Shown here piece after piece: positions 1 through 64,000 of a stretch of 64,000 nt of DNA. Where the stretch lies: the sequence record NZ_CP064874.1. One strand, 5' to 3'. The notes beneath the pieces are model-generated. The model worked only from the letters and a program-made list of their open reading frames with translations. It did not search any database and had not been told where the DNA came from. Positions within the stretch are counted from its first letter, which is position 1. Each line of letters begins with the position of its first letter. The position numbers were made by a program, and so were the translations under genes. Source of the stretch: a plasmid.

Positions 1-750
1 ACCTGCTCGGCGCGGACCTCCTGCCAGTAGGTGAGCTGATCGTCGGTCGCGGCCAGCTCCCTCTCGAGCCGTTCGGCGTAGGCGCCGGTGGCTGCAGCCG
101 TGACCTCGACATACCCGCCAGGAAGGGTGCGGCTTGACCCGTCGAGACGTCGACGGATGCCGGCGCGATCTGCGCGGAGCTTCTCGATCCGGTTCGCCAC
201 GGTGATCGGCGCATACCGTGCATCGGTCGCCGCGGCCGCGACGTCGGCACGCACCTGGGCGCGCCGTGCCGCCGCGTCGGCGTCGATGGAGCGGCGGATC
301 GCCGCGTCCGCCTTGCCGATCGCTCGGCGGTGGCCGGCCTCCGAGTGGTGTCCGACCTTGATGGGCTCGCCACCTTCGGGGAGGCGTCGCAGCGCGCGGG
401 CCGCGCGCTCTGCCTCTTCGGTGGCGTCCTGGTGTCGTCGATCTGCGCGCACCGCCAGGGCGGCAGCGCGATCGTTCCTGCGGTCGACCAGGTCAGCCTC
501 GACGACGGCCGCGGCCCGGCGTTCATAGTCGATCGAGATCTCGACGACGAACCCGGCAGCGGTGAGCTGCTCGGCGGTGCGGTTGATGATCGCGATCTTC
601 GGTTCGCGGTCGCGGGAGTGGGGGATGTACCAAGATCCGAGCGCCCGGCTCCACCGCCAGCCGTTGGCCTTGAGAGTATCGGCCGTGCCGTCGCCCCGGC
701 TGGTCCCTTCGATGAGGGTGCCTTCCGCGGCCGCGTGGATGATCGTGAGC
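1..750 (-). CDS. DUF3560-domain protein (3' ~250 codons; gene continues past window start)
   Basis: Reverse-strand translation from ATG at 748-750 reads MMLTIIHAAAEGTLIEGTSRGDGTADTLKANGWRWSRALGSWYIP..., a typical DUF3560 N-terminus of actinobacterial conjugative elements. GC3 bias is strong. It is absent from the ORF track because it runs off the window edge. Confidence 0.55.
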
Positions 751-751
751 A

Positions 752-1267
752 TCATGGCCGGCTCCCTTCCCGCGCGGCCGCGTCGTGCGTGAGAGGGTGG
801 CGGAATCCGATCTCCCGTTCCCAGACCTCGGCGGCGCGATGCAGGCCCTCATACTCCTTCACGCCCAGGTGGTCCGGGGAGTCGACGAGCGGGCGGTGAG
901 CGAACCGTCGCGCGATCGCGTCGCCGAGGCGTTCGACGAGGTCACGCGCAGGGGACTGATCCCATCCGGGGTGATGGCAGGAGACTTCGGCGAGCAGTAG
1001 ACGGCTGCGCTCGATCTGCAACGCCTGCTCGTCATCGGCATGGGGGACGATCTCGGCGACCGGCTGCCATTCGTAGCGCGGTGCGGCGATGTGCTGCTTG
1101 ATCGCGTAGCTGACGCTCGCGTAGTTCTCATCCCAGAGGCTCTGACCCATCCGGTCGGCGTTCTCGGCGAGCTCGCGCGGAGTGCTGCTGCGGTAGGCGG
1201 GTGTGGAAATGTAGGCGGCGGTGACCAACAGGTCGATGGTGTCGCGGTTCACGGGAAACGCGCGCAT
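752..1267 (-). CDS. hypothetical protein (first gene of an operon with the DUF3560 gene)
   Basis: The ORF track gives 752..1297. The ATG at 1297 lies in the centre of the operator palindrome and has no RBS. The internal Met at 1267 (MRAFPVNRDT...) is preceded by GAGGGGG at the right spacing, so this start is preferred. The stop overlaps the start of the downstream gene (ATGA). Confidence 0.5.
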   Translation of the reverse strand: MRAFPVNRDTIDLLVTAAYISTPAYRSSTPRELAENADRMGQSLWDENYASVSYAIKQHIAAPRYEWQPVAEIVPHADDEQALQIERSRLLLAEVSCHHPGWDQSPARDLVERLGDAIARRFAHRPLVDSPDHLGVKEYEGLHRAAEVWEREIGFRHPLTHDAAAREGSRP

Positions 1268-1284
1268 GATGACCCCCTCAGGTG

Positions 1285-1331
1285 GTGAATGTGACATTCA
1301 CTACCCTAGAATCAGTCGGCGCTCATGTCAA
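1285..1331 (-). promoter_or_regulatory. promoter plus palindromic operator, copy 1
   Basis: Read on the minus strand: TTGACA (1326-1331), 17 nt, TAGGGT (1303-1308), then GTGAATGTCACATTCAC (1285-1301), then GAGGGGG and ATG at 1267. Confidence 0.5.
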
Positions 1332-1410
1332 GACGTCGTCGTCGTCGTCGTCGCTGTGGTGGTGGCGCCAAGCAGCCGCCACGCTGCGGACGGAGGTCGG
1401 GTAGTACCGG

Positions 1411-2541
1411 GTGCGAGTGGTCTGGCCGGATAGCGTTGGGATCGTGCCGAAGTCGTTGTCGATGAATGAGATCCGAGCCCGCGCTGCGCAGTTCACCCGT
1501 GACTGGCAGGACGAGCCCGGCGACGAGCGACAGCAAGCGCAGTCCTTCGTCCGGGATCTGCTCGGCGTGTACGGGATAACCCAGACCCGCGCGGCGTTCT
1601 ACGAGAAGCGTGTCAAGCGCTCGTCGACCGGCTCGCGCGGATACATCGACGCGCTGATCCCTGGTCTCGCGCTGATCGAAATGAAGTCCGCCGGCAAGGA
1701 TCTCGTCGCGGCTGAGCAGCAGGCGCTCGACTACATTGACGACCTTCCTGACCCGGAGGTTCCTCGGTGGGTAATCACGAGCGACTTCCGCCGGTTCCGT
1801 CTGCTCGATCTCCACGCTGAGAGCGAGGGTGTGCAGGAGTTCGCCCTGACCCAGATGCGGGATCGCGCTGACGTGCTCGCCTTCCTCGCCGGGTACGGTG
1901 AGCGCACCTTCGGATCGAAGGCGCAGGAGTCTGCGTCGATCAAAGCGGCAAAGCTGATGGCGTCCCTCTACGAGGCCCTCGAGGGGTCTGGGTACGACGA
2001 TCACGAGGCGTCGGTGTTCCTGGTGCGCACCTTGTTCGCCCTCTACGCCGATGACGCCGGAGTGTGGGATCGCGATCTGTTCCTCGAGTTCCTCGAGACC
2101 CGCACCGCGACGGATGGTTCCGACCTCGGGCCTCAGCTGTCGTTGCTGTACCAGGTCATGGGACGTGAGCCGTCTCGTCGGCAGTCAAACCTCGACGAGC
2201 TAATCTCGCGATTCCCCTACGTCAACGGTGGAGTCTTCGAGGAATCGGTGTCGATCCCGTCGTTCGACGCAGGCATGCGTGACCGGCTGATCGCGGCTGC
2301 AATGTTCAACTGGTCGGCGATCTCGCCGGCCATCTTCGGCAGCCTCTTCCAGGCCGTCAAAGACAAGACCGCTCGGCGTGAGCTCGGCGAGCACTACACC
2401 ACCGAGACCAACATCATGAAGGTCATCGGCCCGATGTTCCTCGATGAGCTGCGGCAGCGGTTCACGGACGGGTACCACGACACCGCCAAGCTCAAGAAGC
2501 TGCGTGCGGACATGGGGCTGATGCGATTCCTTGATCCAGCG
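1411..2541 (+). pseudogene. MmeI-family type IIG restriction-modification enzyme, N-terminal fragment (endonuclease domain, helical spacer, start of MTase motif I), disrupted by insertion
   Basis: MNEIRARAAQFTRDWQDEPGDERQQAQSFVRDLLGVYGI...LIEMKSAGKDL...DFRRFRL matches the MmeI N-terminus motif for motif. Homology stops after ...FLDPA (codon gcg at 2539-2541); the residues after that in the ORF are insertion-derived. The true start is probably the Met at 1462. Confidence 0.85.
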
Positions 2542-2542
2542 T

Positions 2543-2575
2543 TTATGCGCAAGTCGGGTGTCTCACGAGACAGCG
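2543..2575. repeat. left terminal inverted repeat of the 31-kb insertion
   Basis: ttatgcgcaagtcgggtgtctcacgagacagcg aligns at roughly 70% with the reverse complement of 33848..33880 (shared TTATG.G.A.G.TCGG.T..GTGTCTCA..CGAC). Confidence 0.45.
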
Positions 2576-2890
2576 GAAGATCGGCCATCAACTCGGGTGG
2601 GCTGGGGGCTCACGATAGCGGCGGTAAGCCATCCGGCTTCTACGACAATTCGGGAGTAGCGCGTTCAGCAGCAGCTGCTGCGACCGCGCGTGCAGTTACG
2701 GCGGTTGCCAGCAGGTGACTCTTGGCCGCCCGATCGGGTTGCCACGAATTGTCTGCAGCCACCGTACCCAGCTCTTCCAACACAACTGCGAGGGCGGCCT
2801 TGACATCATCCTCGCCGATCGCGAGTGGCGCCTGCGCAAGCTGCGTGAGTTGCGTCGGGTTGAACACCTGTGCCCCGAGCGCTTTCGTCA

Positions 2891-3145
2891 CTAGGGCGTG
2901 TTGATCAAGAGGTTCAGGCTCAGGATCGGCGAGTCTCGATGGTGTGACGCGTCAGGAGATCTCGGATGAGGTGTGGGCTGTTCTGGAGCCGCTGATGCCG
3001 GTGCCGGTTGGCAGGTCGCGGCCGTGGACGGATCATCGTCTCGCGGTCGAGGGCATGGCCTGGAAGTACCGCACGGGGGCGCCCTGGCGGGATGTGCCGG
3101 AGCGGTTCGGGAAGTGGAACTCGATCTACAAGCGGTTCGCGCGCG
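2891..3145 (+). mobile_element. IS5-family (IS427/IS1031-like) fragment: left IR plus N-terminal part of OrfA
   Basis: IR CTAGGGCGTGTTGATCAAGAGG at 2891-2912. ORF 2944.. encodes MTRQEISDEVWAVLEPLMPVPVGRSRPWTDHRLAVEGMAWKYRTGAPWRDVPERFGKWNSIYKRFAR, a DUF4096-type OrfA N-terminus. Homology is lost after about 3140. Confidence 0.6.
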
Positions 3146-3163
3146 CCCTACAAGCTGTCCGAG

Positions 3164-3616
3164 GTGGAGAACCGAACTCTCAAGTCCGAGCACCCTCAGG
3201 AGAACCGATGCTCCTTCTGCGTCGGCCAGAAGAACTACACCTGGTACCCCGTCGAGGACATCACGGTCGTACGCCGCTGGACCGCGAGTAGCGTCTACTG
3301 GCCAGACCGCGGAGGTAGAGAATCGGGCGGCTGGTACTCATGGAGATGCCCCAGCCACCCCTTTGATGGCAAGCCCTCGCCGCGGGTACACGATGCCCCC
3401 GATCATCTTCGCCCGAAGTACACCGCGCGATGTCGCATTGTGGAGCTGGGGCGCGCCTGCGGCGAACCCGCAGTCGGCCGCTTCGATAGCGCGTGGCTTT
3501 GCGAACGTCATGCCAGGCCAGTCCTCCTCAGTCAGCGAGACGAGGGGCTGCTGCGAGATGACGACCTTCAGATCAGCGACCCGAACGAAGCGCCTGACGG
3601 CCCAGCCGAGAGATAG
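3164..3616 (+). CDS. hypothetical Cys-rich protein (possible fragment)
   Basis: Open frame with good GC3 (…CSFCVGQKNYTWYPVEDITVVRRW…WRCPSHPFDGKPSP…). It has no ATG; the only candidate start is a GTG at 3164. It lies immediately after the IS fragment breakpoint. Confidence 0.25.
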   Translation: MENRTLKSEHPQENRCSFCVGQKNYTWYPVEDITVVRRWTASSVYWPDRGGRESGGWYSWRCPSHPFDGKPSPRVHDAPDHLRPKYTARCRIVELGRACGEPAVGRFDSAWLCERHARPVLLSQRDEGLLRDDDLQISDPNEAPDGPAER

Positions 3617-3814
3617 AGGGGGCCCGGGGGTTCGCGGCGGCGGTGCCCCGACGGGAAAACCGCGTATCGGTTACAGGAAACGCAGGAACAGCACCACGCC
3701 CCGATCCGCACCAGGACAGGTTGTGCCAACAGCCCACCATCGTCGTGTCTGCTGACCCGGAAAGTTCGCGCGTTCACGCGGCCGTAACGCGGACGCAATC
3801 GTCCCGACGCGGAC

Positions 3815-4003
3815 GTGCGTAACTCTTACTGTGATCACAAATCACAAGAGCGGAGCACGTATGGAAGCGCAGCTGTCAACCTCGCCGCACCGTCCTGGTC
3901 GACCGTCGTGGCCGGGCTCGCCGTCTCGGCGGTCGCGTACCTCGCGCTCAGCATGCTGACCCGCACAGCCTCTCGCACCCCGGCTGTCACGACGGCCGCC
4001 TGA
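3815..4003 (+). CDS. possible small membrane protein
   Basis: Frame contains a hydrophobic stretch WSTVVAGLAVSAVAYLALSML and ends 35 bp before the amidase gene. The start codon is uncertain. Confidence 0.2.
   Translation: MRNSYCDHKSQERSTYGSAAVNLAAPSWSTVVAGLAVSAVAYLALSMLTRTASRTPAVTTAA
3830..3846. promoter_or_regulatory. palindromic motif TGTGATCACA(AATCACA) upstream of the small-ORF/amidase unit
   Basis: A 10-bp perfect palindrome followed by a third half-site, about 200 bp upstream of the amidase start. Confidence 0.25.
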
Positions 4004-4037
4004 ACCAGACGACCTCCCTCCCGAAAGGAATCCGCTG

Positions 4038-5492
4038 ATGCCCCAGAACCACAACGTCGAAGAGCTCACCATCGCTCGCTTCCACGAAGGGATACGCACG
4101 GGGCAGCTGACCTCGCGCGCGCTCACCCAGTGGTACCTCGACCGCATCGCGGCACACAACGTCGACGGGGCCGCGATCAACGCCGTGGTCACGGTCAATC
4201 CGTCGGCGCTCGCCGAGGCGGAGGCGCGGGACGCCGCGTTCTCCGCCTCGGGGCAGCTCACCGGCCCGCTCCACGGCGTCCCGATCCTGGTGAAGGATCA
4301 GGCCGAGACGGCGGGCATCGCCACGTCGTTCGGATCGGCCGCCTTCGCCGATTACATCCCCGAGGCCGACGCGCGGGTCGTCGCGCTGCTGCGCGCGGCC
4401 GGCGCGGTTATCCTCGCCAAGACGGCCATGTGCGACTTCGCGGCCGGCTGGTTCTCGTCGTCGTCGCGGACGGGCCACACGCGCAACGCGTACGACCCGG
4501 CGCGCGACTCGGGCGGGTCCAGCGCAGGCACCGGCGCGGGTGTCTCGGCCGACTTCGGCCTCGTGGGCGTGGGCGAAGACACCGGCGGCTCTATCCGCAT
4601 CCCCGCGTCGTTCAACAACATCTACGGTCTGCGGGTGACGACCGGCCTGATCAGCCGCACCGGGTTCTCGCCGCTCGTCCACTTCCAGGACACCCCCGGT
4701 CCGATGGCGCGCACGGTCGAGGACCTCGCGACGCTCCTCGAGGTGATGGTGGGGTACGACCCCGCCGACGAGTACACGGCGGTGGCCGCCACGGAGCCGT
4801 CGGTCGGCGGATACGCCGCGGCCGTCGTCGACGCGCCGCCCATGTCGCAGTGGTGTGTCGGGGTGCTCGAGACCGCGTTCGGCAGTGGGGGCGACGCCGA
4901 AGAGGTCAACCGGGTGGTGCGCGACGCGATCGCGGCGATGGCGGATGCGGGTGCGACGATCGTCGAGGGCCTCGAGATCGACGGCCTGCCGGAGTGGATC
5001 TCCGACACGTCGGTCTACAGGCAGTCGCGGAGCGACCTGAACCGCTTCCTCGGGTCACGGAAAGGCCCCGTCTCCTCTTTCGATGAGCTGAACGACCTCA
5101 TCCCCGCGATCGCAGCCGGGCCTGAACAGGTCGAGGGCGATGCCGAGGTGACACGCCTCCGCCTCAACCAGGAGCACTTCCGCCGCCTGCTGCGCACGCT
5201 CTTCGCCGACTCGGGTGCCGCCCTGATCGTCTATCCCACCGTGCAGGTGCCGGCGCCGACGCATGACGGGCTCCGCTCGGGCGAGTACACCGCCCTCACG
5301 TTCCCCACCAACACGGTCATCGCCTCGCAAGCGGGCTTCCCCGCCGTCTCGATCCCGGTCGGGTTCACCGAGAGCGGGCTCGCGGTCGGGCTCGAAGTGC
5401 TGGGCACGCCGTTCACCGAGCAGCGCCTGCTGCAGTTCGCGGCTGCCCTCGCCCCGCTCGTCGACGCGCGTCGGGCGCCGGTCCTTGGCTGA
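4038..5492 (+). CDS. amidase (amidase-signature family)
   Basis: 484 aa. Contains the GGSSAGTGAGVS(A) and GVGEDTGGSIRIPASFNNIYGLRVTTG signature motifs. Confidence 0.85.
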   Translation: MPQNHNVEELTIARFHEGIRTGQLTSRALTQWYLDRIAAHNVDGAAINAVVTVNPSALAEAEARDAAFSASGQLTGPLHGVPILVKDQAETAGIATSFGSAAFADYIPEADARVVALLRAAGAVILAKTAMCDFAAGWFSSSSRTGHTRNAYDPARDSGGSSAGTGAGVSADFGLVGVGEDTGGSIRIPASFNNIYGLRVTTGLISRTGFSPLVHFQDTPGPMARTVEDLATLLEVMVGYDPADEYTAVAATEPSVGGYAAAVVDAPPMSQWCVGVLETAFGSGGDAEEVNRVVRDAIAAMADAGATIVEGLEIDGLPEWISDTSVYRQSRSDLNRFLGSRKGPVSSFDELNDLIPAIAAGPEQVEGDAEVTRLRLNQEHFRRLLRTLFADSGAALIVYPTVQVPAPTHDGLRSGEYTALTFPTNTVIASQAGFPAVSIPVGFTESGLAVGLEVLGTPFTEQRLLQFAAALAPLVDARRAPVLG

Positions 5493-5544
5493 CGCGCGGC
5501 CGATGCAGGGGTCGGCGCCGCTCGCACGGCCCGCCCCGCGGAGG

Positions 5545-6282
5545 ATGGACATCAACGCCGATCTCGGCGAGAGCTTCGGCGCGTACCGGTATGGCAACGA
5601 TGACGAGCTGATGCCGCTCATCACGTCCGCCAACATCGCGTGCGGGTTTCACGCGGGCGACCCGGCGAGCATGCGCGAGGCAGTGCGGAGCGCGATCGAG
5701 CACGGGGTAGCGATCGGAGCGCACGTGGGCCTTCCCGACCGGCTCGGCTTCGGCCGACGCGAGATCGACATCAGCGTTGCAGACGCGTACGACTACACCC
5801 TGTACCAGTTGGCCGCGCTCGACGGGTTCGTACGGGCGGCCGGAGCTCGGATGCGCCACGTCAAGCCGCACGGCGCGCTCTACATGATGGCGTCGAAGAG
5901 CCCCGATCTTGCGGAGGGGATCAGTGCGGCCGTCCGCGACTTCGACCCCACGCTGGCGATGTACGTGCTGCCCGGTTCCCACGCCGAGCACGCCGCGGAG
6001 AGCGCCGGGCTTGCCGTACGGCGGGAGTTCTTTGCGGACCGCCCGTACGAGGGCAGCGACGTCGTCATGTTCGGGTGGACCTACGATCAACTCGGCGGTG
6101 AGCAGGGTGCTGCCTCCCGCGTCGCAGCGATGCTGGGCAACCGCGCCTTCGGATCCGTCGAGACGATCTGTGTGCACAGCGATACGGACGAAGCCCCGGA
6201 GCTTGTGCGAGCTGTCCGATCTGCTTTGCGTCACCGGCAGGTCGCGGTCGGGCTGTCCGCACCTCGAGCGGAGGGCGAGTAG
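5545..6282 (+). CDS. pxpA: LamB/YcsF family 5-oxoprolinase subunit A
   Basis: Starts MDINADLGESFGAYRYGNDDELMPLITSANIACGFHAGDP, the canonical LamB/YcsF N-terminus. The ORF-track entry 5263..6282 is an upstream extension that overlaps the amidase. Confidence 0.8.
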   Translation: MDINADLGESFGAYRYGNDDELMPLITSANIACGFHAGDPASMREAVRSAIEHGVAIGAHVGLPDRLGFGRREIDISVADAYDYTLYQLAALDGFVRAAGARMRHVKPHGALYMMASKSPDLAEGISAAVRDFDPTLAMYVLPGSHAEHAAESAGLAVRREFFADRPYEGSDVVMFGWTYDQLGGEQGAASRVAAMLGNRAFGSVETICVHSDTDEAPELVRAVRSALRHRQVAVGLSAPRAEGE

Positions 6283-6496
6283 GAGTAACCACAGCGCTCG
6301 ATCCGTCGTTCAGCCGCGTTCCTTTAGCCCACTGGCGCGCAAGAGGCCCGGAATTTCCACTGTCATCTCGCAGGACATCGGTGACACTTCTCGCGGTCTT
6401 GGTGGTAACACTTCGGCCGGTCGTATTGGTAAGTGACCCCTTCTGAGCCTGTTGATTCTCGTGTTCGTCTCGCCATCACGCAGTGGCCCGATAACG

Positions 6497-7954
6497 GGCT
6501 CTTCGGACATTCGGTGGGGGTCATGGGGTGAGTCCGCCGGCGGCGAGGAGCATGCGGAGCCGGTAGTTGTCGCGGTTGCGGAAGCCGCGGGCGAGGCGGC
6601 GGTGCAGCTCGATGATCCCGTTCACGGCCTCAGTGCCGCCGTTCGATGATCGTCCGGTCGTGAAGTAGGCCAGGAACGCGGCTCGCCAGCGGCGGAGGGT
6701 GCGGCCGAGGCGGGCGATCTCGGGGATCGGGCAGGTGTGGAATGTGTCGACGACCTTCTCCGCGATCTGGCGGCCCTCGGCGAGGTCCTTCTGGTGGTAG
6801 GCGGAACGCAGTTGCTGGGCGCACTGCCATGCGACGAACACCTCGTCGTGCGCGGGGTCGGCCTCGATCGCTGCCGCGAGCCTGGTCCGCTGCTTCTCGG
6901 TGAGGTTCTCGGCGCCGGCGCGGAGGATGGTCTGGATCCCGTAGAGCGGGTCGCCGGTCCGACCGCGATGCCCGAGGGTGTCCTGCTGGACGCGGCGGCG
7001 GACCTCGTCGACGGCGGCGGTGCCGAGCTTGACGACGTGGAATGCGTCCAGCACGGCCGTGGCGTCTTCGAGCTGGTCGTCGATCGCGGTCTTGTAGCCG
7101 GCGAACGGGTCAAGAGCCGCGACTTTCACGTTCTGCCGGAACGCTTCGCCGCGTTCGGCGAGCCAGGACGCGTAGGCCTTCCCGGAGCGGCCCGGCACCA
7201 GGTCGAGCAGCCTGGCCCGCGTCTTCCCGTCCGCGTCGCGGCTCAGATCGACCATCCCGGTAAGCTCCTTCGGACCGCGCTTGCGGGGGTCGACGTGATG
7301 CCAGATGTGCTCATCGACACCGAGCGTGGTGACGTTCTCGAATCGGGACTCGTCGGCCGCGAGCCGCTCCAACTCAGGCTCGACAGCGCGCCACACCGTC
7401 TTCCACGACGTGCCGAGCTGACGGGCGATACCGTGCACGGTGGCGTGCTCGCGGCGCAGCTGCCCGATCGCCCAGCCGACGGCGCGCGTGGTGATCGACC
7501 CGCGCCGGGCGACCAGACCCGGGAGCTGCTCCACGAACGTCCGCCGCGCGCATCCCACCTCGTCGCACCGCCAGACCCGCTGCCGCCATACGATCCGCAC
7601 CCGCGTCGTCGCGGGCACATCATGAAGCACCCGTCGACGGCGTCCGCGGCCGGTCGCGACGACCCCACACGAGGGGCAGCCGGTCGGCGCCGCTGGCGTC
7701 GAGACCGTCACCACCAGCAGCCCGTCGCGACGGTCGACGCGCTCGACATGGACATCGGGAAGACCCAGCAGAACGTCGCAGCGGGAACACGGATCAGCGG
7801 CAGAGCGCGCGGAAGCGCACCCCGAAGTAGGGTGAAGCACGTCGAGGTCCTCGTGAAGATCAGACAGTTAGCGCTACTGATCCTCGGGGACCTCGACCCC
7901 TACCCGCCGAACCCCACCCGGCAAGCCTCACCCCCACCGAATGTCCGAAGAGCC
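6497..7954 (-). mobile_element. ISL3-family insertion sequence (copy 1), 1458 bp, 8-bp TSD CGATAACG
   Basis: Terminal IRs GGCTCTTCGGACATTCGGTGGGGGT (6497..) and its reverse complement (..7954). Flanking direct repeats cgataacg at 6489-6496 and 7955-7962. Confidence 0.85.
6521..7840 (-). CDS. ISL3-family transposase
   Basis: 439 aa with an N-terminal zinc finger (CPSCG) and a typical ISL3 core (…LGVDEHIWHH…). The start is a GTG. Confidence 0.85.
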   Translation of the reverse strand: MLHPTSGCASARSAADPCSRCDVLLGLPDVHVERVDRRDGLLVVTVSTPAAPTGCPSCGVVATGRGRRRRVLHDVPATTRVRIVWRQRVWRCDEVGCARRTFVEQLPGLVARRGSITTRAVGWAIGQLRREHATVHGIARQLGTSWKTVWRAVEPELERLAADESRFENVTTLGVDEHIWHHVDPRKRGPKELTGMVDLSRDADGKTRARLLDLVPGRSGKAYASWLAERGEAFRQNVKVAALDPFAGYKTAIDDQLEDATAVLDAFHVVKLGTAAVDEVRRRVQQDTLGHRGRTGDPLYGIQTILRAGAENLTEKQRTRLAAAIEADPAHDEVFVAWQCAQQLRSAYHQKDLAEGRQIAEKVVDTFHTCPIPEIARLGRTLRRWRAAFLAYFTTGRSSNGGTEAVNGIIELHRRLARGFRNRDNYRLRMLLAAGGLTP

Positions 7955-8259
7955 CGATAACGCGCCGCGCGGGGCGGTGAGCACGTTCTGTGTCGAGCAC
8001 GGGATCTCCCGCAAGACGTTCTACGCGATCCGTAAGCGCGTCGCCGAGGAAGGGCCTGCCGCGGCGCTCGAGCCGAGGTCGCGTCGTCCGAAGTCGAGCC
8101 CGTCGAAGCTGAGCGACGAGGTCAAACGGCAGGCAATCGGTGTGCCGGCGGCGTTGGAGCAGTCCGGGCTGGACCACGGTCCGATCAGCGTGCACGACAG
8201 GATGCGCACGCTGAGGATGGACCCTGTGCCGTCGACGGCGTCGCTGGCGCGGATCTCCT

Positions 8260-8329
8260 CTAGGCCGTGTTGATCATGAGGGTTCACTCACCCACCGAGG
8301 AGCGGAACCTCTTGATCAACACGCCCTAG
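8260..8329. mobile_element. 70-bp MITE-like element made of IS5-family terminal inverted repeats
   Basis: CTAGGCCGTGTTGATCATGAGG (8260-8281), a 26-bp spacer, then CCTCTTGATCAACACGCCCTAG (8308-8329). The second IR is the exact reverse complement of the IR at 2891-2912. Confidence 0.55.
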
Positions 8330-9835
8330 GAAGCTGCTGACGTAAAAGCGTGTGTTCGTTCGAGTAGAGGCATCGGCGGCAACTGCTTCGGTCAAGAGAG
8401 CCGAATCGACTCTACGCTGAACGGTTGCTACCCAAAGGTATACGTCCAGACTCAGAGATGGGTTGAAGACCGCTGCATAGTCTGCCTCGTTGTTGAGCAA
8501 TGTCGACGGGCGTGCACGCGCATCATCAGGTCGGCTCAGTCCAATCGCCATCACGGCCTGCCCGAGTGTGGCGATGCTGATGATCTTGTCGGCTGGCTTT
8601 CCGGCGTTCTTGTAGAAGTTCTTTCGGCGGTCGTAGTACCAGCCCTTCGCGGCGAAGTGCGACTCGATCTGGCGGTGGAGATCCTCGGTCGCATGCAGCG
8701 ACGCGTCTGGAACCTTCGTTTGACTGTTGGTCGCTCGGATCACGTCGTCACGAGTGGCCTCGTCGAGGGTCTTGATTACTCTGACCTGGACAGATCGCCG
8801 CTTGTGGCGCTCAAGGTCGACGCCGGTCGCGGTAAGGACATCGTGGATGGCATGCGAGGTCTGCATGCCATTGACGATCTGCACACCCGACAGAGTGAAG
8901 GTCTTCTCCCCGCCGATATTCACCCCTGAACACAGGATCGTTACCCCGTTGTTTAGCCACCAGAAGTCTCGCTCATCGTCGGCTTCGAGAGTTGCCTGCA
9001 TCTGCCTGTTCACGGTGACTGCGCCCTGGAAGTCGCGAACGTTCCAATCGAACAAATGACCGCGGAGTGCCCCCGACTCGTCAGAAAGGAATCGGAAGTA
9101 CTCGGGTAGCGAGACGAGACCGGCATAGGAGTCGCCTTCCGAGATGTAGTCCCGGAACCGGAGCTGGAGGTCATACTCAGGCGTGGCGCTCGCCATCGCC
9201 CACAGCTCCCTCGCGCCCACGAGGCGCGCCTCGACATCTGACCCAATGACCAGCGAGGAGAGCGCCGCGCGGGTGTCGGCGACCTTCTGTGTAACACCCG
9301 CTGACGCGCTCGTGGTGTCGCCGCGTGACACATATGCGAACGTGATCGAGATGCGTGGCGACCGGATACTGAGCAACGTCCACGCCCTGGTAAACAAGCG
9401 AACACGCGCGATGACATCGGCCGAATAGATCCCAGCCAGCTGCTCGTCGGTGAAGTTCAGGTCGAGCAGCTTCTTCGTGCTCGCGTTCACCTTGTCGAAT
9501 GCGTCCTCGCCGAATCCCTCCGAGCGCTTCGCCTGGATGAGCCACAGGGAAATCTCGGCGCCCTTTCTCACTTCGCTCGGCTTGAAGCCGTCCTCAAACA
9601 CGTCAGAGTCCTCGCTGAGGAGGCGGCCGTCGAGGAAGGTGTAGACGGCGTCAAGCCCGCCGTCCAGTCCTCCGCCGATCCTGCCCGCTTCGATCTCCTC
9701 GTCGCTGAGGTTCTGCCCGCTAAGGACCGTCGCAGCAGCGAACACTTCGAACGCAACGTCATCGGGCAGGGGCGTATCTCGACTGTCCTGCGCCGCCTTG
9801 AGGAACTGATCGACAAGGACAACCTCATTGCTCAT
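8288..9835 (-). CDS. AIPR-family protein (abortive-infection phage-resistance-like); last 14 codons and the stop are supplied by the MITE
   Basis: 515 aa. Carries AIPR hallmarks (…DFWWLNNGVTILCSGV…IVNGMQTSHAIHDVL…). The C-terminal residues LGRVDQEVPLLGG* are encoded by MITE sequence. Confidence 0.7.
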   Translation of the reverse strand: MSNEVVLVDQFLKAAQDSRDTPLPDDVAFEVFAAATVLSGQNLSDEEIEAGRIGGGLDGGLDAVYTFLDGRLLSEDSDVFEDGFKPSEVRKGAEISLWLIQAKRSEGFGEDAFDKVNASTKKLLDLNFTDEQLAGIYSADVIARVRLFTRAWTLLSIRSPRISITFAYVSRGDTTSASAGVTQKVADTRAALSSLVIGSDVEARLVGARELWAMASATPEYDLQLRFRDYISEGDSYAGLVSLPEYFRFLSDESGALRGHLFDWNVRDFQGAVTVNRQMQATLEADDERDFWWLNNGVTILCSGVNIGGEKTFTLSGVQIVNGMQTSHAIHDVLTATGVDLERHKRRSVQVRVIKTLDEATRDDVIRATNSQTKVPDASLHATEDLHRQIESHFAAKGWYYDRRKNFYKNAGKPADKIISIATLGQAVMAIGLSRPDDARARPSTLLNNEADYAAVFNPSLSLDVYLWVATVQRRVDSALLTEAVAADASTRTNTRFYVSSFLGRVDQEVPLLGG

Positions 9836-9895
9836 CGAAGATTCCCGCTTCCTGGTCGCGCTCGACCATCGACACGTTCAGCCAACCTAGCTGTT

Positions 9896-10858
9896 TCACG
9901 ACTCGTCTCTATTCACAGTGTCGGGGCCGAACCACTCGGGCGGGACGCCATCTGCCCACTGCTCCAGGGCCGAGTCGTCGATCGCGTAGTAGCCAGCAAC
10001 AAGGTGGCACGCCTTGTAGAAGATCAGGCAAGCGAGACGCACCTGCCAGGCCACCACGCCACGACCGACGGTCCAGGGTCGACGGGCTACACCGTCAATC
10101 TCTATCGGGATCGACTGCTTGTCGACGGTGAGCAGGGACGGGTGCGAGTAGTCCGAGAGCGAGTCGTAGAGAACCTTTGTCTTTCCCTCGAAGCACAGGT
10201 CTGCGAACGATGCAGCCGCGCCACCAAGGCTCGCCATCCCCTGTCCGGCCACAGTCCAGGTCTCGATCAGATCGGGAGAGGACAGGTCGATCTCAACGGC
10301 GGTCTCGCCGAAGATTGCCCTGGCCTCAGCGATCTTGGTGTCGCGGAGCACCTTCGCACGATTCCCGTGCCCTCTATCGAACTTGCCTGCTGTATACCGC
10401 TCTCGCCGTAGCGAGGAGATCGCCTCCAGGTATAGGCGGGCGACCCGCACCTCGCCGGCTTCCACCTGGACGCGCGGATCGAGCAGCCATGCGGCTCGTC
10501 CCGCGAACTCGAGTTCCGCGCGCACGAGCGGCCATAGCGCCACCGCAACTCGCCGCGCACGGAGCAGCGCCTCGACGGCGAGAAGCTGCTGGCTGATTGC
10601 ATCCACGTACAGCCCGGCGCGCTGACCTGCACCATGTTCGACATTAGCTGGAGCGTCCGGCTTCGCTTCACGAAACTGCCGGGCCTCGGTCGCCGCTGGC
10701 GAGCCGTTGGCGGGGAGTACCGCGAGTCCGCGCGCCATCTCCATCCACGCGAGCACAAGGTGGTGGCAGAGGTCGGCGTACGTATCCAACTCCGCGGCCA
10801 ACTCATCCGGCACGTCAACCCACGCGGTATCATTCTCTATCTCGGGTCCCTGGCTCAT
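9896..10858 (-). CDS. hypothetical protein (operon member between the DUF499 and AIPR genes)
   Basis: 320 aa with good GC3. Its start lies 7 bp after the DUF499 stop. No family was recognised. Confidence 0.55.
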   Translation of the reverse strand: MSQGPEIENDTAWVDVPDELAAELDTYADLCHHLVLAWMEMARGLAVLPANGSPAATEARQFREAKPDAPANVEHGAGQRAGLYVDAISQQLLAVEALLRARRVAVALWPLVRAELEFAGRAAWLLDPRVQVEAGEVRVARLYLEAISSLRRERYTAGKFDRGHGNRAKVLRDTKIAEARAIFGETAVEIDLSSPDLIETWTVAGQGMASLGGAAASFADLCFEGKTKVLYDSLSDYSHPSLLTVDKQSIPIEIDGVARRPWTVGRGVVAWQVRLACLIFYKACHLVAGYYAIDDSALEQWADGVPPEWFGPDTVNRDES

Positions 10859-10864
10859 CGACCG

Positions 10865-13800
10865 TCAGTCCATCGACCAGTCGTCGTCGCCGAAGCCGAG
10901 GGTCTTGAGGTTCTCGCGGATCGCCGAGCGCTGGTCGTCGCTGAGCTTGGCGAGCTGCTCGGACTCGATGTCGATCGAGACGCGCACCGGGACGCCGGCC
11001 GTGACGAAGTGCGACACGATCTCCTCGTAGATCTGCCCGGCGTCGCGCACGACGCGGTTCACGGTGAGGTTCTTCGTCGCGTGGAATCGCGTTGGCGCGG
11101 TGGCCGCTGCACGCCCGCCCCCCGAACTCGTCGTCGTTCCCGGCGCTCCTGAATCCGTGCCGGGCGACGACGTTCCCGATCCGCCCGTCGCAGTGCCCGT
11201 CCCGCCTTGCTCGCCTTCGCCACTCTGACCCTCGGTGACCCTAGTGTCAGCTTCGATCTGATGGGTCGCGATAACAGGGTCGACGAGCAGCCCTCCTTGC
11301 CGTACAGCAGCAGGAGCCTTCATGGTCAGGCCGCTGAATCTGCCGTCCTCGTACGAGTCGGCGTAGGCGAAGCCGTCGAGTTCCACGACGAGGGCGTCGT
11401 CAAGGTGCCACACGGCGTCGATGACGACCTTCGGCTGCACGACCTTCGGCATGTAGACGTACTGGCTGAAGTACCCGACCAAGACGTCGAGTGGCACGTA
11501 CGGCTTCTCGCGCCACAGGTTCAGCCGGTTGATCTGCATACGGAGAAGTGACGGCGAGAAAGTGCGAACGACGAACTCGCCTGCGTCGGCCTTCTTGGTC
11601 ACGCGCGCAGCGAGTGTGCCGTCGCCGTTCATTAGAATCGACTCCAGCTCGATCTCGGCGGCGCCGGGCTCCTGAGTCGGAACGAGAATCCAGCGGTAGG
11701 CCTCGCGGATCGCGTCCTTCACCGTCTGCTTCTGCTGGGCAACGCGTGACTCGGCGACTTTGATGTTGTGCTGGTCGAGGTTCAGCGAATCGCGGTTCTC
11801 GAGTATGTACTCCCATGCCATCCGCTGGCGCACGGCATTGAGCAGGATGTCGATGCGGTCGACCTCGGGAGCGAGGAAGACGAGAGAGTTCTTGTGGATG
11901 CGCGCGTTGGTGCCGCGCTTCGTCAGGAACTCGATCGCCGCGTCCTCAGCCACGGAGCGCCCGCGCTTCGAGAAGGGACGGTCGGGTCCGAAGATCACGA
12001 GACCGATGCCCGGGTCGTCCTCGACGTCGATGCTGCCGTGCGGCAATCGATGCACGCGCTCGAACAGGCCCTTATCGGTCTCCTGGCGGACGACCTGCGC
12101 CAGCTCGTCGAACACCTGCTCCTCGTGGTAGGAGTCGGCGCGCTCCTGCACGATCTGCGCGACGGTCTGCTGCAGCGACAGCCAGTACCGGTCCTGGTCC
12201 CGGTTCATGTACTTGCCGAGGTCGCCGAGTCGTCGCAAACCGTCAGCGACGTGCGCGGGGTTGTCGCCCGGGTAGGTCGAACCGAGCACTACGCGCTTCT
12301 GTTCGATACCGCGGATGGTCGCGGCGCTGCCGTCGCGATTGCGGAGGTTGGCCATCGGAGCGGTGCCGAGGAACACACAACGAGCGGCGCGTTTGGTCGC
12401 CATGGACCGGCCGAGGATCTTGATGTCGCTGTCCACGATGTTGGCCGTCGAGGTCTCGCCTGCGACGTCAGCGTCCACGATCGGTTTCCAGGAGTCGTCG
12501 AGATGGTTGGCCAACTCGTCGAAGACCTTCGCGTTGTCGAGCGGGATCGAAGCGGGGAGGATCATCGGTGATCGGTCACCGCTCGTCCAGAGGGCGTAGA
12601 CGACCGTCGCCATGAGGCGCAGTACGCCGCGGGTGCGCTGGAAGCGCTCCAGGGTCGACCAGTCCTTGTAGAGCCGATCGAACAGCTCCGGGTGGATCGG
12701 GTAGGCGGTGCGCATCGATGCGCGGTAGCCGGGCTGCATGACCTCGCTTGGCACATCCGAGCCGTAGCGCACGTAGTGGTCCATGTACTTGTGAACGACG
12801 AGGTCGCGCGCGGCGTCTTGTTCTCGTCCGAACGGCTTGAAGATGCGCCGCCTGACGATCTCGAACGACTCCTCGATCGTCGCCGGCTGCCAGGCAGACT
12901 CCAGACGGTGGATCACGGAGCGGAGGTGTCGCAATGCCTCCAGGCCCGCGGTGCCGCCAACCTCGTGCTCGTTCTCGGTCGGCGTCTCGGCTCCCTGCAT
13001 GTCGCGGACGACGTCGGACGCCGGGAGCGAGACTACGAGGAGCGCGGTCGGGACGGCCTTCACTGCCTCGGTCAGCGACTGCACGAAGGTCATGTGGCCG
13101 TCGAACGTCCCGGCGGGCGCGACCTTCTCACGTGACCAGAGCTGGCGCAGATACGCTACCCACTCGTCGATGAGGATGATGCACGGCCCGTACTTCTCGA
13201 AGAGGTCGGCTAACGCGGTGGTCGTTGGTGGCACCGACTGCTCGTCGTACCGCTTCAGGAGTTCGTACCCGTCGACGCCCCCGAGCTGGTACGCCAGCTC
13301 GCCCCACAGTGTGTTGACGGTGATGCCCTCGGGCTTTGGCATCCCCAGGATTGAGAGGTCGTTGCCGACAAGGACCGCACGATTGACGCTGGCGGGAAGC
13401 TCCGCGACGCCAATGCCGTCGAGCAGCTCCCGCATCCCCAGCAGCTGCTCAGCGGGTACTCCTGCTGCTGCGTGGTAGACGGCCAGCAGCGAGTGCGTCT
13501 TGCCGCCACCGAAGGTCGTCATCAGGTCGATGACCGGTTCTCCACCTCCGCCACTGAGGCGCTTGATCGCCTGCTCTAGAAGGTAGCGCAGGCCGCGAGT
13601 GAGGTAGGTGCGACCGAAGAACTCCACAGGGTCGCCGTACTCGGGGCCGGCCACGCCCTGGTGCACCTGACGCAGGTCTGCGGCGAACTGGGCCAACTCG
13701 AACGTGCCGCGGGCGACATCGTCGTGAGGTTCAATGACGTCGCGCCATGCGGGGAGACCAGTCGAGTCGACTTGCACTGAGAGGGCCCGCTCCTGGGCGC

Positions 13801-14251
13801 GCTGGAGCCGCTTCTGGTCCTCCTCGAACATGAGTCGGCGGAACTCTCGACGCATCTCATCGGCCTTGTCCGCGTGCTGAGCAGCACCGATCGACCGGAG
13901 GATGTGCTCGCCGTCCATGAGCACCCGCTCGGTGCGCTCCGACGAGATTCGCTCTCCGTGCGCCCACTCCTTGCGGGCATCCCACAGTGCAGAGATCACT
14001 CGTTTGTCCTCGAAAGTGAGCTGCTCCTTGAAGACCTGATGCCACTGCTTGTCGAAAACCCAGAACAGGTACGCGGGGTCTGTGGGACTCGGTGAGCCGT
14101 CACGCCCGGTGAGGCCAGCCGTTCGCCCGACCTCGGCGGCCCAGCTGCCGCCGTGCTTGGCTTCAAGGAGCCCGATCATCCACGGGCCGAGCCCTTCAAC
14201 CACGAGGTCGAGTACCCGTCCAACGCGTTCCTTGTTTGAAAGTGCCGCCAT
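10865..14251 (-). CDS. DUF499 P-loop ATPase with an N-terminal Swt1-like HEPN region
   Basis: Walker A TTFGGGKTHSLLAVYH; protein is larger than 1100 aa. The start MAALSNKERVGRVLD (ATG at 14251) overlaps the MTase stop (TGAcATG). The ORF-track N-terminal extension was not used. Confidence 0.85.
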   Translation of the reverse strand: MAALSNKERVGRVLDLVVEGLGPWMIGLLEAKHGGSWAAEVGRTAGLTGRDGSPSPTDPAYLFWVFDKQWHQVFKEQLTFEDKRVISALWDARKEWAHGERISSERTERVLMDGEHILRSIGAAQHADKADEMRREFRRLMFEEDQKRLQRAQERALSVQVDSTGLPAWRDVIEPHDDVARGTFELAQFAADLRQVHQGVAGPEYGDPVEFFGRTYLTRGLRYLLEQAIKRLSGGGGEPVIDLMTTFGGGKTHSLLAVYHAAAGVPAEQLLGMRELLDGIGVAELPASVNRAVLVGNDLSILGMPKPEGITVNTLWGELAYQLGGVDGYELLKRYDEQSVPPTTTALADLFEKYGPCIILIDEWVAYLRQLWSREKVAPAGTFDGHMTFVQSLTEAVKAVPTALLVVSLPASDVVRDMQGAETPTENEHEVGGTAGLEALRHLRSVIHRLESAWQPATIEESFEIVRRRIFKPFGREQDAARDLVVHKYMDHYVRYGSDVPSEVMQPGYRASMRTAYPIHPELFDRLYKDWSTLERFQRTRGVLRLMATVVYALWTSGDRSPMILPASIPLDNAKVFDELANHLDDSWKPIVDADVAGETSTANIVDSDIKILGRSMATKRAARCVFLGTAPMANLRNRDGSAATIRGIEQKRVVLGSTYPGDNPAHVADGLRRLGDLGKYMNRDQDRYWLSLQQTVAQIVQERADSYHEEQVFDELAQVVRQETDKGLFERVHRLPHGSIDVEDDPGIGLVIFGPDRPFSKRGRSVAEDAAIEFLTKRGTNARIHKNSLVFLAPEVDRIDILLNAVRQRMAWEYILENRDSLNLDQHNIKVAESRVAQQKQTVKDAIREAYRWILVPTQEPGAAEIELESILMNGDGTLAARVTKKADAGEFVVRTFSPSLLRMQINRLNLWREKPYVPLDVLVGYFSQYVYMPKVVQPKVVIDAVWHLDDALVVELDGFAYADSYEDGRFSGLTMKAPAAVRQGGLLVDPVIATHQIEADTRVTEGQSGEGEQGGTGTATGGSGTSSPGTDSGAPGTTTSSGGGRAAATAPTRFHATKNLTVNRVVRDAGQIYEEIVSHFVTAGVPVRVSIDIESEQLAKLSDDQRSAIRENLKTLGFGDDDWSMD

Positions 14252-14252
14252 G

Positions 14253-16927
14253 TCAGAAGAGCCCTTCCGCAGTCGTGCGTCCGTCCCCGCTGAGCCGAAC
14301 AAGTTCAGCCCAGGAGTTGATCAGCGCGTTGTACCGTTCCTGATCTGTGGTTCGACCTTTGCGTGCAGCAATATCGTGCAATCGGTAGGCCAGCGCCATC
14401 GCCGGGTCGTGTAGGTCGGACAACCGAGCCATCAACTTGGCCGAGGCGAGTTCGCCGCCACCGTCGATCAGGCGGTCGGCAAGGTGATGCACAGCCTCCC
14501 ACGCCGTCGGTCGCGAATCGTTCGCCGGACTCCACTGCCTGTCCAAGCCACCATTTCCGAGAAGTTGCACCTTATTGGCCTGGCTTGTTGCCACTTGAGC
14601 ACGAACGACGTCATCAACACTTATTCCCAGAGGGCGCACAGCCTTATCAGCCTCGCCGAATGCTGCCGGCGCCCAACCGTGGCTCTCCCACCAACGAACT
14701 GCGAACCGCGATTCCGGATCGAGATCGCCTTCCTGCTCGTCGAGGACCTCGGCGAGTGCTTGATTGATCATCCGAAGCGCTTGGTCCACCTGAACGCGCT
14801 GGCCTGCTTGGTCAAGGACCGCCCTGTAGCGGGAGAAGATCTGCATTCCCGGGCCCATGGCGGCCTGAGCGAGGTCGACGGGGAGTATCGATGCCGCCTG
14901 AAGGTCGCGGACGGCGGTCGACAGCTCACGCCGTAGGGCACGGTTGAAATCGCTGAGCGAGCACGTGAGTGATTCGACACCCCTGGGCCGGCAGACCATG
15001 ACGATGTATGAAGCCACGGCGTTGGTGCCCGCGGAGACCATACGTGCTTCTGTAGTTCCGCGGATCGGCCATGAACCAGTGATCTCGAGGTCGGCGGCGA
15101 TCATGGCGGAGAGGATTGCCGACCACCGAGTCTCCTCGCCCTTTCCCGCCTTTTGCTCTTTTGAGGCATAGACCACAAGCATCGGAAGGCCCGGTGCCGA
15201 CGACCTTTCGAGGTTCCCGAAGGTCTCGGTAAACCCCTGAACGAAGTAGTTCGTCGCTTCCTGCTTGCTGTTGCCATGCCGCGAAGCGACTGCAGTTAGC
15301 TCGCCTGCCTTCGGGGCGGCAACAGTCGAGTAGAGGTCGGGGTGCACCTTTCGTAGCGCTCTCCGATGCCAAACATAGAAGAAGTCCGAGATATCCGCGT
15401 ACCCAATCGCGTCGAAGTACGGCGGATCCGTGGCGACAAGTCCCGGTTGGTCAAGTGTTGCGACTCGAGCGTCCGCCCTGCGAACGGCGGCGGGCGCGCC
15501 GCCGAGCGCTGCGTACGGCAACGCTCGGAGCATGGTCTTGACCATACCGAGCCAATCCCCGACCGATCCTCCAAACACGTTGACCTCAGGAAAATCCCAG
15601 GTCATCGGTAGGTTGTGTGTTGAAAGCGCTGCTTCAGCCTTTGCCTGCGGTTGAACGCGCCAAATGGCCATTGACGAGGAGAACTGCGCCATCTTGCCGA
15701 CAGCGAGACCGAGCAGCGATGTGACTGCCGTCGCCCACTCGTGGTCACCGCCGTCCGCCAGGATCCGGTCGTAAACCCCGGCAACCAGGTCCGCGAATGT
15801 CGCGAGCGTCAACTCCTGGCGGGGTTCATCAGCGAGCTCCACGTTTCCATCCCATAGAGGCCGACGCGGATGCTCTGCCCCTCGGTGTTGATCGGTACGT
15901 CGTCCGACTCGACCCGTGACGCGATCGAGGCGATCGCATCCATCTCTTCCGCCAGCGGTTCCCGATACACACGCCTCTTGCCGCGCATCGTTACGACCGC
16001 TGTCATCCGAAGGCCTAGTCGCCCTGCCTTGCCTTCTCCGCGGAGATAAGGTCCGTCGAGGGTCGAACCGCAGTTAGCGCATGAGAAGACGCCATCGCCG
16101 ATCTTCAGCGAGCTAGCAGGGCCCCCACCCGTCTGGCCGGAGACCACCTTGAGCTGGATGGAGCCAGATTCAGCGCGAATGTCGTACCAGGCCAGGTCCC
16201 CGCCCTTCTTGGAGATCCAGTTCGACGTGAGTAGCGGTGTCGTCGCCCCGCAGGCGGGGCTCGGACATGCCGCCGTGCGTGCCCATAGCCATGCGATCGG
16301 TGTTTCGCCCGCCGGCCACGAGTAGGCCGAGCCAAGGCGCTCGAGAGCCCGCTGCTCAATCTCCTTCGCGTAGAACGTCACATCATCAACTAGACCTTGC
16401 AGCGGATGTCCCGTTCCAAGGCTAAAGAGTCCATCGCTGACCGCCTCAGCAATGCCCTGCCGCCCGGCCATCGCCGGAACTATAGAGGCAATTGTTCGTG
16501 AGATGAGCACCGGAACCGGATTGAGATCGGAGCCGTACGCCGGGAGGCCGAGTCGCTGTGCCTCTATGAGCGTGGAGCCGCCTCCACAGAAAGGATCCAG
16601 AACGGGTGGGACGCCGTTCGGGAACTGTCGCGCGAGCACGCGGCGCGCCTCAGACAGGTCGGTGTCGCCAGGGACGTCTGCGCCGCTGCTCACCATCCGT
16701 TTGATCAGATCCAAGAGATACACCCGCTGATTGTCGTCTTCCGGATCATCGACCAGTGCGGCGAAGAGAAGAGCGCGCCACGCGGGAAGAGGCATAGGCG
16801 CGAACCACTTATGCAGGTTGCGGATAGTCCCCGTCTTGCGGTCCTTGTCCGCCTTGCAAGCCGCGTTGATCTCGTCGAGGGGCAGCGCGACCTCGATCAG
16901 CTTCTTCTTTCGGGCTGTCTCGGTCAC
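14253..16927 (-). pseudogene. DUF1156-family N6-adenine DNA methyltransferase, split into two frames (15809..16927 and 14253..15842): frameshift or sequencing error
   Basis: The N-terminal ORF begins KKLIEVALPLDEINAACKADKDRKTGTIRNLHKWFAPMP (DUF1156). The C-terminal ORF carries DPPY (…LVATDPPYFDAIGYADISDFFYVW…). The two frames overlap by 34 bp, giving about 900 aa combined. Confidence 0.8.
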
Positions 16928-19900
16928 TGCTGGCTCATCTCCGTTGCGTCGTTCCAGAAGGGCTCCCAGTCGTATTCGACGCGCGCCGCGCGAGGATCGA
17001 TGGGCTGATCTATGGGGTGCCTCAGGTAGCGCACTGTCGTCGTGTCATCCTCCGCTACCTGGACGAGCGCGAGCACCGAGTGGTCGGCCTTGTTCAGCGC
17101 AGTGACCGCTTCCTGCCGGGTGAGCACGAAAGTGCGGCCGCCGACGACGCGGCCCTTCACCTCGATGAAGTCGAGACTCCGCCCGGTGTCGGACTCGATG
17201 TCGTAGCCGGGGTTGTTGTGGTGCATCTCTGTCGGATCGTGCCCGAGCGCGTGCTCGACTCGGAGAACGGCATCGACGGCCAGACGCTCCACCCGCGTTG
17301 TCTCCCTGGCACGGTCAGCTGCGCCTTCCGGGTCAGTCTGAGCATCCAGCCATCCCTGCGTGACGACTAGACAAGCGCCGGTCACCCGAGGCGGGCGAAC
17401 CGAGATGTCACGTTCTTGCTCAAGTTCTCGTAGCCGTCGGTCGAGTCGACGGGCCAGGGCCTCGGCCCGTTCCTGCATTTGAGATGCCGGGAGGCGGGTC
17501 TTCCTGCCCGCTCGCTCCTGTTCGCTCAGCTCGAAGGCACGGCGGTCCCAATAGTTGATCTCGCGAGTAAGGCGCTCGCGAACGAGGCGCTCGGTCTTGT
17601 CAACGCGCTCGATGGTGCGTCGGCTGACTTCGTCAGCGTGCTGCCGAGCGATCGTGACCGATGCCTCGCGAATGACGCGACGGTCTAGATCGGCTGCCTG
17701 TGCCCAAGGCTCACCGAGCAGCGGTTGGCTTGCCTCCACTTCCTCGTCAGTGGGGACCTCGAAGTTCGGGATCGGCGAGCCAGTGAGAGGCGTGATGGTT
17801 CCGTCTTCGTCGATACGGGCGTACTGGGCGCGACGCGACACGACACGAGGCTGCCCATCCTGCGCGATGCGTCCGTCGGTGACGTCGTGTTCGAGGAGGC
17901 TGACAACGTAAGGCTGAGTCGTCAGGTCAGAGCGGTCGACGAGGACCGCTCCGCGACGGAGCGCGTCGATGTAGCGGTCGGAGACGACGCTCATCGTGGC
18001 CGACATCAGCGGGTGGCCCGGGTGTAGGAGCGTCGCGAGGCGGTTGTTGCCGTCTACTCGGACGTACTTCGGGTCGAAGGTGACGCGGTAGTACTCGTCG
18101 ACCACGGGCTGGCCGTAGCCGGTAATGCGGTCGCGCTCCTTGATCTCGCCAGGCACTCGCTTGATCTCGAAGCGGTGGCTCTCGCGCATGCGGAGCTGCC
18201 CGCCCACGTCAGCGAACGCACGGTGAAAGAACGCCTCGACGTGGTGGGGCTGGAGGCGGGCCGCCTCGGCTCGCTCCATCTCACGTCTCATGTCGTCGAC
18301 CTCAGTGTCGCTCATCGCGCCGGGCACAAGCTGGTTCGCCTTCAGCAGCTCGGGGATGCCGTCGGCGATCTTGGGGTCGACGACCTCGGTGAGGTAGCGC
18401 TCGCGCTCCGGCCTGTTTGCCTCGCGGATAGCGGCGATCATCAGGTCGCGCAGTGCGTTGCCCTGGAAGAGCTGACCGAGGACGTCGTAAACGCGCCCGC
18501 CGAGCGTGGCGCGCTGCTCCTCGAGCTTCTCCAGCAGCCGCGTGTACACATCGCCCTCGCGGGTGTCATCGGCGACGAGCGACCACATGAAGCACGTGTT
18601 GGGCTGACCAATACGGTGCACCCGCCCGAAGCGCTGTTCGATGCGGTTGGGGTTCCACGGCAGGTCGTAGTTGATCAGCAGGTGGGCGTTCTTATGGAGG
18701 TTCACGCCTTCGCCCGCAGCATCGGTGGCGATGAGGAACACACAACGCTCGTTCTGCTCGAAAGTCTCCTTCGCCTTCTTGCGGTCTTCCCGCTTGGTAC
18801 CTCCGTGGATGGTGATCACGGCGTCGTCTCGGCCGAGGTGCTGAGTCAGACGCATAACCAGGTCGTCGAGGGTGTCCTTGTGCTCGGTGAAGATGATCAC
18901 CTTGCGACGCGCACCGGTGTCATCGCGCATCTCGTCGGTGTCGTCCAAGGTGTCGCGCAGGGCATCCCACTTGGCGTAGGTGGGTGACGATTTCACAGCA
19001 GACGACTTCACGAGGAGCCGATCGACGACGAGGATCTCGGTCTCGAGTTCCTCCGGCGTGCGTGCGGTCGTGGCTCCAGCGATCGCCTGGTCTTCGAGCG
19101 CCTCGCGTTCCTCGTCGGTGAGGTCTTCCAGGTCGTCCCAGTCCTCGGGCACATCGGGGGTGTCCGACTTCACTGCGGCGTACATGCGCGCTTCGCGCAG
19201 CTCGGACTCAAGGCGTGCCTTGCGGCGTTCGAGGGAGCGGTGGATCGCCGCGGGTGATGAAGCAAGGCGACGCTGGAGCGTCGTGAGCGCGAACCCGACG
19301 GCAGTCCGACGACGATTGTCACCCTCGATCGCATCGGCGCGGTTCATCTCGTCACGGACATAGTCGGTGACGGCGACGTAGAGGTCCTTCTCGGCCTGGG
19401 ACAGCTCGTACTTGACCGTGAACGCGAAACGCTCGGGGAACAGTCGCGTGCCCTCGAACGTACGAAGCTCCTCCTTGACCAGACGGCGCATGAGATCCGA
19501 GACGTCGACCTTGCGGCTTCCCTCCCGGGCGACGCCCTCGAAGCGGTCGGAGTCGAGCAGCGCCATGAAGAGCTGGAACTGCTCCTCTTTCCCGGAGTGG
19601 GGCGTCGCGGTCATCATCAACAGATTGCGCGCGTGTTTCCCCAGCTCCTCGGCCATCTGGTAACGCTTGGTCTTCTTGACCTCGTTGCCCCAGACCGTGG
19701 CCGACATCTTGTGGGCTTCGTCGAAGATGATCAGGTCCCAGTCGACCTCACGGGCCTTGTCGAGGATGCCTTCGCTGTTCCGCGCGAGGACGTCGAGTCG
19801 TGCTAGCCAGAGCCCGCCTCGTGCGAAGGGGTTGCCCTCGTGAAGGATCTTGTCGCGAGTGAGGCTCTCGAACTCCAGGTCGAACTTCTCCCGCATCTCC

Positions 19901-20412
19901 TCGTCCCACTGATCGACGAGCACCCCTGGCGAGACGACCATGACATTCGCCGCATCGCCACGGAGCAGGAGTTCCTTGATGAGCAGGCCCGCCATGACCG
20001 TCTTGCCGGCACCCGGATCGTCGGCCAGAACGTAGCGCAGCGGCTGCTTGTGGAGCATGATCTCGTAGACCGCGCGCAGCTGATGCGGCAGCGGCTGCAC
20101 GTCGCTGGTGCCGAGGGCGGCCTGCGGATCGAAGAGGTACGCGAGCTTCATCCGACGCGCCTCAGCGGCCAGGAGGAACGAGTTGGGGTCCGCATCGAAG
20201 CTGAATACTTGGCCGGCCACGACCTCGCGCACCTGCGAGATCGCGTTGGCGAAGACGATCTTCTCGCCAAGCCCGGTGTCGGTACGATATGCCACGTTCG
20301 CCGAGTCGTCAGTGAGGCGCTCGACGGCAACGATCTTCACCGGATCAGGCCCTGCGAGGCCGGTCACGGTCGCGCCAACACGGACGAGATCAAACATCGA
20401 TGAGGTCGTCAC
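16924..20412 (-). CDS. SNF2/DEAD-like helicase with C-terminal DUF3883
   Basis: Contains LADDPGAGKTVMAG (motif I), DEAHK (motif II), and helicase C motifs (…QRFGRVHRIGQ…). The C-terminus …GYDIESDTGRSLDFIEVKGR… is DUF3883-like. It overlaps the MTase start by 4 bp. Confidence 0.85.
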   Translation of the reverse strand: MTTSSMFDLVRVGATVTGLAGPDPVKIVAVERLTDDSANVAYRTDTGLGEKIVFANAISQVREVVAGQVFSFDADPNSFLLAAEARRMKLAYLFDPQAALGTSDVQPLPHQLRAVYEIMLHKQPLRYVLADDPGAGKTVMAGLLIKELLLRGDAANVMVVSPGVLVDQWDEEMREKFDLEFESLTRDKILHEGNPFARGGLWLARLDVLARNSEGILDKAREVDWDLIIFDEAHKMSATVWGNEVKKTKRYQMAEELGKHARNLLMMTATPHSGKEEQFQLFMALLDSDRFEGVAREGSRKVDVSDLMRRLVKEELRTFEGTRLFPERFAFTVKYELSQAEKDLYVAVTDYVRDEMNRADAIEGDNRRRTAVGFALTTLQRRLASSPAAIHRSLERRKARLESELREARMYAAVKSDTPDVPEDWDDLEDLTDEEREALEDQAIAGATTARTPEELETEILVVDRLLVKSSAVKSSPTYAKWDALRDTLDDTDEMRDDTGARRKVIIFTEHKDTLDDLVMRLTQHLGRDDAVITIHGGTKREDRKKAKETFEQNERCVFLIATDAAGEGVNLHKNAHLLINYDLPWNPNRIEQRFGRVHRIGQPNTCFMWSLVADDTREGDVYTRLLEKLEEQRATLGGRVYDVLGQLFQGNALRDLMIAAIREANRPERERYLTEVVDPKIADGIPELLKANQLVPGAMSDTEVDDMRREMERAEAARLQPHHVEAFFHRAFADVGGQLRMRESHRFEIKRVPGEIKERDRITGYGQPVVDEYYRVTFDPKYVRVDGNNRLATLLHPGHPLMSATMSVVSDRYIDALRRGAVLVDRSDLTTQPYVVSLLEHDVTDGRIAQDGQPRVVSRRAQYARIDEDGTITPLTGSPIPNFEVPTDEEVEASQPLLGEPWAQAADLDRRVIREASVTIARQHADEVSRRTIERVDKTERLVRERLTREINYWDRRAFELSEQERAGRKTRLPASQMQERAEALARRLDRRLRELEQERDISVRPPRVTGACLVVTQGWLDAQTDPEGAADRARETTRVERLAVDAVLRVEHALGHDPTEMHHNNPGYDIESDTGRSLDFIEVKGRVVGGRTFVLTRQEAVTALNKADHSVLALVQVAEDDTTTVRYLRHPIDQPIDPRAARVEYDWEPFWNDATEMSQQ

Positions 20413-20486
20413 GACTCTCGTTCACTCCCTCGGTTGGCAAGTTGATCAGGATACGTTGGGCCGGCGACATTGCGGCCGATCGGGGG

Positions 20487-20669
20487 CTAGTCTGTGGCGC
20501 CGGCATCCCCTCGACGCACCCAGTCGTCGACCTCGCTCGCCTGGAACTTCCACAGGCGCCCGACCTTGTGCGCCGGCATCCCCTTGTCGGAGATCCAGGC
20601 ATAAATCGTGTCTTTCGTCACACCCAAGTGCTCAGCGATGTCGTCGGCAGAGAGCCATGGTTCGGACAT
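20487..20669 (-). CDS. small HTH DNA-binding protein (excisionase/AlpA/MerR-like)
   Basis: MSEPWLSADDIAEHLGVTKDTIYAWISDKGMPAHKVGRLWKF…, 60 aa. Confidence 0.6.
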   Translation of the reverse strand: MSEPWLSADDIAEHLGVTKDTIYAWISDKGMPAHKVGRLWKFQASEVDDWVRRGDAGATD

Positions 20670-20717
20670 TCACGCCCCTATGCAGATTGAGCCGGAAGTT
20701 TCCGGGTATGACCGAGC

Positions 20718-21540
20718 CTACCCCGAGCGCTCGGTATCCGAGCCATCGCCATTCGCCCTTGTCGTGCCCTCGCCGCCAATCACCTCGAGAAGCTCCTCGA
20801 GCTGTAGGTGAAGGACGTCGTAGGCCTGCATGTAGAACATGTGATCCATGGCTGACGGCGGTGTGTCGTCGAGGTCCGCGAGTACCTCTCGAGCCTCGCG
20901 GATCGCTGTCTGCAGCCGGGTCTCGATTCCGGGCAGGCTCTGGATCCAGGCGTCGATCACGCTGAACGGGATCGGTGCGAAGCCGTAGGCGTCGACGCCG
21001 ACATGGAACTGGTGGCCGTTGGGGCCGTGGTCGCGGGCATGCGTGTGCCCGTGGAGAAGCGGGATGCCGTCGTCCCAGCGCGGGCGATGCGACGTGTGTC
21101 GATCCTGTTCCTGGCTGTCACCGCCGTACGGGTAGTGCGAGGCAATGATCCTGTACCCGTGGCGCGTCCCTTCGATCACCTCTGGGAGGATCTCCCACCC
21201 CGCCGCTTCGTACATGGGCGTGAATCTCTCGATCGCCCGTTTCGACTGGGTTGCGGGCGAGACGCGATCGTGGTTCCCAGGCACGAGTAGCTTGCGCCCG
21301 TTGAGCCGCGCGGTGAGCCCGATCGATTCCTCGATCGGACCGAGTGCTACGTCACCAAGGTGCAGGACGACGCTGCCTGGTGAGACCGTGTCGTTCCACC
21401 GGCGCACAAGGTCGTCGTTCATCTCGTCGACCGTGGAGTATGGCCGACCGGCCAGCTCGCTGATGCGGGCGTGGCTGAAGTGGGTGTCGGAGGTGACGAA
21501 GTCGACCTGGTCGAAGTCAAACCACGGATATTCACGCATC
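20718..21540 (-). CDS. metallophosphoesterase (calcineurin-like)
   Basis: Contains D-x-H…GDxxD…GNH(D/E) motifs (FVTSDTHFSH, LHLGDVALG, VPGNHDR, HGHTH). The start is taken at MREYPWFDF (21540). Confidence 0.7.
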
Positions 21541-21945
21541 GCCGACTGAAGCTCCGGACTCAGTTTCGTTGAGGCCGAACGCCCGCCGGAGCGTGCGCTC
21601 CGCGTCGCCTGCGGGCTCGGGAGGCAGCTGGGCGATCTCGCTCTGCAGCTGCTCCCGCGCATCTTCGATCAGTCCCCGGTTCTCGTCGCGCCACTCCCGA
21701 ACGCCAGAGTCGCGCAGAAGCCCATGCCCTGCACTGCCGTCGTATCCGAGTAGTAGCTCTGTGCCGAGGGCGGACGCCATGACGCGTGCATCGACGGTGC
21801 GGCTCGCGCGCAGGATGGACAGCGTCGTTGCGGCATCCGCGCCCGACACGTCGACGCGGTAGTTCTGGATGTCGCCGTGCTCGGTTGTCTCGGTGCCGAC
21901 ATGAGTGACGACGATGGTGCGATCGCCGATGATGATCTCGCGCAT
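21532..21945 (-). CDS. hypothetical protein
   Basis: Start taken at MREIIIGDRTIVV (21945). Overlaps the next gene by 9 bp. Confidence 0.4.
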   Translation of the reverse strand: MREIIIGDRTIVVTHVGTETTEHGDIQNYRVDVSGADAATTLSILRASRTVDARVMASALGTELLLGYDGSAGHGLLRDSGVREWRDENRGLIEDAREQLQSEIAQLPPEPAGDAERTLRRAFGLNETESGASVGDA

Positions 21946-21976
21946 GCGACCTCCTGACATCGAGCCGGCCAAGCTA

Positions 21977-22359
21977 TCAGCAGTTGACGCCGGCGCGGCC
22001 GTGGATACGCCCTGGCCGAACGACGTCGTCGTGTCCCGGAATGTAGGCAATCGCGCCGAGTCGGGACCAGTAGCTGATCAGCCAACGGTGCAAGAGATCG
22101 GTCTGCTCGCGGCGTTCGAGCAAGGTGCGGTCCGGGTCTTCGATGATGTCGTCCCAATCGGGGCTCGAGAACACGGCATCGATCAGCTCGGCGCACGATG
22201 GGCCGGTACCGTGTCGATCCCACCACGCGAGAGTCAGTCGCCCTGCTTGGGTTGCGTTCGTGGAGCCCCCGGGTTCTTCGATGGTCCCGATGAGTGCGCT
22301 GAGGTAGGGATCTTCGGCGGCCAGGACGAAGGAATCTTGGTTCAGTTCCGCCGCGCTCA
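21977..22359 (-). CDS. hypothetical protein
   Basis: Starts MSAAELNQDSFVLAAEDPYLSAL. IS copy A sits 25 bp upstream of this start. Confidence 0.4.
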
Positions 22360-22432
22360 TACAGTGCAGAATGCCATACGGATTAGGGCGTGTCTGACAA
22401 AGGTTGAGGGGATCGGTTGAGACGCTGGAGCG

Positions 22433-22828
22433 GTGACGCGGTTTCGGTTGCTTACGGATGCTCAGTGGTCTCTGATCGATGGGATGTTGCCGAGGCCGAC
22501 GGGTCGCCCGGGTCGGAAGTTCTCGGACGCGCGGACGATGCTGGAAGGGATCATTTACCGGTATCGGTGCGGGATCGCGTGGCGCGATCTTCCTGCAGTG
22601 TTCGGCCCGTGGCAGACCGTGTGGACCTGGCATCGCAGGCTCGCGACCGAAGGCACCTGGGACTCGATCGTGCAGTCGCTGATCGCGCAGGCCGACGCCG
22701 AGGGGCTGGTGGACTGGTCGGTATCGGTGGATTCGACGATCACGCGGGCGCATCAGCACGCGACGAACACGAGTCGCCCCACAGGGGGCTGTATCGAATT
22801 ACACGAATCCGGGCGTCGAGCCGCCTGA
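22433..22828 (+). CDS. IS427-group transposase OrfA
   Basis: MTRFRLLTDAQWSLIDGMLPRPTGRPGRKFSDARTMLEGIIYRYRCGIAWRDLP… (DUF4096-type). Confidence 0.8.
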   Translation: MTRFRLLTDAQWSLIDGMLPRPTGRPGRKFSDARTMLEGIIYRYRCGIAWRDLPAVFGPWQTVWTWHRRLATEGTWDSIVQSLIAQADAEGLVDWSVSVDSTITRAHQHATNTSRPTGGCIELHESGRRAA

Positions 22829-22910
22829 TCATGCTATCGGCCGCTCCCGGGGCGGCCTGTCGACGAAGATCCACCAGCTCGTTGACGGGAAGGGGCTGCC
22901 GCTGGTCACG

Positions 22911-23327
22911 GTGATCACCCCCGGACAGGCCGGTGATTCGCCGATGCTGCTGCCCTTGCTGGATCAGCTTCGCGTGGGTCGCCCCGTCGGTCGCCCTCGC
23001 ACCCGCCCGGACGCGGTCCGGGGCGACAAGGCGTACTCGTCCCGCGCGATCCGGTCACGCTTGCGGGGGCGTGGGATCAAAGCCGTGATCCCCGAGCCCC
23101 GCGACCAGCAGGGGCACCGGAAGCGTCGCGGTTCACGAGGCGGAAGGCCTGTCGGGCTCGACACCGACGACTACAAGAACCGCAACGTGATCGAACGCCG
23201 GTTCTGCCACGCCAAGCAATGGCGAGGCCTCGCGACCCGCTACGACAAACACGCGATCACCTACCGCGCCGCCGTCCTCATCCACGCCGCCATCGCCTGG
23301 ACCAGAACGCTGTCAGACGCACCCTAG
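22911..23327 (+). CDS. IS427-group transposase OrfB (DDE; probably expressed as OrfAB by frameshifting)
   Basis: …VRGDKAYSSRAIRSRLRGRGIKAVIPEP…NRNVIERRFCHAKQWRGLATRYDK…. Confidence 0.75.
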   Translation: MITPGQAGDSPMLLPLLDQLRVGRPVGRPRTRPDAVRGDKAYSSRAIRSRLRGRGIKAVIPEPRDQQGHRKRRGSRGGRPVGLDTDDYKNRNVIERRFCHAKQWRGLATRYDKHAITYRAAVLIHAAIAWTRTLSDAP

Positions 23328-23439
23328 CCGGCTGGCCCTGAGTCCGATGAGACGTCGCACAACCGAAGGGATACGAGGCGGTCGCCCTGTCATGGTTCAC
23401 TCGGCGGCGCGCCGGGCGCCGCCTGGCGGAGCCGCCCTC

Positions 23440-25995
23440 TCAGCGGACGGGTTCGTCGGCGTGCCGGACGTCGTCCGACGACGCATCCCCGGCTTCCGTC
23501 GCCGCCCCGTGGATCGGATGGCTTCGCTCGAGCGCGGCGCCCTCGACGTCGACGTTCGGGAGGATCCGATCGAGCCAGCGCGGCAGCCACCACGCCTTCT
23601 CGCCGAGCAGGTGCATGAGCGCGGGGATCAGCAACAGCCGCACCACGAACGCATCGAACAGCACGCCGATCGCGAGGCCGAAGCCGAGCGGTCGCACGAG
23701 CGCCAGGTGCGAGAAGATGAACCCGCCGAACACCGACACCATGATGATGGCCGCCGCGGTGACCACCGCTCGCCCGTTCCGTAGCCCGGCGACAACCGCC
23801 GTCCGGGCCGGCACCCCGTGCACGAACGCCTCTCGCATTCCGGTCACCAGGAAGAGCTGGTAATCCATCGCGAGACCGAACAGCACGCCGATGAGGATGA
23901 TCGGTGCGAAGTTCAGCACCGGTCCGGGGGTGTGGACGCCGAACACCGGCCCGAGCCATCCCCACTGGTAGATCGCCACCACGGCTCCGAGTGCGGCGAA
24001 CAGCGACAGCACGAACCCGGCTGTCGCGATCAGCGGCACGAGGATCGAGCGGAACACCAGCACGAGGATGAGCAGCGACAGCCCCACGACCAGCGCGAGG
24101 TACACCGGCAGCACGCCGGCGAGTTTCTCGGAGATGTCGATGTTGCCGCTGGCCTGGCCTGCCACCCCGAGCTCGATGTCTCCGATCGGCGAGAGCTCGC
24201 GCAGGTCGTGCACGAGCTGCTCGGTCGATTCGGTGGACGGTCCGCCGATCGGCACGACCTGGAAGGCGAGGAAGTCGCGGTCCTCGGACACTCCGACCGG
24301 CGCGACCGCGACCACGCCGCCCTGCTCGAGCAGCTGACCGGCTAGGTCGGCCTGTACCGCGACGACGTCGTCCTCATCGATCGGGGCCGGCAGCGCGGCG
24401 GTGACGAGCAGCGGTCCGTTCTGGCCGGCTCCGAATGCCTCGGCCGCGGACGTGTAGGCCCGGTACTGGCTGGAGTCGACGGGCTCGGATGACCCGTCGG
24501 GCATGCCGAGCCGCATGGAGAGCGCCGGGATCGCGATGATGAGCAGCGCGCCGACGGCGAGTGCGGCGCGCGCGAACGCACGCGAGGTCTTCATGGGCTT
24601 CAGCTCGGGGCGAGCGTGCGATTCGTGGCCGATCTGGCCGCGAGCCCGCCGATTGACGATCCGGAGGCCGATGATCCCGAGCATCGCAGGCGTCAGGGTC
24701 ACCGACAGGAGTACCGCGACCAGCACGCATCCGGCCGCGACCGTTCCCATGACGCCGACGAAGGGGATGCCGGTCACGTTCAGGGCGAGCAGTGCGACGA
24801 GCACCGTCGAGCCTGCGAAGACCACGGCGTTGCCCGACGTGCCGTTCGCGAGGGCGATGGATTCGTGCACGTCGACACCGGCGAGCACTTGCCGTCGATG
24901 GCGGTTGATGATGAACAGCGCGTAGTCGATGCCCACGGCCAGTCCGAGCATCATGCCGAGCACGGGGGTGGCCGACGACATGTCCACGACGCCCGAGAAG
25001 GCCAGCGACCCGGCGACGCCGACGCCGACGCCGACGAGTGATGAGACGATCGGCAGCAGCGCCGGCAGCAGCGCGCGGAACATGATGACGAGCGTGAGCA
25101 GCGCGAGCGCGACGCCGACGATCTCGCCGATGCCGATGAGTCCCTCGACCGCGGTGGCGATCGTCGCCGAGTAGTAGTCGACCTGCACCCCGTCGATTTC
25201 GGCCTGGTCGAGTTCGTCCGAGACCGCTTCCACGACCTCGGACGGGACGGAGAACACGTCGTCCTCGAACATCACCACGCCGATCGCAGTGGCACCGTCC
25301 TCGGACACGGTTCGGATCTCCGAGGCGGCATCCATGAGCACCCGCGCGTCATCGAGCTGAGCGCGCTGCTCGGCGAGTTCGCCGGCACCGGCGTCCAGCT
25401 CGCCGCGGCGATCCTCGAGCTGAGCGGCACCGGCATCGAGCTCGGCCTGCTGCGCGGCGAACTGCGCCGCTGCGAGCGCGTACGTCCCCGCGGACTTCGC
25501 TTCAGCGATGGCCGCGTCGAGTTGCGCCTGAGCGGCCTCGAGCTGGGTTCGCGCAGCCTCGATCTGAGTGGAGCCCTCGTCGAGCTGGCGCTGCGCTTCG
25601 TCGAGCTGGGCCGCGCCGGCTTCGAGCTGCTGCTCCTGTTCGGCGCGATCGGACGTCGCGACGAAGGGGTCGACCACATCGGCCACGCCGTCGATTCCGT
25701 CGATCTCGGCCAACATCGCGGAGATATCCCCCTGCTGGGCCTCGGTGAAGTCGGATCCGTCCTCCGTCCGGAACACGATGGTGCCGGTTCCGCCCCCGAG
25801 TTCCCCCAGTTCTTCGGTGAGCCGCTCGGTGACGCGCTCGGTCTCGGTGCCCGGGATGCTCATGCTCGACGTCAGCGTGCCGCCGAAGGAGACGAAGGCT
25901 CCGACAGCCAGGGCGAGTGCGGCGATCCAACCGGCGACCACGGCCCACGGTCGGCGCGCGGCGAATCGTCCGACACGGTAGAGGAGTTCTGCCAC
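23440..25995 (-). CDS. MMPL-family RND-type membrane transporter
   Basis: 851 aa with 12 predicted TM regions in two blocks. A coiled-coil-rich periplasmic insert is present. Typical MMPL segments are LGMMLGLAVGIDYALFIINRHRRQ and LFGLAMDYQLFLVTGMRE. Confidence 0.85.
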   Translation of the reverse strand: MAELLYRVGRFAARRPWAVVAGWIAALALAVGAFVSFGGTLTSSMSIPGTETERVTERLTEELGELGGGTGTIVFRTEDGSDFTEAQQGDISAMLAEIDGIDGVADVVDPFVATSDRAEQEQQLEAGAAQLDEAQRQLDEGSTQIEAARTQLEAAQAQLDAAIAEAKSAGTYALAAAQFAAQQAELDAGAAQLEDRRGELDAGAGELAEQRAQLDDARVLMDAASEIRTVSEDGATAIGVVMFEDDVFSVPSEVVEAVSDELDQAEIDGVQVDYYSATIATAVEGLIGIGEIVGVALALLTLVIMFRALLPALLPIVSSLVGVGVGVAGSLAFSGVVDMSSATPVLGMMLGLAVGIDYALFIINRHRRQVLAGVDVHESIALANGTSGNAVVFAGSTVLVALLALNVTGIPFVGVMGTVAAGCVLVAVLLSVTLTPAMLGIIGLRIVNRRARGQIGHESHARPELKPMKTSRAFARAALAVGALLIIAIPALSMRLGMPDGSSEPVDSSQYRAYTSAAEAFGAGQNGPLLVTAALPAPIDEDDVVAVQADLAGQLLEQGGVVAVAPVGVSEDRDFLAFQVVPIGGPSTESTEQLVHDLRELSPIGDIELGVAGQASGNIDISEKLAGVLPVYLALVVGLSLLILVLVFRSILVPLIATAGFVLSLFAALGAVVAIYQWGWLGPVFGVHTPGPVLNFAPIILIGVLFGLAMDYQLFLVTGMREAFVHGVPARTAVVAGLRNGRAVVTAAAIIMVSVFGGFIFSHLALVRPLGFGLAIGVLFDAFVVRLLLIPALMHLLGEKAWWLPRWLDRILPNVDVEGAALERSHPIHGAATEAGDASSDDVRHADEPVR

Positions 25996-26129
25996 GCGAG
26001 AGGCCTTTCATGAGGAGACGAGACGAGGGCGCACCTACGAGCCACCACCGAGGATAGCCGACATTTGTCGGAAATCGGAGCGGCTGGGTTCTGCGTGGCG
26101 TCTCCCCATCCCGCTGGCACAATCGACGC

Positions 26130-26696
26130 ATGGATGCCCGCGTCGTCCGCACCCGACGGTCCCTGCAGGAGTCGCTGTTCGCCTTGGCTCGCGAGCGGCC
26201 GCTCGAGGAACTCACCGTCGCCGACATCGTGCAGCGGGCAGGAGTGAATCGGAGCAGCTTCTATCAGCATTACGCCGACAAGGACACCCTTCTCGCCGAT
26301 GCCATCGACACGGCGGTCGAGCAGGCAGGGACCTTCCTGCCTGAAACGATCACCGCACCGGACGGCCCGCAACGCGCGCTCCTCGCCTACCTGCGACACA
26401 TCGACGAGCATGTGGCGGTCTATCAGCGCGTGCTCGGACGCCACGGCTCGGCCGCGGTGGCGTTCAGGTTGCGTGATCGCATCGAGGCCGTTGCCCGCGA
26501 GGGCCTCGGGCGAATGGGCACGCACGCATTCGAAGGGATCCCCCTCGACGTCGTCAGTGCCGGCATCGCCGGCTCAGCACTCGGCGTCATCGAGGCGTGG
26601 CTCGCGCGCGACCCCCGACCGCGAGTCGAGACCGCTGCGGACTGGGTATGGCGTGTGCTCGTCGGCGTCGGCGATGCAATGGAGGAGGGGCGCTGA
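26130..26696 (+). CDS. TetR/AcrR-family transcriptional regulator
   Basis: N-terminal HTH …LTVADIVQRAGVNRSSFYQHYADKDTLL…. Diverges from the MMPL gene. Confidence 0.85.
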   Translation: MDARVVRTRRSLQESLFALARERPLEELTVADIVQRAGVNRSSFYQHYADKDTLLADAIDTAVEQAGTFLPETITAPDGPQRALLAYLRHIDEHVAVYQRVLGRHGSAAVAFRLRDRIEAVAREGLGRMGTHAFEGIPLDVVSAGIAGSALGVIEAWLARDPRPRVETAADWVWRVLVGVGDAMEEGR

Positions 26697-26719
26697 CGGT
26701 ACGCCCCGTCCACAGCCGG

Positions 26720-27136
26720 CTAGGGTGCGTCTGACAGCGTTCTGGTCCAGGCGATGGCGGCGTGGATGAGGACGGCGGCGCGGTAGGTGATCGCGTGTTT
26801 GTCGTAGCGGGTCGCGAGGCCTCGCCATTGCTTGGCGTGGCAGAACCGGCGTTCGATCACGTTGCGGTTCTTGTAGTCGTCGGTGTCGAGCCCGACAGGC
26901 CTTCCGCCTCGTGAACCGCGACGCTTCCGGTGCCCCTGCTGGTCGCGGGGCTCGGGGATCACGGCTTTGATCCCACGCCCCCGCAAGCGTGACCGGATCG
27001 CGCGGGACGAGTACGCCTTGTCGCCCCGGACCGCGTCCGGGCGGGTGCGAGGGCGACCGACGGGGCGACCCACGCGAAGCTGATCCAGCAAGGGCAGCAG
27101 CATCGGCGAATCACCGGCCTGTCCGGGGGTGATCAC
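26720..27136 (-). CDS. IS427-group transposase OrfB (copy B)
   Basis: Identical 138-aa product to 22911..23327. Confidence 0.75.
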   Translation of the reverse strand: MITPGQAGDSPMLLPLLDQLRVGRPVGRPRTRPDAVRGDKAYSSRAIRSRLRGRGIKAVIPEPRDQQGHRKRRGSRGGRPVGLDTDDYKNRNVIERRFCHAKQWRGLATRYDKHAITYRAAVLIHAAIAWTRTLSDAP

Positions 27137-27664
27137 CGTGACCAGCGGCAGCCCCTTCCCGTCAACGAGCTGGTGGATCTTCGTCGACAGGCCGCCCCGG
27201 GAGCGGCCGATAGCATGATCAGGCGGCTCGACGCCCGGATTCGTGTAATTCGATACAGCCCCCTGTGGGGCGACTCGTGTTCGTCGCGTGCTGATGCGCC
27301 CGCGTGATCGTCGAATCCACCGATACCGACCAGTCCACCAGCCCCTCGGCGTCGGCCTGCGCGATCAGCGACTGCACGATCGAGTCCCAGGTGCCTTCGG
27401 TCGCGAGCCTGCGATGCCAGGTCCACACGGTCTGCCACGGGCCGAACACTGCAGGAAGATCGCGCCACGCGATCCCGCACCGATACCGGTAAATGATCCC
27501 TTCCAGCATCGTCCGCGCGTCCGAGAACTTCCGACCCGGGCGACCCGTCGGCCTCGGCAACATCCCATCGATCAGAGACCACTGAGCATCCGTAAGCAAC
27601 CGAAACCGCGTCACCGCTCCAGCGTCTCAACCGATCCCCTCAACCTTTGTCAGACACGCCCTAG
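26721..27664 (-). mobile_element. IS427-group insertion sequence, copy B (identical to copy A, inverted)
   Basis: Encodes the same OrfA and OrfB proteins (27219..27614 and 26720..27136, minus strand). It has the same termini as copy A. Confidence 0.85.
27219..27614 (-). CDS. IS427-group transposase OrfA (copy B)
   Basis: Identical 131-aa product to 22433..22828. Confidence 0.8.
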   Translation of the reverse strand: MTRFRLLTDAQWSLIDGMLPRPTGRPGRKFSDARTMLEGIIYRYRCGIAWRDLPAVFGPWQTVWTWHRRLATEGTWDSIVQSLIAQADAEGLVDWSVSVDSTITRAHQHATNTSRPTGGCIELHESGRRAA

Positions 27665-27709
27665 GCCTCATGCGGTAGTGGGTGGTGCCTCGACTCTCCG
27701 GTGTTGGAA

Positions 27710-28021
27710 TCAGCGGATCGTGAGATCAGGAGTATCGGCTGGCAGGAGGTCGCCAATCTCCACGTCGAGCACCTGCGCCACGGCCAACAGCGTCCTGACT
27801 GACGGGTTCGCGGGAGTGCCTGGCCGAGACTCGCCCTTCTCGAGCTTCTGATACGTGTAGCGACTGAGGTTCGCCTCGTACGCGACACGATCTTGGCTGT
27901 AGCCGACGCGCGCCCGCTCGCGCTGAATGTTCTGACCAAGCTCGCGGGCGTATTGTTCCCAGGCGGTCGGTGGAGTCGCGTGGGAGGGCACGCACCCAGG
28001 CTTCCGATTAGGCCTTCGCAA
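27710..28021 (-). CDS. XRE-family HTH transcriptional regulator
   Basis: …LGQNIQRERARVGYSQDRVAYEANLSRYTYQKLEKGESRP…TLLAVAQVLDVEIGDLL. The start may be internal. Confidence 0.55.
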   Translation of the reverse strand: MRRPNRKPGCVPSHATPPTAWEQYARELGQNIQRERARVGYSQDRVAYEANLSRYTYQKLEKGESRPGTPANPSVRTLLAVAQVLDVEIGDLLPADTPDLTIR

Positions 28022-28080
28022 GTAGGCCTAATCGGTATGGCAATCTCGGCCTGCAGCGGGAGTCCCGGCGCGTGAAGCGA

Positions 28081-28500
28081 TCAGCTGCCGCGAGGCGTGG
28101 GTGTGGGGGAACGCTTCATCGGAGTGACGTTGCGCGTTGGGTCTTCACCGCGGAGCAGCTGATTCTCGACGTGCAGCTCGGCCACCGCGGTCGCTGCGAT
28201 CGTGAGTTGCGCCTCGAGTTCGCGAATTCGCGCGCGGAGGCCCGCGATCTGTGTCCCACGGTCCGCGAGTGATCGGTTGAGCGCTTCGAGTTCACGATCG
28301 CGCGGCTGGGTTCCGCCTGCCCGCAATGCCCACTCTTCGAGCACGGACTTCGCGCGGTTCATCGTCGCGCGGCTGACACCGGCTTCGCGGTAGAGGTTCT
28401 CCTTGATGAGACGGCCGTCGGTGCGCACTGCTGTGCCAGCGAAGAGCCGCTCCATCGCATCGCGGAGCTTGCGTTCCGACGTGCTGATGGGTTCAGGCAT
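28081..28500 (-). CDS. hypothetical coiled-coil protein, fourth gene of the recombinase-trio operon
   Basis: Start MPEPISTSERKLRDAMERLF at 28500 overlaps the 701-aa recombinase stop by 8 bp. Contains a coiled-coil LRARIRELEAQLTIAATAVAELHVENQLL. Confidence 0.5.
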   Translation of the reverse strand: MPEPISTSERKLRDAMERLFAGTAVRTDGRLIKENLYREAGVSRATMNRAKSVLEEWALRAGGTQPRDRELEALNRSLADRGTQIAGLRARIRELEAQLTIAATAVAELHVENQLLRGEDPTRNVTPMKRSPTPTPRGS

Positions 28501-30598
28501 CCGTGAATCTCCTCGTGATCTTGCGTACGTCTTTGAGTTCGGCCTCGAGCTGCTCGCGATTGTGCGACGCCATGCTGCGGTCGCGGAGCTTTGCCACCAG
28601 ATCGCGCTCTTCGGCGACCCACACGGGCGCGTGTTCATCGGTCACGACCGAATTGCCGCAGGTGGTCGGCTTGCACCGGTTGGGGATCACACCGCTTGCG
28701 GCAGCCTCGGCAGACAGACCTTTGAGGCAGGCCGCCTGTTCCGGATCGCCGAGGCAGTGGTTGATCGTTCCCCACCGCAGCGTGCTGAAGCGGTCACGCA
28801 GCAGAGTGCGCAGGGTCCGCTCATCTCCGACCTTCACTGCGATGTCGACCTCGGCGGTGGCGTTCACGAGCTCGTCTCGGAAGCGTTGTGCGCCTGCGCC
28901 GGCGAGCTTGATGTCGTCGACAGAGTCGGACGACCACATGCCGACGAGGCGTGAGGCGACGGCCTCCTGCAGTTCGTGCTCGAACTCGGCGGCCCACTCG
29001 GGCGTTTCGCTCGCATACCCAGACGTTGTGCCGTTCGCTACGGCCCGACGCGCTGCGTGCTTCAGCTGGATACCGAGCGCGACTTCGCCATCCGGTTGTT
29101 GGGCAGTGATGACGGCCATCGTGCGTCGAAACATGTGCGGGGCGAGATGGAAGTGTGGGATCGGCTCGAAGCCGGCCTCTCGCCCAATGTCGTTGAGCTG
29201 GGGTATGAGCTTCTTCAACTCGTCGTGCCGGTCGAAGGTCACCAGTTGGCCTTCGCTCTTCTGGCTGCGTCGACTCGATCCGAAGACGGCTTCGCCCACC
29301 GCGAGCCGCTCGGCGACGCTGATCGCCTGTGCTACCGGCTCGATGATCCACCAGTTGCGGCGATGCGTTCCGCGCTTGCCTTTCCGTAACTGGGATGCGA
29401 CCGCGGGCGCACCGTAGAAGGTCGTGAGCGCTCCCTTCTTGATGCTCAGCAGCTCGGAGTCGCGCATCATCGAAAGTGCCGCACAGAAGACGTAGCACGC
29501 GTTGCGAAGAACCTTGAGTTGAACTCGAATCGTGGCCGGATCGAAGCCATCGATCCAAGGGCCGGTGGAGCCGTCGGCCTTCCGCACGTCCGTGATCTTC
29601 GAGCGCAGGCCACCGCGCGCAGTGGAGATCTCGCCGGCGTCGATGGCTCTGGCGATTCGTTCGCGTCGGCGCCGCACCTCACTCCGTGATGTCTCGGCGA
29701 ATAGGTGTTTGCTGTGGCCATCGGAAACGAGCAGCGATAGGAGAGTCCAGTGGATCTCACCTTCCGTGAAGCGGCCGGCGGACATGCGATGGAGGGGAAC
29801 AGTCGACCCGGCGGCGACGAGCCAGGTCTCGATTGCGTCGTCGGGATCGCGGACAGCACGGCGTTCCTCGGGTGGACGCTCGAGAGTCGACCATTTGTCG
29901 GCGGCCGCGAAGATGTCGTGCGAGAAGACATCGATGTACTGCCAGCAGGCGCGAAGTAGCGGCCACCAGACGTGAGGTGGGATGACGGGCGTGCTCAGCT
30001 CCTCGCTGAACTTCTGCCCGCTCAGCGCGATCGTGGTCGCCTCACCCCACGGGCGGAACGGGATCCCTCCACCTGTGATGACCCGGTCGTACTGGTGGAG
30101 CGCACGGACGGACTCAATCGCTGCGCGCGTGGAGGACGGGGGAATGCTCGGCTTGATGTCACCAAGGAAGCAGTCGAGATCCGCTTGGTGGAGCTCATTC
30201 AGGGGGACACTGTCGAGGTGCTCGGCATGCCAGGACGCGAATCTCTTGAGTCCGTCGAGTCTTGTGCGGATCGTCTTGGTCTGCGCGGGCGCGGCGGTCA
30301 GGTAGAGGCTCTGATCACGAAGGACCTGGTGTCCCGGATTGAGCATGGCCATCGCGATCTCGCGGGCGCGAAGATTCCAGTCTCCGGTGAACGCGCCGAA
30401 GAGCAGCACCGCTGAGTGGCGCCCCGCCGCGGGGTTCCAACCGAGTGCGCGCAAGTCCCAGCGGGAGTCGTCACCGAACGAAGAGACGGGGTACGACTCC
30501 TCTCGATAGTGATGAGGGAGCACAGATTGCTGGGCGCGCCAGTAGGTGCTGGCGGGGGCGAGTCTCGAGGCATGGCGTGCGGCAGAATCAAGACTCAC
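28493..30598 (-). CDS. tyrosine recombinase, third of the trio (RitC-like; compare Tn554 TnpB-like large recombinases)
   Basis: 701 aa. Putative catalytic boxes …HFHLAPHMFRRTMAV… and …LKHAARRAVANGTTSGYAS…. Overlaps the upstream gene by 4 bp. Confidence 0.65.
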   Translation of the reverse strand: MSLDSAARHASRLAPASTYWRAQQSVLPHHYREESYPVSSFGDDSRWDLRALGWNPAAGRHSAVLLFGAFTGDWNLRAREIAMAMLNPGHQVLRDQSLYLTAAPAQTKTIRTRLDGLKRFASWHAEHLDSVPLNELHQADLDCFLGDIKPSIPPSSTRAAIESVRALHQYDRVITGGGIPFRPWGEATTIALSGQKFSEELSTPVIPPHVWWPLLRACWQYIDVFSHDIFAAADKWSTLERPPEERRAVRDPDDAIETWLVAAGSTVPLHRMSAGRFTEGEIHWTLLSLLVSDGHSKHLFAETSRSEVRRRRERIARAIDAGEISTARGGLRSKITDVRKADGSTGPWIDGFDPATIRVQLKVLRNACYVFCAALSMMRDSELLSIKKGALTTFYGAPAVASQLRKGKRGTHRRNWWIIEPVAQAISVAERLAVGEAVFGSSRRSQKSEGQLVTFDRHDELKKLIPQLNDIGREAGFEPIPHFHLAPHMFRRTMAVITAQQPDGEVALGIQLKHAARRAVANGTTSGYASETPEWAAEFEHELQEAVASRLVGMWSSDSVDDIKLAGAGAQRFRDELVNATAEVDIAVKVGDERTLRTLLRDRFSTLRWGTINHCLGDPEQAACLKGLSAEAAASGVIPNRCKPTTCGNSVVTDEHAPVWVAEERDLVAKLRDRSMASHNREQLEAELKDVRKITRRFTDA

Positions 30599-32415
30599 AG
30601 GTGGACTCCTCGCTGAGCGATGGGGACGTGGACGACTGCGTCGAGATCGTGGGAGCGTTGGGCTCGCTCTCGCTCCGCCGGAGTGAACTCATCCAGGATG
30701 CGCTCGATGTTCCTGAGCTGCTGTCCATGGGTTGCCGCGAACTGGGCGGGCTCCATCTCGTTCTGGTGTCCGCGAAGGATCTCGCGATAGGCGAGGATTC
30801 GAGGCAGGTGGTCGGTGAACACGATCGCGTTGGGGCACGCGAAGCACATCGATGGCCGATGCTCGCATAGACGCCCGCTTCGGCCGTAGGGAGAGTCGTA
30901 CGGTGAGCTGCAGTGCGCGACGTTCATGGCTCGATCCGTCGACGTCGACTCCAACTCGGCTACCGCAGCCACCGCAAGCTCGGGTCGCTCACCAGCCCGG
31001 ATCGACGCAGCACTGGCCTTCACGAACACTGGGCCGCTGACACGGTCGAAGACCTGCTGTTGAGCTGCGTTGACCGCTGCGCCGGCCAGCACGTGAACTG
31101 TCGTCGTCTGCGCGTAGTGGCGCTGGTAGACGGCGATGCTGTGGTCATCGCCTGCCGCAATGTCGGCGCTTCGGAGCACCGCCGCTCGCACACTCTTGAC
31201 TGTCTTTCGCAGTCGGCGCGCGTCGTGAGGTCTGGAGATGGCAGGTGTGATCGACGTCAGAAGGGACGAGAACGAATTCGAGAACGAATCTGGGCGTACC
31301 TCAAGGCGTCTTGACGAAGTTCGGAACACGCTCAAGAACAGGGCGTCATGCACCGGCGACGGGCTGGCTTCCCTCAGTTCCCTCGCCCTGGAAGTCGCAG
31401 CGAGAACCCGCTCGATGAGATCGCCCGACTTCCATCCGCTGCCGCTGGCAGATCCGGACGTGGCGCAGCGTACGATCCGGCTGCGGTGGGCGCGGGCCTT
31501 GTACAGACGGACGCGTAGCGTGTCGGGGTCTGAGATGTCGATGTCGCTCAGCGAGACGTTCGACCACTCCTCGGGAGCGGCGCCCGTCTCGAGCTGCAGC
31601 AGCGTCCTGAACGCGACCAGGTCGTCGCTCGAGGGATAGAGATATGACAGCAATCGCCTGACAACCCGGCCGGAGCCTCCATACGTCGTCGCGTGTTCGG
31701 TTTCGAACGCCTCGTGCAGGTCGTTGAGGACGCCTCGGTCGCACGCCAGCATGGCCTCGCGCTCCACCATGATGCCGTCCGTCCGTCCCAGGTGGTGGAT
31801 GCCCCAGAGGATATCTTCCGCGCGTGACCACCCGTCACCGCGAGGATCGCGCCCGACCTCGAGCAGTTGATGTCCGATCGAGAGTCGCTCCTCCAGCTCT
31901 CGGATGCGGCTGCGGCAGGTATCACGAATCGCAAGACGCTCGGCATTCGAGAACTCGTCGAGAGGCGTCGCGCCGCCGCCCTGATGCAAGACCTGCCCGT
32001 CGGCCCACCGCTCGACGTCGAGGCCGACGTCTCGACCGTTCGCGATGTGGACTCGGACCAACCTTCGAAGCTGTCGACCGTACTTGTACGGCATGGTGCT
32101 CTCGGCGGGGTACGCGGCAGCCAGCCCCGACTCCCACTCATGGATCCCGTCGACCACGACGCGATCGGCCCATGCGAGGCTTGCGGTTCGCGGGCACGCA
32201 TTGGTGAGACTGCGAAGGAGACTGATGACCGCAACACGGTACTGATATGCCGTGCCGTCAGCCAGCGCGAACGTGCGTCTCATGTCGACGAGTGCGTCCG
32301 AGAGCTCAGCGGCCAGGATCGGGTGCGCGAAGTCCAGCGGTCTGATCGTGCCGTCGTTGCTCCCGCCCGCGATCGTGAACGTCATCCGACGAGGGGAGAG
32401 GTCGTGGCCGGTCAT
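30595..32415 (-). CDS. tyrosine recombinase, second of the trio (RitB-like)
   Basis: 606 aa. …RPHDARRLRKTVKS… and …HSIAVYQRHYAQ…. Overlaps both neighbours by 4 bp. Confidence 0.65.
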   Translation of the reverse strand: MTGHDLSPRRMTFTIAGGSNDGTIRPLDFAHPILAAELSDALVDMRRTFALADGTAYQYRVAVISLLRSLTNACPRTASLAWADRVVVDGIHEWESGLAAAYPAESTMPYKYGRQLRRLVRVHIANGRDVGLDVERWADGQVLHQGGGATPLDEFSNAERLAIRDTCRSRIRELEERLSIGHQLLEVGRDPRGDGWSRAEDILWGIHHLGRTDGIMVEREAMLACDRGVLNDLHEAFETEHATTYGGSGRVVRRLLSYLYPSSDDLVAFRTLLQLETGAAPEEWSNVSLSDIDISDPDTLRVRLYKARAHRSRIVRCATSGSASGSGWKSGDLIERVLAATSRARELREASPSPVHDALFLSVFRTSSRRLEVRPDSFSNSFSSLLTSITPAISRPHDARRLRKTVKSVRAAVLRSADIAAGDDHSIAVYQRHYAQTTTVHVLAGAAVNAAQQQVFDRVSGPVFVKASAASIRAGERPELAVAAVAELESTSTDRAMNVAHCSSPYDSPYGRSGRLCEHRPSMCFACPNAIVFTDHLPRILAYREILRGHQNEMEPAQFAATHGQQLRNIERILDEFTPAERERAQRSHDLDAVVHVPIAQRGVHL

Positions 32416-33824
32416 TCTGCCTTCCGATCCGCGAGGACGGCGTCGGCGAAGGTCGCGGCCTCGTCGCTCCAGCTCTCGAACACGTCCTGGATGAGTGCGT
32501 CTGTGTCCTCGATGTATCGCAGGTAGATCATGGTCGTGGCAGGGTTCGAATGGCCAAGAAGTCGCTGCACAGTCAGTCTCGGGTTGATCGCTATGTGCTC
32601 GGACAGAGTGGCCGGTCCGAGGTTGCCAGCGCGGCGGTCGGCCTCACGGGCGAGCGCGACATCGGTGAGTGCCTTGAGGAGCACGACGGCGAAGGTGTGA
32701 CGCAGATCATGCGGTGTGATTTGCGCTCGGCGCCCTCCCATCTCAACTTCAGCGAGCTCAAGGGTGCGACGACTCGCCGCGGCAAACGTGGCATGCCAGG
32801 CTCGTCGACTTATCGGTAGCCCCCCTCGGCCCAGGAACAATCCCAGCGCCTCGAGCCCGTGATCGCGTTCGATCACCGCGATTCGGCGCAGGTGCGGCGG
32901 GAGGAGATGTAGTGGCCATCTCGACCGGCGCCCGTCGAGCCGCCCACGGATGACGCCGGCAGAGACGTCGAGCTCGTCGACGACAAACAGATCGGCTCGA
33001 CGCGACCATAGTGAGTTGGCAGATGCGCGAACGACGGCACGGCGCTCCGTTCGGCGATAGAGGTCGACGGCGCGCAGTGCGGTGAGCGGAACATGGACAC
33101 GGCGCCGCTTCTGGTACTTGGCGCATGCTTCGAGGAGTACGGAGGCACCCGTGCCGGCGGGTGCGGGCAGCTCGGCATCCAGCAACGTCGAAAACTCGCC
33201 GAGTCGCATCCCTGTCGTCACGGCGACCTGCGCGCCAGCCTGGGAACGCAAGCTCGTTCTTCCCCGCCAACTCGCATCCAGCTCGCCGAGTGCGGTTTGC
33301 CCACCGAGGCCGATGTCGCGGAATGCGCGCCACTGCGCCTGACTCAACGGGCGTATGTCTGGCTCACTCCGCCACGGGTTGCGAAGCGCTGACGATCTCC
33401 CGATGGTGATCCACGGCTCACGACGAACCTGCCCGGTCTGCACGAGAAGCTGGTAGATCCCGTGAACGACGACGACGTCGCGTCGCCAGGTTGCCGGCGA
33501 GACTGCGCGATCCCCACCGCCGAGCCGCCACTCTCGGTACGCGACGATATCGTCGGCCGACGCGTGCACCACGTCAGTCCCACGATCTTCGAGGAATCCA
33601 GCGAAGCGAAGCGCGTCGTACGCGTAGTTGCGCACTGTCGACGTTGACGTCGAACCCGCAATGACCCGGAAGTAGGTCTGCCAGGGCTCAACCGGTCGCC
33701 ATCGATCGTCGAGCAGCACGGGCAGTCCGTCGGGAAGCGAACGTGAGCTCGCGTAGACGTCGCGCGTGTCTTCGTCGACGTCAGTGGGCACGGCGAGTTG
33801 GTGGTTGATGAAACGCAGATGCAT
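32412..33824 (-). CDS. tyrosine recombinase/integrase, first of the trio (RitA-like)
   Basis: Clear integrase C-terminus: …ITPHDLRHTFAVVLL… and …LLGHSNPATTMIYLRYI…. The start is taken at MHLRFINHQ (33824), which is preceded by GGAGAG and lies inside the terminal IR. The ORF-track start at 33899 would lie outside the insertion. Confidence 0.8.
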   Translation of the reverse strand: MHLRFINHQLAVPTDVDEDTRDVYASSRSLPDGLPVLLDDRWRPVEPWQTYFRVIAGSTSTSTVRNYAYDALRFAGFLEDRGTDVVHASADDIVAYREWRLGGGDRAVSPATWRRDVVVVHGIYQLLVQTGQVRREPWITIGRSSALRNPWRSEPDIRPLSQAQWRAFRDIGLGGQTALGELDASWRGRTSLRSQAGAQVAVTTGMRLGEFSTLLDAELPAPAGTGASVLLEACAKYQKRRRVHVPLTALRAVDLYRRTERRAVVRASANSLWSRRADLFVVDELDVSAGVIRGRLDGRRSRWPLHLLPPHLRRIAVIERDHGLEALGLFLGRGGLPISRRAWHATFAAASRRTLELAEVEMGGRRAQITPHDLRHTFAVVLLKALTDVALAREADRRAGNLGPATLSEHIAINPRLTVQRLLGHSNPATTMIYLRYIEDTDALIQDVFESWSDEAATFADAVLADRKAE

Positions 33825-33847
33825 CGCTCTCCGAGGTTGTTCGGGTG

Positions 33848-33880
33848 GTCGATTGAGACACTGACCGAACGTACACATAA
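33848..33880. repeat. right terminal inverted repeat of the 31-kb insertion
   Basis: See 2543..2575. It overlaps the ritA-like start region. Confidence 0.45.
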
Positions 33881-33885
33881 CGGCG

Positions 33886-35592
33886 TGCGGCTGTGGCAAC
33901 TTCCTGGTGGTCGGCTACCGACAGATGCGAGCCCTCGATCTTGAGGTTCTGCTGCGGATCCAAGAGCTGTCCGGTGAGACGGCCCGCACAATGTTCTTCA
34001 CCGAGGAGCACCTCGCCGTGCGGCTGTCGAGCTTCCACGGGATCGAGCTCGAGGAATGGCCCGCGCAGATCGCAGCGACGGCGCTGCACCTGGTGGAACA
34101 CCAGGCAAACCAGGCGATGGAGCTGGCGCTTGGATCTGCACCAGATCCGCTGCCGCTGGACAAGATCAAGAGCATCGTCGTCGGCAACGCGCTGCGTGTC
34201 GACTGGGCAGCTGTCCTACAACCGACTGAGCACCTGTACATCATGGGCAATCCGCCCTTCCTCGGCCACGCCACCCGCTCGACCGAGCAAGCGCAGGAAC
34301 TTCGCGACGTGTGGCGGAGGGACGACATCGGTCGGCTGGACTATGTCACCGGCTGGTACGCGAAGGCTCTCGAGCTGCTCGGCCGTCCCGGCTACCGAGG
34401 CGAGTTCGCGTTCGTCTCGACAAACTCGATCGCACAGGGAGAGCCGGTGCCAGCGCTCTTCGGCCCTGTGTTTGCCGCAGGGTGGCGCGTCAAGTTCGCG
34501 CACCGGACGTTCGCGTGGACCAGTGAAGCGCCCGGCGCTGCGGCAGTGCATTGCTCGGTGATCGGTTTTGACCGGCCGTCGAGGAAGAGAGCGCGGCTGT
34601 TCGACTACTCAGGAAACCTCAAGGGCGAGCCCGTCGAGATCCCCGTCGTGGATCAGCTCAACGGATACCTGGTCGACGGTCCCATTGTGCTAATCGATCA
34701 GCGGCGAAGCCCGCTGGCGTCGGCTCTCCCTCCGATGGTGTTCGGGAACATGGCTCGCGACGACGGCAATCTCCTGATCGAGCCGGCCGACTATGCGGAA
34801 GTGATGGCAGATCCGATCGCCGCGAAGTACGTCCGGCCGTTTGTCGGCGCCCGACAGCTCATCCACAACGAACCCCGGTGGTGCCTGTGGCTCGTGGATC
34901 TTGACCCCAGCGACATCGCCCGATCCCCGATACTCCGCGGGCGGCTGGATGCCGTGCGTCAGTTCCGCGCAGCGTCGAAGGCCGAGTCCACGCGACAGAT
35001 GGCGGACACGCCGCACCTGTTCGGTCAAAGGTCGCAACCCGACACGCCCTATGTCTGTGTGCCGCGGCATGTGAGCGAGACACGCAAGTTCTTCCCGACC
35101 GCCCTGTTCACCCCTGATGTGATCTGCGGTGACGCGAACTTCAAGGCAGACGACCCAGACGGCCTCGCCTTCGCAGTGATCTCGTCGTCGGCATTCATCA
35201 CCTGGCAGCGCACTATCGGCGGTCGCCTTGAGTCTCGTCTGCGCTTCTCGAGCACCCTGACGTGGAACACTTTCCCCTTGCCCGCCCTCACCGACACGCA
35301 GCGTGCCGCCATCATCGCCGGGGGGCAAGCCGTTCTGGATGCGAGAGCGCTACGCCCAGAACGCTCGCTCGCAGACCACTACAACCCCCTCGCGATGTCG
35401 CCCGAACTGCTCCGGGCGCATCGTGAGCTCGACACTGCTGTCGACAAGGCCCTGGGCCTGCGGGGGATAGCGACGGAGGCTGACCGACTGCGAGCGCTGT
35501 TCGCCAGCTATGCGAAGCTCACCACGGTCGACGAGCTCGCGATGCCGAAGAAACGTCCCCGCAAGGCGACAGCAGCGAGTGCGGCATCGTGA
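33886..35592 (+). pseudogene. MmeI-family type IIG RM enzyme, C-terminal fragment (rest of MTase motif I, NPPF motif IV, target-recognition domain)
   Basis: Frame reads CGCGNFLVVGYRQMRALDLEVLLRI…EEWPAQIAATAL…YIMGNPPFLGH…AHRTFAWTSEAPGAAAVHCSVIGF…SLADHYNPLAMSPELLRAHRELDTAVDKALG, colinear with the MmeI C-terminal 560 aa. It has no start codon of its own. Confidence 0.85.
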
Positions 35593-35924
35593 GCTGGCCG
35601 TACCCGACCGTCCGCGTCGATGGGACCGCGACGGTCGATGAGGAAGGGGAGAATCAGGTCTGCGCCTGTGGCAATGATTCGTGGACTCAGGACTGGCGGA
35701 GCGCCGATCGTCTTGGGCGTCTTGCCTTCGATGCTGCTGGTTCGGCCGACCCCGACGAGTTCGCGGTCTGCCCAGTGTGCGGCCGTGTGTATCCCAACGC
35801 TGCTCTGTTCCACGGCGCCGCGGCCGCGGTGGCTCGCTATGAGATCACTAGTGCCGAGTTCATTGCTGCGCTACAGCGGTATGACCACGACGCCTACGGA
35901 TCCGGCGGGTCGCTGACGAGCTGA
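35589..35924 (+). CDS. hypothetical zinc-ribbon protein
   Basis: CxCG…CPVCG motifs. Its start overlaps the MmeI stop by 4 bp. Confidence 0.5.
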   Translation: MSWPYPTVRVDGTATVDEEGENQVCACGNDSWTQDWRSADRLGRLAFDAAGSADPDEFAVCPVCGRVYPNAALFHGAAAAVARYEITSAEFIAALQRYDHDAYGSGGSLTS

Positions 35925-35969
35925 GTCACGCGGTCGTCGTCGGCACGGGGCTGTCGGTGCGCCGGCATA

Positions 35970-36251
35970 GTGTTCGCTGTTGTGGTGCAGCACTGGTCTC
36001 CGATGTCTCAGCTGCAGGCGTCGCCGGAGCCGGGGATCTGGTACGTGTTCGACCACAGCAAGAGGATCGCGATCATCCGCCATGTCGAGATCCGCGGCCG
36101 TAGGCTGCTGCGTTCCGTGACGTTCGATCGCGATCCCGAGCGGCGAGTGTTGATCGGCTACTTCCCCGACGATGCAATGAGGCTCGCTGTCGAGTGCACC
36201 TGGTCGGAGTATGTGAGGGCGACTGGTCCACCGGTGAGCAATCGTCGATGA
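35970..36251 (+). CDS. hypothetical protein
   Basis: 93-aa ORF with acceptable GC3. Confidence 0.3.
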   Translation: MFAVVVQHWSPMSQLQASPEPGIWYVFDHSKRIAIIRHVEIRGRRLLRSVTFDRDPERRVLIGYFPDDAMRLAVECTWSEYVRATGPPVSNRR

Positions 36252-36409
36252 TCGCGTGCCACCGGGGCAAGAGAAAACGGCACCCGGCCGGAGCGTGGAA
36301 ATTGTCACATTCACCAACGATCCAACTGAGGAGGAGCCATCGCCCCGAGGGGCGGAAGGGAACCTGCTCAACAGCCGGGTGCCGCGCCTTAGTGTACCGC
36401 GCGGGGCGG

Positions 36410-36685
36410 TCAGAGCGGGGTGGATTGGAGGAGCTCGTCAGCGACTCGGTCGAGCAGCTGAGGGGTGAGCTGCTCGTGGCGTCCTGCGCGCTTTATGGCG
36501 TCGATCGTCGCGAGGATCGTGGTGTGCGCGTCCGGTGCAGAGGGGATGGTCTTCTGTGCCTGTCGGATGCGTGCGCTGAGCTCAAGGATCGCGGTCTCGT
36601 CGCGTTCATTGTTCGCGTAGCCGGCGGCGAGCTCGAGCGACTTGTGTAGCAGGCGGGTCTCGGTGGTGGTGAGCGGTGCGGTCAT
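36410..36685 (-). CDS. hypothetical protein
   Basis: 91 aa. 4-bp overlap with the upstream gene. Confidence 0.4.
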   Translation of the reverse strand: MTAPLTTTETRLLHKSLELAAGYANNERDETAILELSARIRQAQKTIPSAPDAHTTILATIDAIKRAGRHEQLTPQLLDRVADELLQSTPL

Positions 36686-36966
36686 CGTGTCCTCGTGTTC
36701 AGGAGATCTGCGGTCAGTCGGGCGAAGCGTGTGTCGACGTCGCGCTGGTCGGGGAGATCGACGTCGGCCGCGATGGGTCGGGCGTCGTAGAAGTGGTGCC
36801 GGATGACGCGGCCCCGGTGGTCGACCAGGCCCTCACCCTCGCCCTCGATCGGCTCGAGCAGAGCGACGATGGTGACGGCGAGCTCGCGTGCTGTCGCGCG
36901 CTCCCGGATGAGGGCATGATCTCCGAGGCGCAGTGCCGGCCACGCAGTGAGCTCGGGGTCGGTCAT
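36682..36966 (-). CDS. hypothetical protein
   Basis: 94 aa. 4-bp overlaps on both sides. Confidence 0.4.
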   Translation of the reverse strand: MTDPELTAWPALRLGDHALIRERATARELAVTIVALLEPIEGEGEGLVDHRGRVIRHHFYDARPIAADVDLPDQRDVDTRFARLTADLLNTRTR

Positions 36967-37208
36967 GAGGGTGTTCCTTCCTTGCTTCTGGGGGAGGAGC
37001 GGCGTAGCCGCCGAGCGGATTTGGGGAGGGGTTCGTTGCGAGGCAGCTTCGCGAGGCGCCAGTCATCGCGGACGGCGATCGCGGCGGCGAAACAGGTCAT
37101 GAGCGTGGGGTGGTGGTGGTTGGCGCATCCGGCGCGGGTCTGACATCCGAGGTCGTAGCCCTCGGGGCTGCCGTGGATGATCTGTCGAGCGACCTCGTCG
37201 GAAAGCAT
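36963..37208 (-). CDS. hypothetical protein
   Basis: 81 aa, Cys/His-rich. Confidence 0.35.
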   Translation of the reverse strand: MLSDEVARQIIHGSPEGYDLGCQTRAGCANHHHPTLMTCFAAAIAVRDDWRLAKLPRNEPLPKSARRLRRSSPRSKEGTPS

Positions 37209-37218
37209 GGCCTGGTCC

Positions 37219-37629
37219 TCAGTCGAAGCTGGCGTCGATCAGGAGGTCGAGCGCGTCGGCGAGCTCACGGAGCCTGTAGCTGCGTCGACCGGCGATGACG
37301 TGGCCGAACAGGTTGACGAAGTGCAGCTCGCGAGTGGTGGTGTCGGCGACGGCGACGGTATGGACGTCGTGAGCGTCGATGTACTGCCAGCTGATGATGT
37401 AGTTGCGGCCGGCGACGTGCGCTTGAGCCCAGCGGAAAAGCAGTGCACCGAGCGGACCATCTTCGGATGCGCGGGTCGAGTAGGGGTCGGCTGGCACGAT
37501 CGCGTCGACGGAATGGAAGCCGACAGAGGAGCGGGAGATCTCGTAGCTGTCCAGCGGGATGTCGAGGAAGAGATCGTTGTAACGGGTGCCGGTGTCATCG
37601 GTGATGACGATGTTGTTCAGAGTGCTCAT
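37219..37629 (-). CDS. hypothetical protein
   Basis: Start taken at MSTLNNIVITDDTG (37629). Confidence 0.45.
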   Translation of the reverse strand: MSTLNNIVITDDTGTRYNDLFLDIPLDSYEISRSSVGFHSVDAIVPADPYSTRASEDGPLGALLFRWAQAHVAGRNYIISWQYIDAHDVHTVAVADTTTRELHFVNLFGHVIAGRRSYRLRELADALDLLIDASFD

Positions 37630-37655
37630 CGTTGTCAGTCCTCTCGGGTGGGGGG

Positions 37656-38378
37656 TCATGCGGCGCAGCTGGCGAGCTGCGCGCGGAGCGTGGAGTAGTC
37701 GGCCGGGTTGACCGTCAGCTGGTAGGCGGTGAGGACGTCGACGAAGCGCGCAGCGTAGGCGCATCCGTAGTCCGCGTTCGGGGGCATCCATTCGGAGGGG
37801 CCGCGATCGCTCTTCGACTGGTTGGTGCTGCCGTCCGTGGCCTGCAGATTGAGAGGATCGTTGGCGAAGCGCTCACGCTGGGCCTCGTCCCATTCGTCGG
37901 CGCCCTGACGCCACCCCCACGCGAGCGGCACGACATGGTCGATCTGCACGAGCTCACTCGTGCCCTGGCCGCGCTCGAAGGCGATCGTGAGCCCGGTGTA
38001 AGGGTCGTGAAGCGTTCCGGTGAGGACGACGCAGTCGTGTGTGCCGGGCTTGGTGGTGATGTTCTCGAGCGCGGCCGCGAGTGCGTCGTTGCGCTGGTCA
38101 CAGCCGTTGCGGTCGATGTCGGCCCAGCGTTGCCCGAACGCGTCACGGTCGTAGCTGTCCTGGTCGGCTGCATCGGCCACGACGAGCTGCTCGAGCTCAT
38201 CGAGGGCTGCGGCGGCGTCCGCGGAGATCTCTGCGGTAGGCACAGGCACAGGCGCGGGCGCGGTGTCGGTGAGGTCGCTGACGCCGGAGGGCTGGCTGGT
38301 GATCGCGATCGCGCCAGCGAGCAGGGCGACGACAACAGCGCCGGCGGCGGAGGCGAGGCGTGTGGTTCGGCGGTTCAT
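37656..38378 (-). CDS. secreted HNH/DUF1524-type (GmrSD C-terminal-like) nuclease
   Basis: Signal peptide MNRRTTRLASAAGAVVVALLAGAIAITSQ. His-Me finger region …CDQRNDALAAAL…IDHVVPLAWGW…NDPLNLQATDGSTNQSKSDRGPSEW. Confidence 0.65.
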   Translation of the reverse strand: MNRRTTRLASAAGAVVVALLAGAIAITSQPSGVSDLTDTAPAPVPVPTAEISADAAAALDELEQLVVADAADQDSYDRDAFGQRWADIDRNGCDQRNDALAAALENITTKPGTHDCVVLTGTLHDPYTGLTIAFERGQGTSELVQIDHVVPLAWGWRQGADEWDEAQRERFANDPLNLQATDGSTNQSKSDRGPSEWMPPNADYGCAYAARFVDVLTAYQLTVNPADYSTLRAQLASCAA

Positions 38379-38389
38379 GAGTGGTCCGT

Positions 38390-38593
38390 TCAGAGGAAGA
38401 GGGCGGCGCCGAGTACGACGGCCGCGGCGACCGCGGCGACGCTGAGGAGAAGGGTGACGAGGAACTTGAGGCTGCGCCGTACCGTGCGCTCTGCGCGGCG
38501 TGCAGTGTCGACGGTGACGAGGATGCCGACGAGGCCGCCGCTGCCCAGCAGAAGGGGAGCGAAGTCGCGGGCGGTAGACAGGGCGAGATCCAT
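38390..38593 (-). CDS. small membrane protein (two predicted TM helices)
   Basis: MDLALSTARDFAPLLLGSGGLVGILVTV…LLLSVAAVAAAVVLGAALFL. An RBS GGAGGAA precedes the start. Confidence 0.35.
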   Translation of the reverse strand: MDLALSTARDFAPLLLGSGGLVGILVTVDTARRAERTVRRSLKFLVTLLLSVAAVAAAVVLGAALFL

Positions 38594-38617
38594 GGGTTCC
38601 TCCGGGGTATTCGTCTA

Positions 38618-38692
38618 GGGGTATAGGTCGCAGTTCGGGGTGTTCGCGGACAGAGATTCTCGGGGGCGGGCATAGGCGAGCCCGCCCCCGAG
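38618..38692 (-). promoter_or_regulatory. conserved intergenic module, copy 1 (terminator-like hairpin plus TGTCCGCGAACA-N12-GGCCTATACCC)
   Basis: Minus-strand read: hairpin CTCGGGGGCGGGC…GCCCGCCCCCGAG, then TCTGTCCGCGAACAC, 12 nt, CCTATACCCC, 14 nt, GGAGGAA, ATG. Confidence 0.5.
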
Positions 38693-38697
38693 GGCTG

Positions 38698-39573
38698 TTA
38701 CGCGGCCGCGGCCTGGTCGTCGGCGCCGAGCATGGCGTCGGCGATCGCGTTGACGGCACGGAGGACGTTGCCGGCGACGCTGCGGATGAGGTCGACGTCA
38801 CCGCCGGCCCATCCTGCGACGTACCCGATCGACCACGCGGACGTGTCGAGTCCGAGGAGGCCACCGGCGCAGTACGCGACCGACTCGGCTTCGGTCTCGA
38901 TCACTCCGCGGTGCTCGCGGGTGCTGCCCTCGTCGAAGTGCAGAAGTGCGTGACCGATCTCGTGCAGGAGGGTCTTGACGCGCATGGCCGGTGCCATCTT
39001 GCTGTCGACCCGGATCTGTCGGGCCTGGCCATCGGTGTACCCGTTGAGCCCGTCCTGTGCGATGTCCTCGAGCGCGACATCCCAGCCCTGCGCGGTGATG
39101 AAGTCGGCGAGCTGGTCGAAGAGGCCTGCGACGTCGTCGCCCTCGAGGTAGATGGCCGGCTGCTCGGGGAGCGGCTCGCCATCGGTGTCGCGGACGTCGA
39201 ACACGGAGAGCACCGGGTAGATCACTCGACTGCTGGTGGACTCTTCTCCGGTGGCCTCGTCGACCTCGACGATCCGCTTGGTGGAGTAGCCGAAGATCTT
39301 GATCGACTTCGCGCCCTTGACGACGTGACGGCCGAGGGTCTCCCACTGGCGGTAGCCGAGGCAGTGGGTGCCGCCCTGCGCGAGGATGAGCATCTGGTTG
39401 GAGAACGAGCGCCGGCGGACGATGCGCGCGAAGCGCAGCCAGGCCTTCCAGTTCTCGCTCTCGGCCAGCGTGGCGACCTGTGCGGTGAGCTGCTCGTGGA
39501 GCGCCTCGGCCTGTGCGCGGCGCTCTTCCGGGGTGCGGCGGGTGGTGCCGCTGCGGCGGGTCTTGGTGGTCAT
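38698..39573 (-). CDS. ArdC-like anti-restriction protein (N-terminal ssDNA-binding domain plus C-terminal zincin HExxH)
   Basis: …NQMLILAQGGTHCLGYRQWETLGRHVVKGAKSIKIFGY… (ArdC-N) and LHEIGHALLHF metalloprotease motif. Confidence 0.75.
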   Translation of the reverse strand: MTTKTRRSGTTRRTPEERRAQAEALHEQLTAQVATLAESENWKAWLRFARIVRRRSFSNQMLILAQGGTHCLGYRQWETLGRHVVKGAKSIKIFGYSTKRIVEVDEATGEESTSSRVIYPVLSVFDVRDTDGEPLPEQPAIYLEGDDVAGLFDQLADFITAQGWDVALEDIAQDGLNGYTDGQARQIRVDSKMAPAMRVKTLLHEIGHALLHFDEGSTREHRGVIETEAESVAYCAGGLLGLDTSAWSIGYVAGWAGGDVDLIRSVAGNVLRAVNAIADAMLGADDQAAAA

Positions 39574-39600
39574 GGTGTCCTCCCTCAGAGTGGACGAGTA

Positions 39601-39647
39601 GTGAATGTGACATTCACTAGTATGAGGCATTCGATATGCCCCGTCAA
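39601..39647 (-). promoter_or_regulatory. promoter plus palindromic operator, copy 2 (upstream of the ArdC-like gene)
   Basis: TTGACG, 17 nt, CATACT, then TAGTGAATGTCACATTCACTA, GGGAGG, ATG. Confidence 0.5.
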
Positions 39648-39678
39648 CTCCGATTTGCACCCGCCTGCAGCGGGGGTC

Positions 39679-40632
39679 TCAGCCCGGAAGGATGTCGGTG
39701 GCGGCTTTGGGGTACGCGGTGCGCGGCAGCCCGATCGGCAGCCGGCGACGCTGGGAGCTGCTGCCAAGAGGGAAGGCGTATCGGAAGTTCCCCGGATGCC
39801 TGATCTTCGTGACATCGAGCGCGGCGAGCGCCTCGCGCAGCCAGGCTCGCGGGTCTTGCCCTGCGCGGCGGATGGGGGCGCCGAGCGAGACCAGGTGTCG
39901 CTCGGCGGCGTCGGCGCCTCGCTCCTGTCCTCTTACCTTGGACAGAGATCTCTCGGAGAGCACGAGGCCGCGGCGGGGGAGGTAGTTCAGGGTGCGTGCG
40001 GTGCTGCGGCCGAGGGCGATCGCGTTGACGCTTTGGTATATCCCGCCGATGTGGCCGGGCGAGGTCTGTTCGATGCGCTCGATTGTGGTGCCGTTGTCGA
40101 GGGTCTCGGTGATCTGTCGGCGCCGTGGCAAGGGGTCGGCGAAAGAGACGACGCCGCGGATGCCCCGGTCGTAGGCGTGGCGGAAAGCGCGTGCGAGGAA
40201 CCAGGATTCGGCGTTCGCGGGTGTGTCGGTGAGTACGAATCGGCCGAGCTCGATGCTCTGTTCGTAGGGCTCGAGCGTGCCGAAGACGGAGCTGAGGACT
40301 CCTCTGCTCATCGGGGTGGAGAAGGTGGCGACGCCGACCAGTGCCATCTCGTCGACCATGGCGCCGTTGATGGGGAAGCGGTCGTCGCGGGTGAGCAGCC
40401 CGATCGAGAAGCGTGCTGCGGGGAAGGATGCTGCGTAGTGCTCGTCGATGACGAATGCTCGCGCGGCGGCTTCCGTGATCGGGGCCACCTGGTATAGACG
40501 GGGGTCGAACCCGCCTTCGGAGATGTGGCGCCACGAATGGGCGCCGCGAGACCAACGCTGGCAGTAGTCGCTCGCGGGGGAGGAGGGCGGCTCGGCCGGC
40601 ATGAGTACCGGCCGAGCGTTCAGGGTGGGCAT
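39679..40632 (-). CDS. hypothetical protein
   Basis: Start taken at MPTLNARPVLMPAEPP (40632). 318 aa. Confidence 0.5.
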   Translation of the reverse strand: MPTLNARPVLMPAEPPSSPASDYCQRWSRGAHSWRHISEGGFDPRLYQVAPITEAAARAFVIDEHYAASFPAARFSIGLLTRDDRFPINGAMVDEMALVGVATFSTPMSRGVLSSVFGTLEPYEQSIELGRFVLTDTPANAESWFLARAFRHAYDRGIRGVVSFADPLPRRRQITETLDNGTTIERIEQTSPGHIGGIYQSVNAIALGRSTARTLNYLPRRGLVLSERSLSKVRGQERGADAAERHLVSLGAPIRRAGQDPRAWLREALAALDVTKIRHPGNFRYAFPLGSSSQRRRLPIGLPRTAYPKAATDILPG

Positions 40633-40636
40633 GAGG

Positions 40637-40960
40637 TCAGATCTGCGCAGCGATCGCGCGGAGCTGCTCGTCGACGTCGGGGGCGACGTCGATCCACTCA
40701 CCGGTCCTGGGGTGCAGCCCGACGATGAGCGCGGTGCTGAACAGCAGTGCGCTGCGGCCGTGCTCGGTCAGGTAGAGCGAGGCGAGCAGGTTCGGCTCTG
40801 TGACCTTGAGACCGGCTTCCTCGTCGACGAGCAGTGCGTGGCCGTTGGTCAGGCGGAGCTCTGCGACCCAGCCGCCGATCTCGCGCTGGTAGTCGGGCAG
40901 CTCGTCGATGCGGATGGTGTCGATCTCGCCAGCGGGGGTGATCTTGATGGCCGTTGTCAT
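40637..40960 (-). CDS. hypothetical protein
   Basis: 107 aa. An RBS GGAGGA precedes the start. Confidence 0.45.
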   Translation of the reverse strand: MTTAIKITPAGEIDTIRIDELPDYQREIGGWVAELRLTNGHALLVDEEAGLKVTEPNLLASLYLTEHGRSALLFSTALIVGLHPRTGEWIDVAPDVDEQLRAIAAQI

Positions 40961-40986
40961 GGAGTCCTCCTCAGATCAGAACGGTA

Positions 40987-41034
40987 GTGAATGTGACATT
41001 CACTGATGGTACGCGGGCGACGTACCCTCGTCAA
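40987..41034 (-). promoter_or_regulatory. promoter plus palindromic operator, copy 3
   Basis: TTGACG, 17 nt, TACCAT, c, AGTGAATGTCACATTCACTA, GGAGGA, ATG (40960). Confidence 0.5.
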
Positions 41035-41044
41035 CCGCCGTGGA

Positions 41045-42449
41045 CTAGAGGAGTGCTGAGTCGACGCGGCAGCACTTCTGCTGCGCATAGGGGCGTTCAC
41101 TCAGCGGCATCCAACCCGGTTCCCTTCGCCGAATGAGCCGGGGATGCCCGGCTTCCCCCTCCGTGGTCATGTGGGGGCCGGCGTTGGTCCAGCAGTTCTG
41201 CGCGCGCGTCTCGCACCACAGCGCGAGCCGCGCTTCGCGGGGGAGGCAGGCACGATGTGTCCACCAGGCGCGCTTCTCGCCGTAGGGTCCGAACTGGTGG
41301 CCCTCGCTGTGCGCGATCGCGTCGTGGACGGCGCGGAAGACGTCGTTGGCGAGCATCGGCGCCCGCTCGCCCGTGGGCAGGGTGACCGTAACGCTGCGAG
41401 CCATCGGATGATCCGGCGGAAGGGCCCCCTCGCTGTGCTGCGAGACCTCGGTGCGGAAGTAGAACAGGTGCTTGTTCTCGCGGAGATCGGCCAGCATCGC
41501 GGCAGAGTCGGCGTAGGGTTGCTCGGTCTCGCCGTGCCAGGGCTCGAAGGTGTAGCCGGCTTCTGTGAGCATGTCCCACTGAGCGCCGATGTGCTGCCGC
41601 AGTGATCGGTAGGAGCGGGCGACCTGCGGGTGCGCGGGCTCGTGCGGTGCGGCCGCGTATGCCCTCGCTGCAGCGATGTCGTCGAGCTCGGTCAGTCGGG
41701 GGATCGGCGTGCGCTGTGGGAAACCGTGCGCATCGGCGTACCGCTCTCTGAGCGACTGGATCTCCTTGATCGGCTGGTGGTGACGGTAGCTGTCGTTGCC
41801 GGGCACGAAGGCAACGTGCGCTCGAGCGAAGGTGGGTTCTGTTCCGAGACGGGCGGCGATCGCGTTCACGGCGGATGCCGGCAGCGGATACTCGGCGGGT
41901 TCCGCGATCTCGAGCTTGCCGTCATAGAGCCTGCCTCCCGGTGCGCCGGCGGCGCGGAGAATGTCGAGGGTCTCCTGGACCTGCTGCTGCGAGCCGGTGC
42001 CGGCGGCGAAGCTGTAGACCCGGTCGGGGCCGTCAGCGTCGAAGTACCCGGCCATGATGCTGTCCTGCTCATACCGCCCCGCCAGCTCGCCGGCCCAGTC
42101 GGTGACCTGCTCGAAGCTGTCCGCGTGGACGATGTAGGCGCCTGCAGGCTCCGACGTGCCCTCCCAGAGCCCGTCCGCGTGCTGCAGCTCGGAGATCTCG
42201 ATCCCGTGACGTTCCGCGGCCGCGCGCAGGGTGTCTTCGTACTCGATCCACTCGTCGGTGTCCCAATAGCTGGGGCGCGAGCTCATCCGCATCAGCTCGC
42301 CCGAGACCGGCCGGAACGGGGTCGCGCCGATGAAGGCCTCAAGCTGCTTCTCGGCGTTCCGCTCGCGCTTCTCGGCGCGGCGACGCCGCTGCCCTTCGGC
42401 CGTCGACGACGGGCACCGCCGCCCTCCGTGGTCGATGTCGTCGCACATG
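41045..42449 (-). CDS. hypothetical protein (468 aa, Cys-rich N-terminus)
   Basis: Start taken at MCDDIDHGGRRCPSS (42449). The ORF-track extension to 42580 translates the conserved intergenic module and was rejected. Confidence 0.55.
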
Positions 42450-42468
42450 GCCTCTCCCGTTCGTCTGC

Positions 42469-42536
42469 TGGGTATAGGCCGGGGTTGGGGGTGTTCGCGG
42501 ACAGAAATCGGGGCCCCGCCGGTCGGCAGGGCCCCG
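42469..42536 (-). promoter_or_regulatory. conserved intergenic module, copy 2
   Basis: Hairpin CGGGGCCCTGCCGACCGGCGGGGCCCCG, TCTGTCCGCGAACAC, 12 nt, CCTATACCCA, 14 nt, GAGG, ATG. Confidence 0.5.
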
Positions 42537-42683
42537 ATGAGGGCGGCATGGTCAAACGTCAGCCGTTGAGCTCCTCCCACACCTGGTAGGCGCGGTGAAA
42601 CTCCGGGCTGTCATCGTCGCCGTCACGCACGAGCTGGTCGAGGTACTCGTCGAGCTCAGCCTGGGAGAGCTGGCGGGGATCCT

Positions 42684-42965
42684 TCATCCTTCGGCTCCCG
42701 CCTCGGCAGGCGGGCAACTGCACCGTGCACGCGGCCGCGAACCGTTCCAGTTCCCGACGTAGAACAGCGCGCACGGCCATTCGTGCTCGCCGCGGCGCCG
42801 CAGCCTGGGGACGGTCACCGTGAGCTCGCTGCCCAGGCTCAGCGCGTCCATGATGTCGTCCGCGATGTAGCCGGCCTCCTCGTCCGCCTCGTCCGTGTGC
42901 TGCTGGATCGTGCGCACGATCGTTGCGCGCACGTCCAGCGTGACGGTCGGCGATGCCTCGTTCAT
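42684..42965 (-). CDS. hypothetical protein
   Basis: Start taken at MNEASPTVTLDV (42965). Confidence 0.3.
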   Translation of the reverse strand: MNEASPTVTLDVRATIVRTIQQHTDEADEEAGYIADDIMDALSLGSELTVTVPRLRRRGEHEWPCALFYVGNWNGSRPRARCSCPPAEAGAEG

Positions 42966-43318
42966 CGGGTGTCCTCGTCGGGGTCCACACGCTGGATCGC
43001 CTCGTGCAGGCGGGCCAGTCGGTCCTCTCGCACGATGATGACGAAGACCACCGCAATGCCGGCAAGAGGCAGGAGCACGATCGGGGCGGGGACCACGATC
43101 ACCACGCCGACAGCGAGCAGCACGATCGGCAGGATCACCCTCAGCGTTGCGCGGCGGTGCTGACCGAGCTCGTTCCTGATGCGATCCTTGATGACCCCGT
43201 CCTGCTGTGCGAAGGCGGTGGCCGGGTCCGAGGAACGCAACATGCTCCGGATTGCGCGAGTTGTCCACTCGCTCAGCGTGCGCTGATGCCGATCCCTACT
43301 ACTCTCACGCCCGGTCAT
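42962..43318 (-). CDS. hypothetical membrane protein
   Basis: TM stretch ILPIVLLAVGVVIVVPAPIVLLPLAGIAVVFVIIV. Confidence 0.4.
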   Translation of the reverse strand: MTGRESSRDRHQRTLSEWTTRAIRSMLRSSDPATAFAQQDGVIKDRIRNELGQHRRATLRVILPIVLLAVGVVIVVPAPIVLLPLAGIAVVFVIIVREDRLARLHEAIQRVDPDEDTR

Positions 43319-43806
43319 CGCGTGTACTCGCTCGGGGACGGGATCGGCAGGTCAGGATCGCGGATCTCGTACTGCCGGTCCTCCACGTAGGCCGCGTACT
43401 CGTCTGCGAAGTCGTATGCCTCGGCCTCGCTGTGCCCTTCCTGGCGCGCATGATCGAACGCGCTCCGCCACGGCTGACCGGTCGAATCGAGCGGCGGGTA
43501 CAGGCGGTCGATCAGCACCTGATTCGCAGCGTCGTCGATCCTTCCGCGAGCCTCGGCGTCGGCGATCGCTCTCGCAGTCGCATGTGTGCCGTCTCGCAGC
43601 CGCGACAGATCACTCGAAGAGGGCACCACCCGCGCATAGGTGCAGTCGTCCCACCGGCAGTAGGTGGTCGTCTCCTCTGGCGTGAGCGGGCGGGGAGTGA
43701 CGCTCACCAGCGCGGCGCCGCGTCCGCACACGGGGCATCGTCGAGCCTCCGCGCTGCGGACACCAACGCCGCGGCGATGGGCTGTGTTGTTCCGGCGCTC
43801 GGTCAT
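43315..43806 (-). CDS. hypothetical protein with zinc ribbon
   Basis: CPVCG…C…C motifs. 4-bp overlaps with both neighbours. Confidence 0.45.
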   Translation of the reverse strand: MTERRNNTAHRRGVGVRSAEARRCPVCGRGAALVSVTPRPLTPEETTTYCRWDDCTYARVVPSSSDLSRLRDGTHATARAIADAEARGRIDDAANQVLIDRLYPPLDSTGQPWRSAFDHARQEGHSEAEAYDFADEYAAYVEDRQYEIRDPDLPIPSPSEYTR

Positions 43807-44024
43807 CGCTCGCTCCCGCTCTCGTTGGGCGGGTTGGTGATGATGAACCCTGTGCCGGCGTCGGGCTGGTCCTGGCGCAGTCCGACGATCTCGGTGTCGG
43901 TCGCGTCGGTGTCGTTGAGGGTCTGAGCGAGCAGGTCGGCGTACTCGTCCGCGGTGAGTGCCTGGACCGCGGCGGCGTCGGTGACGTCGACGGGCTTGCC
44001 GTTGACGTGGAAGATGCGGGTCAT
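43803..44024 (-). CDS. hypothetical protein
   Basis: Start taken at MTRIFHVNGKPVDV (44024). Confidence 0.35.
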   Translation of the reverse strand: MTRIFHVNGKPVDVTDAAAVQALTADEYADLLAQTLNDTDATDTEIVGLRQDQPDAGTGFIITNPPNESGSER

Positions 44025-44071
44025 GGGGTTCTCTCCTGCTGATGCGTCGTGGTGTCCATCCTCGTCGTGGG

Positions 44072-44371
44072 TCAGCGGAGGTCGAGCTCGACGCTGTCGG
44101 CCTCGAGGTCGGGGATGGTCTGGGCAGGGTGGCTGAACGTGACAGCCGGGCCGTGGACGATTACACGGTCGCCGCGGTGGGTCGTCAGCCGGAGCATCTC
44201 GGCGAGGATCCCGTTGGCGTGGACGTTGTATGAGCCGGCGTCGGTCTCGACGCGGAACCCTACGCGCGCCTGACGGTCGGTGAGTCGGCGGACGAGGGTG
44301 AGCGGTGTGCGGACGGTTCCTGCGATGGTGACCGCGGTGCCCGTGGGGGCTGCGGCCTGGGTGATGGTCAT
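44072..44371 (-). CDS. hypothetical protein
   Basis: Start MTITQAAAP is preceded by GAGGAGA and by operator copy 4. Confidence 0.4.
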   Translation of the reverse strand: MTITQAAAPTGTAVTIAGTVRTPLTLVRRLTDRQARVGFRVETDAGSYNVHANGILAEMLRLTTHRGDRVIVHGPAVTFSHPAQTIPDLEADSVELDLR

Positions 44372-44383
44372 GGCCTGTCTCCT

Positions 44384-44431
44384 CAATCAAATAGTGAATG
44401 TGACATTCACTGACTATACGCCTGCGAGTCT
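44384..44431 (-). promoter_or_regulatory. promoter plus palindromic operator, copy 4
   Basis: TATAGT, c, AGTGAATGTCACATTCACTA, then GAGGAGA and ATG. The -35 is weak (TTCCCC). Confidence 0.45.
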
Positions 44432-44477
44432 GGTAGGGGAACCCCCGTGCCTGACTGTGCCGCAGGCCCTTCTTGCT

Positions 44478-44511
44478 GGGTATAGGCCGGTCTTGGCGCT
44501 GTTCGCGGACA
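44478..44511 (-). promoter_or_regulatory. conserved intergenic module, copy 3 (no strong hairpin)
   Basis: GTGTCCGCGAACAG, 12 nt, CCTATACCCA. It lies about 70 nt upstream, in the transcription direction, of operator copy 4. Confidence 0.45.
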
Positions 44512-44535
44512 CCCGAGTTGCGAAGATCGGTGAGG

Positions 44536-44778
44536 TTAGTCGTCGATGCTGCTGTCGGGTTCGTCACACGCGCCACTGTTGATGGCATCGACGCCGGCTT
44601 TCGTGAGCACCCAGCCGGGTTCGACCCATGAGTAGCGCTCGATCAGACCGCGCCTGCGGAGAGACTGGATGGTGCCACCGGGAATCCCCAGGCCTGTCGT
44701 ATCGAGGTAGCTGGCGCCACCGGAGGGGGACCGGCCATCGGCGATCATCCGCATGGTGACCCGCTGCGACCAGTTCAA
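44536..44778 (-). CDS. hypothetical protein
   Basis: 80-aa ORF; the start is uncertain. Confidence 0.3.
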   Translation of the reverse strand: MNWSQRVTMRMIADGRSPSGGASYLDTTGLGIPGGTIQSLRRRGLIERYSWVEPGWVLTKAGVDAINSGACDEPDSSIDD

Positions 44779-44814
44779 CGGCGGGGCCTTCTTGCGGCGG
44801 TTGAGCTGTCGATG

Positions 44815-46092
44815 TCAGGCGGAACGTGCGAGCTGCGCAGCGGAGGCGGTCGGCTGCAGCGCGAGGAGCCGCTGCGCCTTCGCTGCTTCGATCTCGCCCG
44901 GCAGCTCTCCCTTACGAGCGCCGGAGCGGCCGTAGAGAAGGACTTTCACGCCGGTCTTGGAGGCCTGCGCTCGGTCGGCGATCTCGAGGATGGTCATGCC
45001 GGAGGCCATCAGTTGTCGGACGTGCCGGCGAACGGGGTCAGCGGGCACGCGCGGGGCCTGCGGGGCGATGCCGGCTTCCCGCCGCCGGCGTCGCTCTTCG
45101 GTCAGCGATGCGTCGGCGCAGGAGATCTCGGCAGGGCATTGATCTCGGTCCTTGCAGCCGAGCTGGTAGCCGTAGGCGGTCCCGTGGTGTTCGGCCGGGA
45201 TGCTCTGTTCCTTCCGGTTTGCCATCCACTGCCGGTGATACTCGCGGCCCGCCTCGATGCACTCCGGTCGATCGCAGCCACGCGCCCGGCAGGCGTTGGT
45301 GCCGTGCGGCTGCAGCTGCCGCGGTCGGGAGACGCGAGGGGCCCGCGGGGTCTGCGGCCGCGGCATCCGCGGCCTGGCCGGCGGTGCCGGGCGATCATGC
45401 TTCGCGAGCTCGTCGACTGCTGCCTGATGCCTGGCGGTGGCGTCCTGCAGAGCACGCTCGATCACGCCGCCGACCGATAGGCCGCTTCCGGCGGCGATGG
45501 TGGCCGTCTTGAGCGTCTCGACCGCGGAACGCAGCTGGACGCGCAGATCCCGGTGGTCGCTGCGCCACTGTGCGAGCTCGTCGACGTGACGATCCAGCGC
45601 TGCTTCGTAGCCGTCGACCGTCTCCGCGAACGTGCTGGCACGCTCGACGGGGAGCGTCTCGGCCGCGAGGCGGGCCTTGTCGATCCACTGATAGCCAGGA
45701 TGCGTGCGCGTCCTCAGCAACGTCGGTCGCGGGGTCGCGATCCTCAGCGGCGCCGTCTTCGGCGGGCGGGCGGGCCGTGCTGTCGGTGTGCGCTTCGAGG
45801 CCTGCTTGGGTCGGCGGGGCTGCGTGGCTTCGGCCGCGGCCCGGCGCTCTTCTCGAGCGGCGATCTTGTCACGCTGCCGGGACTGGTCGCGTGCGGCTGC
45901 GTCGCGCTCGAGGATCTCCGCAAGGGGCGTGCCGGCGTCGATGAGCTTCGCGAAGGAGAAGTCGCCGGCATAGCGGGTGTGGATGGTGCGGCAGGGGATG
46001 AGCGCGGGGCACGCTGCAGTGCGGCATCCGCGGCGGTACCCGTCCGGGGTGCCGTGCGGGAAGCTGTCGTCGAGCAGGTCGAGGGTGGACAT
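44815..46092 (-). CDS. hypothetical protein with C-terminal HTH
   Basis: Start taken at MSTLDLLDDSFPHGTPDGYRRGCRTAACP (46092). The C-terminus …GMTILEIADRAQASKTGVKVLLYG… is HTH-like. 425 aa. Confidence 0.5.
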   Translation of the reverse strand: MSTLDLLDDSFPHGTPDGYRRGCRTAACPALIPCRTIHTRYAGDFSFAKLIDAGTPLAEILERDAAARDQSRQRDKIAAREERRAAAEATQPRRPKQASKRTPTARPARPPKTAPLRIATPRPTLLRTRTHPGYQWIDKARLAAETLPVERASTFAETVDGYEAALDRHVDELAQWRSDHRDLRVQLRSAVETLKTATIAAGSGLSVGGVIERALQDATARHQAAVDELAKHDRPAPPARPRMPRPQTPRAPRVSRPRQLQPHGTNACRARGCDRPECIEAGREYHRQWMANRKEQSIPAEHHGTAYGYQLGCKDRDQCPAEISCADASLTEERRRRREAGIAPQAPRVPADPVRRHVRQLMASGMTILEIADRAQASKTGVKVLLYGRSGARKGELPGEIEAAKAQRLLALQPTASAAQLARSA

Positions 46093-46103
46093 CACGTTCG
46101 GCC

Positions 46104-46565
46104 TCAGTAGCGCAGGAGCTTCGCGGTGACGAGCGACAACAGCGCCGCCCGTTGCGGAGAGTTGAGGCGGGAGAAGTGCGCGCCCAGGGTGTCCAGTGCT
46201 GCGGTGAACTCGGCAGGCAGCCCGTCGAGATCCCGCTTGACGCGCCGCTCGTTCGCGTCGCGCTGCGCCTCGGCCTGATCGGTCACACGCCACTCGTCGG
46301 TGGCCGCGCGGTCGGCATAGGCGCCCGTGATCCGTGGCGCATGCAGCCCGCGGGTGTAGAGCGAGTTCGGCTCGTCGATCGGGCGAGTGATCGTGATGAT
46401 CGCGCCGACCGGCGCCGACGTGTACGGCTTGTACGAGCCGAGCTCCTTGTCGGAGATCTCGCCGTCGACGAGCGTGCGGTACCAGTGCGCGAGCTTGCCA
46501 TTGCCCGCCTGCCTGCGCCCGACGTAGACGACATCCTCAGTGACGGTCTCTGCCGATTCGCTCAT
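46104..46565 (-). CDS. hypothetical protein
   Basis: Start MSESAETVTEDVV follows GAGGAGA and operator copy 5. Confidence 0.45.
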   Translation of the reverse strand: MSESAETVTEDVVYVGRRQAGNGKLAHWYRTLVDGEISDKELGSYKPYTSAPVGAIITITRPIDEPNSLYTRGLHAPRITGAYADRAATDEWRVTDQAEAQRDANERRVKRDLDGLPAEFTAALDTLGAHFSRLNSPQRAALLSLVTAKLLRY

Positions 46566-46594
46566 GGGCGATCTCCTCAATCAATCAGAAAGTA

Positions 46595-46642
46595 GTGAAT
46601 GTGACATTCACTGATACTAGAGAGGTTGCAGCGTTCTCGCAA
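46595..46642 (-). promoter_or_regulatory. promoter plus palindromic operator, copy 5
   Basis: TTGCGA, 17 nt, TAGTAT, c, AGTGAATGTCACATTCACTA, GAGGAGA, ATG. Confidence 0.5.
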
Positions 46643-46826
46643 CCGTCGTCGTCGTCGTCGCCGAAAGTCGAGAGCGCTGCCTGTCGGCGGGCACGGTGCG
46701 CATGGGCTCATCACGAGGCGCTTCGATCTCGAAGCCGCACGCGCCGCAGCTGTGCAGTCCGACGCCATCGACGTCGTCGGATGGGATGTACATGGTGGTG
46801 GGCTCTTCGCACATCAGGCAGCGCAT
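46617..46826 (-). CDS. small zinc-ribbon protein
   Basis: MRCLMCEEPTTMYIPSDDVDGVGLHSCGACGF…. Confidence 0.4.
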   Translation of the reverse strand: MRCLMCEEPTTMYIPSDDVDGVGLHSCGACGFEIEAPRDEPMRTVPADRQRSRLSATTTTTVARTLQPL

Positions 46827-46846
46827 GGTGATCTCCGATCGTGTGG

Positions 46847-47310
46847 TCAGGCGGTAGCCGCCGGGGTGATCTGCTCGACGGTGGCTGAGTAGCCGCGGTG
46901 GGAACCCCAGGCGGCGGCGATGCGGTCGGCGACGTCGCGGTCTTCGCCGAGGTAGGGGCGGTATCGCTTGCCTCGCGGGTCGGTGATGACGACCTGGACG
47001 ACGCCGGAGGGCTCGCGCACGGTGACTCGGGCAGCAGGGATTGGGTGGGCGTGGACGCGGCCGGCGATGATGAAGGTCGGGTACAGATCGCGTGCGAGCT
47101 CGGGGGAGCGGAACACGTCGTGGACCCATGCCGTGATGGCGATCGCGCCGGCAGGACTGAACCCGATGAGGCGGGCGGGGAGCTGCTCGAGCCCGGAGCG
47201 GACGAAGTAGTGCTCGTCGACGAGTATCGGCGCCGGCGGATGCAGAGACCGCTCGTCGTGGGCGGGGTAGATCGTCAGGCTGGTGCGGCTGTTCATGAGG
47301 CGCTCGTTCA
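46847..47310 (-). CDS. hypothetical protein
   Basis: Start MNERLMNSRTSLTIYPAHDE. ATGA overlap with the upstream gene. Confidence 0.45.
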
Positions 47311-48078
47311 TGCGGTGCGGCGGATGCCTACGGCGATGATGTGCGCCTTGGTGGGACGGGAGTAGAAGCCGAAGCTGTCGTCGTCGTCCGAGGCGGAGAC
47401 GGTTGCGGTGAATGCGACGACGTCGCCGCGCGTCGCGGAGGAGATCTCGGAGGGCTTGGTGCCCCACACGCGCCAGCCTTCGCCCTGGACGAGGATCTTG
47501 ACGGTGATGCCCCACTGGGTGTCGGTGGTCTTGGTTGCGAGGATCTCACCCTGGATGAGGGTGCGTCCCGTGGGGACGGGGCGGCGCGCTGCCAGCTCGC
47601 GCTCGAGCTGCTCGAGCAGCTCGTGGGCAGTGCGGACCTCATCGGCGTCGAGGGTGCCGGTGGAGTCCTCGAGCGAGTCGAGGAGGTAGCCGATCTTCTC
47701 GCGCAGCGGGTTGCCCTCCCGGATGCTCAGATGAGCTTCGGTGAGCTGGTCGCGCAGGCCGGGGTGCTCGGCCTCGAAGGCAGCGCGACGGGCGGTGATC
47801 GCGCGCGTCGTGTCGATGTGCTCGGCGTGCGCCTTCGCGTGGGCGCGGGCGGTGGCGCGAGCGCTGCTGACGAGCCGGCTGCGAGTGCCGGTGCCGTGGC
47901 AGTCGAAGCAGATCGGGCGACCGTGGCCATCGGTGAAGTGGGTGGGCCCGGTGTACAGGCCGGTGCCGATGCACTTGCCGCAGGTGTCGGTGATCCGCTC
48001 GGAGCCCTTGCGGCCGGGGAAGGGGTCGACGTAGAAGTCGTGCCAGTCTGCCGGTGCGGTGGTGTCGATGCTGTCCAT
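47308..48078 (-). CDS. hypothetical protein with CxxC…CxxC zinc-binding N-terminus
   Basis: MDSIDTTAPADWHDFYVDPFPGRKGSERITDTCGKCIGTG…CFDCHGTG…. First gene of a long minus-strand operon. Confidence 0.5.
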   Translation of the reverse strand: MDSIDTTAPADWHDFYVDPFPGRKGSERITDTCGKCIGTGLYTGPTHFTDGHGRPICFDCHGTGTRSRLVSSARATARAHAKAHAEHIDTTRAITARRAAFEAEHPGLRDQLTEAHLSIREGNPLREKIGYLLDSLEDSTGTLDADEVRTAHELLEQLERELAARRPVPTGRTLIQGEILATKTTDTQWGITVKILVQGEGWRVWGTKPSEISSATRGDVVAFTATVSASDDDDSFGFYSRPTKAHIIAVGIRRTA

Positions 48079-48099
48079 GGGATCCTCCGATGCGTCTGT

Positions 48100-48179
48100 G
48101 GGTATAGGCCGCGGATCGTTCTCTTCGCGGACATGAAGGGGAAGGTGCGGGGGCGGCTATGTCACGGAGCCGCCCCCGC
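48100..48179 (-). promoter_or_regulatory. conserved intergenic module, copy 4 (with terminator-like hairpin)
   Basis: Hairpin GCGGGGGCGGCTCCGTGACATAGCCGCCCCCGC, CATGTCCGCGAAGAG, 12 nt, CCTATACCCA, 10 nt, GGAGG, ATG (48078). Confidence 0.5.
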
Positions 48180-48343
48180 GGCGGCGACCTGGTTGGGAGG
48201 ACGGCGGTCGCCGTGAGGGACGGAGCGAAGAGCGCGGCGAGCGCTCGTCAGGCTGCGGTGTGGCGCCTGTCCCTGGGAGGGGAACGGCGTTGCGCGGTTC
48301 CCCTGGCTGTGGGTCTGTGGGGTCTCCCTCTACTCAGTTAGTA

Positions 48344-48389
48344 GTGAATGTGACATTCACAGAGTAGGGGGTTTCTGCGTGCGGGTCAA
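48344..48389 (-). promoter_or_regulatory. promoter plus palindromic operator, copy 6 (about 260 nt upstream of the 48078 start)
   Basis: TTGACC, 17 nt, TACTCT, GTGAATGTCACATTCACTA. It is separated from the gene by the hairpin and module in 48100..48179. Confidence 0.5.
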
Positions 48390-48416
48390 GCGTCGATCTT
48401 GTAGGGATCTTTCTGA

Positions 48417-48468
48417 AATGTCCATTTCGCAGTTGAAATGTCCACGCGATGTCCATATGGACATTTCG
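48417..48468. repeat. 52-bp direct repeat A containing palindrome ATGTCCATATGGACAT and extra ATGTCCA half-sites
   Basis: aatgtccatttcgcagttgaaatgtccacgcgatgtccatatggacatttcgg. A near-identical copy is at 50093..50144. Confidence 0.5.
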
Positions 48469-48601
48469 GACGCCGGCCGACCGTCGCGATCATGTGGGCG
48501 GCGGTTTCACAGCGCCTCAGCTTCTCTGCTGGATCGCGGCTAGCGCCCGGGTATTGTCGGCACGATGCCGTTGCCGCGTATCCGTTGTTGAAGGGGTGAG
48601 T

Positions 48602-49255
48602 ATGTCTGCTGTTGTTGCGCGACTTGACGTGGACCTCACGGATATTGAGTGCATTGTGAAGGTCACGCGGCCACTGGTCGGAGTACCGGACTCCGTGAAC
48701 TGGACGGAGTTGCCGTCGGGCGTCGCGAAGATCTCCGCTGACGCGACGTTGTACATCTTCGATGACGACGACGAGGGGGAGCCGGAGCGTCGTGTCATCG
48801 CGCGCGCTACTGCGTACACCGTCGACCTCGACCGGGTGGGTGACGTCGTTGACGTGTTCGATCAAGTAGGCGGCGAAGCATTCGAGATCACCGAGTCGAT
48901 TCTCGGTGATGAGAACGTCTTCGAGTGGCTCGACTCCCGCGATCCGCTGGTTGGCGAGCAGGTGTCGCAGCTCGTGATCGTCGAGGGCGTCTTTGTGGAG
49001 CCACCGTACCGGGGTCAGCGCCTTGGTCCACGTCTGCTCACGACGCTGGTGGAGACGGTGACCGGCACGGGGAGGGAGACTCTCATCGTTCTCCGCGCGC
49101 AACCGGTGCCGTGGGAGCACCTGTCCGAGATCGAGTTTCGGCGCTCCCGAAAGAAGGTCGCTGCGTCGTACGAAAGCGTCGGGTTTGCGCACTTCCGGGA
49201 CAACATCTATTGGCGTCACAACGCGTTCGTCGGGACCGAGAACCTCGAGGCGTGA
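48602..49255 (+). CDS. hypothetical protein (possible GNAT-like fold)
   Basis: Start taken at MSAVVARLDVDLTDIECIVKV. The ORF-track start 48449 lies in the palindrome. Confidence 0.45.
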   Translation: MSAVVARLDVDLTDIECIVKVTRPLVGVPDSVNWTELPSGVAKISADATLYIFDDDDEGEPERRVIARATAYTVDLDRVGDVVDVFDQVGGEAFEITESILGDENVFEWLDSRDPLVGEQVSQLVIVEGVFVEPPYRGQRLGPRLLTTLVETVTGTGRETLIVLRAQPVPWEHLSEIEFRRSRKKVAASYESVGFAHFRDNIYWRHNAFVGTENLEA

Positions 49256-49399
49256 GTCACGCCCCCGGGTATTTGGGAACCTTCAGGTCGACCTCCCCGG
49301 CCAGGTGGCGAGCGTCGTCGGGCGGGTCCAGTTGCGGCGGGCGGTGCGCTCCGTGGTGAGATCGTGCGGAGCGGCAACGATCCACACGGTCGCTTCCCG

Positions 49400-49485
49400 C
49401 GTCGATCAGATCCGACGAGCCCTCACTGACTATCACCACGATGGCTCACCAACGTCTACGACGAAGACAACCCGGCCGGATCCTC
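49400..49485. repeat. degenerate IS256-family terminal fragment (solo end)
   Basis: cactgactatcaccacgatggctcacc matches the sub-terminal hairpin region of the IS256 copy at 51822-51850 (about 25 of 29 positions). Confidence 0.3.
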
Positions 49486-49526
49486 CACCACACCAGGGGA
49501 CAGGACCATCAATCAAGAAGGGTTTC

Positions 49527-49856
49527 TCATGCAGTCAGCGCCTCGAGGATGAGACCGCGCACGTGATCAAAGTCGAGGTCGGCCGGAAGCTGGAGCCACG
49601 CGTTCTTCTGACCCTTGTAGTGTGTCCCGACGCCGGCGTCAACGAGAGCCGCCGTGCGCATTGGGTCAAGCTTCACCACCACCTGCCCGCCGCTGGTCAT
49701 GGCGCGCACGGCGCCACTGCTGCTTCCCGAGACGATGAGACTGCCGCGGTGGTTCCGTGACACACCGTCAAGCGCAGTCATCTCGTGAGCGATCGTGTCG
49801 AACACTTCATCCCCAGTCATCACGGTTCTCCCTTCATGCGCGGTCGACGACCCCAA
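49527..49856 (-). CDS. hypothetical protein
   Basis: 109-aa ORF; real start is perhaps MTGDEVFDTIAHEMTAL. Weak resemblance to small TfoX/YjbR-like DNA-binding proteins. Confidence 0.35.
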   Translation of the reverse strand: MGSSTAHEGRTVMTGDEVFDTIAHEMTALDGVSRNHRGSLIVSGSSSGAVRAMTSGGQVVVKLDPMRTAALVDAGVGTHYKGQKNAWLQLPADLDFDHVRGLILEALTA

Positions 49857-50092
49857 AGCGATCCCTACAGGTGGCCCTCAGAAGAAGTGTCCCACTCAGG
49901 CTCCTTCACGCGGAAGACCACGGCGCGCAACGCTTCGGGCGCAGAGCTGCGGATCAAGGCCGCCGGGTTACCGGCTCGCAAAACGTTGGAGGACTTCGAT
50001 TGGGATGCGCAGCGGAGGGCGCTCGCAGACCAGTTCTGACGACCGACAGCAGTTCATCGTCAGCCGGTTCCTACAGATGTCACGCTCCGAGT

Positions 50093-50144
50093 TGTCCATT
50101 TCGCAGGGGAGATGTCTACGCGATGTCCATATGGACCTTTCGGG
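50093..50144. repeat. 52-bp direct repeat B (copy of 48417..48468)
   Basis: gttgtccatttcgcaggggagatgtctacgcgatgtccatatggacctttcgg. Confidence 0.5.
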
Positions 50145-50222
50145 GCATTGGGGCGAGTCGCTTCGGTGGGATTCGCAAAAAACGTCGAGACGCCGACTGA
50201 CCGGCGCTCGTAGATTCGAAGC

Positions 50223-50507
50223 GTGTCCTCAGTCGTCCTTCCACTCACCGCTCAGCGGCATGCGGAACGTGTGAGCCGGGCACTTCACTGGATGGAGGAG
50301 CGTCTCGAGGAGCCGGTGACCCTCGCCGAGATCGCGGCGGTCGCTGGTCTTTCGCCGCATCACTTTCACCGCGTCTTCCGTGCGGTCGTGGGTGAGAACC
50401 CGAAAGCGCACCTGCGCCGGTTGCGGCTTGAGCGAGCGGTCTACCGACTCAAAGTCAGTACGGACACGGTGCTGCACATCGCGTTGGAATCGGCCGCGTC
50501 CGTTTGA
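50223..50507 (+). pseudogene. AraC/XylS-family HTH regulator fragment, truncated by IS256
   Basis: …VTLAEIAAVAGLSPHHFHRVFRAVVGENPKAHLRRLRLERAVYRL… The frame ends exactly at the IS256 terminus (50508). Confidence 0.5.
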
Positions 50508-51893
50508 GTGGTGGTCTTTCGCTTCGTTGCGATGATCAGCTGTCGTTAGTTTAGGCGGCGGTGATCTCGGGGAGTATCACCGCCTCGTCGATGGTGGGGG
50601 TGGTCGCGGTGAGCTCGGTCATGGAGGCTTCGGAGAAGTAGCGGCGGTCGGCGGCTTCCCATTCGTCGTGTTGCTCGACGAGGACGGAGCCGGCCAGGCG
50701 GAGCAGGGCGGCGTTGTTCGGGAACACGCCAACGACGTCGGTGCGGCGCTTGATCTCCCGATTGAGGCGTTCCAGCGGGTTCGTGGACCAGATCTGTCGC
50801 CAATGCCGGGCGGGGAACGCTTTGAACGCGAGGATGTCGTCACGGGCGTCGGTGAGCATCACGGCGGTCTTGGGGTGGACGCGCTCGATCATGCGCACGA
50901 CTTCGTCGAACTGGGCATCGATGTGCTCGGCGTCGGGTTGGGCGAAGATCGTGCGGATCACGCTGGCGACCATCTCCTGCCGGCCCTTCGGGAGGGCGGT
51001 CAGGACGTTGCGCATGAAGTGGACGCGGCAGCGCTGCCAGGCGGCGCCCTGCAACACGGTCGCTGCGGCCTTCTTCAGTCCGGCGTGGGCGTCGGAGATC
51101 ACCAGCTTCACCCCGCCCAGACCTCGTGTCTTCAACGAGCGCAGGAACTGCTTCCAGAACTCCTCGGTCTCGCTGTCTCCGACATCGAAGCCCAGCACGA
51201 CCCGCCGCCCGTCAGCGGCGACGCCGATCGCGACGACGACCGCCTGGGACACGACACGGTGGTCGATGCGGACCTTGCAGTAGGTCGCGTCGAGGAACAC
51301 GTAGGGGTAGGCGATGTCAGACAGCGAGCGGTCGCGGAACGATGCGACCTCGGCGTCGAGCCCTTGGCAGATGCGGGACACCTCGGACTTCGAGATGCCA
51401 GTGTCAGCGCCGAGCGCTTTGACGAGGTCATCGACCTTCCGGGTTGAGACGCCGTGGAGGTAGGCCTCCATCACGACCGCGAACAAGGCTTGGTCGACCC
51501 GGCGGCGCCGCTCCAGCAGCGACGGGAAGAACGACCCCTGCCGCAACTTCGGGATCCGCAACTCCAGATCCCCAGCCGTGGTCGACAGCACCCGCGGCCG
51601 GGAACCGTTGCGGGTAGTCGTGCGCTCGCTCGTGCGCTCGTAGGGGGCGGCGCCGATGAATGCGGCTGTCTCCGCGTCGATCAGCTCCTGGTAGAGCCGC
51701 TCGGTCGCGGCTCGGATGCGGTCGGTGGTGCCGGTGAGCTTCAGTTCCCCGAGCAGCTCGAGGAGGGCAGACTGGTCAAGAGCCATCGTGCGGTGTCGTC
51801 TTTCTGTGTGAGTTCTTGGTCGTTCTCACTGACCATCGCACGATGGCTCACCCCGTCGCGGTCACGACGCCGCGGGCCCGAAAGACCACCACC
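50508..51893 (-). mobile_element. IS256-family insertion sequence (about 1.39 kb)
   Basis: Terminal GTGGTGGTCTTTCG at 50508-50521 and its reverse complement at 51878-51892. Sub-terminal 12-bp-stem hairpin at 51788-51855. No clean 8-bp TSD. Confidence 0.7.
50551..51786 (-). CDS. IS256-family (Mutator-like) transposase
   Basis: 411 aa. …YPYVFLDATYCKVR…LVISDAHAGLKKA…CRVHFMRNVL… (DDE). Confidence 0.85.
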   Translation of the reverse strand: MALDQSALLELLGELKLTGTTDRIRAATERLYQELIDAETAAFIGAAPYERTSERTTTRNGSRPRVLSTTAGDLELRIPKLRQGSFFPSLLERRRRVDQALFAVVMEAYLHGVSTRKVDDLVKALGADTGISKSEVSRICQGLDAEVASFRDRSLSDIAYPYVFLDATYCKVRIDHRVVSQAVVVAIGVAADGRRVVLGFDVGDSETEEFWKQFLRSLKTRGLGGVKLVISDAHAGLKKAAATVLQGAAWQRCRVHFMRNVLTALPKGRQEMVASVIRTIFAQPDAEHIDAQFDEVVRMIERVHPKTAVMLTDARDDILAFKAFPARHWRQIWSTNPLERLNREIKRRTDVVGVFPNNAALLRLAGSVLVEQHDEWEAADRRYFSEASMTELTATTPTIDEAVILPEITAA

Positions 51894-52059
51894 CCGCGGG
51901 ACTCCAGGCCCGGTAGCCGGGGAACGACTGGGCCCGGCCGGTGAAACCATGCGCCCACTCGGTGAGATCGTCCAGCCGCCCCCTGTGCGTCAGGATGGGG
52001 TGAGACACCAGCACTGCTGACCTTCGCACTGCACGGGGCGAGAACGGACCAATACTGAG

Positions 52060-52464
52060 ATGACGATGACGGTTGCTGACGTCGGCACCGATGATGGGGC
52101 TATGGCTCCTCGTGCTGACCGGCCCAAGAGGCGGACGTTCACCGCCGAGTTCAAAGCGGCGATCCTGGCCGAGTACGACGCCGCGGACCGCTCTGGGCGT
52201 GGGGAGATCCTGCGCCGGGAGGGCCTGTACACCTCCCACATCATCGAGTGGCGCAAGGCCGCGGCCGCCGGCTCGCTGTCCGGGCTGGGCAGCAAGCCGC
52301 GGGACCGGCGCGAGCGGGAGCTGCAGGCGCTACGGGCCCGGGCGGAGAAGGCCGAGGCCGAGCTGGCCAAGACCAGGGCGGCGCTGGACCTGATGGGAAA
52401 AGCACACGCGCTCTTGGAGACGCTCTCCGAGAGCGCGGACAAGCCGCCGCGGTCGCCGCGGTGA
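52060..52464 (+). CDS. IS3-family transposase OrfA (HTH)
   Basis: …RRTFTAEFKAAILAEYDAADRSGRGEILRREGLYTSHIIEWRKA… with a leucine-zipper tail. A possible slippery site GGGAAAAG lies near 52410. Confidence 0.75.
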   Translation: MTMTVADVGTDDGAMAPRADRPKRRTFTAEFKAAILAEYDAADRSGRGEILRREGLYTSHIIEWRKAAAAGSLSGLGSKPRDRRERELQALRARAEKAEAELAKTRAALDLMGKAHALLETLSESADKPPRSPR

Positions 52465-53462
52465 TCAACCCGGCCGTCGACGGGCTGGCCGAGCACGTCG
52501 GCACCGCGGCTGCGTGCGCGCTGCTGGGTCGCTCCCGCGCCAGTCACTACCGGGCCAAGAACCCGCCACCGCCACGTCCACGGACACCGCGGCCGGCACC
52601 GGCGAACAAGCTGTCCGCCGCCGAGCGGGCCCACGTGCTGGCCGTGTTGACCAGCCAGCGGTTCGCGGACAAGTCGGTCGCCCAGGTCTGGGCCACGCTG
52701 CTGGACGAGGGCACCTACCTGTGCTCGATGTCCACGATGCACCGGATCCTGCGCGAGCACGACATGGCCGGGGAACGGCGCCGGCAGGCGAGCCACCCGC
52801 CCCGGACCCGGCCCGAGCTCGTCGCGACGGCGCCGGGGCAGGTGTGGAGTTGGGACATCACAAAGCTCAAGGGGCCGGAGCGGGGCGTGTACTACGACCT
52901 GTACGTCGTGCTCGACATCTTCTCCAGGTTCGTCGTGGGCTGGACCATCGCGGCCCGCGAGGACGCCGAGATCGCCAAGAACCTGCTCGAGCACGCCATG
53001 GGCATCCATGGCGTGCCGGAGGCGATCCACGCCGACCGCGGGACCTCGATGACCTCCAAACCGGTCGCTCAGCTGCTCGTCGACCTCGGGGTGGCCAGGT
53101 CGCACTCCCGCCCGCACGTGTCGAACGACAACCCTTACAGCGAGGCGGCGTTCAAGACGCTGAAGTACGCCCCGGTCTTCCCCGAGCGCTTCGGGTCCCT
53201 GGCCGACGCCGGCGCGTTCGCCGAGCAGTTCTTCGCCTACTACAACCACGAGCACCGCCACTGCGGGATCGGGCTGCACACCCCCGCCAGCGTCCACTTC
53301 GGCACCGCCGGGCAGGTCCGCGCCCAGCGCCAGGCCACCCTGGACGCGGCCTACGCCGCCCGTCCCGAGCGCTTCGGCCACCGCCGACCCCAGGCGCCCA
53401 AGCTGCCCGAGGCCGCCTGGATCAACCAGCCCTCACAGGAGGCCCTCATACAGACCGCCTGA
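52248..53462 (+). CDS. IS3-family transposase OrfB (DDE integrase; expressed as OrfAB)
   Basis: …WSWDITKLKGPERGVYYDLYVVLDIFSRFVVGWTIA…HADRGTSMTS…NPYSEAAFKTLKY…. Confidence 0.8.
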   Translation: MAQGRGRRLAVRAGQQAAGPARAGAAGATGPGGEGRGRAGQDQGGAGPDGKSTRALGDALRERGQAAAVAAVINPAVDGLAEHVGTAAACALLGRSRASHYRAKNPPPPRPRTPRPAPANKLSAAERAHVLAVLTSQRFADKSVAQVWATLLDEGTYLCSMSTMHRILREHDMAGERRRQASHPPRTRPELVATAPGQVWSWDITKLKGPERGVYYDLYVVLDIFSRFVVGWTIAAREDAEIAKNLLEHAMGIHGVPEAIHADRGTSMTSKPVAQLLVDLGVARSHSRPHVSNDNPYSEAAFKTLKYAPVFPERFGSLADAGAFAEQFFAYYNHEHRHCGIGLHTPASVHFGTAGQVRAQRQATLDAAYAARPERFGHRRPQAPKLPEAAWINQPSQEALIQTA

Positions 53463-53489
53463 CGGAATCTGTCTCACCCGCCTTGACAC

Positions 53490-53642
53490 TTTCCGGAAGA
53501 CCACGGCCTGCTCACTCGCACCGTCTACCCCGAGGTTCCCGCTCGCGTGGAGTACGAACTTACTGACCTCGGACACAGCGCAGCCGCCCCGTTGAAGCAT
53601 CTGCGCGACTGGGTTGAACACAACGTCGGAACCGACCAGTAG
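53490..53642 (+). pseudogene. HxlR-family regulator, C-terminal fragment abutting the IS3 right end
   Basis: HFPEDHGLLTRTVYPEVPARVEYELTDLGHSAAAPLKHLRDWVEHN is the characteristic HxlR wing and C-terminus. The N-terminal half is not found at the IS3 left flank. Confidence 0.5.
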
Positions 53643-54679
53643 CGACCCCCTCGGCGCTACATCGAGCCAGGAGTCCCGGCCTCCGCGTAATACCGCGTCA
53701 ACACAGACGAGGCGTCGCGGTCGCCGTCACCGGACACGACAGAGTTCAGCAGGTACCGGTACCCGTCACCGGTCGTCATCACCCTAATTGATAACGTCAC
53801 ACCTAGAAGGTGCGAAGTAACCGACGCGCGAGCACAGGAGCGCTTCTGTCATTTCGAAGGCGAGACTTCGCGCGATTGGGATTCGCCGGGCCATCCTTCT
53901 TCTCTTTCGTCGAACGTCACCGCAACACCGTGTCGCTGGGGTTCGTGAAATCTTCTTCCGGAAGCGAAACCCAGGTACTGCGCCATGAGGAACTCGCCGC
54001 AGCGATGCACAGGCGTTCGACAGTTCGGTCGCACGAACCGATCGTTTGTTAACGGACGGCACTGTACGTCGATCGAAAGTCGCGCCGACACCCCCTGCGA
54101 ATTCGCGTCGCGGGATAGTTTGCCAGGATCCGGCGATCAGCGTGGTGCGCATCAAGGAGGTGCGCAGCGGCCTCAGCACGAGGAGCCTGCCCGCGAGGCC
54201 GACCACCCCGCCCCTAGGAACGGTAGGAGTGCGACGTCGGGGCGAGCTGGGGGCCACCCCCCGAGACCGAAAGTAGCACCGCAGCGACGATAAGCGCCAC
54301 GCCAACCAGGGTGGTCGTCAGCTCCCCGACCAACGAACCGATCCATCCGCGTTCCTGGAGGTCTCGGAACATCCTTATGCTCAGCCCGAACGTTCCGTTC
54401 GAGCTGCGAACCGATCGTCTCGATGCGTCGTGGCAGACGCCTCAGCTGTCCACCGATGACCTGGAGTTGCACGCGGCCGTCGGCGAACATCTCCCTTGAG
54501 TCCATCGCCAGACGTATGAAATGAGGAGTTCGAGCAAGGGCCCGATCGACCAAGTCGTAGTCGGCAACGAGCTGGCACAGCGTTCCCTCGAGTGACACGA
54601 AGGAAACGACTGGCGTTCTCCTCCGCTGTTGGGGACGTCGGGTCGGCTGAAATAATGGCCGGGACGATACGGTGGCGAG

Positions 54680-55594
54680 TCAGAGCGCCGTGATCCACCG
54701 CGCGATCTCGTCAGCGATCTCGTCGCTATTGTCTTCGACCATCAGCGAGTGGCCGTTCCCAGCGAGAAGAGGCAGTTCGGACGACCAGAAGGTGACGGCG
54801 GCGCCCTGATCGGTGAGCCAGGCCACGATGTCCTGATCCAGCTGCGAGGGGTGGTCGGTATCGGCTCCACCCGTGAAGACGAGAATCGGCTTGTTCGTGA
54901 ACGCGTCGGTCGGCCCGATCCTCATTTGGCTCCCACCGATGTTCTGACGCTGATAAAGCATCCGGGCCGGGATCGGCCGAAGGGTGCGGCGGAACACCTC
55001 GATGCACTCGCGGGGGAACCGCCGGCTGGGTCCGATGGCCTTGTCGTTCACGAAGGCGCTTGTGGGTTCCCAGAAACCCATCTTCGGGATGGTCCAGTCG
55101 ATGGCCGCTCCACGGATGGAGACCTCCTGGTCGGACTCCCTCACGATCTCGGGCACCGCCTGTATATTTCCAGGCGGGCCCGGAGCGACGGCTACGAGCC
55201 CGTCGATGAGATCGCCATGCGTCTCTAGGAGGCGGAAGCCAATCGGACCTGCCATCGAGTGCACGACCAGCACGACGTTCCGGCCGAGACCAGAGAGGAA
55301 CACGCCCATCCCTCGGCACACGCTCTCATAGTCCAGCCGCGCAGACGCCGCACGATCATCGACGTGTTGGGCCGCCTCATAGGACAACCCCAGCCAGTCC
55401 ACCACCAGCACACCGTAGCCATGCGATACGAATCGTGCCGCCCAGCCCTGTCGGCCGTCGGGCGTCTCGAGATAGTACTCGTTCGAGGCACCACCCCCGT
55501 GCACGAGGACGATCCACCGAGCAGGCGCACCCGACGGCGCCAGTTCGGTGTACGAGATCGGCGCGACGTCGTCTGGGCGTGAAATCGAATCCAT
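54680..55594 (-). CDS. alpha/beta hydrolase
   Basis: Start MDSISRPDD. …IVLVHGGGAS… and nucleophile elbow VVHSMAGPIG. Confidence 0.7.
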   Translation of the reverse strand: MDSISRPDDVAPISYTELAPSGAPARWIVLVHGGGASNEYYLETPDGRQGWAARFVSHGYGVLVVDWLGLSYEAAQHVDDRAASARLDYESVCRGMGVFLSGLGRNVVLVVHSMAGPIGFRLLETHGDLIDGLVAVAPGPPGNIQAVPEIVRESDQEVSIRGAAIDWTIPKMGFWEPTSAFVNDKAIGPSRRFPRECIEVFRRTLRPIPARMLYQRQNIGGSQMRIGPTDAFTNKPILVFTGGADTDHPSQLDQDIVAWLTDQGAAVTFWSSELPLLAGNGHSLMVEDNSDEIADEIARWITAL

Positions 55595-55610
55595 AGCTTC
55601 CCCAGGCCTG

Positions 55611-56333
55611 TTAGGCAATGACGGCGTCGAGGGCCCGTGCGAGCCTCTCCGGATGCGTGAGCATCACCAAATGGCTTCCGTCGATCTCGATCGTGCGCGG
55701 ACTATCAAGCCGCCCGGCCGCGGCCTGGTAGATCTCAGCGGGAACGGCCTGGTCCTGAGCGAGGAACACATAACTTGACGGGATGCTGCTCGCCCAGAAC
55801 CGGTCGAGGCGGATCGGCTCATCGGACCAGCCTGCCGGCGCTGGGACGAGCCTCGGCTCGAGCGCGGCGAGCTGCTGCTGCTCGAACGGGGACATGTCCT
55901 GCATAGACGCGGCCCAGAGCTCAGGCGGCATGACGATGGTGTTGTCGTCGGACTGACTCGCAAGCGCCTTCGTCGCTGCGACCAACGGATCGGGGAGCAC
56001 GTCGTTAATGGTCTCGCCGTCGCGCAGCACCCAGGCGTCGACGAAGACGACCCGGCCGATGCGCTCGGGCATCGCCTCAGCGACGAGTTGGATGAGCGGA
56101 CCTCCGCCGCTATGACCGACGAGCACGATGTCGAGCTGGGTGAGCTCTCTTACCTGATCGATCAGATCGCGCGCCATCATGCTCATCGTGACGCCGGAGC
56201 GGTCCACGTCACCGTCTTCGAGACCGCGCAGCGTCGGCGCGATCACCTCGTGCCCCATTCTGCGCAATTCGTCGGCGACGCCGTCCCACACCCAGCCGCC
56301 TACCCATCCGCCGTGCACCAGTACGATCTGCAT
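55611..56333 (-). CDS. alpha/beta hydrolase
   Basis: MQIVLVHGGWVGGWVWDGVADEL…LVGHSGGGPLI (GxSxG). Confidence 0.75.
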   Translation of the reverse strand: MQIVLVHGGWVGGWVWDGVADELRRMGHEVIAPTLRGLEDGDVDRSGVTMSMMARDLIDQVRELTQLDIVLVGHSGGGPLIQLVAEAMPERIGRVVFVDAWVLRDGETINDVLPDPLVAATKALASQSDDNTIVMPPELWAASMQDMSPFEQQQLAALEPRLVPAPAGWSDEPIRLDRFWASSIPSSYVFLAQDQAVPAEIYQAAAGRLDSPRTIEIDGSHLVMLTHPERLARALDAVIA

Positions 56334-56494
56334 TGATCATCCTCTTCGCATATTTATCTGCTGAGCAGAACTTGTTCCTAACTAGAAGACACAATAGCTT
56401 GCGCGGCGCCAACAGTCCAGCATGGCTCGAGCTCTCTTCAGAACGCGCCGAACGACCCCTGCACCAGGTCGCAGGGGAAAGAGACGACGAGCCT

Positions 56495-56900
56495 TCAGGA
56501 GGTCAGGTCGGCCAGACGTACGGCTGCCTCATCGAGGAGTGCGACGAGGGTCTTCACCTTGCGGGGAGGCAAGCGGAACACCGGGGCAGATGCGTTGATC
56601 GCCAACCGCAGCCCGCTCGCCGAGGGAACGGCCACGGCCACCGAGGCCACGCCCTCCTCGCTCTCCTCCCGGTTCGTTGCATAGCCCTGCTTCGCGACAA
56701 GATCCAGTTGTGCGAGGAGCTCGGTCTTGGTACGGATCGACTGCGGAGTCACCTGTGAGAGTTGCTCGTCGGGGTAGAGACGGTCCAATTGTTCTCGCGG
56801 GAGCTGCGCCAGGAGAACCTTTCCCGTGGAGGTGCAATGGGCCGGCATCTCCTTGCCCAACCGTGAAGCGACTCGCACCGCCGTCGTCGGTTCCGCGACC
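56495..56900 (-). pseudogene. IclR-family regulator, C-terminal effector-domain fragment
   Basis: …RVASRLGKEMPAHCTSTGKVLLAQLPREQLDRLYPDEQLSQVTPQSIRTKTELLAQLDLVAKQGYATNREESEEGVASVAVAV… Upstream of about 56900 the frame is non-homologous. Confidence 0.5.
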
Positions 56901-57275
56901 GGGGTCGTGCCCGACGTGAACCAGATCCAGCTCAGCCCCGACATCGCCCGTACCGTTCCTCGACGCGCGCACGAGGTGCTCGGTATCGTGACCGAGAGCT
57001 GGAGCCCGCTCGGCCGCGGGCCCGAGCTGCGGGAGAACCCGACGATCGTGCAGATCGCGGCGGACGTCGGACGAACGGCGGCACAGGTGGTGCTCCGCTG
57101 GCACGTGCAGCAGGGCCTCGTGCCGGTGCCGAGATCGTCAGACCCCAAACGCCTGGTCGAGAACCTCTCGGTCTTCGACTTCCGCCTTAGCACCGACCAG
57201 ATGGCCACGCTTGCGTCCCTCGACAACGGCGAAGCCGCCGCGCGGGACTCTGACCTGCCCGAGAACGGTCATTAG
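56901..57275 (+). pseudogene. aldo/keto reductase, C-terminal fragment
   Basis: …VPDVNQIQLSP…ESWSPLGRG…IVQIAADVGRTAAQVVLRWHVQQGLVPVPRSSDPKRLVENLSVFDFRLSTDQMATL… It shares its breakpoint with the IclR fragment on the opposite strand. Confidence 0.5.
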
Positions 57276-57312
57276 TCCACCAAGAACACCAAAATCGTCA
57301 CCGATCTGGTAA

Positions 57313-57504
<192 letters not shown>

Positions 57505-57659
57505 TGATGGCTCGAACGTAGGCGCGATCTGCCTTGCTCGCCTCACCTTCGGCTCGCTCGACAGCCGCGTCCAAACCATCGCGAAGTCGCGTGCACTGCA
57601 GATGGCGGCGAGGGAGAGAGTAAGTTCTGCAGTGTGCCCGATCGGGAACAGGGGGTGGG

Positions 57660-58114
57660 CTTTAGTACCCCTGCCCGAATTCGCGAAGTCTGGGCCACAG
57701 ATCGCCGCCGACGACGCCGAAGACCCCTACGTCCGCCAGCATGCCGCCGAAGCCCTGCTTGAGATCAACGAAGACCGGAAAGTCAACGGCCGCTACCTCG
57801 CCGTCAAGACCCGACAGAACCTCGCCCGCCTCACCGACTTCGCCGAACACACCCGTCGGTTTCCCTGCCTCTTCCGCCTCGATCAACGCCACCTGTGCAC
57901 CCCTATCAGCGGGAGCGAGGGTCTCGGGAAGCTTCTCAAGCCGACGGGCAACTCGCTCGGCAGTGCTTGCGAATCGGCGGTACGGACGACCCAACTGTTC
58001 GCTCGTGTTGGGGTCCTGGCCGTGCCCCATGAGACGGCGGAGCTGCTCCTCGCTGACCTCACCACCGGGTTCGACGGCGCCAGAAATGTACGCGAGACCC
58101 GATCCGAGCCATGA
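57660..58114 (+). CDS. hypothetical protein or fragment (HEAT-repeat-like)
   Basis: Good GC3 from about 57660 (…DPYVRQHAAEALLEINEDRKVNGRYLAVKTRQNLARL…). Lower-quality sequence upstream suggests a junction. Confidence 0.3.
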
Positions 58115-58131
58115 GCCCGGCGGCGTGCTGT

Positions 58132-58449
58132 TCAGTCGTTCAGCCGGTGGAGCCAGTAGCCGGGTTCGCGGCGCTCGTGGGCGTAGGCGAGGATCAGGAT
58201 CGTGTCCGGCTCCACCGTGTAGACGATGCGGTACGGGTATCCGCGAACGGCCTTGCTGCGGATCACGGTGCCATCGTCAGCGGTCGTGAATGGTGGGGCG
58301 GCGTTCGGCCATTGGTCGAGGTCTTTCCGGGCTTGCCTTGCTCGGTCGATGAGCGCAAGGCCGATCCCTGGCTCCTGGTCTTCGTACCAGCGCACGGTGG
58401 CGTCGAACTCCGCGACGGCCTCGGGGTGCTCTCGCTGGGCCAAGGTCAT
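58132..58449 (-). CDS. type II toxin, RelE/ParE family
   Basis: 105 aa. …GYPYRIVYTVEPDTILILAYAHERREPGYW…. Overlaps the antitoxin gene by 4 bp. Confidence 0.6.
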   Translation of the reverse strand: MTLAQREHPEAVAEFDATVRWYEDQEPGIGLALIDRARQARKDLDQWPNAAPPFTTADDGTVIRSKAVRGYPYRIVYTVEPDTILILAYAHERREPGYWLHRLND

Positions 58450-58712
58450 GCGGTGAGCAAGGCGCGCAAACGCTCGTAGTGCTCGTCGGCATCCACCAGA
58501 TCGACCGCACCCTCACGCACCTCGGCCAGTCGCCGGGTAGCCTCGGCACGCCAGGCTGCATCGACCTCGCTCTCGTCGTCTGCATCATGGAGGCTTTCGA
58601 GCAGGGCGTTAGCGACGACCGCGCGCTGATCGGCGTCGAGCGCGAGGCCGTCTCGGATCAGAGTTGCGGTGTCGGGTGTCATGTATTCAAGTGTACGTCG
58701 AACGGCCGACAA
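58446..58712 (-). CDS. antitoxin (addiction-module component)
   Basis: 88 aa, acidic protein directly upstream of the ParE-like gene and overlapping it. Confidence 0.55.
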   Translation of the reverse strand: MSAVRRTLEYMTPDTATLIRDGLALDADQRAVVANALLESLHDADDESEVDAAWRAEATRRLAEVREGAVDLVDADEHYERLRALLTA

Positions 58713-58785
58713 TCGCGCTGGGCGTCTGTGGCTCGGGTTGCGGGGCTGCTGTGAACGTCACGCCGACGCGACGTGCTGCTGATGC

Positions 58786-61700
58786 TCATAGGCCGCGTGC
58801 TGGCCCGTCATGTCGCGGGTCGTTGCGCCGCGGGTCGCGTTCGGTCGGCTCGCGGAGTTGCCGTTCGCGTTCGGCGAGTGCTTGCTGCCTTGCTTCGTGC
58901 TCGGCGCGGGTGGTTTCGATCCGTGCGGCGGCGTCGCGGATCGGTAGCGCGCGGAGGTAGTCGGCCTCGGCTCGGAGCGCGGTGGCTTGCTGGTGCGCCT
59001 GTCCTGCTTGCTGTGCTGGGTTCGGCAGTCGCATCCCGACCCGGTGGCGCATCACCGCCTGCGGCCCGTACTCGCTGACCAGCAACGCCCGGCGTTCCTG
59101 CTCGTGCCGCTGCCGCAACTCGTCACGGTCGGCTCGCGCGGCCTCGACGTGCTGGGCGGCGTCGATCACGCGGGGATCGGCCTCGGCGCGACGCTCGGCC
59201 TGTCGTGCCGCCCACTCGGGCAGGGTGTCGGTGGTGCGGGGTGGTTCGCCCCATGTTTCGCGCACCCGTGCCCGAACCGTCCGGGTGTGCTCGCTCGTCT
59301 GGCGGTGCTCCGCGCGGGCCTTGCGCCTGCCGAGCCTGCCGACGGTGGCGAGTCGGCTGCTTGCGGCGGCCTCGCGCTCGACAGCATCGAGATAGGTGGT
59401 GCCGTCTGCCTCGGCCTGCACCGTCAACGGTTCCGCGATTTCGGCACGGATGCGCGCCGCCTCGTCCTCGGCGTGGCGGAGCACGTCGGCGTGCTCGTCG
59501 TCCTCGGTCTTGTGTGTTGCGCGCTGGGCGTCGAACCTGGCAGCGGTCTGCTCCCAGCGTTCCGCCGCACGTTCGGCTCGTTCGGCTTCGGCGGTGAGGC
59601 GGGCGAGTTCTTCGGTGATGAGCTGCACGGGGCCATCGCTGACGAGGCCTTGCACGGCGTCGATGGCTTGGGCGGTGGCGTGGTCGAGGCCACGGTCTGC
59701 CGGGTCGCGTTCCATCGCCTCAACGAACCGCGCCCGCGCATCCGCCATATCAGCGGCGACGACGTGGAGTTGGTTCTGTTGGCGGCCTCTCGTCATGCCG
59801 ACGTAGACGCCTGCCGCGCTCGTCGCCTCCGACAAGGCCGTGTGGGAGGCATCGACGGTTGCGCCTTGGACGCCGTAGGCGGTCGCGGCATACGACAGGT
59901 GCGCCCACTCGCTCACGTACTCGGCGGGGAGGGCGACGGTGCGGCTGTGCTTGCCTCCGCCGCTGACTTCGCGGGCGTAGACGCTGCCCTCGTCGGTCAC
60001 ATGCTGCACGATCCATTGCTGCCGGTTTGCCACGCCGAGGTCGCTGCTGTTCTTCCGGGTCTGGATCAGGTCGCCAGCGCCGATGCTCAGCCCGTCGCTG
60101 CCGGTCGTCGTCATAGTGTCGTCGACCTCGCCGCGCTCGACCCGCCCGGCGCGGATGTGCTCGTTCAGCTCGGTGGCCTCGTCGTTGGTGGCGACGGTGA
60201 TCGCTTCGCCGTCGTGGGCGTGGGCGGTGATGTGCTCGCGGGCCGCTTCCTCGTCGGCATGCAAGGTCACGAGGCCCATCGTGGCGAGTCGGTCGAACAC
60301 GTCGCCGGGGTGCTCCCGGTCACGCATGACCAACGTCAACGCCGCATACTCGGCATCGGTGAACCTGTGGAGTTCGGTCATGTCGTAGGTACGGCCACGA
60401 ATCTGGGCGGCCATGTCGAGCACCCCGCCGCGCCCGACCGCCGGGAGCTGCGCCCGGTCGCCCACGAACGCGACCGACGCGCCTGCCTCGGCGGTGACGG
60501 TCAGCAGAGCGAGGGCGGTGTCCTGGTCGAGCATCCCCGCTTCGTCCACGATCACCCGCTCACCCCGCGACAGCACGGCGTCGTTTGGTGGGCCGGTGTA
60601 GATGTTCCCGGTTGCAGGGTCGGTGTCGCCGGGTGCGAGGCGTGTCCATACGCCGTCCTCGTTCCACCGCCACCCATGCGCATACACGAGCGCCGCGACG
60701 GAGGTTGCGGGCACGCCGAGTTCTTCGTGGGCGACCTGCGCCGCACGCAACGTCGGCGCAACCACCCGCGAGGATCGCCCGTGCTCGGCTGCAACCTCGA
60801 TGGCGACGCCGAGCATGGTGGTCTTGCCTGCGCCCGCCGCGCCCTCGACAATCACGAGCGGGTTGGTCGAGGCGACGGCAGCGGCGGCCACGGTCTGCCC
60901 GGTGTCGAGTCCGGCGGCTTGCGCAGCGTCGGTCACGTCGGGGTGCTTCGGCTCCCGTTCCGGCGTCGCGGCGGTGAGTTGGTCGCGGAGTGCGGTCTCG
61001 GCGGCGACGACGCCAAGGCTGGTGAGGTGGGCGACGTGCTCGGGTTGCACCATGCCCGGCGGCAGCACCGAGAAACAATCCGAGGCGGCGAGTCCGGTGG
61101 CGAGGTCGATGAACTCGCGCAACTCCGCCGGGGTCGCTTGCACGCCTGCCTCGGTGGTGATGCGGGTGACGTGCTCTCGCACGGTGTGCGGTGCCCAGGT
61201 CGATGCAGCCGCCGCGCAGCGATCCAGCGCACGACTGGCGACCTGTTGCACGCTGAGGTCATCCAGCGATGCCGGCGCAACGGTGTCGGGGTGCTGCAAG
61301 CTCTCGGGGTGGTAGCCGGCGTCTCGGAGTTCCTGCTGCCACCACTGCTCGTTCTTCAAGTCCGCCGGTTTCTTGCCGGGCCGCTGGAACGCCCACGCCG
61401 CGTCCTGCATCCGAGCGGTCAACACCGGGCCGGGCGTCTCGCCGGGATGCTTCGCTTGCCACTCGGCCTCCATGCGTTCCAGGTTGCGTCTGATCTGCGC
61501 CGACCGCTTCGACATGACGGCGTTGAACGGCTCCAACTCCACAACCTCACCGCTTACGGGGTCGAGGGTCAGGCCATGCTCGGAGAGCGTGGCGGCGAGC
61601 TGGGGGTGCGCGGCGATCACCGCCGTACCGAGAGCACGGATCGCGCCCTGCTGCTGGAACAACGCCGCCGTGGTCAGCGCCCGCCACTTCCCGCCCGCCC

Positions 61701-62241
61701 ACACCCTCGTGCCAATCTGGAAATGGATATGCCGGTGCGGATCACCCGCACGACTCGTCTTGTGCGTGATCGCGACGGTCTGCATGTGCTCGACCGGCAG
61801 CACCTCCTGCGCGCCGCGCGGCCCCGCCAACGTGACCGAATGCTGACCAAGGAAGTGCTGAATCTCCCGCGCCGCATCCCGCTGCGTCGCGTCCAACGCC
61901 TCGGACACGTCCGGGTGGAGTGCGGCGGCGACCGACAGGCTCTTCGGCGCGTTGATCGTCATCTCCGCGAACAACGGCGACCCCCGACGCACCTTGCCCG
62001 GCTTGCGCGGGGTACCCATCGACTCCCCGGTGTCCGGGTTCACCCAATCGACCCAGGCTTCGTACTCATCCGCCGACAGCGACCGAGCAGCGGTGACCTC
62101 GCCGGTCGCGTCGATCACGGCGTACTCGGCCACGGCCTGGTCTGCGCCGAGGTAGTACTCGTCAGCGCGGGAGCGGTCGGCCTCGACATAGGCGCGCGCG
62201 GCAGCACCGCTGCCGTGGAACAGCTTCACTCCACCCTTCAC
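58786..62241 (-). CDS. MobF-family conjugative relaxase-helicase (TrwC/TraA-like)
   Basis: Relaxase motif HKTSRAGDPHRHIHFQIG. Helicase Walker A VIVEGAAGAGKTTML. Start taken at a GTG (VKGGVKLFHGSGAAARAY) preceded by GGGAGG. The ORF-track start at 62586 is a likely over-extension. Confidence 0.85.
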   Translation of the reverse strand: MKGGVKLFHGSGAAARAYVEADRSRADEYYLGADQAVAEYAVIDATGEVTAARSLSADEYEAWVDWVNPDTGESMGTPRKPGKVRRGSPLFAEMTINAPKSLSVAAALHPDVSEALDATQRDAAREIQHFLGQHSVTLAGPRGAQEVLPVEHMQTVAITHKTSRAGDPHRHIHFQIGTRVWAGGKWRALTTAALFQQQGAIRALGTAVIAAHPQLAATLSEHGLTLDPVSGEVVELEPFNAVMSKRSAQIRRNLERMEAEWQAKHPGETPGPVLTARMQDAAWAFQRPGKKPADLKNEQWWQQELRDAGYHPESLQHPDTVAPASLDDLSVQQVASRALDRCAAAASTWAPHTVREHVTRITTEAGVQATPAELREFIDLATGLAASDCFSVLPPGMVQPEHVAHLTSLGVVAAETALRDQLTAATPEREPKHPDVTDAAQAAGLDTGQTVAAAAVASTNPLVIVEGAAGAGKTTMLGVAIEVAAEHGRSSRVVAPTLRAAQVAHEELGVPATSVAALVYAHGWRWNEDGVWTRLAPGDTDPATGNIYTGPPNDAVLSRGERVIVDEAGMLDQDTALALLTVTAEAGASVAFVGDRAQLPAVGRGGVLDMAAQIRGRTYDMTELHRFTDAEYAALTLVMRDREHPGDVFDRLATMGLVTLHADEEAAREHITAHAHDGEAITVATNDEATELNEHIRAGRVERGEVDDTMTTTGSDGLSIGAGDLIQTRKNSSDLGVANRQQWIVQHVTDEGSVYAREVSGGGKHSRTVALPAEYVSEWAHLSYAATAYGVQGATVDASHTALSEATSAAGVYVGMTRGRQQNQLHVVAADMADARARFVEAMERDPADRGLDHATAQAIDAVQGLVSDGPVQLITEELARLTAEAERAERAAERWEQTAARFDAQRATHKTEDDEHADVLRHAEDEAARIRAEIAEPLTVQAEADGTTYLDAVEREAAASSRLATVGRLGRRKARAEHRQTSEHTRTVRARVRETWGEPPRTTDTLPEWAARQAERRAEADPRVIDAAQHVEAARADRDELRQRHEQERRALLVSEYGPQAVMRHRVGMRLPNPAQQAGQAHQQATALRAEADYLRALPIRDAAARIETTRAEHEARQQALAERERQLREPTERDPRRNDPRHDGPARGL

Positions 62242-62468
62242 TCTGGCCTCCCTCACGAGTCGTCTCGTGAGAGAGGTGCGCACTACGGCCCCGCCGTAAA
62301 ATACGTGCCTCACTGAGATAGGGGGCAGATGACTGATGGAGCCGAGCGTCAGCGCGAGAGCGTCGCACAGAGTGTCGCTGGCAAGAGTTGGCGTCACAAA
62401 GTTCGAGGGAACTTTCGGAGTTCGGTTCGATGAAGTGACTAGTCTTCTCGGCGAACTTCGTGACCTGA

Positions 62469-63053
62469 TTACTGCCCGATGAGTCTTCGGGCAGCGGTGA
62501 CGACGGAGGCACGGCGGCGTGCGTGTTCGGCGTCGCTCTCGGCTCCGGTGATCATGCGGGCGACCTGCGGTACCGCTGACCACCATCCGGCGAGTGAGAG
62601 CACGAGGAACATCAGGTGGTCGGCGTCGAGGTCGCTCGTTACTGTGCCCTTGGCCTGTCCGTCGGTCATGGCGGCGACTTTGTATCCGTAGTATTCGCGC
62701 CGCTCGGCCTCGTCGGGTACTTCGGTGTCGAAGACGAGCCCTTCCCAGCGCATGAGCCTGCCGAGTTCGGGGTGCTCGCGGTGGTAGTCGTAGACGCGCC
62801 CGGCGTAGTCGCCCACGTCCTCGGTTGCGAATGATTCGACGGGCACGTCGCGGGCTACCTTCGCCAGTTCCTCGCGCAGTACGGTGGCGAAAAGTCTGTC
62901 CTTGCCCCCGAAGTGCGTGTAGACGCGCTCCTTGTTCACCCCGGCGGCCTTGGCGATGCGCTCGATGGTCGTGCCGTGCGGCCCGTGCGCGGCGAACTCG
63001 GCCACCGCCGCGTCGAGGATGCGGCGCTTCCTGCCCTCAACATCCCAGCCCAT
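62469..63053 (-). CDS. TetR-family transcriptional regulator
   Basis: Start MGWDVEGRKRRILDAAVAEFAAHGPHGTTIERIAKAAGVNKERVYTHF (HTH). Confidence 0.75.
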   Translation of the reverse strand: MGWDVEGRKRRILDAAVAEFAAHGPHGTTIERIAKAAGVNKERVYTHFGGKDRLFATVLREELAKVARDVPVESFATEDVGDYAGRVYDYHREHPELGRLMRWEGLVFDTEVPDEAERREYYGYKVAAMTDGQAKGTVTSDLDADHLMFLVLSLAGWWSAVPQVARMITGAESDAEHARRRASVVTAARRLIGQ

Positions 63054-63085
63054 CGTTCCCACCTCCCGTCTCGTGCGGTAAACCC

Positions 63086-63230
63086 AACGCTCACGTTGCG
63101 TCTTCGCGCGTCCGGACGGTCCGAGGATCGCGGTGCCGGCACGTTCGACATGCATGACCTGTAGGTCGGAGTATCCGCCCCAGTTCAGGACCTGGACCTT
63201 CTCGATGCGGAACTGCCCATTGATTAGCAT
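63086..63230 (-). pseudogene. N-terminal fragment of an SMC/RecF-like ATPase, JetC(MksF)-like, fused in frame to the TetR ORF
   Basis: MLINGQFRIEKVQVLNWGGYSDLQVMHVERAGTAILGPSGRAKTQ resembles the JetC N-terminus and P-loop approach. Homology ends near 63090. The ATG overlaps the stop of the upstream fragment (TGATG). Confidence 0.3.
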
Positions 63231-63232
63231 CA

Positions 63233-63664
63233 GGACTCCTCGTCAAGGAGCTGGGCTGAGTTTTCGGTGCCATTCCCGTCATTTGCGGTGGCGCCTGCCC
63301 CGAGCCGGTATGCCGCTTCCAGCCGCGTCAGTTCATCGACACCGACAAGAGGTACCACGACTGGCGAGATCGTGTAGAGGTAGTCGGCGTCAGGGTCCTG
63401 GTTGAGCAGCCGCAGATCCTGCAGCTGCCGGATGGCGGCGGTGACGCGACGATCGAACTTCGCCTGGTCGCCGTCGTCATCCTGGCGGTAGGCGCTAAGG
63501 AACTCGTCGATCTGAGCCCGGGTGACCACGACGAGCTCGTCCTGGGGGTCGGCGTGGGCGCACTCCTGGCAGAGAAAGATGAGCAGGAACGAGGCGTCGC
63601 GACTGAGCGGGCGATCTTTGCGGAGGATGCGGGGAGTGTCCTCCTCCATGATCTGCCGTTTGAA
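63233..63664 (-). pseudogene. DUF4194/JetB(MksE)-like gene, C-terminal 144 codons, 5' end cut by ISL3 copy 2
   Basis: …DELVVVTRAQIDEFLSAYRQDDDGDQAKFDRRVTAAIRQLQDLRLLNQDPDADYLYTISPVVVPLVGVDELTRLEAAYRLG… is acidic and winged-helix-like. The frame only continues upstream through ISL3 antisense sequence. Confidence 0.3.
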
Positions 63665-64000
63665 GGCTCTTCGGACATTCGGTGGGGGTGAGGCTTGCCG
63701 GGTGGGGTTCGGCGGGTAGGGGTCGAGGTCCCCGAGGATCAGTAGCGCTAACTGTCTGATCTTCACGAGGACCTCGACGTGCTTCACCCTACTTCGGGGT
63801 GCGCTTCCGCGCGCTCTGCCGCTGATCCGTGTTCCCGCTGCGACGTTCTGCTGGGTCTTCCCGATGTCCATGTCGAGCGCGTCGACCGTCGCGACGGGCT
63901 GCTGGTGGTGACGGTCTCGACGCCAGCGGCGCCGACCGGCTGCCCCTCGTGTGGGGTCGTCGCGACCGGCCGCGGACGCCGTCGACGGGTGCTTCATGAT
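63665..64000 (+). mobile_element. ISL3-family insertion sequence copy 2 (left 336 bp; inverted relative to copy 1; continues past window end)
   Basis: The IR GGCTCTTCGGACATTCGGTGGGGGT starts at 63665. 63665..64000 is the reverse complement of about 7619..7954. Confidence 0.8.
63778..64000 (+). CDS. ISL3 transposase, 5' part (copy 2)
   Basis: GTG start followed by LHPTSGCASARSAADPCSRCDVLLGLPDVHVERVDRRDGLLVVTVSTPAAPTGCPSCGVV…. Confidence 0.8.

Follow-up and report, generated by a model that had tools for sequence, protein, structure and literature searches.

A damaged, predicted Hma operon of the HEPN-fused kind and the recurrence of its 320-residue tail protein behind Hma and BREX operons

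Introduction

Operons encoding a helicase, a DUF1156 methylase and a HEPN-DUF499 ATPase have been described as the Hma system (Payne 2021, PMC8565338; Payne 2024 preprint). A 2026 survey introduced the name type-1 BREX-related system for it and counted 1370 taxa with a HEPN-fused ATPase among the 2446 that carry the system, more than half (PMC12839542). Defence against T4 has been shown experimentally for HmaA and requires its nickase domain (PMC11232893). To date, PADLOC has dedicated models for Hma, the system has been treated in two comparative surveys and in one experimental paper, and most of the systems in this literature comprise three genes. Type-1 BREX (BrxA, BrxB, BrxC, PglX, PglZ and BrxL) has a homologous ATPase/methylase/helicase logic, and further defence genes are documented to land in Hma as well as BREX operons. 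The presence of AIPR/AbiU genes beside restriction-modification operons was noted in 2008 and 2012 (PMC2292703, PMC3506569).

A locus of this type lies within the 64,000-nucleotide stretch of plasmid NZ_CP064874.1 analysed here (the window). An earlier note on this DNA had been aware of no mechanistic description of the trio, a position superseded by the description of Hma and the HmaA nickase experiment (PMC8565338, PMC11232893). As read from the sequence, the locus encodes a HEPN-fused anti-phage system of the known Hma (type-1 BREX-related) type, in a damaged copy. The trio itself is not new; what is new is the recurrence of the 320-aa protein encoded behind it, here termed p320, at the tail of Hma and BREX operons. 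The best joint explanation, to which we assign a probability of about 0.8, is a HEPN-fused Hma system with an add-on p320 and a separate AIPR gene, decayed and carried as cargo on a tyrosine-recombinase element.

Results

All of the minus-strand ORFs listed in the earlier note were present, and reading of the junctions showed hmaA, hmaB and hmaC to be contiguous on that strand. The hmaA gene (16924..20412) encodes a Snf2-family helicase with a C-terminal PD-(D/E)xK (NOV_C/DUF3883) nuclease and looks intact; its product matched the PADLOC HmaA model over the full length (E=0, 1296 bits), contains the Pfam domains SNF2-rel_dom, Helicase_C and NOV_C and retains the motifs GKT136, DEAH231 and GYD..IEVK 1069-1086. 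The DUF1156 N6-adenine methylase gene hmaB (14253..16927, minus strand) is present as two ORFs (15809-16927 and 14253-15842), both of which matched PADLOC HmaB (2e-140 and 6e-63), with a DUF1156 domain identified by Pfam. The hmaC gene (10865..14251, minus strand), which also looks intact, encodes from the ATG at 14251 a DUF499 AAA+ (ORC/Cdc6-like) ATPase of 1128 aa with an N-terminal Swt1-type HEPN domain (PADLOC HmaC 1e-267; Pfam HEPN_Swt1 2.5e-22, DUF499 1e-32), carrying RKEWAH (HEPN R-x4-H), GGGKT (Walker A) and ILIDE (Walker B). The domain assignments made previously (AIPR, HEPN_Swt1 with DUF499, DUF1156, SNF2 with NOV_C/DUF3883, and HTH_17) were reproduced, that of Metallophos_2 weakly. 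The spacings also agreed on reading: hmaA overlaps hmaB by the four bases GTGA (16924-16927), hmaB and hmaC are separated by 1 nt (TGA-C-ATG), the p320 ORF follows hmaC by 6 nt and the AIPR gene follows p320 by 60 nt. Translational coupling had been proposed for all five genes; p320 is indeed tightly coupled to the operon, but the 60-nt gap before the AIPR gene does not represent translational coupling.

The three proteins, their order and strand are those of Hma, as are the HEPN fusion on HmaC and the nuclease fusion on HmaA, and the PADLOC Hma models are matched from end to end; the locus differs from the published definition in the presence of p320, a conserved fourth gene of the present clade, and in the frameshift in hmaB. 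Domain and PADLOC searches detected neither a PglZ nor a BrxL domain in any ORF of the region, and type-1 BREX was rejected as the identity of the locus on this ground; BrxA and BrxB are also missing, and the methylase is of DUF1156 rather than PglX type. DISARM was likewise rejected, as the helicase alone matched DrmD models, more weakly than HmaA, and the DUF1998 protein is absent, DrmA and DrmB being required.

The present Hma copy is in decay, with hmaB frameshifted, the AbiU gene truncated and the carrier element split by a composite transposon. The methylase gene is divided by a single-base deletion: compared with every near-identical copy (approximately 10 copies, 99.9 % identical), a C5 run near 15820 lacks one C, and the break separates motif I (LDPFCGGGS) from motif IV (DPPY). 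Relatives have a single 891-aa hmaB gene, intact in at least seven near-identical copies; the SRR26266918 copy is an example of an intact relative. HmaB is thus not one intact reading frame here, although the site is a homopolymer at which a sequencing error is possible, in which case the methylase would be intact. A sister lineage (L019 and L010) carries a separate IS insertion in hmaB; that hmaB has been lost independently, yet the hmaA and hmaC frames are open with motifs intact, suggests that loss of HmaB is tolerated. Modification is probably off owing to the hmaB frameshift, and restriction would likewise be off if HmaB performs target recognition, by analogy with PglX in BREX.

The AIPR/AbiU-type abortive-infection gene (8288..9835, minus strand; PADLOC AbiU 1.5e-168) is 3'-truncated. 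It covers positions 1-471 of the 537 in the AbiU profile, short of full length, and its ORF is 515 aa compared with 586 aa in relatives, the last approximately 84 codons being replaced by 13 foreign codons running into a MITE, at the edge of which (8326) homology to relatives ends. The gene following p320 differs between lineages, being AIPR, CBASS, Pycsar, DUF3644 or none, and AIPR occurs behind the operon only in the present near-identical lineage. The AIPR gene is therefore not part of the Hma system and is an independent abortive-infection gene. Its position beside an RM-like operon is the classical pairing of AbiU1/AIPR with restriction-modification operons; here, however, it is truncated and lineage-limited, and is not conserved with Hma and p320 elsewhere. 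The earlier note did not recognise the coupling of the 320-aa protein and AIPR to the trio, and the two parts of this claim fare differently: p320, whose link had gone unrecognised, recurs after HmaC or BrxL, whereas the AIPR link has been known since 2008 and is here specific to one lineage.

The protein encoded by p320 (9896..10858, minus strand) is all-helical and belongs to an uncharacterised family with remote similarity to DUF5677. This family comprises at least 389 clusters/representatives, and R113, E117, W124, R141 and H239 are invariant in it. The window p320 had no match in Pfam, PADLOC or NCBIfam, and fold searches (including BFVD) with its AF2 model (pLDDT 87.5) returned no solved or viral structural relative, in keeping with its earlier description as family-less. 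Matches to DUF5677 were obtained for 16 of 57 family members, all below the Pfam gathering threshold of 27.1 bits (best 20-22 bits); in these, nearly the whole profile aligns with the conserved p320 core, approximately residues 80-240. The window p320 itself gives no DUF5677 match and is about twice the length of the domain, with extra helices at both ends. Membership of the HEPN superfamily was considered and rejected because R113, R141 and H239 lie approximately 100 residues apart, no arginine is found 4-6 residues before H239, so that there is no R-x(4-6)-H motif, and no HEPN structure was among the fold matches.

In seven independent loci (the window clade, L001, L005, L006/7, L008, L029 and L038) p320 or a homologue directly follows HmaC, and in two loci of type-1 BREX (L003/4, with a 4-nt overlap, and L039) a homologue follows BrxL in the same manner. 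The spacing of 1-7 nt or a 4-nt overlap from the preceding gene in all nine loci would be consistent with p320 being a true fourth subunit, both in the present Hma clade and in certain BREX systems, for example as a physical adaptor, specificity or regulatory part. The same is suggested by the gene being intact in every copy, decayed ones included, and by its divergence: across loci that share 83-93 % identity in HmaA and HmaC, p320 retains 45-65 %, which makes it as divergent as the HmaB target-recognition region and the C-terminus of HmaC. We nevertheless consider a true subunit unlikely: homologues of 38-59 % identity occur with neither Hma nor BREX within 10 kb, Hma systems of the literature mostly have three genes, and a single family is found behind HmaC in some operons and behind BrxL in others.

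The non-BREX/non-Hma settings make up about half of the p320 contexts inspected and include stand-alone homologues adjoining TrwC relaxases, ApeA-HEPN, PIN and HepT/MNT genes. Such lone homologues in defence-island or mobile-element settings, a weak match of two family members to the PADLOC candidate PDC-S52 and the manner in which other systems embed in Hma and BREX all fit a self-contained single-gene defence system that has simply settled downstream of large defence operons. This is possible, if rather doubtful, since p320 invariably follows the last core gene directly, never splitting the core and never separated from it by another inserted system, and the only DUF5677 protein assayed for defence did not feature among the candidates reported as active (PMC12632615). 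In two loci (L026 and L034) the p320 homologue immediately follows a TrwC relaxase gene, and in L002 one shares a stretch with a relaxase, raising the idea that p320 serves mobile elements in anti-defence or establishment, for example by shielding incoming DNA, and was later acquired by defence operons. We regard this as quite improbable: tblastn searches of 72,556 plasmid records found no p320 homologue, nor was one found in PHROGs or BFVD, and an anti-defence role would fit poorly with its being co-translated with BrxL or HmaC.

Approximately 75 nt upstream of hmaA lies a gene for a 60-aa HTH_17 protein (20487..20669, minus strand; excisionase/MerR-like; Pfam HTH_17 5e-15), probably a regulator or an excisionase. 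Its position is kept in all near-identical copies and a HTH_17 gene likewise heads the BREX operon of L002, such small genes standing at the head of both operon kinds in these actinobacteria. Further upstream are genes of the element backbone on the same strand. The first, for a 273-aa calcineurin-like phosphoesterase (20718..21539; Pfam Metallophos_2 1e-4, below threshold), has its exact protein in 11 contigs and a Metallophos gene at the same position in L005. Gene calls in the intact relatives L017 and L018 define two more (21532..22393), of 137 aa (21532-21945) and 138 aa (21977-22393), for which family searches gave no matches. These correspond to two upstream unknowns of the earlier note, of which the first stands and the second (21977-22759) is an artefact: it is the 138-aa gene fused to IS sequence, the IS having landed just behind the start codon, with loss of the start region and a break in the alignment at 22387.

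The region forms part of a tyrosine-recombinase element of approximately 20.5 kb (8326-22387 and 27662-33908), which bears out the proposal that the defence operon is cargo on a recombinase-bearing element. Its remaining part (27662..33908, minus strand), 99.9 % identical to L017, L020 and L021, contains an HTH_3 gene (27710-28021), a gene for a 139-aa protein and three overlapping recombination genes encoding proteins of 701 aa (28493-30598), 606 aa (30595-32415) and 495 aa (32412-33899). The 495-aa tyrosine recombinase has Phage_integrase and SAM_1 domains, and the 701-aa protein matches an integrase faintly and contains an H-x-x-R box; neither the 606-aa nor the 701-aa protein gave a confident family assignment. 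The insertion target is a 5'-truncated MmeI-family (type IIL) restriction-methylase gene (33907..35592, plus strand), which as read at the junction starts inside methylase motif I (..ACGCGNFLV) and matches Pfam MmeI_Mtase from profile position 36, followed by MmeI_TRD and MmeI_C. The carrier element was observed to insert into resident N6-adenine methylase genes at their motif-I codons. It may resemble Tn554/Tn916-like tyrosine-recombinase transposons, with which it would share tandem recombinase genes at one end, insertion that is specific for orientation and site, and a few bases that seem to be carried along (ACGC at the AIPR end). The carrier differs in its target, the stretch that encodes motif I in diverse N6-adenine methylases.

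Both IS-related features proposed to delimit the island exist. A 70-bp palindromic MITE (8260..8329; inverted repeat with 30-nt arms, CTAG at each end), whose terminal-repeat motif recurs at 2894, 52462 and 52640, marks a deletion that took the AIPR 3' end and the original end of the element, and sequence beyond it does not match relatives. The IS427-group copy (22388-23326) belongs to a separate 5.3-kb composite transposon (22388..27659) that interrupts the carrier, with two 100 %-identical inverted IS5/IS427-type copies (the second at 26721-27659) flanking an MMPL transporter gene (23440-25995, minus strand) and a TetR regulator gene (26130-26696, plus strand). IS-derived sequence at both edges might suggest a composite mobile unit made up of the nine genes and bounded by IS copies. 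This is refuted by relatives, which continue the same genes unbroken on both sides and are colinear across the transposon insertion point with a 2-4 bp overlap; the left MITE and right IS, moreover, differ in terminal repeats and show no matching target duplication, leaving such a unit extremely improbable. The MITE and IS are different elements that represent later damage inside the carrier.

Discussion

The working of an intact Hma beyond the HmaA nickase is drawn here from the literature. HmaB would methylate adenines in a host-specific motif, and HmaC, as an ORC/Cdc6-like AAA+ ATPase, would assemble on DNA and discriminate it. [quoted passage not shown] The fourth gene, p320, is probably co-translated behind hmaC, the independent AbiU/AIPR gene comes next, and the whole set travels as cargo of the approximately 20.5-kb element, integrated in motif I of the MmeI-like methylase gene.

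The stand-alone homologues and fast divergence of p320 point to an add-on conflict module rather than a core enzymatic subunit, and it may serve as a sensor or back-up effector. It would work beside, or report on, BREX-type ATPase/methylase machines, although this may be too strong given that about half of its contexts involve neither BREX nor Hma. A bolder combination, put forward tentatively and itself unlikely, is that the DUF5677-like p320 is an unrecognised BREX/Hma accessory coupled to the BrxC/DUF499 ATPase and methylase, and that the carrier is a methylase-homing defence-island transposon. If so, p320 might sense phage anti-defence inhibition of the ATPase/methylase machinery and trigger a second-line response, and the carrier would home into (D/E)PACGxG motif-I codons, knocking out one defence while delivering another.

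The Hma operon

ORF calling on the minus strand from 8288 to 22400 recovered the genes described in an earlier note made from the sequence alone, and Pfam matches were obtained for AIPR (8288-9835, minus strand), HEPN_Swt1 with DUF499 (hmaC, 10865-14302, minus strand), DUF1156 (hmaB, 15809-16927, minus strand), SNF2, Helicase_C and NOV_C (hmaA, 16924-20412, minus strand) and HTH_17 (20487-20669, minus strand), with a sub-threshold match to Metallophos_2 (20718-21662, minus strand). Re-reading of the junctions gave a GTGA overlap between the hmaA stop and hmaB start, TGA-C-ATG between hmaB and hmaC, a gap of 6 nt from the hmaC stop to the ORF for a 320-aa protein (p320, 9896-10858) and a gap of 60 nt from there to the AIPR gene. 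The dedicated PADLOC models cover the full length of HmaA (E=0) and HmaC (1e-267), and the HmaB model matched once per methylase half (2e-140 and 6e-63). The GKT, DEAH and GYD..IEVK motifs of HmaA and the RKEWAH, GGGKT and ILIDE motifs of HmaC are all intact.

The core trio, for which the earlier note knew of no mechanistic description, is thus the catalogued and partly tested Hma system (helicase, methylase, ATPase), with its own PADLOC models and papers, and no discovery claim is needed for it. The system, whose first sighting is credited to a 2013 HEPN survey (PMC12839542), was defined in 2021, with 1,638 instances across 26 phyla (PMC8565338). A 2024 study returned to it as a system in which other defence genes are often embedded (bioRxiv 10.1101/2024.01.29.577857), and in 2026 it was re-described as a "type-1 BREX-related" system in 2446 taxa, with a HEPN-fused ATPase in 1370 (PMC12839542). 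The HEPN fusion on DUF499, which the note took to suggest an RNase effector, is present (Pfam HEPN_Swt1) and is common. In the proposed mechanism self DNA is marked by the methylase, scanning and recognition are performed by the DUF499 ATPase, restriction by the helicase-nuclease, and HEPN serves as a suicide back-up (PMC12839542); defence against T4 requires the HmaA nickase domain (PMC11232893).

In Microbacterium a small HTH_17 gene (excisionase/MerR-like) stands at the head of the Hma operon (window 20487-20669) and also of a type-1 BREX operon, where it overlaps brxA (L002:12784-12987). It may represent a regulator that actinobacterial BREX-type systems have in common.

A protein family at the tail of Hma and BREX operons

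The p320 protein, described in the earlier note as family-less, holds up as new: it has no match in Pfam, PADLOC or NCBIfam and is a recurrent tail of Hma and BREX operons. A word-indexed search identified 29 relatives, all of about 300 aa and unnamed, and an exhaustive profile search identified 389 cluster representatives (60 below 1e-30). A further word-indexed homologue search with a wide alignment added nothing, cluster look-ups returned no names, tblastn against plasmids gave no match, and there were no matches of the p320 profile to PDB sequences or of p320 to PHROGs. Genome and metagenome pattern scans, which depend on patterns being well conserved, returned only 6 and 8 loci. Neither PADLOC-DB v2 nor the 2026 BREX survey, in its main text or supplements (PMC12839542), includes the family.

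Five residues (R113, E117, W124, R141 and H239) are invariant in 57 diverse members, and the AlphaFold model is all-helical and confident (pLDDT 87.5, pTM 0.87). Sixteen of the 57 match Pfam DUF5677 at 20-22 bits, below its 27.1-bit threshold, with matches that take in almost the full profile and include the stretch with the invariant residues. The only DUF5677 protein to have been tested, in an Enterococcus screen, did not come out as an active candidate (PMC12632615). The sole PADLOC match in the family was a weak one to PDC-S52 in 2 of the 57. Assignment of p320 as a HEPN protein failed the HEPN motif test, and N-terminal extensions of some members, considered as domain fusions, look instead like over-called starts.

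In seven independent lineages a p320 homologue is the next gene after HEPN-HmaC: the window clade and, among contigs of relatives, L001/L022 (Cellulosimicrobium cellulans), L005, L006/7, L008, L029 and L038. In two further lineages a homologue directly follows BrxL of type-1 BREX (L039, and L003/4, where the two genes overlap by 4 nt), and in L002 one lies close to the BREX operon. Among stand-alone homologues, two are found immediately after TrwC relaxases (L026 and L034) and others adjoin ApeA-HEPN, PIN, caspase-like, HepT/MNT, DUF4238 or ParB/methylase genes. Identity between p320 homologues is only 45-65 % at loci where HmaA and HmaC retain 83-93 %, in the same range as for HmaB across its target-recognition region (25-50 %) and for HmaC over its last 180 residues (50-70 %). 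This rate of divergence, together with the recurrent operon-tail context, is interpreted as the mark of a module at a conflict interface, appended to BREX-type operons, for which the candidate roles are those of a subunit, a stand-alone defence gene, or a sensor or back-up effector.

The position downstream of p320

Occurrence of AbiU1/AIPR genes beside restriction-modification operons is old knowledge (PMC2292703, PMC3506569). Of the loci with both Hma and p320, those of the near-identical window clade alone have AIPR behind p320; in the others it is followed by CBASS (L006-8), Pycsar (L038), DUF3644/EC042_2821 (L039) or unrelated genes (L005). In L006:11050-15592 and L008:8915-13465 the AIPR slot holds a type II CBASS (SMODS, ThiF, JAB) with DUF6602 and NERD genes, and in L038:10970-14081 a Pycsar-like PycTM cassette with NERD. 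Because the cassettes in this slot vary, the position downstream of p320 looks like a hotspot of defence-gene exchange. AIPR is a defence-island neighbour, not part of the Hma operon. Of the coupling proposed earlier between the trio, the 320-aa protein and AIPR, the link to the 320-aa protein is recurrent; that to AIPR is classical, not conserved here and involves a truncated gene.

The carrier element and its insertion targets

The intact relatives L017, L018, L020 and L021 carry a longer colinear element, in which genes for a tyrosine recombinase (495 aa) and proteins of 606, 701 and 139 aa are followed by HTH_3, 138-aa and 137-aa genes and then by phosphoesterase, HTH_17, hmaA, hmaB, hmaC, p320 and AIPR. 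The recombination genes are three overlapping ORFs encoding the 495-aa recombinase and the 606-aa and 701-aa proteins. In the window the recombinase half (27662-33908) does not adjoin 22387: a composite transposon of 5.3 kb (22388-27659) lies between them. It comprises two inverted, 100 % identical IS5/IS427-type copies (22388-23326 and 26721-27659) with, as cargo, a transporter of the MMPL family (23440-25995) and a regulator of the TetR type (26130-26696). Its insertion site is a TA right behind the 138-aa gene's start codon, and the same insertion is present in L019, a metagenomic sister strain. What the earlier note listed as its second upstream "unknown" (21977-22759) is a fusion of the 138-aa gene with IS sequence. 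Scans of the element and its surroundings for Rfam families and tRNAs found none.

These colinear relatives rule out the nine-gene IS-bounded unit that the earlier note had proposed; the terminal repeats of the left MITE (GGCCGTGTTGATCA) and the IS (GGGCGTGTCTGACA) are unlike, and the IS belongs to the composite transposon. The left MITE, a 70-bp palindrome at 8260-8329, marks a deletion and not the element end. Its terminal-repeat motif GGsCGTGTTGAyCA is also found at 2894, 52462 and 52640 (5 matches versus 0.5 expected), an excess suggesting that the MITE/IS family is active or recently active in this genome. To the left of the MITE, transposon remnants are piled up at 6521-8273: on the minus strand an ISL3-family transposase (6521-7840), and on the plus strand a 110-aa HTH_29/HTH_28 fragment (7941-8273).

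At the recombinase end the element reads ...GTACACATAAC and then enters the middle of motif I in three different methylase genes, namely an MmeI-family gene in the window (ACGCGNFLV, 33907-35592), an Eco57I-type methylase (ACGSGNFLV, L020:1030-1110) and a type ISP enzyme (FTGTGTFIV, L017:2860-2940). At the AIPR end, with junctions just after the AIPR stop in L009-L014, it reads ...GCGCATAA, then ACGC, then codons for (D/E)-P-A. The few constant bases here presumably resemble the coupling sequences of Tn916/Tn554-type elements. In L009 these (D/E)-P-A codons belong to the corresponding N-terminal half of the ISP gene, in L011, L012 and L014 to small methylase N-termini accompanied by a divergent HTH_3 gene, and in L010 to a 547-aa N-terminal fragment adjoining a PLD-SNF2 gene. 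As junctions at both ends abut motif-I codons, the approximately 20.5-kb carrier inserts in one orientation inside (D/E)PACGxG motif-I codons, in at least four different restriction-modification N6-adenine methylase genes (MmeI-like in the window, type ISP, Eco57I-like and the 547-aa N-terminal fragment). A literature search found no description of methylase-motif targeting by such an element. The N-terminal half of the MmeI-like gene was not found at 6521-8273, left of the MITE, and therefore appears deleted. Insertion splits a resident restriction gene and at the same time delivers Hma, p320 and AbiU.

Damage to the Hma system

The identical 320-aa protein is encoded on 18 other contigs, to which the window is 99.9 % identical from 8326 to at least 20857 with a single gap, one C lost from TGAACCCCCGCC at about 15820. 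This splits the 891-aa HmaB between motifs I and IV, although the missing C lies in a homopolymer and may be an assembly error. AIPR of the relatives is 586 aa, and homology in the window ends at 8326, at the MITE edge. The gene lacks its last ~84 codons, and its match to the PADLOC AbiU profile goes no further than position 471 of 537. The window copy of the Hma system is probably non-functional.

In a sister lineage (JGI metagenome 3300045612) an IS lies within hmaB (L019:5584-7375 and L010:3292-5424) at a site equivalent to window 16014-16017, and the DNA beyond each break is different. Two independent events in close relatives have thus inactivated hmaB and left hmaA and hmaC open, which hints that methylase loss is not lethal. 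Such tolerance would fit a BREX-like logic in which restriction also depends on the methylase.

Implications

The earlier note was largely accurate in its observations but not in its headline interpretation. What rises above the ordinary is the recurrent orphan-fold p320 appendage common to Hma and BREX, and the apparent homing of the carrier element to a methylase motif. For BREX-type systems, whose restriction step still needs explaining, a fast-evolving protein shared at the tail of Hma and BREX provides a concrete new component to test and is potentially a new part of these systems. Loss of hmaB with hmaA and hmaC intact suggests that the cell can tolerate being without the methylase, in keeping with a BREX-like logic that makes restriction depend on it too, and a tyrosine-recombinase element landing in the conserved methylase motif I would let one defence island take the place of another.

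Follow-up and report, generated by a model that had tools for sequence, protein, structure and literature searches.

A transposase-less IS5-family cassette within an AbiU/AIPR abortive-infection gene

The segment 2891-8329 of the window (the whole 64-kb stretch of DNA analysed here) is, at a probability of about 0.85, one non-autonomous composite transposon of the mobile-insertion-cassette (MIC) type, inserted whole in an AbiU gene. Its left end is the IRL of a decayed 945-bp insertion sequence resembling the IS427 group, termed IS-B, of which 254 bp are left, and its right end is the outer inverted repeat of a 70-bp mini-element. Between these ends it carries as cargo a catabolic cluster (amidase and LamB/YcsF-PxpA, joined by GntR and a permease where the copy is fuller) as well as an IS481-like remnant. 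The unit entered AbiU/AIPR at a CTAG that follows codon 503, with duplication of this CTAG or of its TA; the last 83 codons of AbiU were left 5.4 kb off, with the 5′ part running into the mini-element. The window copy later lost 1.93 kb, containing GntR and the permease, and later gained a 1458-bp ISL3 element with an 8-bp duplication. A full-length IS-A (a relative described below) or IS-B elsewhere in the cell presumably supplied the transposase in trans, which would have recognised the two matching ends.

One insertion at a CTAG of the AbiU gene

The truncated AbiU/AIPR ORF (8288..9835, minus strand) consists of 503 native residues followed by 12 element-encoded residues and an element-encoded stop. 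Its C-terminus is ...FYVSSF-LGRVDQEVPLLGG and stop, also read as ...FYVSSFLGRVDQEVPLLGG and stop. A Leu codon lies in the CTAG, and everything after it, 12 residues and a stop, is encoded by the 70-bp element. The earlier note on this DNA was right that this tail is element-encoded, but its count of 14 codons and the stop should be 13 residues and the stop.

The displaced 3′ part of the gene, with the native last 83 codons and stop, lies at 2640 to about 2890 on the minus strand, in frame with 9835..8330. On this strand the AIPR frame across one CTAG runs in frame into the 83-codon ORF, and deletion of 2895-8329, with one CTAG left, restores an ORF of 586 aa. Along its entire length the restored protein matches a database protein (P0001) at 100% identity, and dozens of homologues of 574-594 aa, each covering 96-99%, were found for it. 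The contig of P0001 (L001, Logan SRR16481185) is 99.85% identical to window 10967..8326, and its positions 2638-2990 are 100% identical to window 2895..2543. In L001 there is a single CTAG, compared with two in the window, at 2891-2894 and 8326-8329, which by this comparison are the left and right copies of the duplicated target. L001 is therefore an empty site, and hence 2891-8329 is one insertion, with CTAG (or its inner TA) duplicated. The earlier suggestion that 2891..8329 could move as a unit was thus understated, since the empty site, the CTAG duplication and a second context, described below, indicate that it did insert whole.

The earlier note had proposed a comparison with AIPR homologues. 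Homologues down to 46% identity do not end at the insertion point; they continue for about 83 aa past it and keep motifs such as SPxQL and W.LDRxAKS. The gene is also intact in a related strain, Microbacterium sp. MMO-113. Moreover, the restored protein matched the PADLOC AbiU profile over its full length (575 bits, model positions 1-533 of 537, residues 3-571), and by coordinates the 503 native residues end short of this span. The match to Pfam AIPR (E 3e-40, residues 262-454) was not extended further by the restoration, and because the Pfam domain alone left the match at 262-454, the C-terminus was settled by the homologues and PADLOC. Because homologues conserve this C-terminus and the empty site contains it, the native end of AIPR, previously described as replaced, is displaced by 5.4 kb and intact at 2640 to about 2890 (minus strand), neither replaced nor lost. 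The truncated AbiU is probably non-functional. In an exact-protein look-up, no record was identical to the 515-aa fused AIPR or to the window amidase.

A rival model built on the earlier note has a 70-bp MITE insert alone near the 3′ end of AIPR, whose C-terminus it would have replaced, with the inverted repeat at 2891 coming from an unrelated IS fragment that could merely pair with it. The 70-bp element is indeed bounded by inverted repeats, with CTAG on both sides, and the AIPR ORF ends within it. However, when the 70 bp alone are excised, the resulting ORF of 582 aa passes into the IS481-like remnant in antisense and so is not the native gene; the true 3′ end of AIPR lies beyond 2891 and is restored only by removing the whole 5.4 kb. 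Insertion of the 70 bp alone is refuted by the empty site L001, and we regard it as extremely improbable.

The AbiU region is a defence island, with an HmaC-like ATPase and a type IIG restriction-modification remnant. Upstream of AbiU, 9896-14302 (minus strand) encodes a 320-aa ORF without family match and a 1145-aa HmaC-like protein, an ATPase (PADLOC HmaC 889 bits, DUF499, N-terminal Swt1-like HEPN domain). A type IIG (MmeI-like) restriction-modification gene at 1411-2718 (plus strand) converges on the displaced 3′ end of AbiU and overlaps it. This gene is truncated and contains Pfam MmeI_N and MmeI_hel only; its match to PADLOC REase_MTase_IIG reaches position 368 of the 912 in the model, at residue 377 of the 435-aa ORF. 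Since L001 is 100% identical to window 2543-2895, the 3′ end and stop of the type IIG ORF are the same at the empty site.

Ends and cargo of the unit

From CTAG to CTAG the unit is 5,439 bp long. Its outer inverted repeats (2891-2915 and 8305-8329) are identical at 25 of 25 nt, which confirms and extends the earlier reading of 2891-2912 (CTAGGGCGTGTTGATCAAGAGG) as the exact reverse complement of 8308-8329 (22/22). The 19-nt core of the repeat, with up to 3 mismatches, occurs at three places in the 64-kb window (2894, 8263 and 8308); by chance 0.03 are expected per shuffle, and none of 100 shuffles reached three. A repeat finder paired 2891-2934 with 8286-8329 (44 nt, 80%) and 8260-8289 with 8300-8329 (30 nt, 83%).

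The left end of the unit (2891..3144, plus strand) comprises the IRL and first 254 bp of the 945-bp IS-B, with 99.6-100% identity to L101, L053, L005, L022 and L044. Only 67 codons of orfA are kept (2944-3144, plus strand; Pfam DUF4096; 67/67 residues by tblastn). IS-B is whole in L101 and L053, with orfA and orfB in different frames, and the fused orfAB of the full-length copy in L101 scored 270 bits on NCBIfam NF033580 ‘IS5 family transposase’, for which the cut-off is 110 bits. IS427-group elements have been described as about 830-865 bp long, with two overlapping ORFs and 2-4-bp duplications (PMC3281130). The size, ORFs and duplication of the L101 copy (945 bp; CTAG or TA) are IS427-group-like in the IS5 family, a likeness judged by these published group features and not against ISfinder entries.

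IS-A, the second relative, is 1315 bp long (e.g. L049; L002 4442-5756), occurs at no fewer than 25 loci, mostly of Microbacterium, and shares 83% identity with IS-B in its first 250 bp. Among the genome-locus matches listed, 72 of 76 genuine ends of the IS-A/IS-B family abut CTAG. The assignment of the ends to the IS5 family made in the earlier note was borne out by the 254-bp start of IS-B on the left and by an IS-A end in the right 44 nt, and the full-length parental ISs that it had suggested looking for were found in IS-B (945 bp) and IS-A (1315 bp). No full-length IS-A or IS-B occurs in the 64-kb window, where the other IS5-family transposase is 40-51% identical to IS-B and has different ends. 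Two 951-bp copies of an IS5-family IS, 100% identical and inverted (22384-23334 and 26713-27663; ends (T/C)TAG|GGCGTGTCTGACAAAGG), flank an MMPL transporter gene (23440..25995, minus strand) and a TetR regulator (26130..26696). We take the segment 22384-27663 as a candidate for a composite transposon of the classical kind, in which the transposase-proximal end of the IS faces outward on both sides.

The mini-element at the right end of the unit (8260..8329) has the sequence and coordinates first described, CTAGGCCGTGTTGATCATGAGG / GTTCACTCACCCACCGAGGAGCGGAA / CCTCTTGATCAACACGCCCTAG, with a middle piece of 26 nt, and can be divided into a left arm (8260-8285) and a right arm (8286-8329). Read inward from 8329, the right arm is identical at 44 of 44 nt to the transposase-proximal end (IRL) of IS-A as found at its 25 or more loci. 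The 26-nt left arm matches the IRL of an L048-type IS at 25 of 26 positions, the closest among the matches listed; it is unlike the IRR of IS-B (...CTTAATCCACACGGCCTAG) and the IRR of IS-A, from which it differs at 4 of 26 positions. The labels IRL-like and IRR given to the arms before are wrong because both arms are of the transposase-proximal (IRL) type. Judged from its sequence, the 70-bp element is a chimeric pair of IRL-type ends from different relatives.

As DNA, the 70-bp element forms a strong predicted hairpin (-19.7 kcal/mol, z -5.8). It resembles a MITE in size and structure, being shorter than about 300 bp, non-coding and bounded by terminal inverted repeats like IS ends. Among the matches listed in a genome scan for the inverted repeat (at least 114 loci) no full copy occurred outside the unit, and a metagenome scan for the central junction of the element gave one match, the 5.4-kb unit itself. 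In the searched genome loci and metagenomes the element is therefore not multicopy, and we call it MITE-like, where the earlier note had spoken of a MITE. CTAG is present on either side of it, its two flanks being non-contiguous sequence, and no empty site was found for the 70 bp by itself. It is 70/70 identical in L116 and identical in L125, and it is present in L123 and L125-L128.

Micromonospora genomes contain 72-73-bp hairpin elements that share this IR core and architecture (GGCCGTGTTGATCAAGAGGTTT ... AAACCTCTTGATCAACACGGCC; L012 6366-6437; L033 3384-3455; L047 5901-5972; L099 4009-4081). They may be a true MITE family from the same IS lineage, and they show that mini-elements of such size do occur in the family. 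These elements bear on a variant of the cassette model that concerns the origin of the right end, in which the 70 bp are a full-length IS-A-like copy after internal deletion and the unit was first an ordinary two-IS composite. The 44/44 identity of the right arm to the IRL of IS-A fits such a deletion, as does the lack of a solo 70-bp copy among the matches listed or in the metagenome scan. However, the left arm is 4/26 off the IRR of IS-A and nearest, at 25/26 among the matches listed, to the IRL of another relative, and the Micromonospora elements offer a precedent for a mini-element proper. We hold this variant as a tentative option, possible but doubtful. Since the 70 bp are identical in both contexts of the unit, any deletion would be older than the last transposition.

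The cargo of the cassette begins with a 420-bp piece without assigned origin (3145..3564), which is 100% identical in L125 and L124 and absent from L118, and whose ORFs gave no Pfam or NCBIfam match. It is followed by the GntR-upstream region and the first 13 nt of the GntR gene (3565..3873, plus strand), which end at the junction of the 1.93-kb deletion. In this deletion, L125 3351 is joined to L125 5283, and GntR (PF00392/PF07729) and most of the cytosine/purine permease gene (PF02133) were taken from the window copy; the deleted part is kept in L125, L124 and L118. The passenger genes that remain are an amidase (4038..5492, plus strand; Pfam PF01425, E 1e-89), with DNA 97-99% identical in L118, L124 and L125, and a LamB/YcsF (PxpA-like) gene (5503..6282, plus strand; Pfam PF03746, E 2e-78). 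The product of the latter is 100% identical to P0121, and the cluster members include a protein of a Microbacterium paraoxydans plasmid, on which an identical PxpA is annotated. The GC-content of the amidase-pxpA part (4001-6000) is 70-72%, against 60-62% for the AbiU gene.

The ISL3-family element of 1458 bp (6497..7954, minus strand) is a later insertion in the unit, with an 8-bp duplication CGATAACG at 6489-6496 and 7955-7962, and its site is uninterrupted in L116, L123 and L125. Its transposase (6521..7840, minus strand; PF01610; 286 bits on NF033550) is unrelated to the unit and not cognate; of a cognate transposase, tblastn found only IS-B residues 1-67 in the unit. A second ISL3 copy at 63665-64000, 100% identical to 7619-7954 and inverted, ends at the window end. 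With the 1.93-kb deletion and the ISL3 insertion, the window copy is the derived copy.

The last part of the cargo is an IS481-like transposase remnant (6392..8259, plus strand), comprising the left end and about 120 N-terminal codons and interrupted by ISL3. Homology to L118-type loci stops at 6391, just before the remnant, and at 8259 its HTH fragment abuts the 70-bp element. Only the HTH N-terminus is left (Pfam HTH_29/28/32). On NF033577 (IS481) the remnant scored 43 bits over a partial match and its closest full-length relative 207 bits, with a cut-off of 224; a Mycolicibacterium plasmid encodes a 412-aa integrase-core protein whose N-terminus shares 73% identity with the remnant. At its end the remnant reads ...SLARISS, where the closest full-length relative reads ...SLARIFREAG.

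In L124, too, this remnant breaks off with ...ATCTCCTCTAG at the same CTAG, and at the place where the window and L125 have the 70-bp element there is a complete IS481-family IS (L124 9068-10187; 27-nt inverted repeats, 332-aa transposase, 331 bits on NF033577), followed by a truncated cation-efflux gene. L124 was considered as the intact form of the remnant and rejected, as this IS is separate, with its own inverted repeats and a transposase 38% identical over 66 aa. Because it is separate, insertion of the mini-element into an intact IS481 copy is no longer proposed. The earlier note took the 70-bp element to have truncated the remnant; judged from L124, either the truncation predates both elements, with one rare CTAG used twice, or there were two independent losses. 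Elements of two different IS families seem to have made use of one rare CTAG.

A second context and related loci

The whole unit is also present in L125 (9,044 bp, from a Tara Oceans sample) with other flanks, GCCGCTG|CTAG ... CTAG|GGCGGCT. Compared with the window, the left 983 bp are 100% identical (the 420-bp piece included), the cargo is 98.8% identical and the 70-bp element is identical. GntR and the cytosine/purine permease are present in this copy, and the IS481-like remnant is without ISL3. Partial copies of the L125 arrangement were found in L116, L123, L126-L128 and L130-L138, which are independent ENA, JGI and Logan assemblies. The two ends of the unit and its inner junctions thus recur in more than one genomic context and, taken together with one exact empty site, indicate transposition of the whole unit.

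The neighbours of the unit in the L125-type context (ParA, SSB, resolvase and DUF3560) make it look like a plasmid. In related plasmid-like contigs (L140-L142) the unit is absent at the corresponding place; a base-level empty site for the second context is not available because their DNA by the junction is too diverged. Joining the left flank of L053 to the right flank of L116 gave no convincing continuous gene, and these are probably different sites. A megablast of 2500-8600 against PLSDB gave IS5 and ISL3 relatives only and no copy of the unit. Window 168-752 is 68% identical in DNA to the DUF3560 gene flanking the unit in L125, and DUF3560 homologues are often annotated as plasmid proteins, a hint that the window region may itself belong to an element that is integrated or of plasmid origin.

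The recurrence of these junctions also bears on whether the structure is real. Chimeric joins at repeats could mimic a composite unit, as IS ends are common places for short-read assemblies to break off or be joined wrongly and many loci end at these inverted repeats. However, both outer junctions and all inner ones recur in independent assemblies of different projects (ENA, JGI and Logan), and the empty site comes from yet another sample, so that we give an assembly artefact virtually no credence.

Another possibility is assembly in place, in which AbiU first received a single IS, and homologous recombination between IS copies (by a cointegrate or the integration of a circle) or other rearrangements added the cargo afterwards. 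IS427-group elements can form cointegrates (PMC3281130), and the region is rich in ISs. However, the two ends have only 25 bp in common, and these are inverted, which makes circle integration by homologous recombination impossible. Moreover, the arrangement of IS-B stump, 420 bp, cargo, remnant and 70-bp element recurs elsewhere with the same outer ends, and since the inner junctions recur in an unrelated context, independent assembly twice is very unlikely. We consider assembly in place quite improbable, and insertion of the cassette as a whole remains our preferred reading.

Part of the history lies outside this whole-unit model. L118 and L124 have the same left end and cargo as the unit but other left flanks, and in the sequence of either locus examined, no right-hand inverted repeat with up to 6 mismatches was found. 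L118 (NZ_CANKZA010000004.1, 5762-10847) has a variant of the left end and cargo, with 42 more bp of IS-B and without the 420-bp piece, the IS481-like remnant and the mini-element. This variant is flanked by type I restriction-modification genes on one side and TIR / Eco57I-like genes on the other and is probably an older state of the locus.

Likeness to known elements and significance

MICs (e.g. MIC231 of Bacillus cereus) and TIME-COMP, together with MITE-flanked integrons, resemble the unit in that passengers lie between IS-type inverted ends. As in the unit, there is no cognate transposase inside MICs and TIME-COMP, the target duplication surrounds the whole and mobilisation is presumed to occur in trans, which is how these elements are defined in the literature (PMC4133298, PMC3281130). 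TIME-COMP1, too, was found inside an ORF, close to its end, and is accompanied by direct repeats (PMC4133298, PMC3281130). Our unit shows the features of a MIC, namely inverted IS-type ends, a target duplication and empty site, more than one context and no cognate transposase. The last feature separates a MIC from a classical composite transposon, and from it mobilisation presumably took place in trans.

The unit differs from MICs and TIME-COMP in its ends, which are of different kinds, a decayed IS stump and a 70-bp mini-element, and which come from two related but distinct ISs (83% identical), both outer ends being IRL-type. In addition, its parent family, known from sequence, is IS5 (IS427-like), not IS4/IS231 or Tn3. 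The parent IS-B is like the IS427 group of the IS5 family (945 bp, DUF4096 orfA, orfB in another frame, short CTAG/TA-centred duplication), whereas of such an IS no more than the opening 254 bp are left in the unit. The 70-bp element is like prokaryotic MITEs in being small and non-coding, with IS-like terminal inverted repeats and a strong hairpin; unlike them, it was seen only in this unit and is chimeric, with both arms IRL-type. The restored protein agrees with AbiU/AIPR abortive-infection proteins in its matches to PADLOC AbiU and Pfam AIPR and in its place in a defence island, whereas the window allele is split, without the 83 C-terminal residues and with a 12-residue foreign tail. The unit is a further case of a known kind of element, and its dual-IS, both-IRL ends are an unusual detail.

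A wider role can be imagined, which we think unlikely in this full form. Mini-elements of the IS427-like family might act as portable replacement ends, and the landing of one at a rare CTAG by a decayed IS might mobilise the stump and whatever lies between. The catabolic operon might in this way circulate among Microbacterium plasmids and chromosomal defence islands, and recurrent use of a CTAG, as in L124, might be general in high-GC Actinomycetota.

Our results present no challenge to current knowledge of transposition, and their main value is the correct annotation of this region. What looks like a shortened AIPR gene, an isolated ORF of 83 codons and a piece of an IS is one AbiU gene split by one cassette. 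The unit is also a documented natural case of a transposase-less IS5-family cassette, with an empty site, a target duplication, a second context and ends from two ISs. For the host of this sequence, the insertion probably inactivated an abortive-infection gene, and through it a defence island acquired catabolic genes, for an amidase and a PxpA-like protein.

Follow-up and report, generated by a model that had tools for sequence, protein, structure and literature searches.

In the 64,000-nucleotide stretch of DNA analysed here (the window), hmaB, the methylase gene of an Hma defence locus, is broken by the loss of one C from a short homopolymer; close relatives preserve the intact ancestral allele, and both operon partners, hmaA and hmaC, are intact. 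The most likely explanation, with a probability of roughly 0.65, is a genuine and tolerated loss of function of hmaB caused by a very recent 1-bp deletion. Judging from gene content and profile matches, the locus is an Hma / Type-1 BREX-related system, already known as an anti-phage system, and a member of Hma whose hmaB is either pseudogenised or mis-sequenced. Coordinates of the features are collected in Table 1.

A one-nucleotide deletion splits hmaB

Two minus-strand ORFs, 15809..16927 (372 aa) and 14253..15842 (529 aa), overlap by 34 bp in the ORF listing and are the halves of hmaB, a DUF1156 N6-adenine methylase gene. An earlier note on this DNA had recognised DUF1156 N-terminal homology in the former ORF and a DPPY motif in the latter, and had proposed that a frameshift splits a methylase of about 900 aa combined; the ORFs, recovered exactly, the motifs and the PADLOC profile all bear this out. 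The sequence KKLIEVALPLDEIN occupies residues 8-21 of ORF 15809..16927, which also contains motif I (DPFCGGGST, 16571..16597), and DPPY lies at 15417..15428 within ORF 14253..15842. Since the two products match a single PADLOC HmaB profile collinearly, the N fragment at positions 135-427 (E 5.6e-63) and the C fragment at positions 467-961 (E 2.6e-140), they represent one gene in two frames and not a chance arrangement. The 34-bp overlap merely marks the first GTG of the second frame (15842, the start called by the ORF caller); the zone open in both frames extends over about 88 codons. The locus belongs to a Microbacterium paraoxydans record of 177,760 bp, and the right part of the window looks plasmid-like.

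Two alignments place the lesion, one with 20 homologues and one, at the DNA level, with near-identical contigs. The only gap in the latter falls in the C run at 15821-15824 (GGGG on the plus strand), between the codons for Pro369 and Arg370, where the window has four Cs and all relatives have five; a homopolymer at the break was among the features that the earlier note had proposed to look for. The RQ of the NPRQ motif is invariant among the 20 aligned homologues. The 5' frame ends with three out-of-frame codons followed by TGA. In the window, hmaB is not a single ORF of about 900 aa and becomes contiguous only once one C is added; the ORF then spans 891 aa and includes the conserved NPRQ motif. 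The two "DUF1156 domain-containing proteins" of GenBank and RefSeq, to which the frame products are identical (P0125, QXE31679.1, for the 5' frame and P0129, QXE31678.1, for the 3' frame), are thus really one frameshifted hmaB, a routine annotation point.

Table 1. Features of the hma locus and of the island that carries it
Feature	Position	Strand	Basis or remark
Mobile island with Hma and AbiU, 31,344 bp	2542..33885		inserted in motif-I codons of an MmeI-family gene
5.4-kb transposon-like insert disrupting abiU	2896..8325		alignment to intact copies
abiU/AIPR gene, 5' part	8326..9835	-	PADLOC AbiU, E 1.5e-168
320-aa gene adjoining hmaC, function unassigned	9896..10858	-	no match in Pfam, PADLOC or NCBIfam profile searches
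hmaC, HEPN_Swt1 + DUF499 AAA+ ATPase, intact, 1128 aa	10865..14251	-	PADLOC, Pfam
hmaB 3' frame	14253..15820	-	remaining TRD insert, DPPY motif IV, C-terminal HTH-like region
hmaB lesion, 1-nt deletion, C4 run	15821..15824	-	sole gap in 12.2-kb alignments to L001-L008
hmaB 5' frame	15809..16927	-	DUF1156 helical domain, SAM motif I, Cys-rich part of TRD insert
hmaA, SNF2 helicase + C-terminal NOV_C (PD-(D/E)xK) nuclease, intact, 1157 aa	16924..20397	-	PADLOC, Pfam
IS-flanked TetR/MMPL composite transposon in island backbone	22384..27667		absent from the SRR26266918 island copy
Island recombination module, four genes, overlapping stops/starts	28081..33899	-	profile matches

Intact alleles and intact partners

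The island recurs, at 99.86-100% identity and with hmaB contiguous, in at least nine independent assemblies. Across the 12.2-kb alignments of L001-L008 with the window, the missing C is the only gap; L108 equals the window across 5,941 bp with 0 mismatches and 1 gap, and both L108 and L106 differ from it by nothing but the C over about 6 kb. At the protein level, the repaired HmaB matches P0130 (SRR28910881) in every residue, and P0001 and P0121 (Microbacterium sp. MMO-113) at 99.8% identity; WP_336643065.1 is the MMO-113 product of the intact allele. All 120 homologues among the matches listed are single contiguous proteins of about 890-914 aa, so that the comparison with orthologous loci suggested in the earlier note yielded a contiguous ORF in all near-identical copies as well as in these homologues.

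Compared with the L001 allele, hmaB in the window differs by five synonymous and two non-synonymous changes, which indicates purifying selection until recently. Pseudogene decay, considered on account of a substitution excess in hmaB (7/13 relative to the L001 allele), was rejected because five of these seven are synonymous. Within the same loci, HmaB is 59-61% identical, compared with 94% for HmaA and 89-91% for HmaC, a greater divergence that is expected for a specificity determinant. A megablast search of PLSDB with positions 13500-17500 gave no match, so the Hma island is on no plasmid of that collection; in a scan of GTDB representatives, the closest copy was 74% identical (Sinomonas terricola), with none nearer.

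The partners are full-length, as the earlier note had stated. HmaA matches the PADLOC HmaA profile over residues 10-1159, contains the Pfam domains SNF2-rel_dom, ResIII, Helicase_C and NOV_C, and is residue-identical in three other assemblies. HmaC, with Pfam HEPN_Swt1 and DUF499 domains and the Rx4H HEPN motif, has the same length in all relatives. The SNF2 + NOV_C composition of HmaA and the DUF499 ATPase of HmaC are both those of the system, in which the HEPN fusion is optional, and the three genes are co-oriented on the minus strand (20397 to 16924, 16927 to 14253 and 14251 to 10865). Experimental anti-phage support within Hma concerns HmaA only (PMC11232893). A role of the adjoining 320-aa gene as a fourth Hma component was rejected: it lies beside Hma in just 1 of the 79 distant loci.

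Origin of the lesion

The earlier note had offered three options for the break, namely a sequencing indel, a programmed frameshift and genuine inactivation. We infer a real mutation here rather than an assembly artefact. Some 36 kb of the window align at 99.5-100% identity to independent records, more than 10 in number, and an audit of this part, which covered island copies plus plasmid matches (the latter took the place of look-ups with the relaxase and a 511-aa ORF, which gave no match), found no indel except the one in hmaB, which implies a low per-base indel error rate. The 26 kb of island sequence include 133 G/C runs of at least 4 nt and 26 of at least 5 nt without any other indel, so the assembly does not appear to be homopolymer-error-prone; the number of errors expected in a 2.7-kb gene is about 0.003-0.08. 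Real, structurally unambiguous knock-outs of hmaB, furthermore, occur in 2 of about 10 sibling islands. These observations argue against the less likely, though quite possible, alternative that the strain has C5 and an intact 891-aa hmaB, and that the consensus lost one homopolymer base. Loss of one C from C5 is also the error most typical of long-read consensus sequences, and hmaB has very few G/C runs of 5 nt or more, one of which contains the lesion. Apart from this C, L108 and L106 match the window fully, so that no evolutionary time for a mutation is visible; the repaired protein is identical to P0130. The search turned up no second, independent assembly of this strain: the hmaB fragments occur in the NCBI record only, with exact-product look-ups of both in the contig index empty and the cluster table including the fragments.

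A programmed -1 frameshift, transcriptional slippage or a phase-variable homopolymer switch regulating HmaB is highly improbable. By sequence reasoning, the C4 run offers tRNA-Pro a second, overlapping CCC to pair with, and a -1 slip at this point would yield NPRQ exactly as in the wild type. Phase variation can also occur in methylase genes of related systems, for instance at the pglX G-tract of Streptomyces coelicolor. Against this, the shift is not conserved, with C5 in all near-identical copies and contiguous genes in the 120 listed homologues. No slippery X_XXY_YYZ heptamer is present in the 88-codon zone with both frames open, and the downstream fold (MFE -41.4 kcal/mol, z = -1.07) is unremarkable, with 25 of 200 shuffles folding as well. 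Conservation, heptamer and stimulatory structure, the hallmarks of programmed -1 frameshifting as in dnaX and the IS3/IS5 transposases, are thus all lacking, and of the three options of the earlier note this one was rejected; between the other two, genuine inactivation is favoured. As for phase variation, a tract of 4-5 nt is far below the length required for high-frequency slippage, and tract lengths do not vary as at a phase-variable locus: C5 is found in at least nine assemblies and C4 in the window only, with no C6 and no further C4 variants among at least 10 copies.

Even less plausible is a functional split methylase, in which the 372-aa and 529-aa polypeptides would both be translated and would join to form an active enzyme: GenBank and RefSeq do annotate the fragments as two proteins, and motifs I and IV are on separate fragments with an inserted domain between them, where some methylases tolerate splitting, but no homologue is so organised, GTG 15842 lies inside the upstream ORF without a convincing Shine-Dalgarno sequence, and the break falls at the conserved NPRQ motif within the TRD insert.

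Expected consequences of hmaB loss

If the deletion is genuine, translation would stop after 369 native and three aberrant residues, with the SAM-binding motif I left on one side of the break and both the catalytic DPPY motif and the C-terminal DNA-binding region on the other, so that no active methylase is expected; trace -1 slippage on C-CCC could still remake some wild-type HmaB. HmaB is the predicted N6-adenine methyltransferase and specificity component of the hmaA-hmaB-hmaC operon, and the only target-recognition (TRD) insert of the system sits in this methylase (PMC12839542); its loss is accordingly expected to give an r-m- phenotype. The DNA-discriminating function would be wholly off, rather than self-restriction unleashed, and HmaA and HEPN-HmaC would stay intact without a specificity partner. 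By analogy with BREX PglX or Type I/III Mod, this state is likely to be non-toxic.

The earlier note had expected that loss of the methylase would be toxic unless the effectors were dormant. This expectation is not supported, because hmaB is disrupted by IS in two other near-identical islands and hmaC is intact in both. One insertion is at CTAG 16014-16017 (JGI 3300045612 and SRR35439075), and in the other an IS end abuts position ~15299 (JGI 3300049574); hmaA is seen intact in JGI 3300045612, and the SRR35439075 and JGI 3300049574 contigs end before it. Also against toxicity are the confinement of the TRD insert to HmaB, the reported non-toxicity in E. coli of HmaA expressed without HmaB, and the absence of hmaB from about 15% of hmaA loci (PMC11232893). 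HmaB had no effect on T4 in the same study (Liu et al. 2024). The deletion and the two IS knock-outs in sibling islands provide natural evidence that loss of the Hma methylase alone is tolerated, which bears on the wiring of Hma / BREX-related systems, and islands with intact and broken hmaB form natural isogenic pairs usable for methylome and phage assays.

If the 1-nt deletion is genuine, hmaB has been hit independently three times in near-identical islands, by this deletion and two IS insertions, with hmaC always intact and hmaA intact wherever visible. Three of the four disruptive events fall in 21% of the module length (P ~0.03), a value made less striking by the IS target sites, 3 of 10 CTAG sites lying in hmaB, and a count partly biased in that the fragments were found through the hmaB protein cluster. 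We tentatively suggest, as a joint reading that is speculative at this point, that hmaB is a recurrently selected off-switch and that the island described below hunts resident methylase genes. Were the off-switch real, either Hma restriction would strictly need HmaB, in a BREX-like wiring, or HmaA and HEPN-HmaC would form a methylation-independent abortive module; the island, for its part, would disable a competitor RM system on arrival.

The mobile island

The junctions of the island that carries the hma operon read FLDPA/... and .../CGCGNFL, and its precise removal restores a 945-aa ORF with full MmeI architecture (empty site, FLDPACGCGNFL). Identical island ends occur in at least seven genomic contexts, with about 6-7 contexts besides that of the window, and each time a methylase gene is interrupted at its motif-I codons. 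Insertion is into the stretch of motif I that encodes DP(A/T/F)(C/T)G, and the resident genes, all with the conserved motif I (DPxCG), are Type IIG, Type ISP and Eco57I-like methylase genes. Integration into a tRNA gene was rejected, as none flanks the island. A defence island whose integration sites are the SAM-binding-motif codons of other DNA methylase genes is the more unusual by-product of the analysis; a literature search for mobile elements targeting methylase genes found nothing relevant, which is no proof of novelty.

Besides the hmaB deletion, the island in the window carries further real inactivating insertions. There are two transposon insertions, one of which kills abiU: in L001-L008 the intact gene encodes 586 aa. 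Homology to these copies stops at 8326 and picks up again at 2895, with the 3' part of abiU at 2640..2895; the ORF of the 5' part extends into the insert as far as 8288. The 5.4-kb insert has a 5-bp duplication (CTAGG) and terminal inverted repeats, and carries an amidase and LamB/YcsF with a nested ISL3 element (6485..7966).

Comparison with known systems

The island resembles the SE / GInt / Tn554-type elements, which are tyrosine-recombinase transposons (PMC10214605, PMC5385486), in its imperfect inverted-repeat ends, site-specific insertion and 5-6 nt coupling sequence from the previous site; at a Type ISP target with CCTTC as its native sequence, the left copy is still CAGCG. It may also resemble them in its four-gene end module, which comprises an ordinary tyrosine recombinase, two large proteins, one of them a candidate tyrosine recombinase, and a small coiled-coil protein. 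Of the module's products, the 495-aa protein clearly belongs to the tyrosine recombinases (E 1.3e-11) and the 701-aa protein matches Phage_integrase weakly (E 0.0088); the 606-aa protein and the 139-aa coiled-coil protein gave no profile match. Unlike these elements, the island has an actinobacterial host and a methylase motif-I target, and the likeness is one of layout and ends.

The Hma system consists of a helicase-nuclease (HmaA), a methylase (HmaB) and an ATPase (HmaC) (PADLOC, Payne et al. 2021, PMC8565338; Liu et al. 2024, PMC11232893). The locus shares its gene order hmaA-hmaB-hmaC on one strand with overlapping stops and starts, the SNF2 and NOV_C domains of HmaA, and PADLOC matches for HmaA, HmaB and HmaC at E = 0, 2.6e-140 and 9.9e-268; it departs from the usual form in the frameshifted hmaB and the N-terminal HEPN fusion of HmaC and, unlike about 63% of Hma loci, has no genes embedded between the hma genes.

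Frameshifts in a homopolymer of a methylase or specificity gene, as in the pglX G-tract of S. coelicolor, switch multi-protein RM-like systems off, and the host survives. The hmaB lesion would be of this kind, like those in BREX PglX, Type I HsdM/S and Type III Mod alleles, except that the hmaB tract is only 5 nt and there is no sign of reversible switching. The locus further resembles the Type-1 DUF499-centred BREX-related (BR) systems with HEPN fusion, which have a core of ATPase, N6-methylase and Swi2/Snf2 helicase-REase and were described in 1370 taxa (PMC12839542); the DUF1156 helical N-terminus, the TRD insert (after core strand 2 in Type-1 BR) and the HEPN-DUF499 fusion are common to both, and Type-1 BR is the same family as Hma under another name. 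In the logic hypothesised for Type-1 BR, the methylase protects self and the helicase-nuclease restricts (PMC12839542). The recurrent knock-outs confined to hmaB fit better with a BREX-like dependence of restriction on the methylase than with classical, independent R and M activities.

Probable disruption of hmaB by loss of a single nucleotide

By its profile matches, the locus is the Hma system of PADLOC (PMC8565338), renamed a Type-1 DUF499-centred BREX-related system, HEPN-fused variant (PMC12839542). The earlier note placed the DUF1156 N-terminus and DPPY of its methylase in two ORFs overlapping by 34 bp, and the ORF boundaries agree exactly, with the Pfam match and the motifs in the ORFs named (see the table). 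The 372-aa and 529-aa products match the PADLOC HmaB profile collinearly, at positions 135-427 (E 5.6e-63) and 467-961 (E 2.6e-140). Both come from the 177,760-bp record of Microbacterium paraoxydans, where they are annotated as two distinct DUF1156 proteins (P0125, QXE31679.1 / WP_217316616.1, and P0129, QXE31678.1 / WP_217316615.1, respectively). The 34-bp overlap is without biological meaning; its edge reflects only where a GTG first occurs in the downstream ORF's frame, and the two frames are jointly open over ~88 codons.

Features of the Hma locus, its carrier island and the plasmid backbone
Feature	Coordinates	Strand	Description
hmaB 5' ORF	15809..16927	-	372 aa; DUF1156 N-terminus (Pfam E 8.5e-13), SAM motif I
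SAM motif I DPFCGGGST	16571..16597	-	in first (372-aa) hmaB ORF
hmaB 3' ORF	14253..15842	-	529 aa; carries DPPY
DPPY	15417..15428	-	in second (529-aa) hmaB ORF
hmaA	16924..20397	-	SNF2 helicase and NOV_C nuclease; PADLOC E = 0
hmaC	10865..14251	-	HEPN_Swt1 and DUF499; PADLOC E 9.9e-268
320-aa gene	9896..10858		between hmaC and abiU; kept in every island copy
abiU halves	8326..9835 and 2640..2895		AbiU/AIPR gene; every relative has a 586-aa product
Transposon in abiU	2896..8325		5.4 kb; CTAGG duplication, 44-nt imperfect terminal inverted repeats
Nested ISL3 element	6485..7966		37-nt IRs; inside abiU transposon
TetR/MMPL composite transposon	22384..27667		in island backbone; flanked by IS427-like IS copies (DUF4096/DDE_Tnp_1)
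Island with Hma-AbiU cargo	2542..33885		31,344 bp; junctions ~2541/2542 and ~33885/33886
Island recombination module	one end of island		four genes: 495, 606, 701, 139 aa
Split MmeI-family gene	halves 1411..2541 and 33886..35592		break in motif-I codons, between FLDPA and CGCGNFL
IS256/Mutator transposase	50551..51786		plasmid backbone
MobF/TrwC relaxase	58786..62586		plasmid backbone

The position of the lesion is settled by DNA comparison with near-identical contigs. Contigs L001-L008, from seven independent sequencing runs, align to the window at 99.88-99.97% identity over 10.3-12.5 kb, with 3-14 substitutions and one gap; this gap is a missing C, in a run of five (C5) in all of L001-L008 and of four (C4) in the window. 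Contig L108 (ENA ERZ28621238) shows 1 gap and not a single mismatch against window positions 21323..15384. Around the break, the minus strand reads ...ATG AAC CCC GCC AGG AGT TGA; one C put into the CCCC run (15824..15821) yields AAC CCC CGC CAG GAG TTG (N-P-R-Q-E-L) and a single ORF of 891 aa. The repaired product is residue-identical to P0130 (SRR28910881) and one or two residues off each of P0001 and P0121 (Microbacterium sp. MMO-113, WP_336643065.1). Alignment to 20 homologues puts the change of frame precisely after the P of a conserved (T/N)PRQ motif and before its R; the RQ of this motif is invariant. The contiguous ORF that the earlier note proposed to seek in orthologous loci is present, with the shift absent from all near-identical copies and from the homologues listed.

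In the operon, which runs hmaA, hmaB, hmaC, the partners of hmaB are intact, as had been claimed: exact copies of the HmaA product occur in three other assemblies, and HmaC is 1128 aa everywhere compared, with the Rx4H motif present. For this system, the target-recognition insert has been placed in the methylase itself, after core strand 2 and ahead of motif IV (PMC12839542), and the break in hmaB maps inside this predicted insert. Two loci from other genera, L018 (Cellulosimicrobium cellulans) and L021, share 94% identity with the window proteins in HmaA and 89-91% in HmaC but merely 59-61% in HmaB, which is consistent with a specificity role of HmaB; the methylase/specificity gene evolves, or is exchanged, much faster than its partners. 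The 320-aa gene has no match in Pfam, PADLOC or NCBIfam, and a homologue (60% identity) adjoins Hma in one distant locus only, L018.

Origin of the frameshift

The lesion is an ordinary 1-nt homopolymer deletion, in a methylase gene belonging to a defence system described before, and we put the probability that it is a genuine mutation at about 0.65. Less probably, C4 is a sequencing or assembly error: a C5-to-C4 change is a classic consensus error, and the window matches L106 and L108 completely apart from the lesion C, so that no elapsed evolutionary time is visible. However, when ~26 kb of the island was compared with independent assemblies (2523-2895, 8326-22387, 22384-27667 and 27662-33909) and ~10 kb of the backbone with independent records (50492-60500), dozens of substitutions were found and no further indel, although the island part alone (26 kb) contains 133 G/C runs four or more nt long and 26 that reach five or more; homopolymers are therefore not a weak point of the consensus. 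Moreover, sibling islands carry structural hmaB knock-outs, impossible as sequencing artefacts, and the window's own island holds two more real insertions, the abiU and TetR/MMPL transposons.

Programmed frameshifting, also suggested previously, was rejected, with the shift absent in every near-identical copy and in all 120 homologues among the matches listed. The slippery motif to be checked for, an X_XXY_YYZ heptamer, does not occur within the zone open in both frames, and the 100 nt downstream of the shift have no folding advantage over shuffled sequences (z = -1.07). Contingency-type switching was discarded, the C4/C5 tract being too short and no further tract lengths occurring. If tRNA-Pro were to slip spontaneously by -1 on C-CCC, the wild-type sequence would be restored, and the C4 allele could therefore be slightly leaky.

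Recurrent loss of hmaB

Contig L106 (JGI 3300045612) follows window 22510..16014 at 100% identity up to CTAG 16014-16017, where an IS427-like IS begins; L005, from the same sample, and L009 (SRR35439075) carry the remaining hmaB from 16017 onward, with C5. In L109 (JGI 3300049574), the end of an IS427-like element adjoins hmaB at ~15299. These two disruptions are independent of each other and of the window deletion. On all IS-disrupted contigs of the three samples, hmaC is intact, as is the 320-aa gene; hmaA was seen intact in JGI 3300045612 only (L106), the recovered contigs of the other two stopping short of it. Intact hmaB island copies were found in at least 8 other samples.

Although hmaB makes up just 21% of the module, it took three of the four disruptive events (P about 0.03). 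This count carries ascertainment bias from the hmaB cluster look-up, and the module has 10 CTAG sites, 3 of which are inside hmaB. Statistical support for preferential hitting of hmaB is weak. Of the 13 substitutions that separate the window from the L001 allele, 7 are in hmaB, and 5 of these 7 are synonymous; hmaB was therefore under selection until very recently.

The carrier island

Precise removal of the island restores an ORF of 945 aa in which the five MmeI domains are complete and the methylase domain is matched without a break. In SRR26266918, the island lies in a Type ISP gene, between a 932-aa Mrr-helicase-coupler part and a 673-aa Type_ISP_C part, and in several other assemblies the same island ends are inside differing Eco57I-domain methylase genes (contigs compared: L004/L099, L005/L101, L006/L100, L008/L104, L103 and L105). 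Every insertion falls within motif I, where D-P-(A/T/F)-(C/T)-G is encoded. Within the recombination module, the 495-aa protein is a tyrosine recombinase and the 701-aa protein has a weak tyrosine-recombinase match (E 0.0088). The left junction in the Type ISP context retains 5 nt, CAGCG, of an earlier DPA-type site, resembling the carry-over of coupling sequence by Tn554 and SE elements (PMC10214605). Judging from these features, the island looks like a Tn554/SE/GInt-like element targeting DNA methylase genes; a literature search for such a methylase-gene-targeting mobile element found no report, and the carrier is more unusual than the frameshift.

The abiU transposon contains an amidase, LamB/YcsF cargo, the ISL3 element and an HTH ORF. 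At the edge of the insert, its terminal repeat occurs a third time (8260-8281), opposed across 10 nt to the outer repeat (8300-8329); the two make up a MITE-like inverted-repeat pair of 70 bp (8260..8329). The TetR/MMPL unit has 99.9-100% identical copies in CP014313.1 (L089; 3.54-Mb complete genome) and L090-L098, many of the copies being Tara Oceans marine metagenome contigs. To the right, at 36000..64000, the window consists of a mosaic, plasmid-like backbone, 86% identical over 12 kb to a Microbacterium sp. YJN-G plasmid; plasmids of Rhodococcus, Glutamicibacter and Microbacterium sediminis share the segments with the IS256/Mutator transposase, aromatic-catabolism genes and the relaxase at 99.5-100% identity.

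Consequences of HmaB loss

The earlier note expected loss of the methylase to be toxic in all cases but that of dormant effectors; the evidence points the opposite way. In near-identical islands abundant enough for assembly, hmaB alone was lost three times, with hmaA seen intact where covered. Liu et al. (PMC11232893) report that E. coli tolerates HmaA made from the native promoter in the absence of HmaB and is still protected from T4, and that hmaB is missing from ~15% of hmaA loci. The locus provides a natural hmaB-minus genotype, together with neighbouring evidence for recurrent hmaB loss.

HmaB holds the sole recognisable specificity module of the system. Without this methylase/specificity protein, the complex would be unable to select DNA, and the phenotype would therefore be r-m-. 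By analogy, the simplest model with this phenotype would be BREX-, Type I- or Type III-like wiring.

Follow-up and report, generated by a model that had tools for sequence, protein, structure and literature searches.

An MMPL exporter and a TetR-family regulator between two identical, inverted IS5-family copies in Microbacterium

Two composite transposons provide the closest described points of comparison for the locus presented here. In Tn10, two IS10 copies (IS4 family, 9-bp target duplication) flank the tetR/tetA pair, which encodes a repressor and the MFS pump TetA. In Tn5, which is bounded by an IS50 pair, the preference for the outside ends has been documented biochemically and via Dam methylation, and one of the IS50 copies has a defective transposase. 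MMPL transporters, for their part, are usually regarded as envelope and efflux genes that reside on the chromosome and are specific to a lineage; in the literature searched, neither a published MMPL gene on a composite transposon nor a description of the present element was found.

The locus lies on a 178-kb plasmid of Microbacterium paraoxydans (NZ_CP064874.1), of which a stretch of 64,000 nucleotides, hereafter the window, was analyzed. It resembles Tn10 in that inverted insertion sequence (IS) copies flank a divergently arranged TetR-family repressor and efflux pump, and in that movement of the unit would use the outside ends, to which the inside ends would not be equivalent. It differs in its IS5-family elements with a 2-bp TA duplication, in its MMPL/RND-type pump and in its high-GC Actinomycetota hosts. 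Like Tn5, the locus would be a composite transposon with a preference for outside over inside ends, so that movement of the unit is favored over single-IS or inside-out events. In the present locus, however, both IS copies have the same sequence and seem intact, and both the asymmetry of the ends and the outside-end preference are deduced from sequence only. More generally, the MMPL–TetR transposon is a clear but conventional case of transporter genes turning mobile.

Positions 22386–27661 of the window very probably constitute a 5276-bp composite (compound) transposon, in which two identical inverted 939-bp IS5-family copies surround a divergent module of a TetR repressor and an MMPL exporter. 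The inverted arms match exactly over 951 bp (22384–23334 against the reverse complement of 27663–26713), where no inverted-repeat match would be expected by chance, and no third copy of the IS occurs elsewhere within the 64-kb window. The left IS occupies 22386–23324 (plus strand), with its left inverted repeat (IRL, 22386–22402) facing outward and its right inverted repeat (IRR, 23308–23324) facing inward, the ends having been set from relatives; the right IS occupies 26723–27661 (minus strand), with the IRR inward (26723–26739) and the IRL outward (27645–27661). The two IS copies proper are 100% identical, and each has a TA on both sides. The outer TA dinucleotides, at 22384–22385 and 27662–27663, correspond to a single TA in uninterrupted versions of the site and are taken as the duplicated target. 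Between the IS copies, the 3398-bp interior (23325–26722) contains the MMPL and TetR genes only, and GC content is 68–70% in the unit as against 63–65% in the backbone. A first-pass annotation of this DNA had proposed two identical inverted IS copies with inward-facing orfB ends around 3.39 kb holding nothing but the divergent pair; the 951-bp identity, the OrfA and OrfB sequences common to both copies, the orientation of the OrfB/IRR ends and the domain search of the interior all agree with it. The IS length of 944 bp given there takes in the flanking TA and a stop-codon G, and the IS itself is 939 bp long.

In the left IS, orfA (22433–22828, plus strand) encodes a 131-aa DUF4096 protein corresponding to the N-terminal part of the transposase (Pfam PF13340, E = 1.5e-24), and the orfB frame (22800–23327, plus strand) encodes the DDE domain (matches to PF01609 and PF13586); in the right IS, orfA lies at 27219–27614 and the orfB frame ends at 26720. 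The stop codon of orfB, TAG, is formed where the last C of the IS meets the flanking TA and a following G. A +1 shift near 22805–22828 would lead from orfA to orfB, as implied by NCBI gene ranges of 895 nt with 297-aa products for this IS as well as for its relatives. The fused 297-aa product aligns without gaps and over its full length with that of a relative present in at least five copies in one genome, and scores 250.9 bits against the IS5-family profile NF033580 of NCBIfam, for which the cut-off is 110. The split transposase was considered as a sign of decay and rejected, because the +1 arrangement is common to all copies and relatives and NCBI annotates the 297-aa product. Likewise, the alternative gene calls of 297 aa and 131 + 127 aa do not reflect sequence differences between copies: the DNA is identical and the annotation alone differs.

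In ISfinder, IS427-group elements measure about 0.8–1 kb, have two ORFs joined by a frameshift and termini that start with GG, and duplicate 2–4 bp. The present IS fits this description (939 bp, +1 shift between orfA and orfB, GGG termini, TA duplication), and to that extent the IS427-group label of the first-pass annotation suits the measured features; the profile match reaches the level of the IS5 family only. Solitary IS5-family/IS427-type elements of Microbacterium, Kocuria and Arthrobacter are alike in their length of 939 bp, their termini GGGCGTGTCTGACA and their CTAG target with duplicated TA, and also in their DUF4096 orfA, DDE orfB and 297-aa product across the +1 shift. The nearest of these relatives nevertheless reaches only 85% protein identity (90% where a partial sequence is compared), and the present IS differs from all of them in its divergent IRR and in being known solely as a pair around cargo.

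The unit is inserted in a TTAG site of the plasmid, between a gene for an XRE-type regulator and the next gene, and the TA is duplicated. Six independent contigs (L047, L049–L051, L053 and L054) carry the uninterrupted site with neither IS nor cargo and with one TA; five of the six are about 97% identical to the window backbone, and two, L047 and L049, extend over the full 2001-bp window sequence from which the unit and one TA had been removed in silico. These empty sites read ...ccatacggatTAggcct... (...CGGAT-TA-GGCCT...), and their alignments are free of gaps, with no deletion scar visible in the contigs. The more distant backbone of plasmid A of Microbacterium sp. No. 7 (76% identity) is collinear through the same TA. 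A megablast search of PLSDB plasmids found none with the transposon; it returned IS relatives of about 75–81% identity and one syntenic backbone, which was the first empty site. It was the whole unit, and not single IS copies, that inserted into the plasmid.

The same 5276-bp unit occurs at different sites in a plasmid, in the chromosome of Microbacterium sp. PAMC 28756, in a metagenome-assembled genome (MAG) and in other Microbacterium/Microbacteriaceae genomes, with at most two SNPs; the number of sites is at least five and not firmly six, as two junctions (D, by Iso_dh, and F, by a WhiB-region gene) are one-sided and may belong to one insertion. Four full copies were compared (the window, CP014313.1, PABQ01000049.1 and SJYZ01000021.1), and the last of these has, in addition to the at most two SNPs, a 31-bp duplication. 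Flipped interiors were seen in the Tara contigs, which may reflect either recombination between the inverted IS copies or assembly artefacts. Each of the ten distinct outer flanks ends in TA, which is preceded by C in nine; insertion sites are mostly CTAG, and the only bases in common are C-TA-G. In the PAMC 28756 chromosome (CP014313.1), which also contains the exact OrfA protein, the unit splits a serine recombinase gene: when the unit and one TA are cut out in silico, a 439-aa ORF is restored, with a complete Resolvase domain across the junction. The exact 851-aa MMPL protein, named "MULTISPECIES ... [Microbacteriaceae]", was present in 92 blocks of the collection; wherever the context was read, its gene has TetR beside it and an IS copy on at least one flank. 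A near-identical transposon carries an MMPL gene and its repressor in different species of Microbacterium, on a plasmid as well as on several chromosomes. The claim of the first-pass annotation that a composite transposon had captured these two genes is upheld by the near-identical backbones that keep a single TA and by the cassette at five or more sites; the search that it proposed, for the same cassette between the same IS in other replicons, was successful at unrelated loci. The pattern it named as contrary evidence, independent target duplications for each IS copy with no mobility in relatives, was not what the comparison returned.

Two other accounts of how the unit arrived have been weighed against its transposition. 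The MMPL and TetR genes might have been resident on the plasmid, with two IS copies inserting independently on either side and the block never mobile as a unit. As TA is found at every IS end, target duplications alone cannot tell single from joint insertion; but the collinear, gap-free backbones of about 97% identity are without IS and cargo together, and cargo and IS recur as one unit at no fewer than five unrelated loci with two SNPs at most, so that assembly in situ is scarcely conceivable. Acquisition by homologous or site-specific recombination, from a larger island or through the neighboring tyrosine recombinases, would suit a window with many recombinases and further mobile elements, as it would the position of the CP014313.1 unit amid recombinase and transposase genes. 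However, homology ends exactly at the IRL termini at every site while the flanks are unrelated, and what is duplicated is the 2-bp TA of a CTAG-type target, just as it is for the solitary relatives of this IS, which makes such a recombination event highly improbable.

The cargo consists of an 851-aa transporter of the MMPL family (RND superfamily; 23440–25995, minus strand) and a 188-aa TetR/AcrR-family regulator (26130–26696, plus strand). The former matches Pfam PF03176 in two stretches, above the Pfam cut-off (232.5 bits, E = 8e-69), and the latter contains the N-terminal HTH domain PF00440 (39.1 bits, cut-off 24; E = 6.5e-10). The 134-bp region between the two genes (25996–26129) holds their shared promoter region, in which the palindrome GATAGCCGACA-tt-TGTCGGAAATC at 26053–26076 is a candidate TetR operator. 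The closest solved homologue of the transporter is MmpL3 (E = 1e-43), and the MMPL fold family is common to the cargo exporter and to the mycobacterial MmpL3, MmpL4 and MmpL5, for which structures have been solved. However, the score against the MmpL3 equivalog NF052608 is 160 bits where 1400 is the cut-off, the protein is also far under the equivalog cut-off for actII-type transporters, and in contrast to the mycobacterial MmpL systems the unit contains no MmpS partner. Microbacteriaceae are not known to make mycolates. Most likely, the two cargo genes form an export module that regulates itself, whose MMPL pump would export a lipophilic compound.

The closest non-identical relatives of the MMPL protein are encoded by Agromyces-type chromosomal genes (75–78% identity), and Microbacterium chromosomal paralogues are 62–66% identical to it; no relative between 100% and 78% identity was found. 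The divergent TetR–MMPL pairing is native at IS-free chromosomal loci of these relatives. The pairs of Agromyces and other Microbacteriaceae are similar to the cargo in arrangement and in length, but they are free of IS, lie in varied contexts and are each confined to a single species, whereas the transposon copy is identical across species. With no more than two SNPs in 5.3 kb between copies on different replicons, this near-clonal spread implies that horizontal transfer was recent, and that there was probably selection for what the pump exports; such selection would make the MMPL substrate worth identifying.

The two ends of the IS are not alike. A multi-copy relative has exactly the same IRL, GGGCGTGTCTGACAAAG, and the outward-facing IRL copies of the transposon match the family consensus. 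The IRR end reads ...TGTCAGACGCACCC, and its reverse complement, GGGTGCGTCTGACAGCG, differs from the consensus GGGCGTGTCTGACAAAG, drawn from about 12 relatives, at 4 of 17 positions. The changed bases are also part of the final transposase codons and may represent neutral coding drift.

A solitary copy of this IS was sought by exact-pattern scans and by exact-protein look-ups that listed the longest contigs. The scan of 185,579 representative genomes gave one match, a collapsed 764-bp contig starting exactly at CAGCCGGCTA, and that of the JGI metagenomes also gave one, ending at TAGCCGGCTG; an exact pattern leaving out the transposon's own inner flank had zero matches in the JGI metagenomes. 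Among the contigs listed for the exact OrfA and OrfB proteins, there were only copies in the transposon context or collapsed repeat contigs. We infer that the inner IRR ends may be impaired and are probably poor substrates, and that the element may move only as a pair; such impairment would account both for the lack of solitary copies in these scans and for the behavior of the transposon as a single unit.

The inner junctions have a further peculiarity. At both, the IS is followed by TA-GCCGGCTG, after which the sequences diverge abruptly (G or T): the left junction, TA+GCCGGCTG, lies at 23325–23334, and its inverted counterpart on the right, CAGCCGGC+TA, at 26713–26722. These 10 bp are constant in every transposon copy found, and short-read contigs (L020–L023 and L029) break exactly after them. 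The CCGGCTG seen at both junctions in the first-pass annotation is therefore real; of the two explanations offered with it, a longer asymmetric IRR lacks support in that relatives end in CCC followed by TA, and a shared insertion-site motif in that sites share only C-TA-G.

Three origins of the shared 10 bp were compared. The second IS copy may have arisen as an inverted duplication, through fold-back or template switching at a short inverted microhomology, which would have carried the TA, and with it as many as 8 bp of flank, beyond the MMPL–TetR pair and left two good IRL ends outside. This would explain why 10 bp are the same at both IRR junctions before diverging abruptly, a motif for which target preference does not account, and it is consistent with an IS whose divergent IRR may keep it from transposing alone and with the lack of solitary copies in the scans. 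It is purely inferential, no intermediate having been found, and gene conversion between the copies could also have homogenized a later change in the IRR. The nearest IS-free MMPL loci (L024–L026), in which GCCGGCTG was not found at the corresponding positions, are too diverged (75–78% at the amino acid level) to reveal the ancestral flank. An origin by inverted duplication is accordingly credible but falls short of probable. If instead the right end of this IS lineage had been lengthened by TAGCCGGCTG, perhaps flank gained through imprecise end cleavage, both copies could have been placed by ordinary transposition, a variant close to the longer asymmetric IRR. The extension is indeed present in every copy seen, and assemblers collapse the repeat exactly to the IS plus 10 bp in the same five short-read contigs; but all copies are of one transposon lineage, which deprives this constancy of information, and relatives at 75–85% identity all end in CCC before TA with varied flanks. 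Moreover, insertion of an extended element with TA duplication would leave a TA after GCCGGCTG, and there is none at either junction. A right-end extension is thus unlikely.

The remaining origin is a shared insertion-site motif, in which both IS copies independently hit C-TA-GCCGGCTG targets, such as a repeated palindrome CAGCCGGC-TA-GCCGGCTG. The motif does complete a perfect 18-bp palindrome centered on CTAG, the target of the family. However, none of the ten outer transposon flanks and none of the examined flanks of relatives has the motif past C-TA-G, the palindrome occurs neither in the window nor in any locus fetched before it was sought, and the calculated probability of a chance match of the remaining seven bases is about 1e-4 at the given base composition. 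We regard two independent hits on such targets as decidedly improbable.

In the mechanism proposed, the transposase would be produced from orfA and orfB through the +1 frameshift and would synapse the two outward IRL ends that match the family consensus. The IRL-to-IRL segment would then be excised or copied, and inserted with a 2-bp stagger at TA. TetR would repress the divergent promoter until it bound a ligand, upon which the MMPL pump would export its lipophilic compound. The inner 10 bp would most likely be a scar of the way in which the second copy originated, and probably flanking DNA that was co-duplicated with it, not the product of a standard second transposition.

A stronger version of this proposal can be put forward only tentatively, and we consider it rather doubtful: an "obligate" composite transposon, derived from an IS without a working IRR that gained its second copy by inverted duplication together with 10 bp of flank, and whose IRL–IRL unit could spread only with the MMPL and TetR genes. 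If true, the element would show in nature how a composite transposon turns into a locked unit transposon, and would point to strong and recent selection for the exporter in Microbacterium of marine, polar and, by strain name, human-associated origin. What keeps the two IS of a composite transposon working together, when each might move by itself, is a problem posed previously (PMC1676026), for which the present transposon offers a tractable natural case.

The first-pass annotation had placed the transposon on a conjugative element. No genes for a type IV secretion system (T4SS) or a coupling protein were seen among the ORFs scanned in the 64-kb window of the 178-kb plasmid; of that description, the window does support a plasmid encoding a MobF/TrwC relaxase (58786–62586), the exact protein being annotated as plasmid-borne in M. 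paraoxydans.

The IRL-to-IRL unit studied here (5276 bp, 22386-27661) is bounded by the only inverted pair that a repeat search returned at 20000-30000. On direct comparison, the left arm (22384-23334) equals the reverse complement of the right arm (26713-27663) at all 951 positions, and just five of the nine bases outside the arms that the repeat tool had included are matched. Two occurrences of the IS end motifs were counted in the whole 64 kb, against none expected by chance. The left IS (22386-23324) and the right IS (26723-27661), each of 939 bp with TA on each side, encode a DUF4096 OrfA and a DDE OrfB. They enclose an MMPL gene (23440-25995, minus strand, 851 aa) and a divergent TetR gene (26130-26696, plus strand, 188 aa). 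Both inner junctions read ...CACCC-TA-GCCGGCTG and diverge after that. Re-examination of arms, domains and junctions showed that the first-pass annotation had described the paired IS, the interior genes and the inner junctions accurately; there are indeed two copies, and only their length, given as 944 bp, had to be corrected, because that figure takes in the TA and some of the stop codon.

The limits of the IS were set by comparison with plasmid relatives at 75-77% nucleotide identity, from Kocuria rosea and Arthrobacter agilis (two copies), and with chromosomal relatives whose transposases are 77-85% identical. All relatives start with TA-GGGC(G/A)TGTCTGACA and finish with TGTCAGAC..CCC-TA, and most share the 939-bp length and a C-TA-G target. 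One of them is present in at least five copies in a single chromosome (CP085219.1), with a different flank at each copy and perfect 17-bp inverted repeats (GGGCGTGTCTGACAAAG). The fused transposase aligns with that of this multi-copy relative without gaps over all 297 residues, and it scores 250.9 bits against the NCBIfam model of the IS5 family, above the cut-off of 110. These features are consistent with the IS427 group of ISfinder, to which the IS may belong. A +1 shift connects OrfA with OrfB. In this IS and every relative, the genes annotated by NCBI span 895 nt and their products are 297 aa long, so the +1 arrangement is normal for the family; decay of a split transposase was ruled out, as the relatives all have the same arrangement. 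The frame change that the transposase needs, at 22805-22828 in the window, is +1 and not -1, as it is in the relatives L030-L046, and no obvious slippery motif was identified.

Three independent sets of observations support movement as a unit: empty sites, other insertion sites, and the precision and recency of the insertions. Empty sites were sought through exact matches to the 127-aa protein whose gene borders the transposon on its left. In six contigs from unrelated samples, this gene lies directly beside the XRE-type regulator gene found right of the transposon in the window. Once the 5276-bp unit and one TA had been removed in silico, five of the six alignments between the emptied window and these contigs were gapless, at about 97% identity, and those of contigs L047 and L049 cover all 2001 bp. 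The empty junction reads ccatacggat-TA-ggcct, and the more distant backbone of Microbacterium sp. No. 7 plasmid A is collinear across the same TA. In the window, the transposon stops 24 bp before the start codon of the 127-aa gene and separates that gene from the XRE-type gene upstream. Two more contigs represent the occupied site and are 100% identical.

The exact MMPL protein was found in 92 blocks of the collection, and in the loci read it has TetR beside it and an IS copy on at least one flank. Ten distinct outer flanks were distinguished, corresponding to four complete sites (the window plasmid, CP014313.1 of Microbacterium sp. PAMC 28756, the MAG contig PABQ01000049.1, and SJYZ01000021.1) and two one-sided junctions. 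As the latter are possibly two sides of one insertion, the number of sites is at least five. All ten flanks end in TA, nine of them in CTA. When the transposon and one TA are removed in silico from CP014313.1, a 439-aa serine-recombinase ORF is restored, with its Resolvase domain complete across the junction. The four full copies are equal in length and differ by at most two SNPs, except that one IS copy in SJYZ01000021.1 carries a tandem duplication of 31 bp (L004 8689-8750; transposon positions 386-416, around the overlap of orfA and orfB). The G+C content of the transposon is 68-70%, versus 63-65% for the plasmid backbone. Two rival readings are effectively excluded, namely independent IS insertions around resident genes and arrival by recombination as part of a larger island. 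The composite transposon proposed in the first-pass annotation is borne out by the empty sites, the five or more insertion sites, the restored recombinase ORF and the near identity of the copies; it is one by every testable criterion, and this reading is well supported.

The origin of the 10 bp shared by the inner junctions is less straightforward. A longer IRR had been suggested; at the family level this does not hold, as every relative stops at CCC-TA with unrelated flanks. Nor was a shared target motif recovered, since nothing beyond C-TA-G is common to the ten outer flanks or to those of the relatives. The palindrome that the inner motif would complete was absent from the window and from the comparison loci searched, and by calculation the extra bases would agree by chance with a probability of about 1e-4. 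Membership of the 10 bp in the IS could be tested directly only with a solitary copy of the exact IS. Among 185,579 representative genomes, the sole match was a 764-bp collapsed contig of Microbacterium dauci, which starts exactly at CAGCCGGCTA; in JGI metagenomes, it was a Tara scaffold ending at TAGCCGGCTG. A pattern barring the transposon's own inner flank gave no matches. Several short-read contigs terminate precisely at the end of the 10 bp, where a repeat unit consisting of the IS plus 10 bp would be expected to stop.

The two ends of the IS are unequal. The outer IRL equals that of the multi-copy relative across 20 bases, whereas the inner IRR departs from the consensus at positions 4, 6, 15 and 16 of 17. 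In a small sample of relatives, perfect repeats accompany multiple copies and divergent repeats accompany copies at one site only (L030, L033). If the IRR were a poor substrate, a single IS would be immobile and the IRL-IRL pair mobile, which would explain the absence of solitary copies; the second copy would then hardly have come from ordinary transposition. The 10-bp identity would follow if the IS and a few adjoining bases had been copied together by an inverted duplication, an origin that we regard as possible, if somewhat doubtful. Alternatively, the 10 bp may be a transduced extension carried by this IS lineage, or gene conversion may have spread a later IRR change between the copies.

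The nearest non-identical relatives of the MMPL protein share 77-78% identity (Logan contigs), followed by Agromyces species at 75-76% and chromosomal Microbacterium homologues at 62-66%; a protein similarity search returned none between 100% and 78%. In the relatives' loci fetched, the divergent TetR-MMPL pair occurs in IS-free chromosomal contexts, which indicates that the transposon captured a complete native regulatory module, the donor probably being an Agromyces-like member of the Microbacteriaceae. The best solved homologue is MmpL3 (E = 1e-43), and the protein scores far under the MmpL3 and actII equivalog cut-offs. The palindrome CCGACA-tt-TGTCGG in the shared promoter region (within 26053-26076) is a candidate operator. 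The cargo would most likely mediate ligand-derepressed export of a lipophilic compound, with a logic like that of tetR/tetA of Tn10. Weak matches of residues ~115-224 of the MMPL protein, in its first extracytoplasmic region, to coiled-coil/repeat models (SMC-related, YjdP DDRRRQL repeat) suggest a coiled-coil insertion.

In architecture, Tn10 is the closest known element, since it too combines an inverted IS pair with an efflux pump and a divergent repressor of the TetR family, and the suspected end asymmetry recalls both Tn5 and Tn10. Unlike these, the present transposon is built from an IS5-family element with TA duplication, carries MMPL cargo and has a different host. In the literature, neither this transposon nor any other composite transposon with an MMPL gene was found to have been described. 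Its main interest lies in the function under selection and in the possible mobility of the pair only.

Several variants were also observed. At two insertion sites, C (L003, L017 versus L007, L009, L015) and D (L005, L010 versus L008, L011, L014), the orientation of the interior relative to the flanks differs between assemblies; either it is flipped by recombination between the 949-bp inverted repeats, or short-read assemblers chose paths arbitrarily. No gene is called in the IS copy with the 31-bp duplication, which, judged from its sequence, should have lost its transposase. An ENA contig beside a Tad-pilus locus (L019 3995-4534) carries, next to the MMPL side of the interior, a 5'-truncated IS (transposon positions 553-949 only) that could be a deletion derivative or reflect a chimeric metagenome contig. 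Several insertions fall exactly at 3' ends of called genes (L005 4426, L006 4406 and other outer junctions); as CTAG contains TAG on both strands, elements of this lineage may have a tendency to insert at stop codons or to generate them. Plasmid pAAG24-85 of A. agilis (L028 1504-5750) bears two inverted 75%-identical IS relatives, IRL ends inward, around ~2.4 kb with an alcohol dehydrogenase gene and a recombinase fragment, a second composite-like structure from the same lineage.

Exact sequence matches (QXE316xx/QXE317xx proteins) assign the window to a Microbacterium paraoxydans plasmid of 177,760 bp. The MMPL record is named 'MULTISPECIES ... [Microbacteriaceae]', and its carriers include PAMC 28756, UMB0228, NFH-22A-Y, Tara Oceans assemblies and others; the IS is also present in M. 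dauci. The carrier of the transposon had been called a conjugative element: it is a plasmid and, with a MobF/TrwC relaxase (58786-62586), probably mobilisable, but no mating-pore genes were recognisable among the window ORFs scanned, which supports 'conjugative' only in part. An MmeI-type restriction-modification gene is apparently split into N-terminal and helicase-spacer domains (1411-2718, plus strand) and methyltransferase, TRD and C-terminal domains (33907-35592, plus strand) by ~31 kb of inserted DNA, within which the transposon lies. This island ends in three consecutive large genes (28493-33899, minus strand), the last encoding a tyrosine recombinase; plasmid A of Microbacterium sp. 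No. 7 shows the same recombinase/methylase-fragment adjacency. Defence-type genes are dense at 8288-20412, 37656-40701 and 63230-63997 (AIPR, a HEPN-DUF499/DUF1156/SNF2-type helicase cluster, a GmrSD-like nuclease, a Mom-like protein and a DUF4194 protein). An occupied-site JGI contig (L048 6493-7375) has an extra IS5-type element (DUF4096 and DDE ORFs) after the DUF1156 gene, lacking there in the window, and this contig agrees with the window at 100% identity along the aligned flank, which stops at the outer IS end of the transposon; the backbone has therefore been targeted repeatedly by IS5-family elements. ISL3 (6521-7840) and Mutator/IS256-type (50551-51786) transposases are also encoded in the window.
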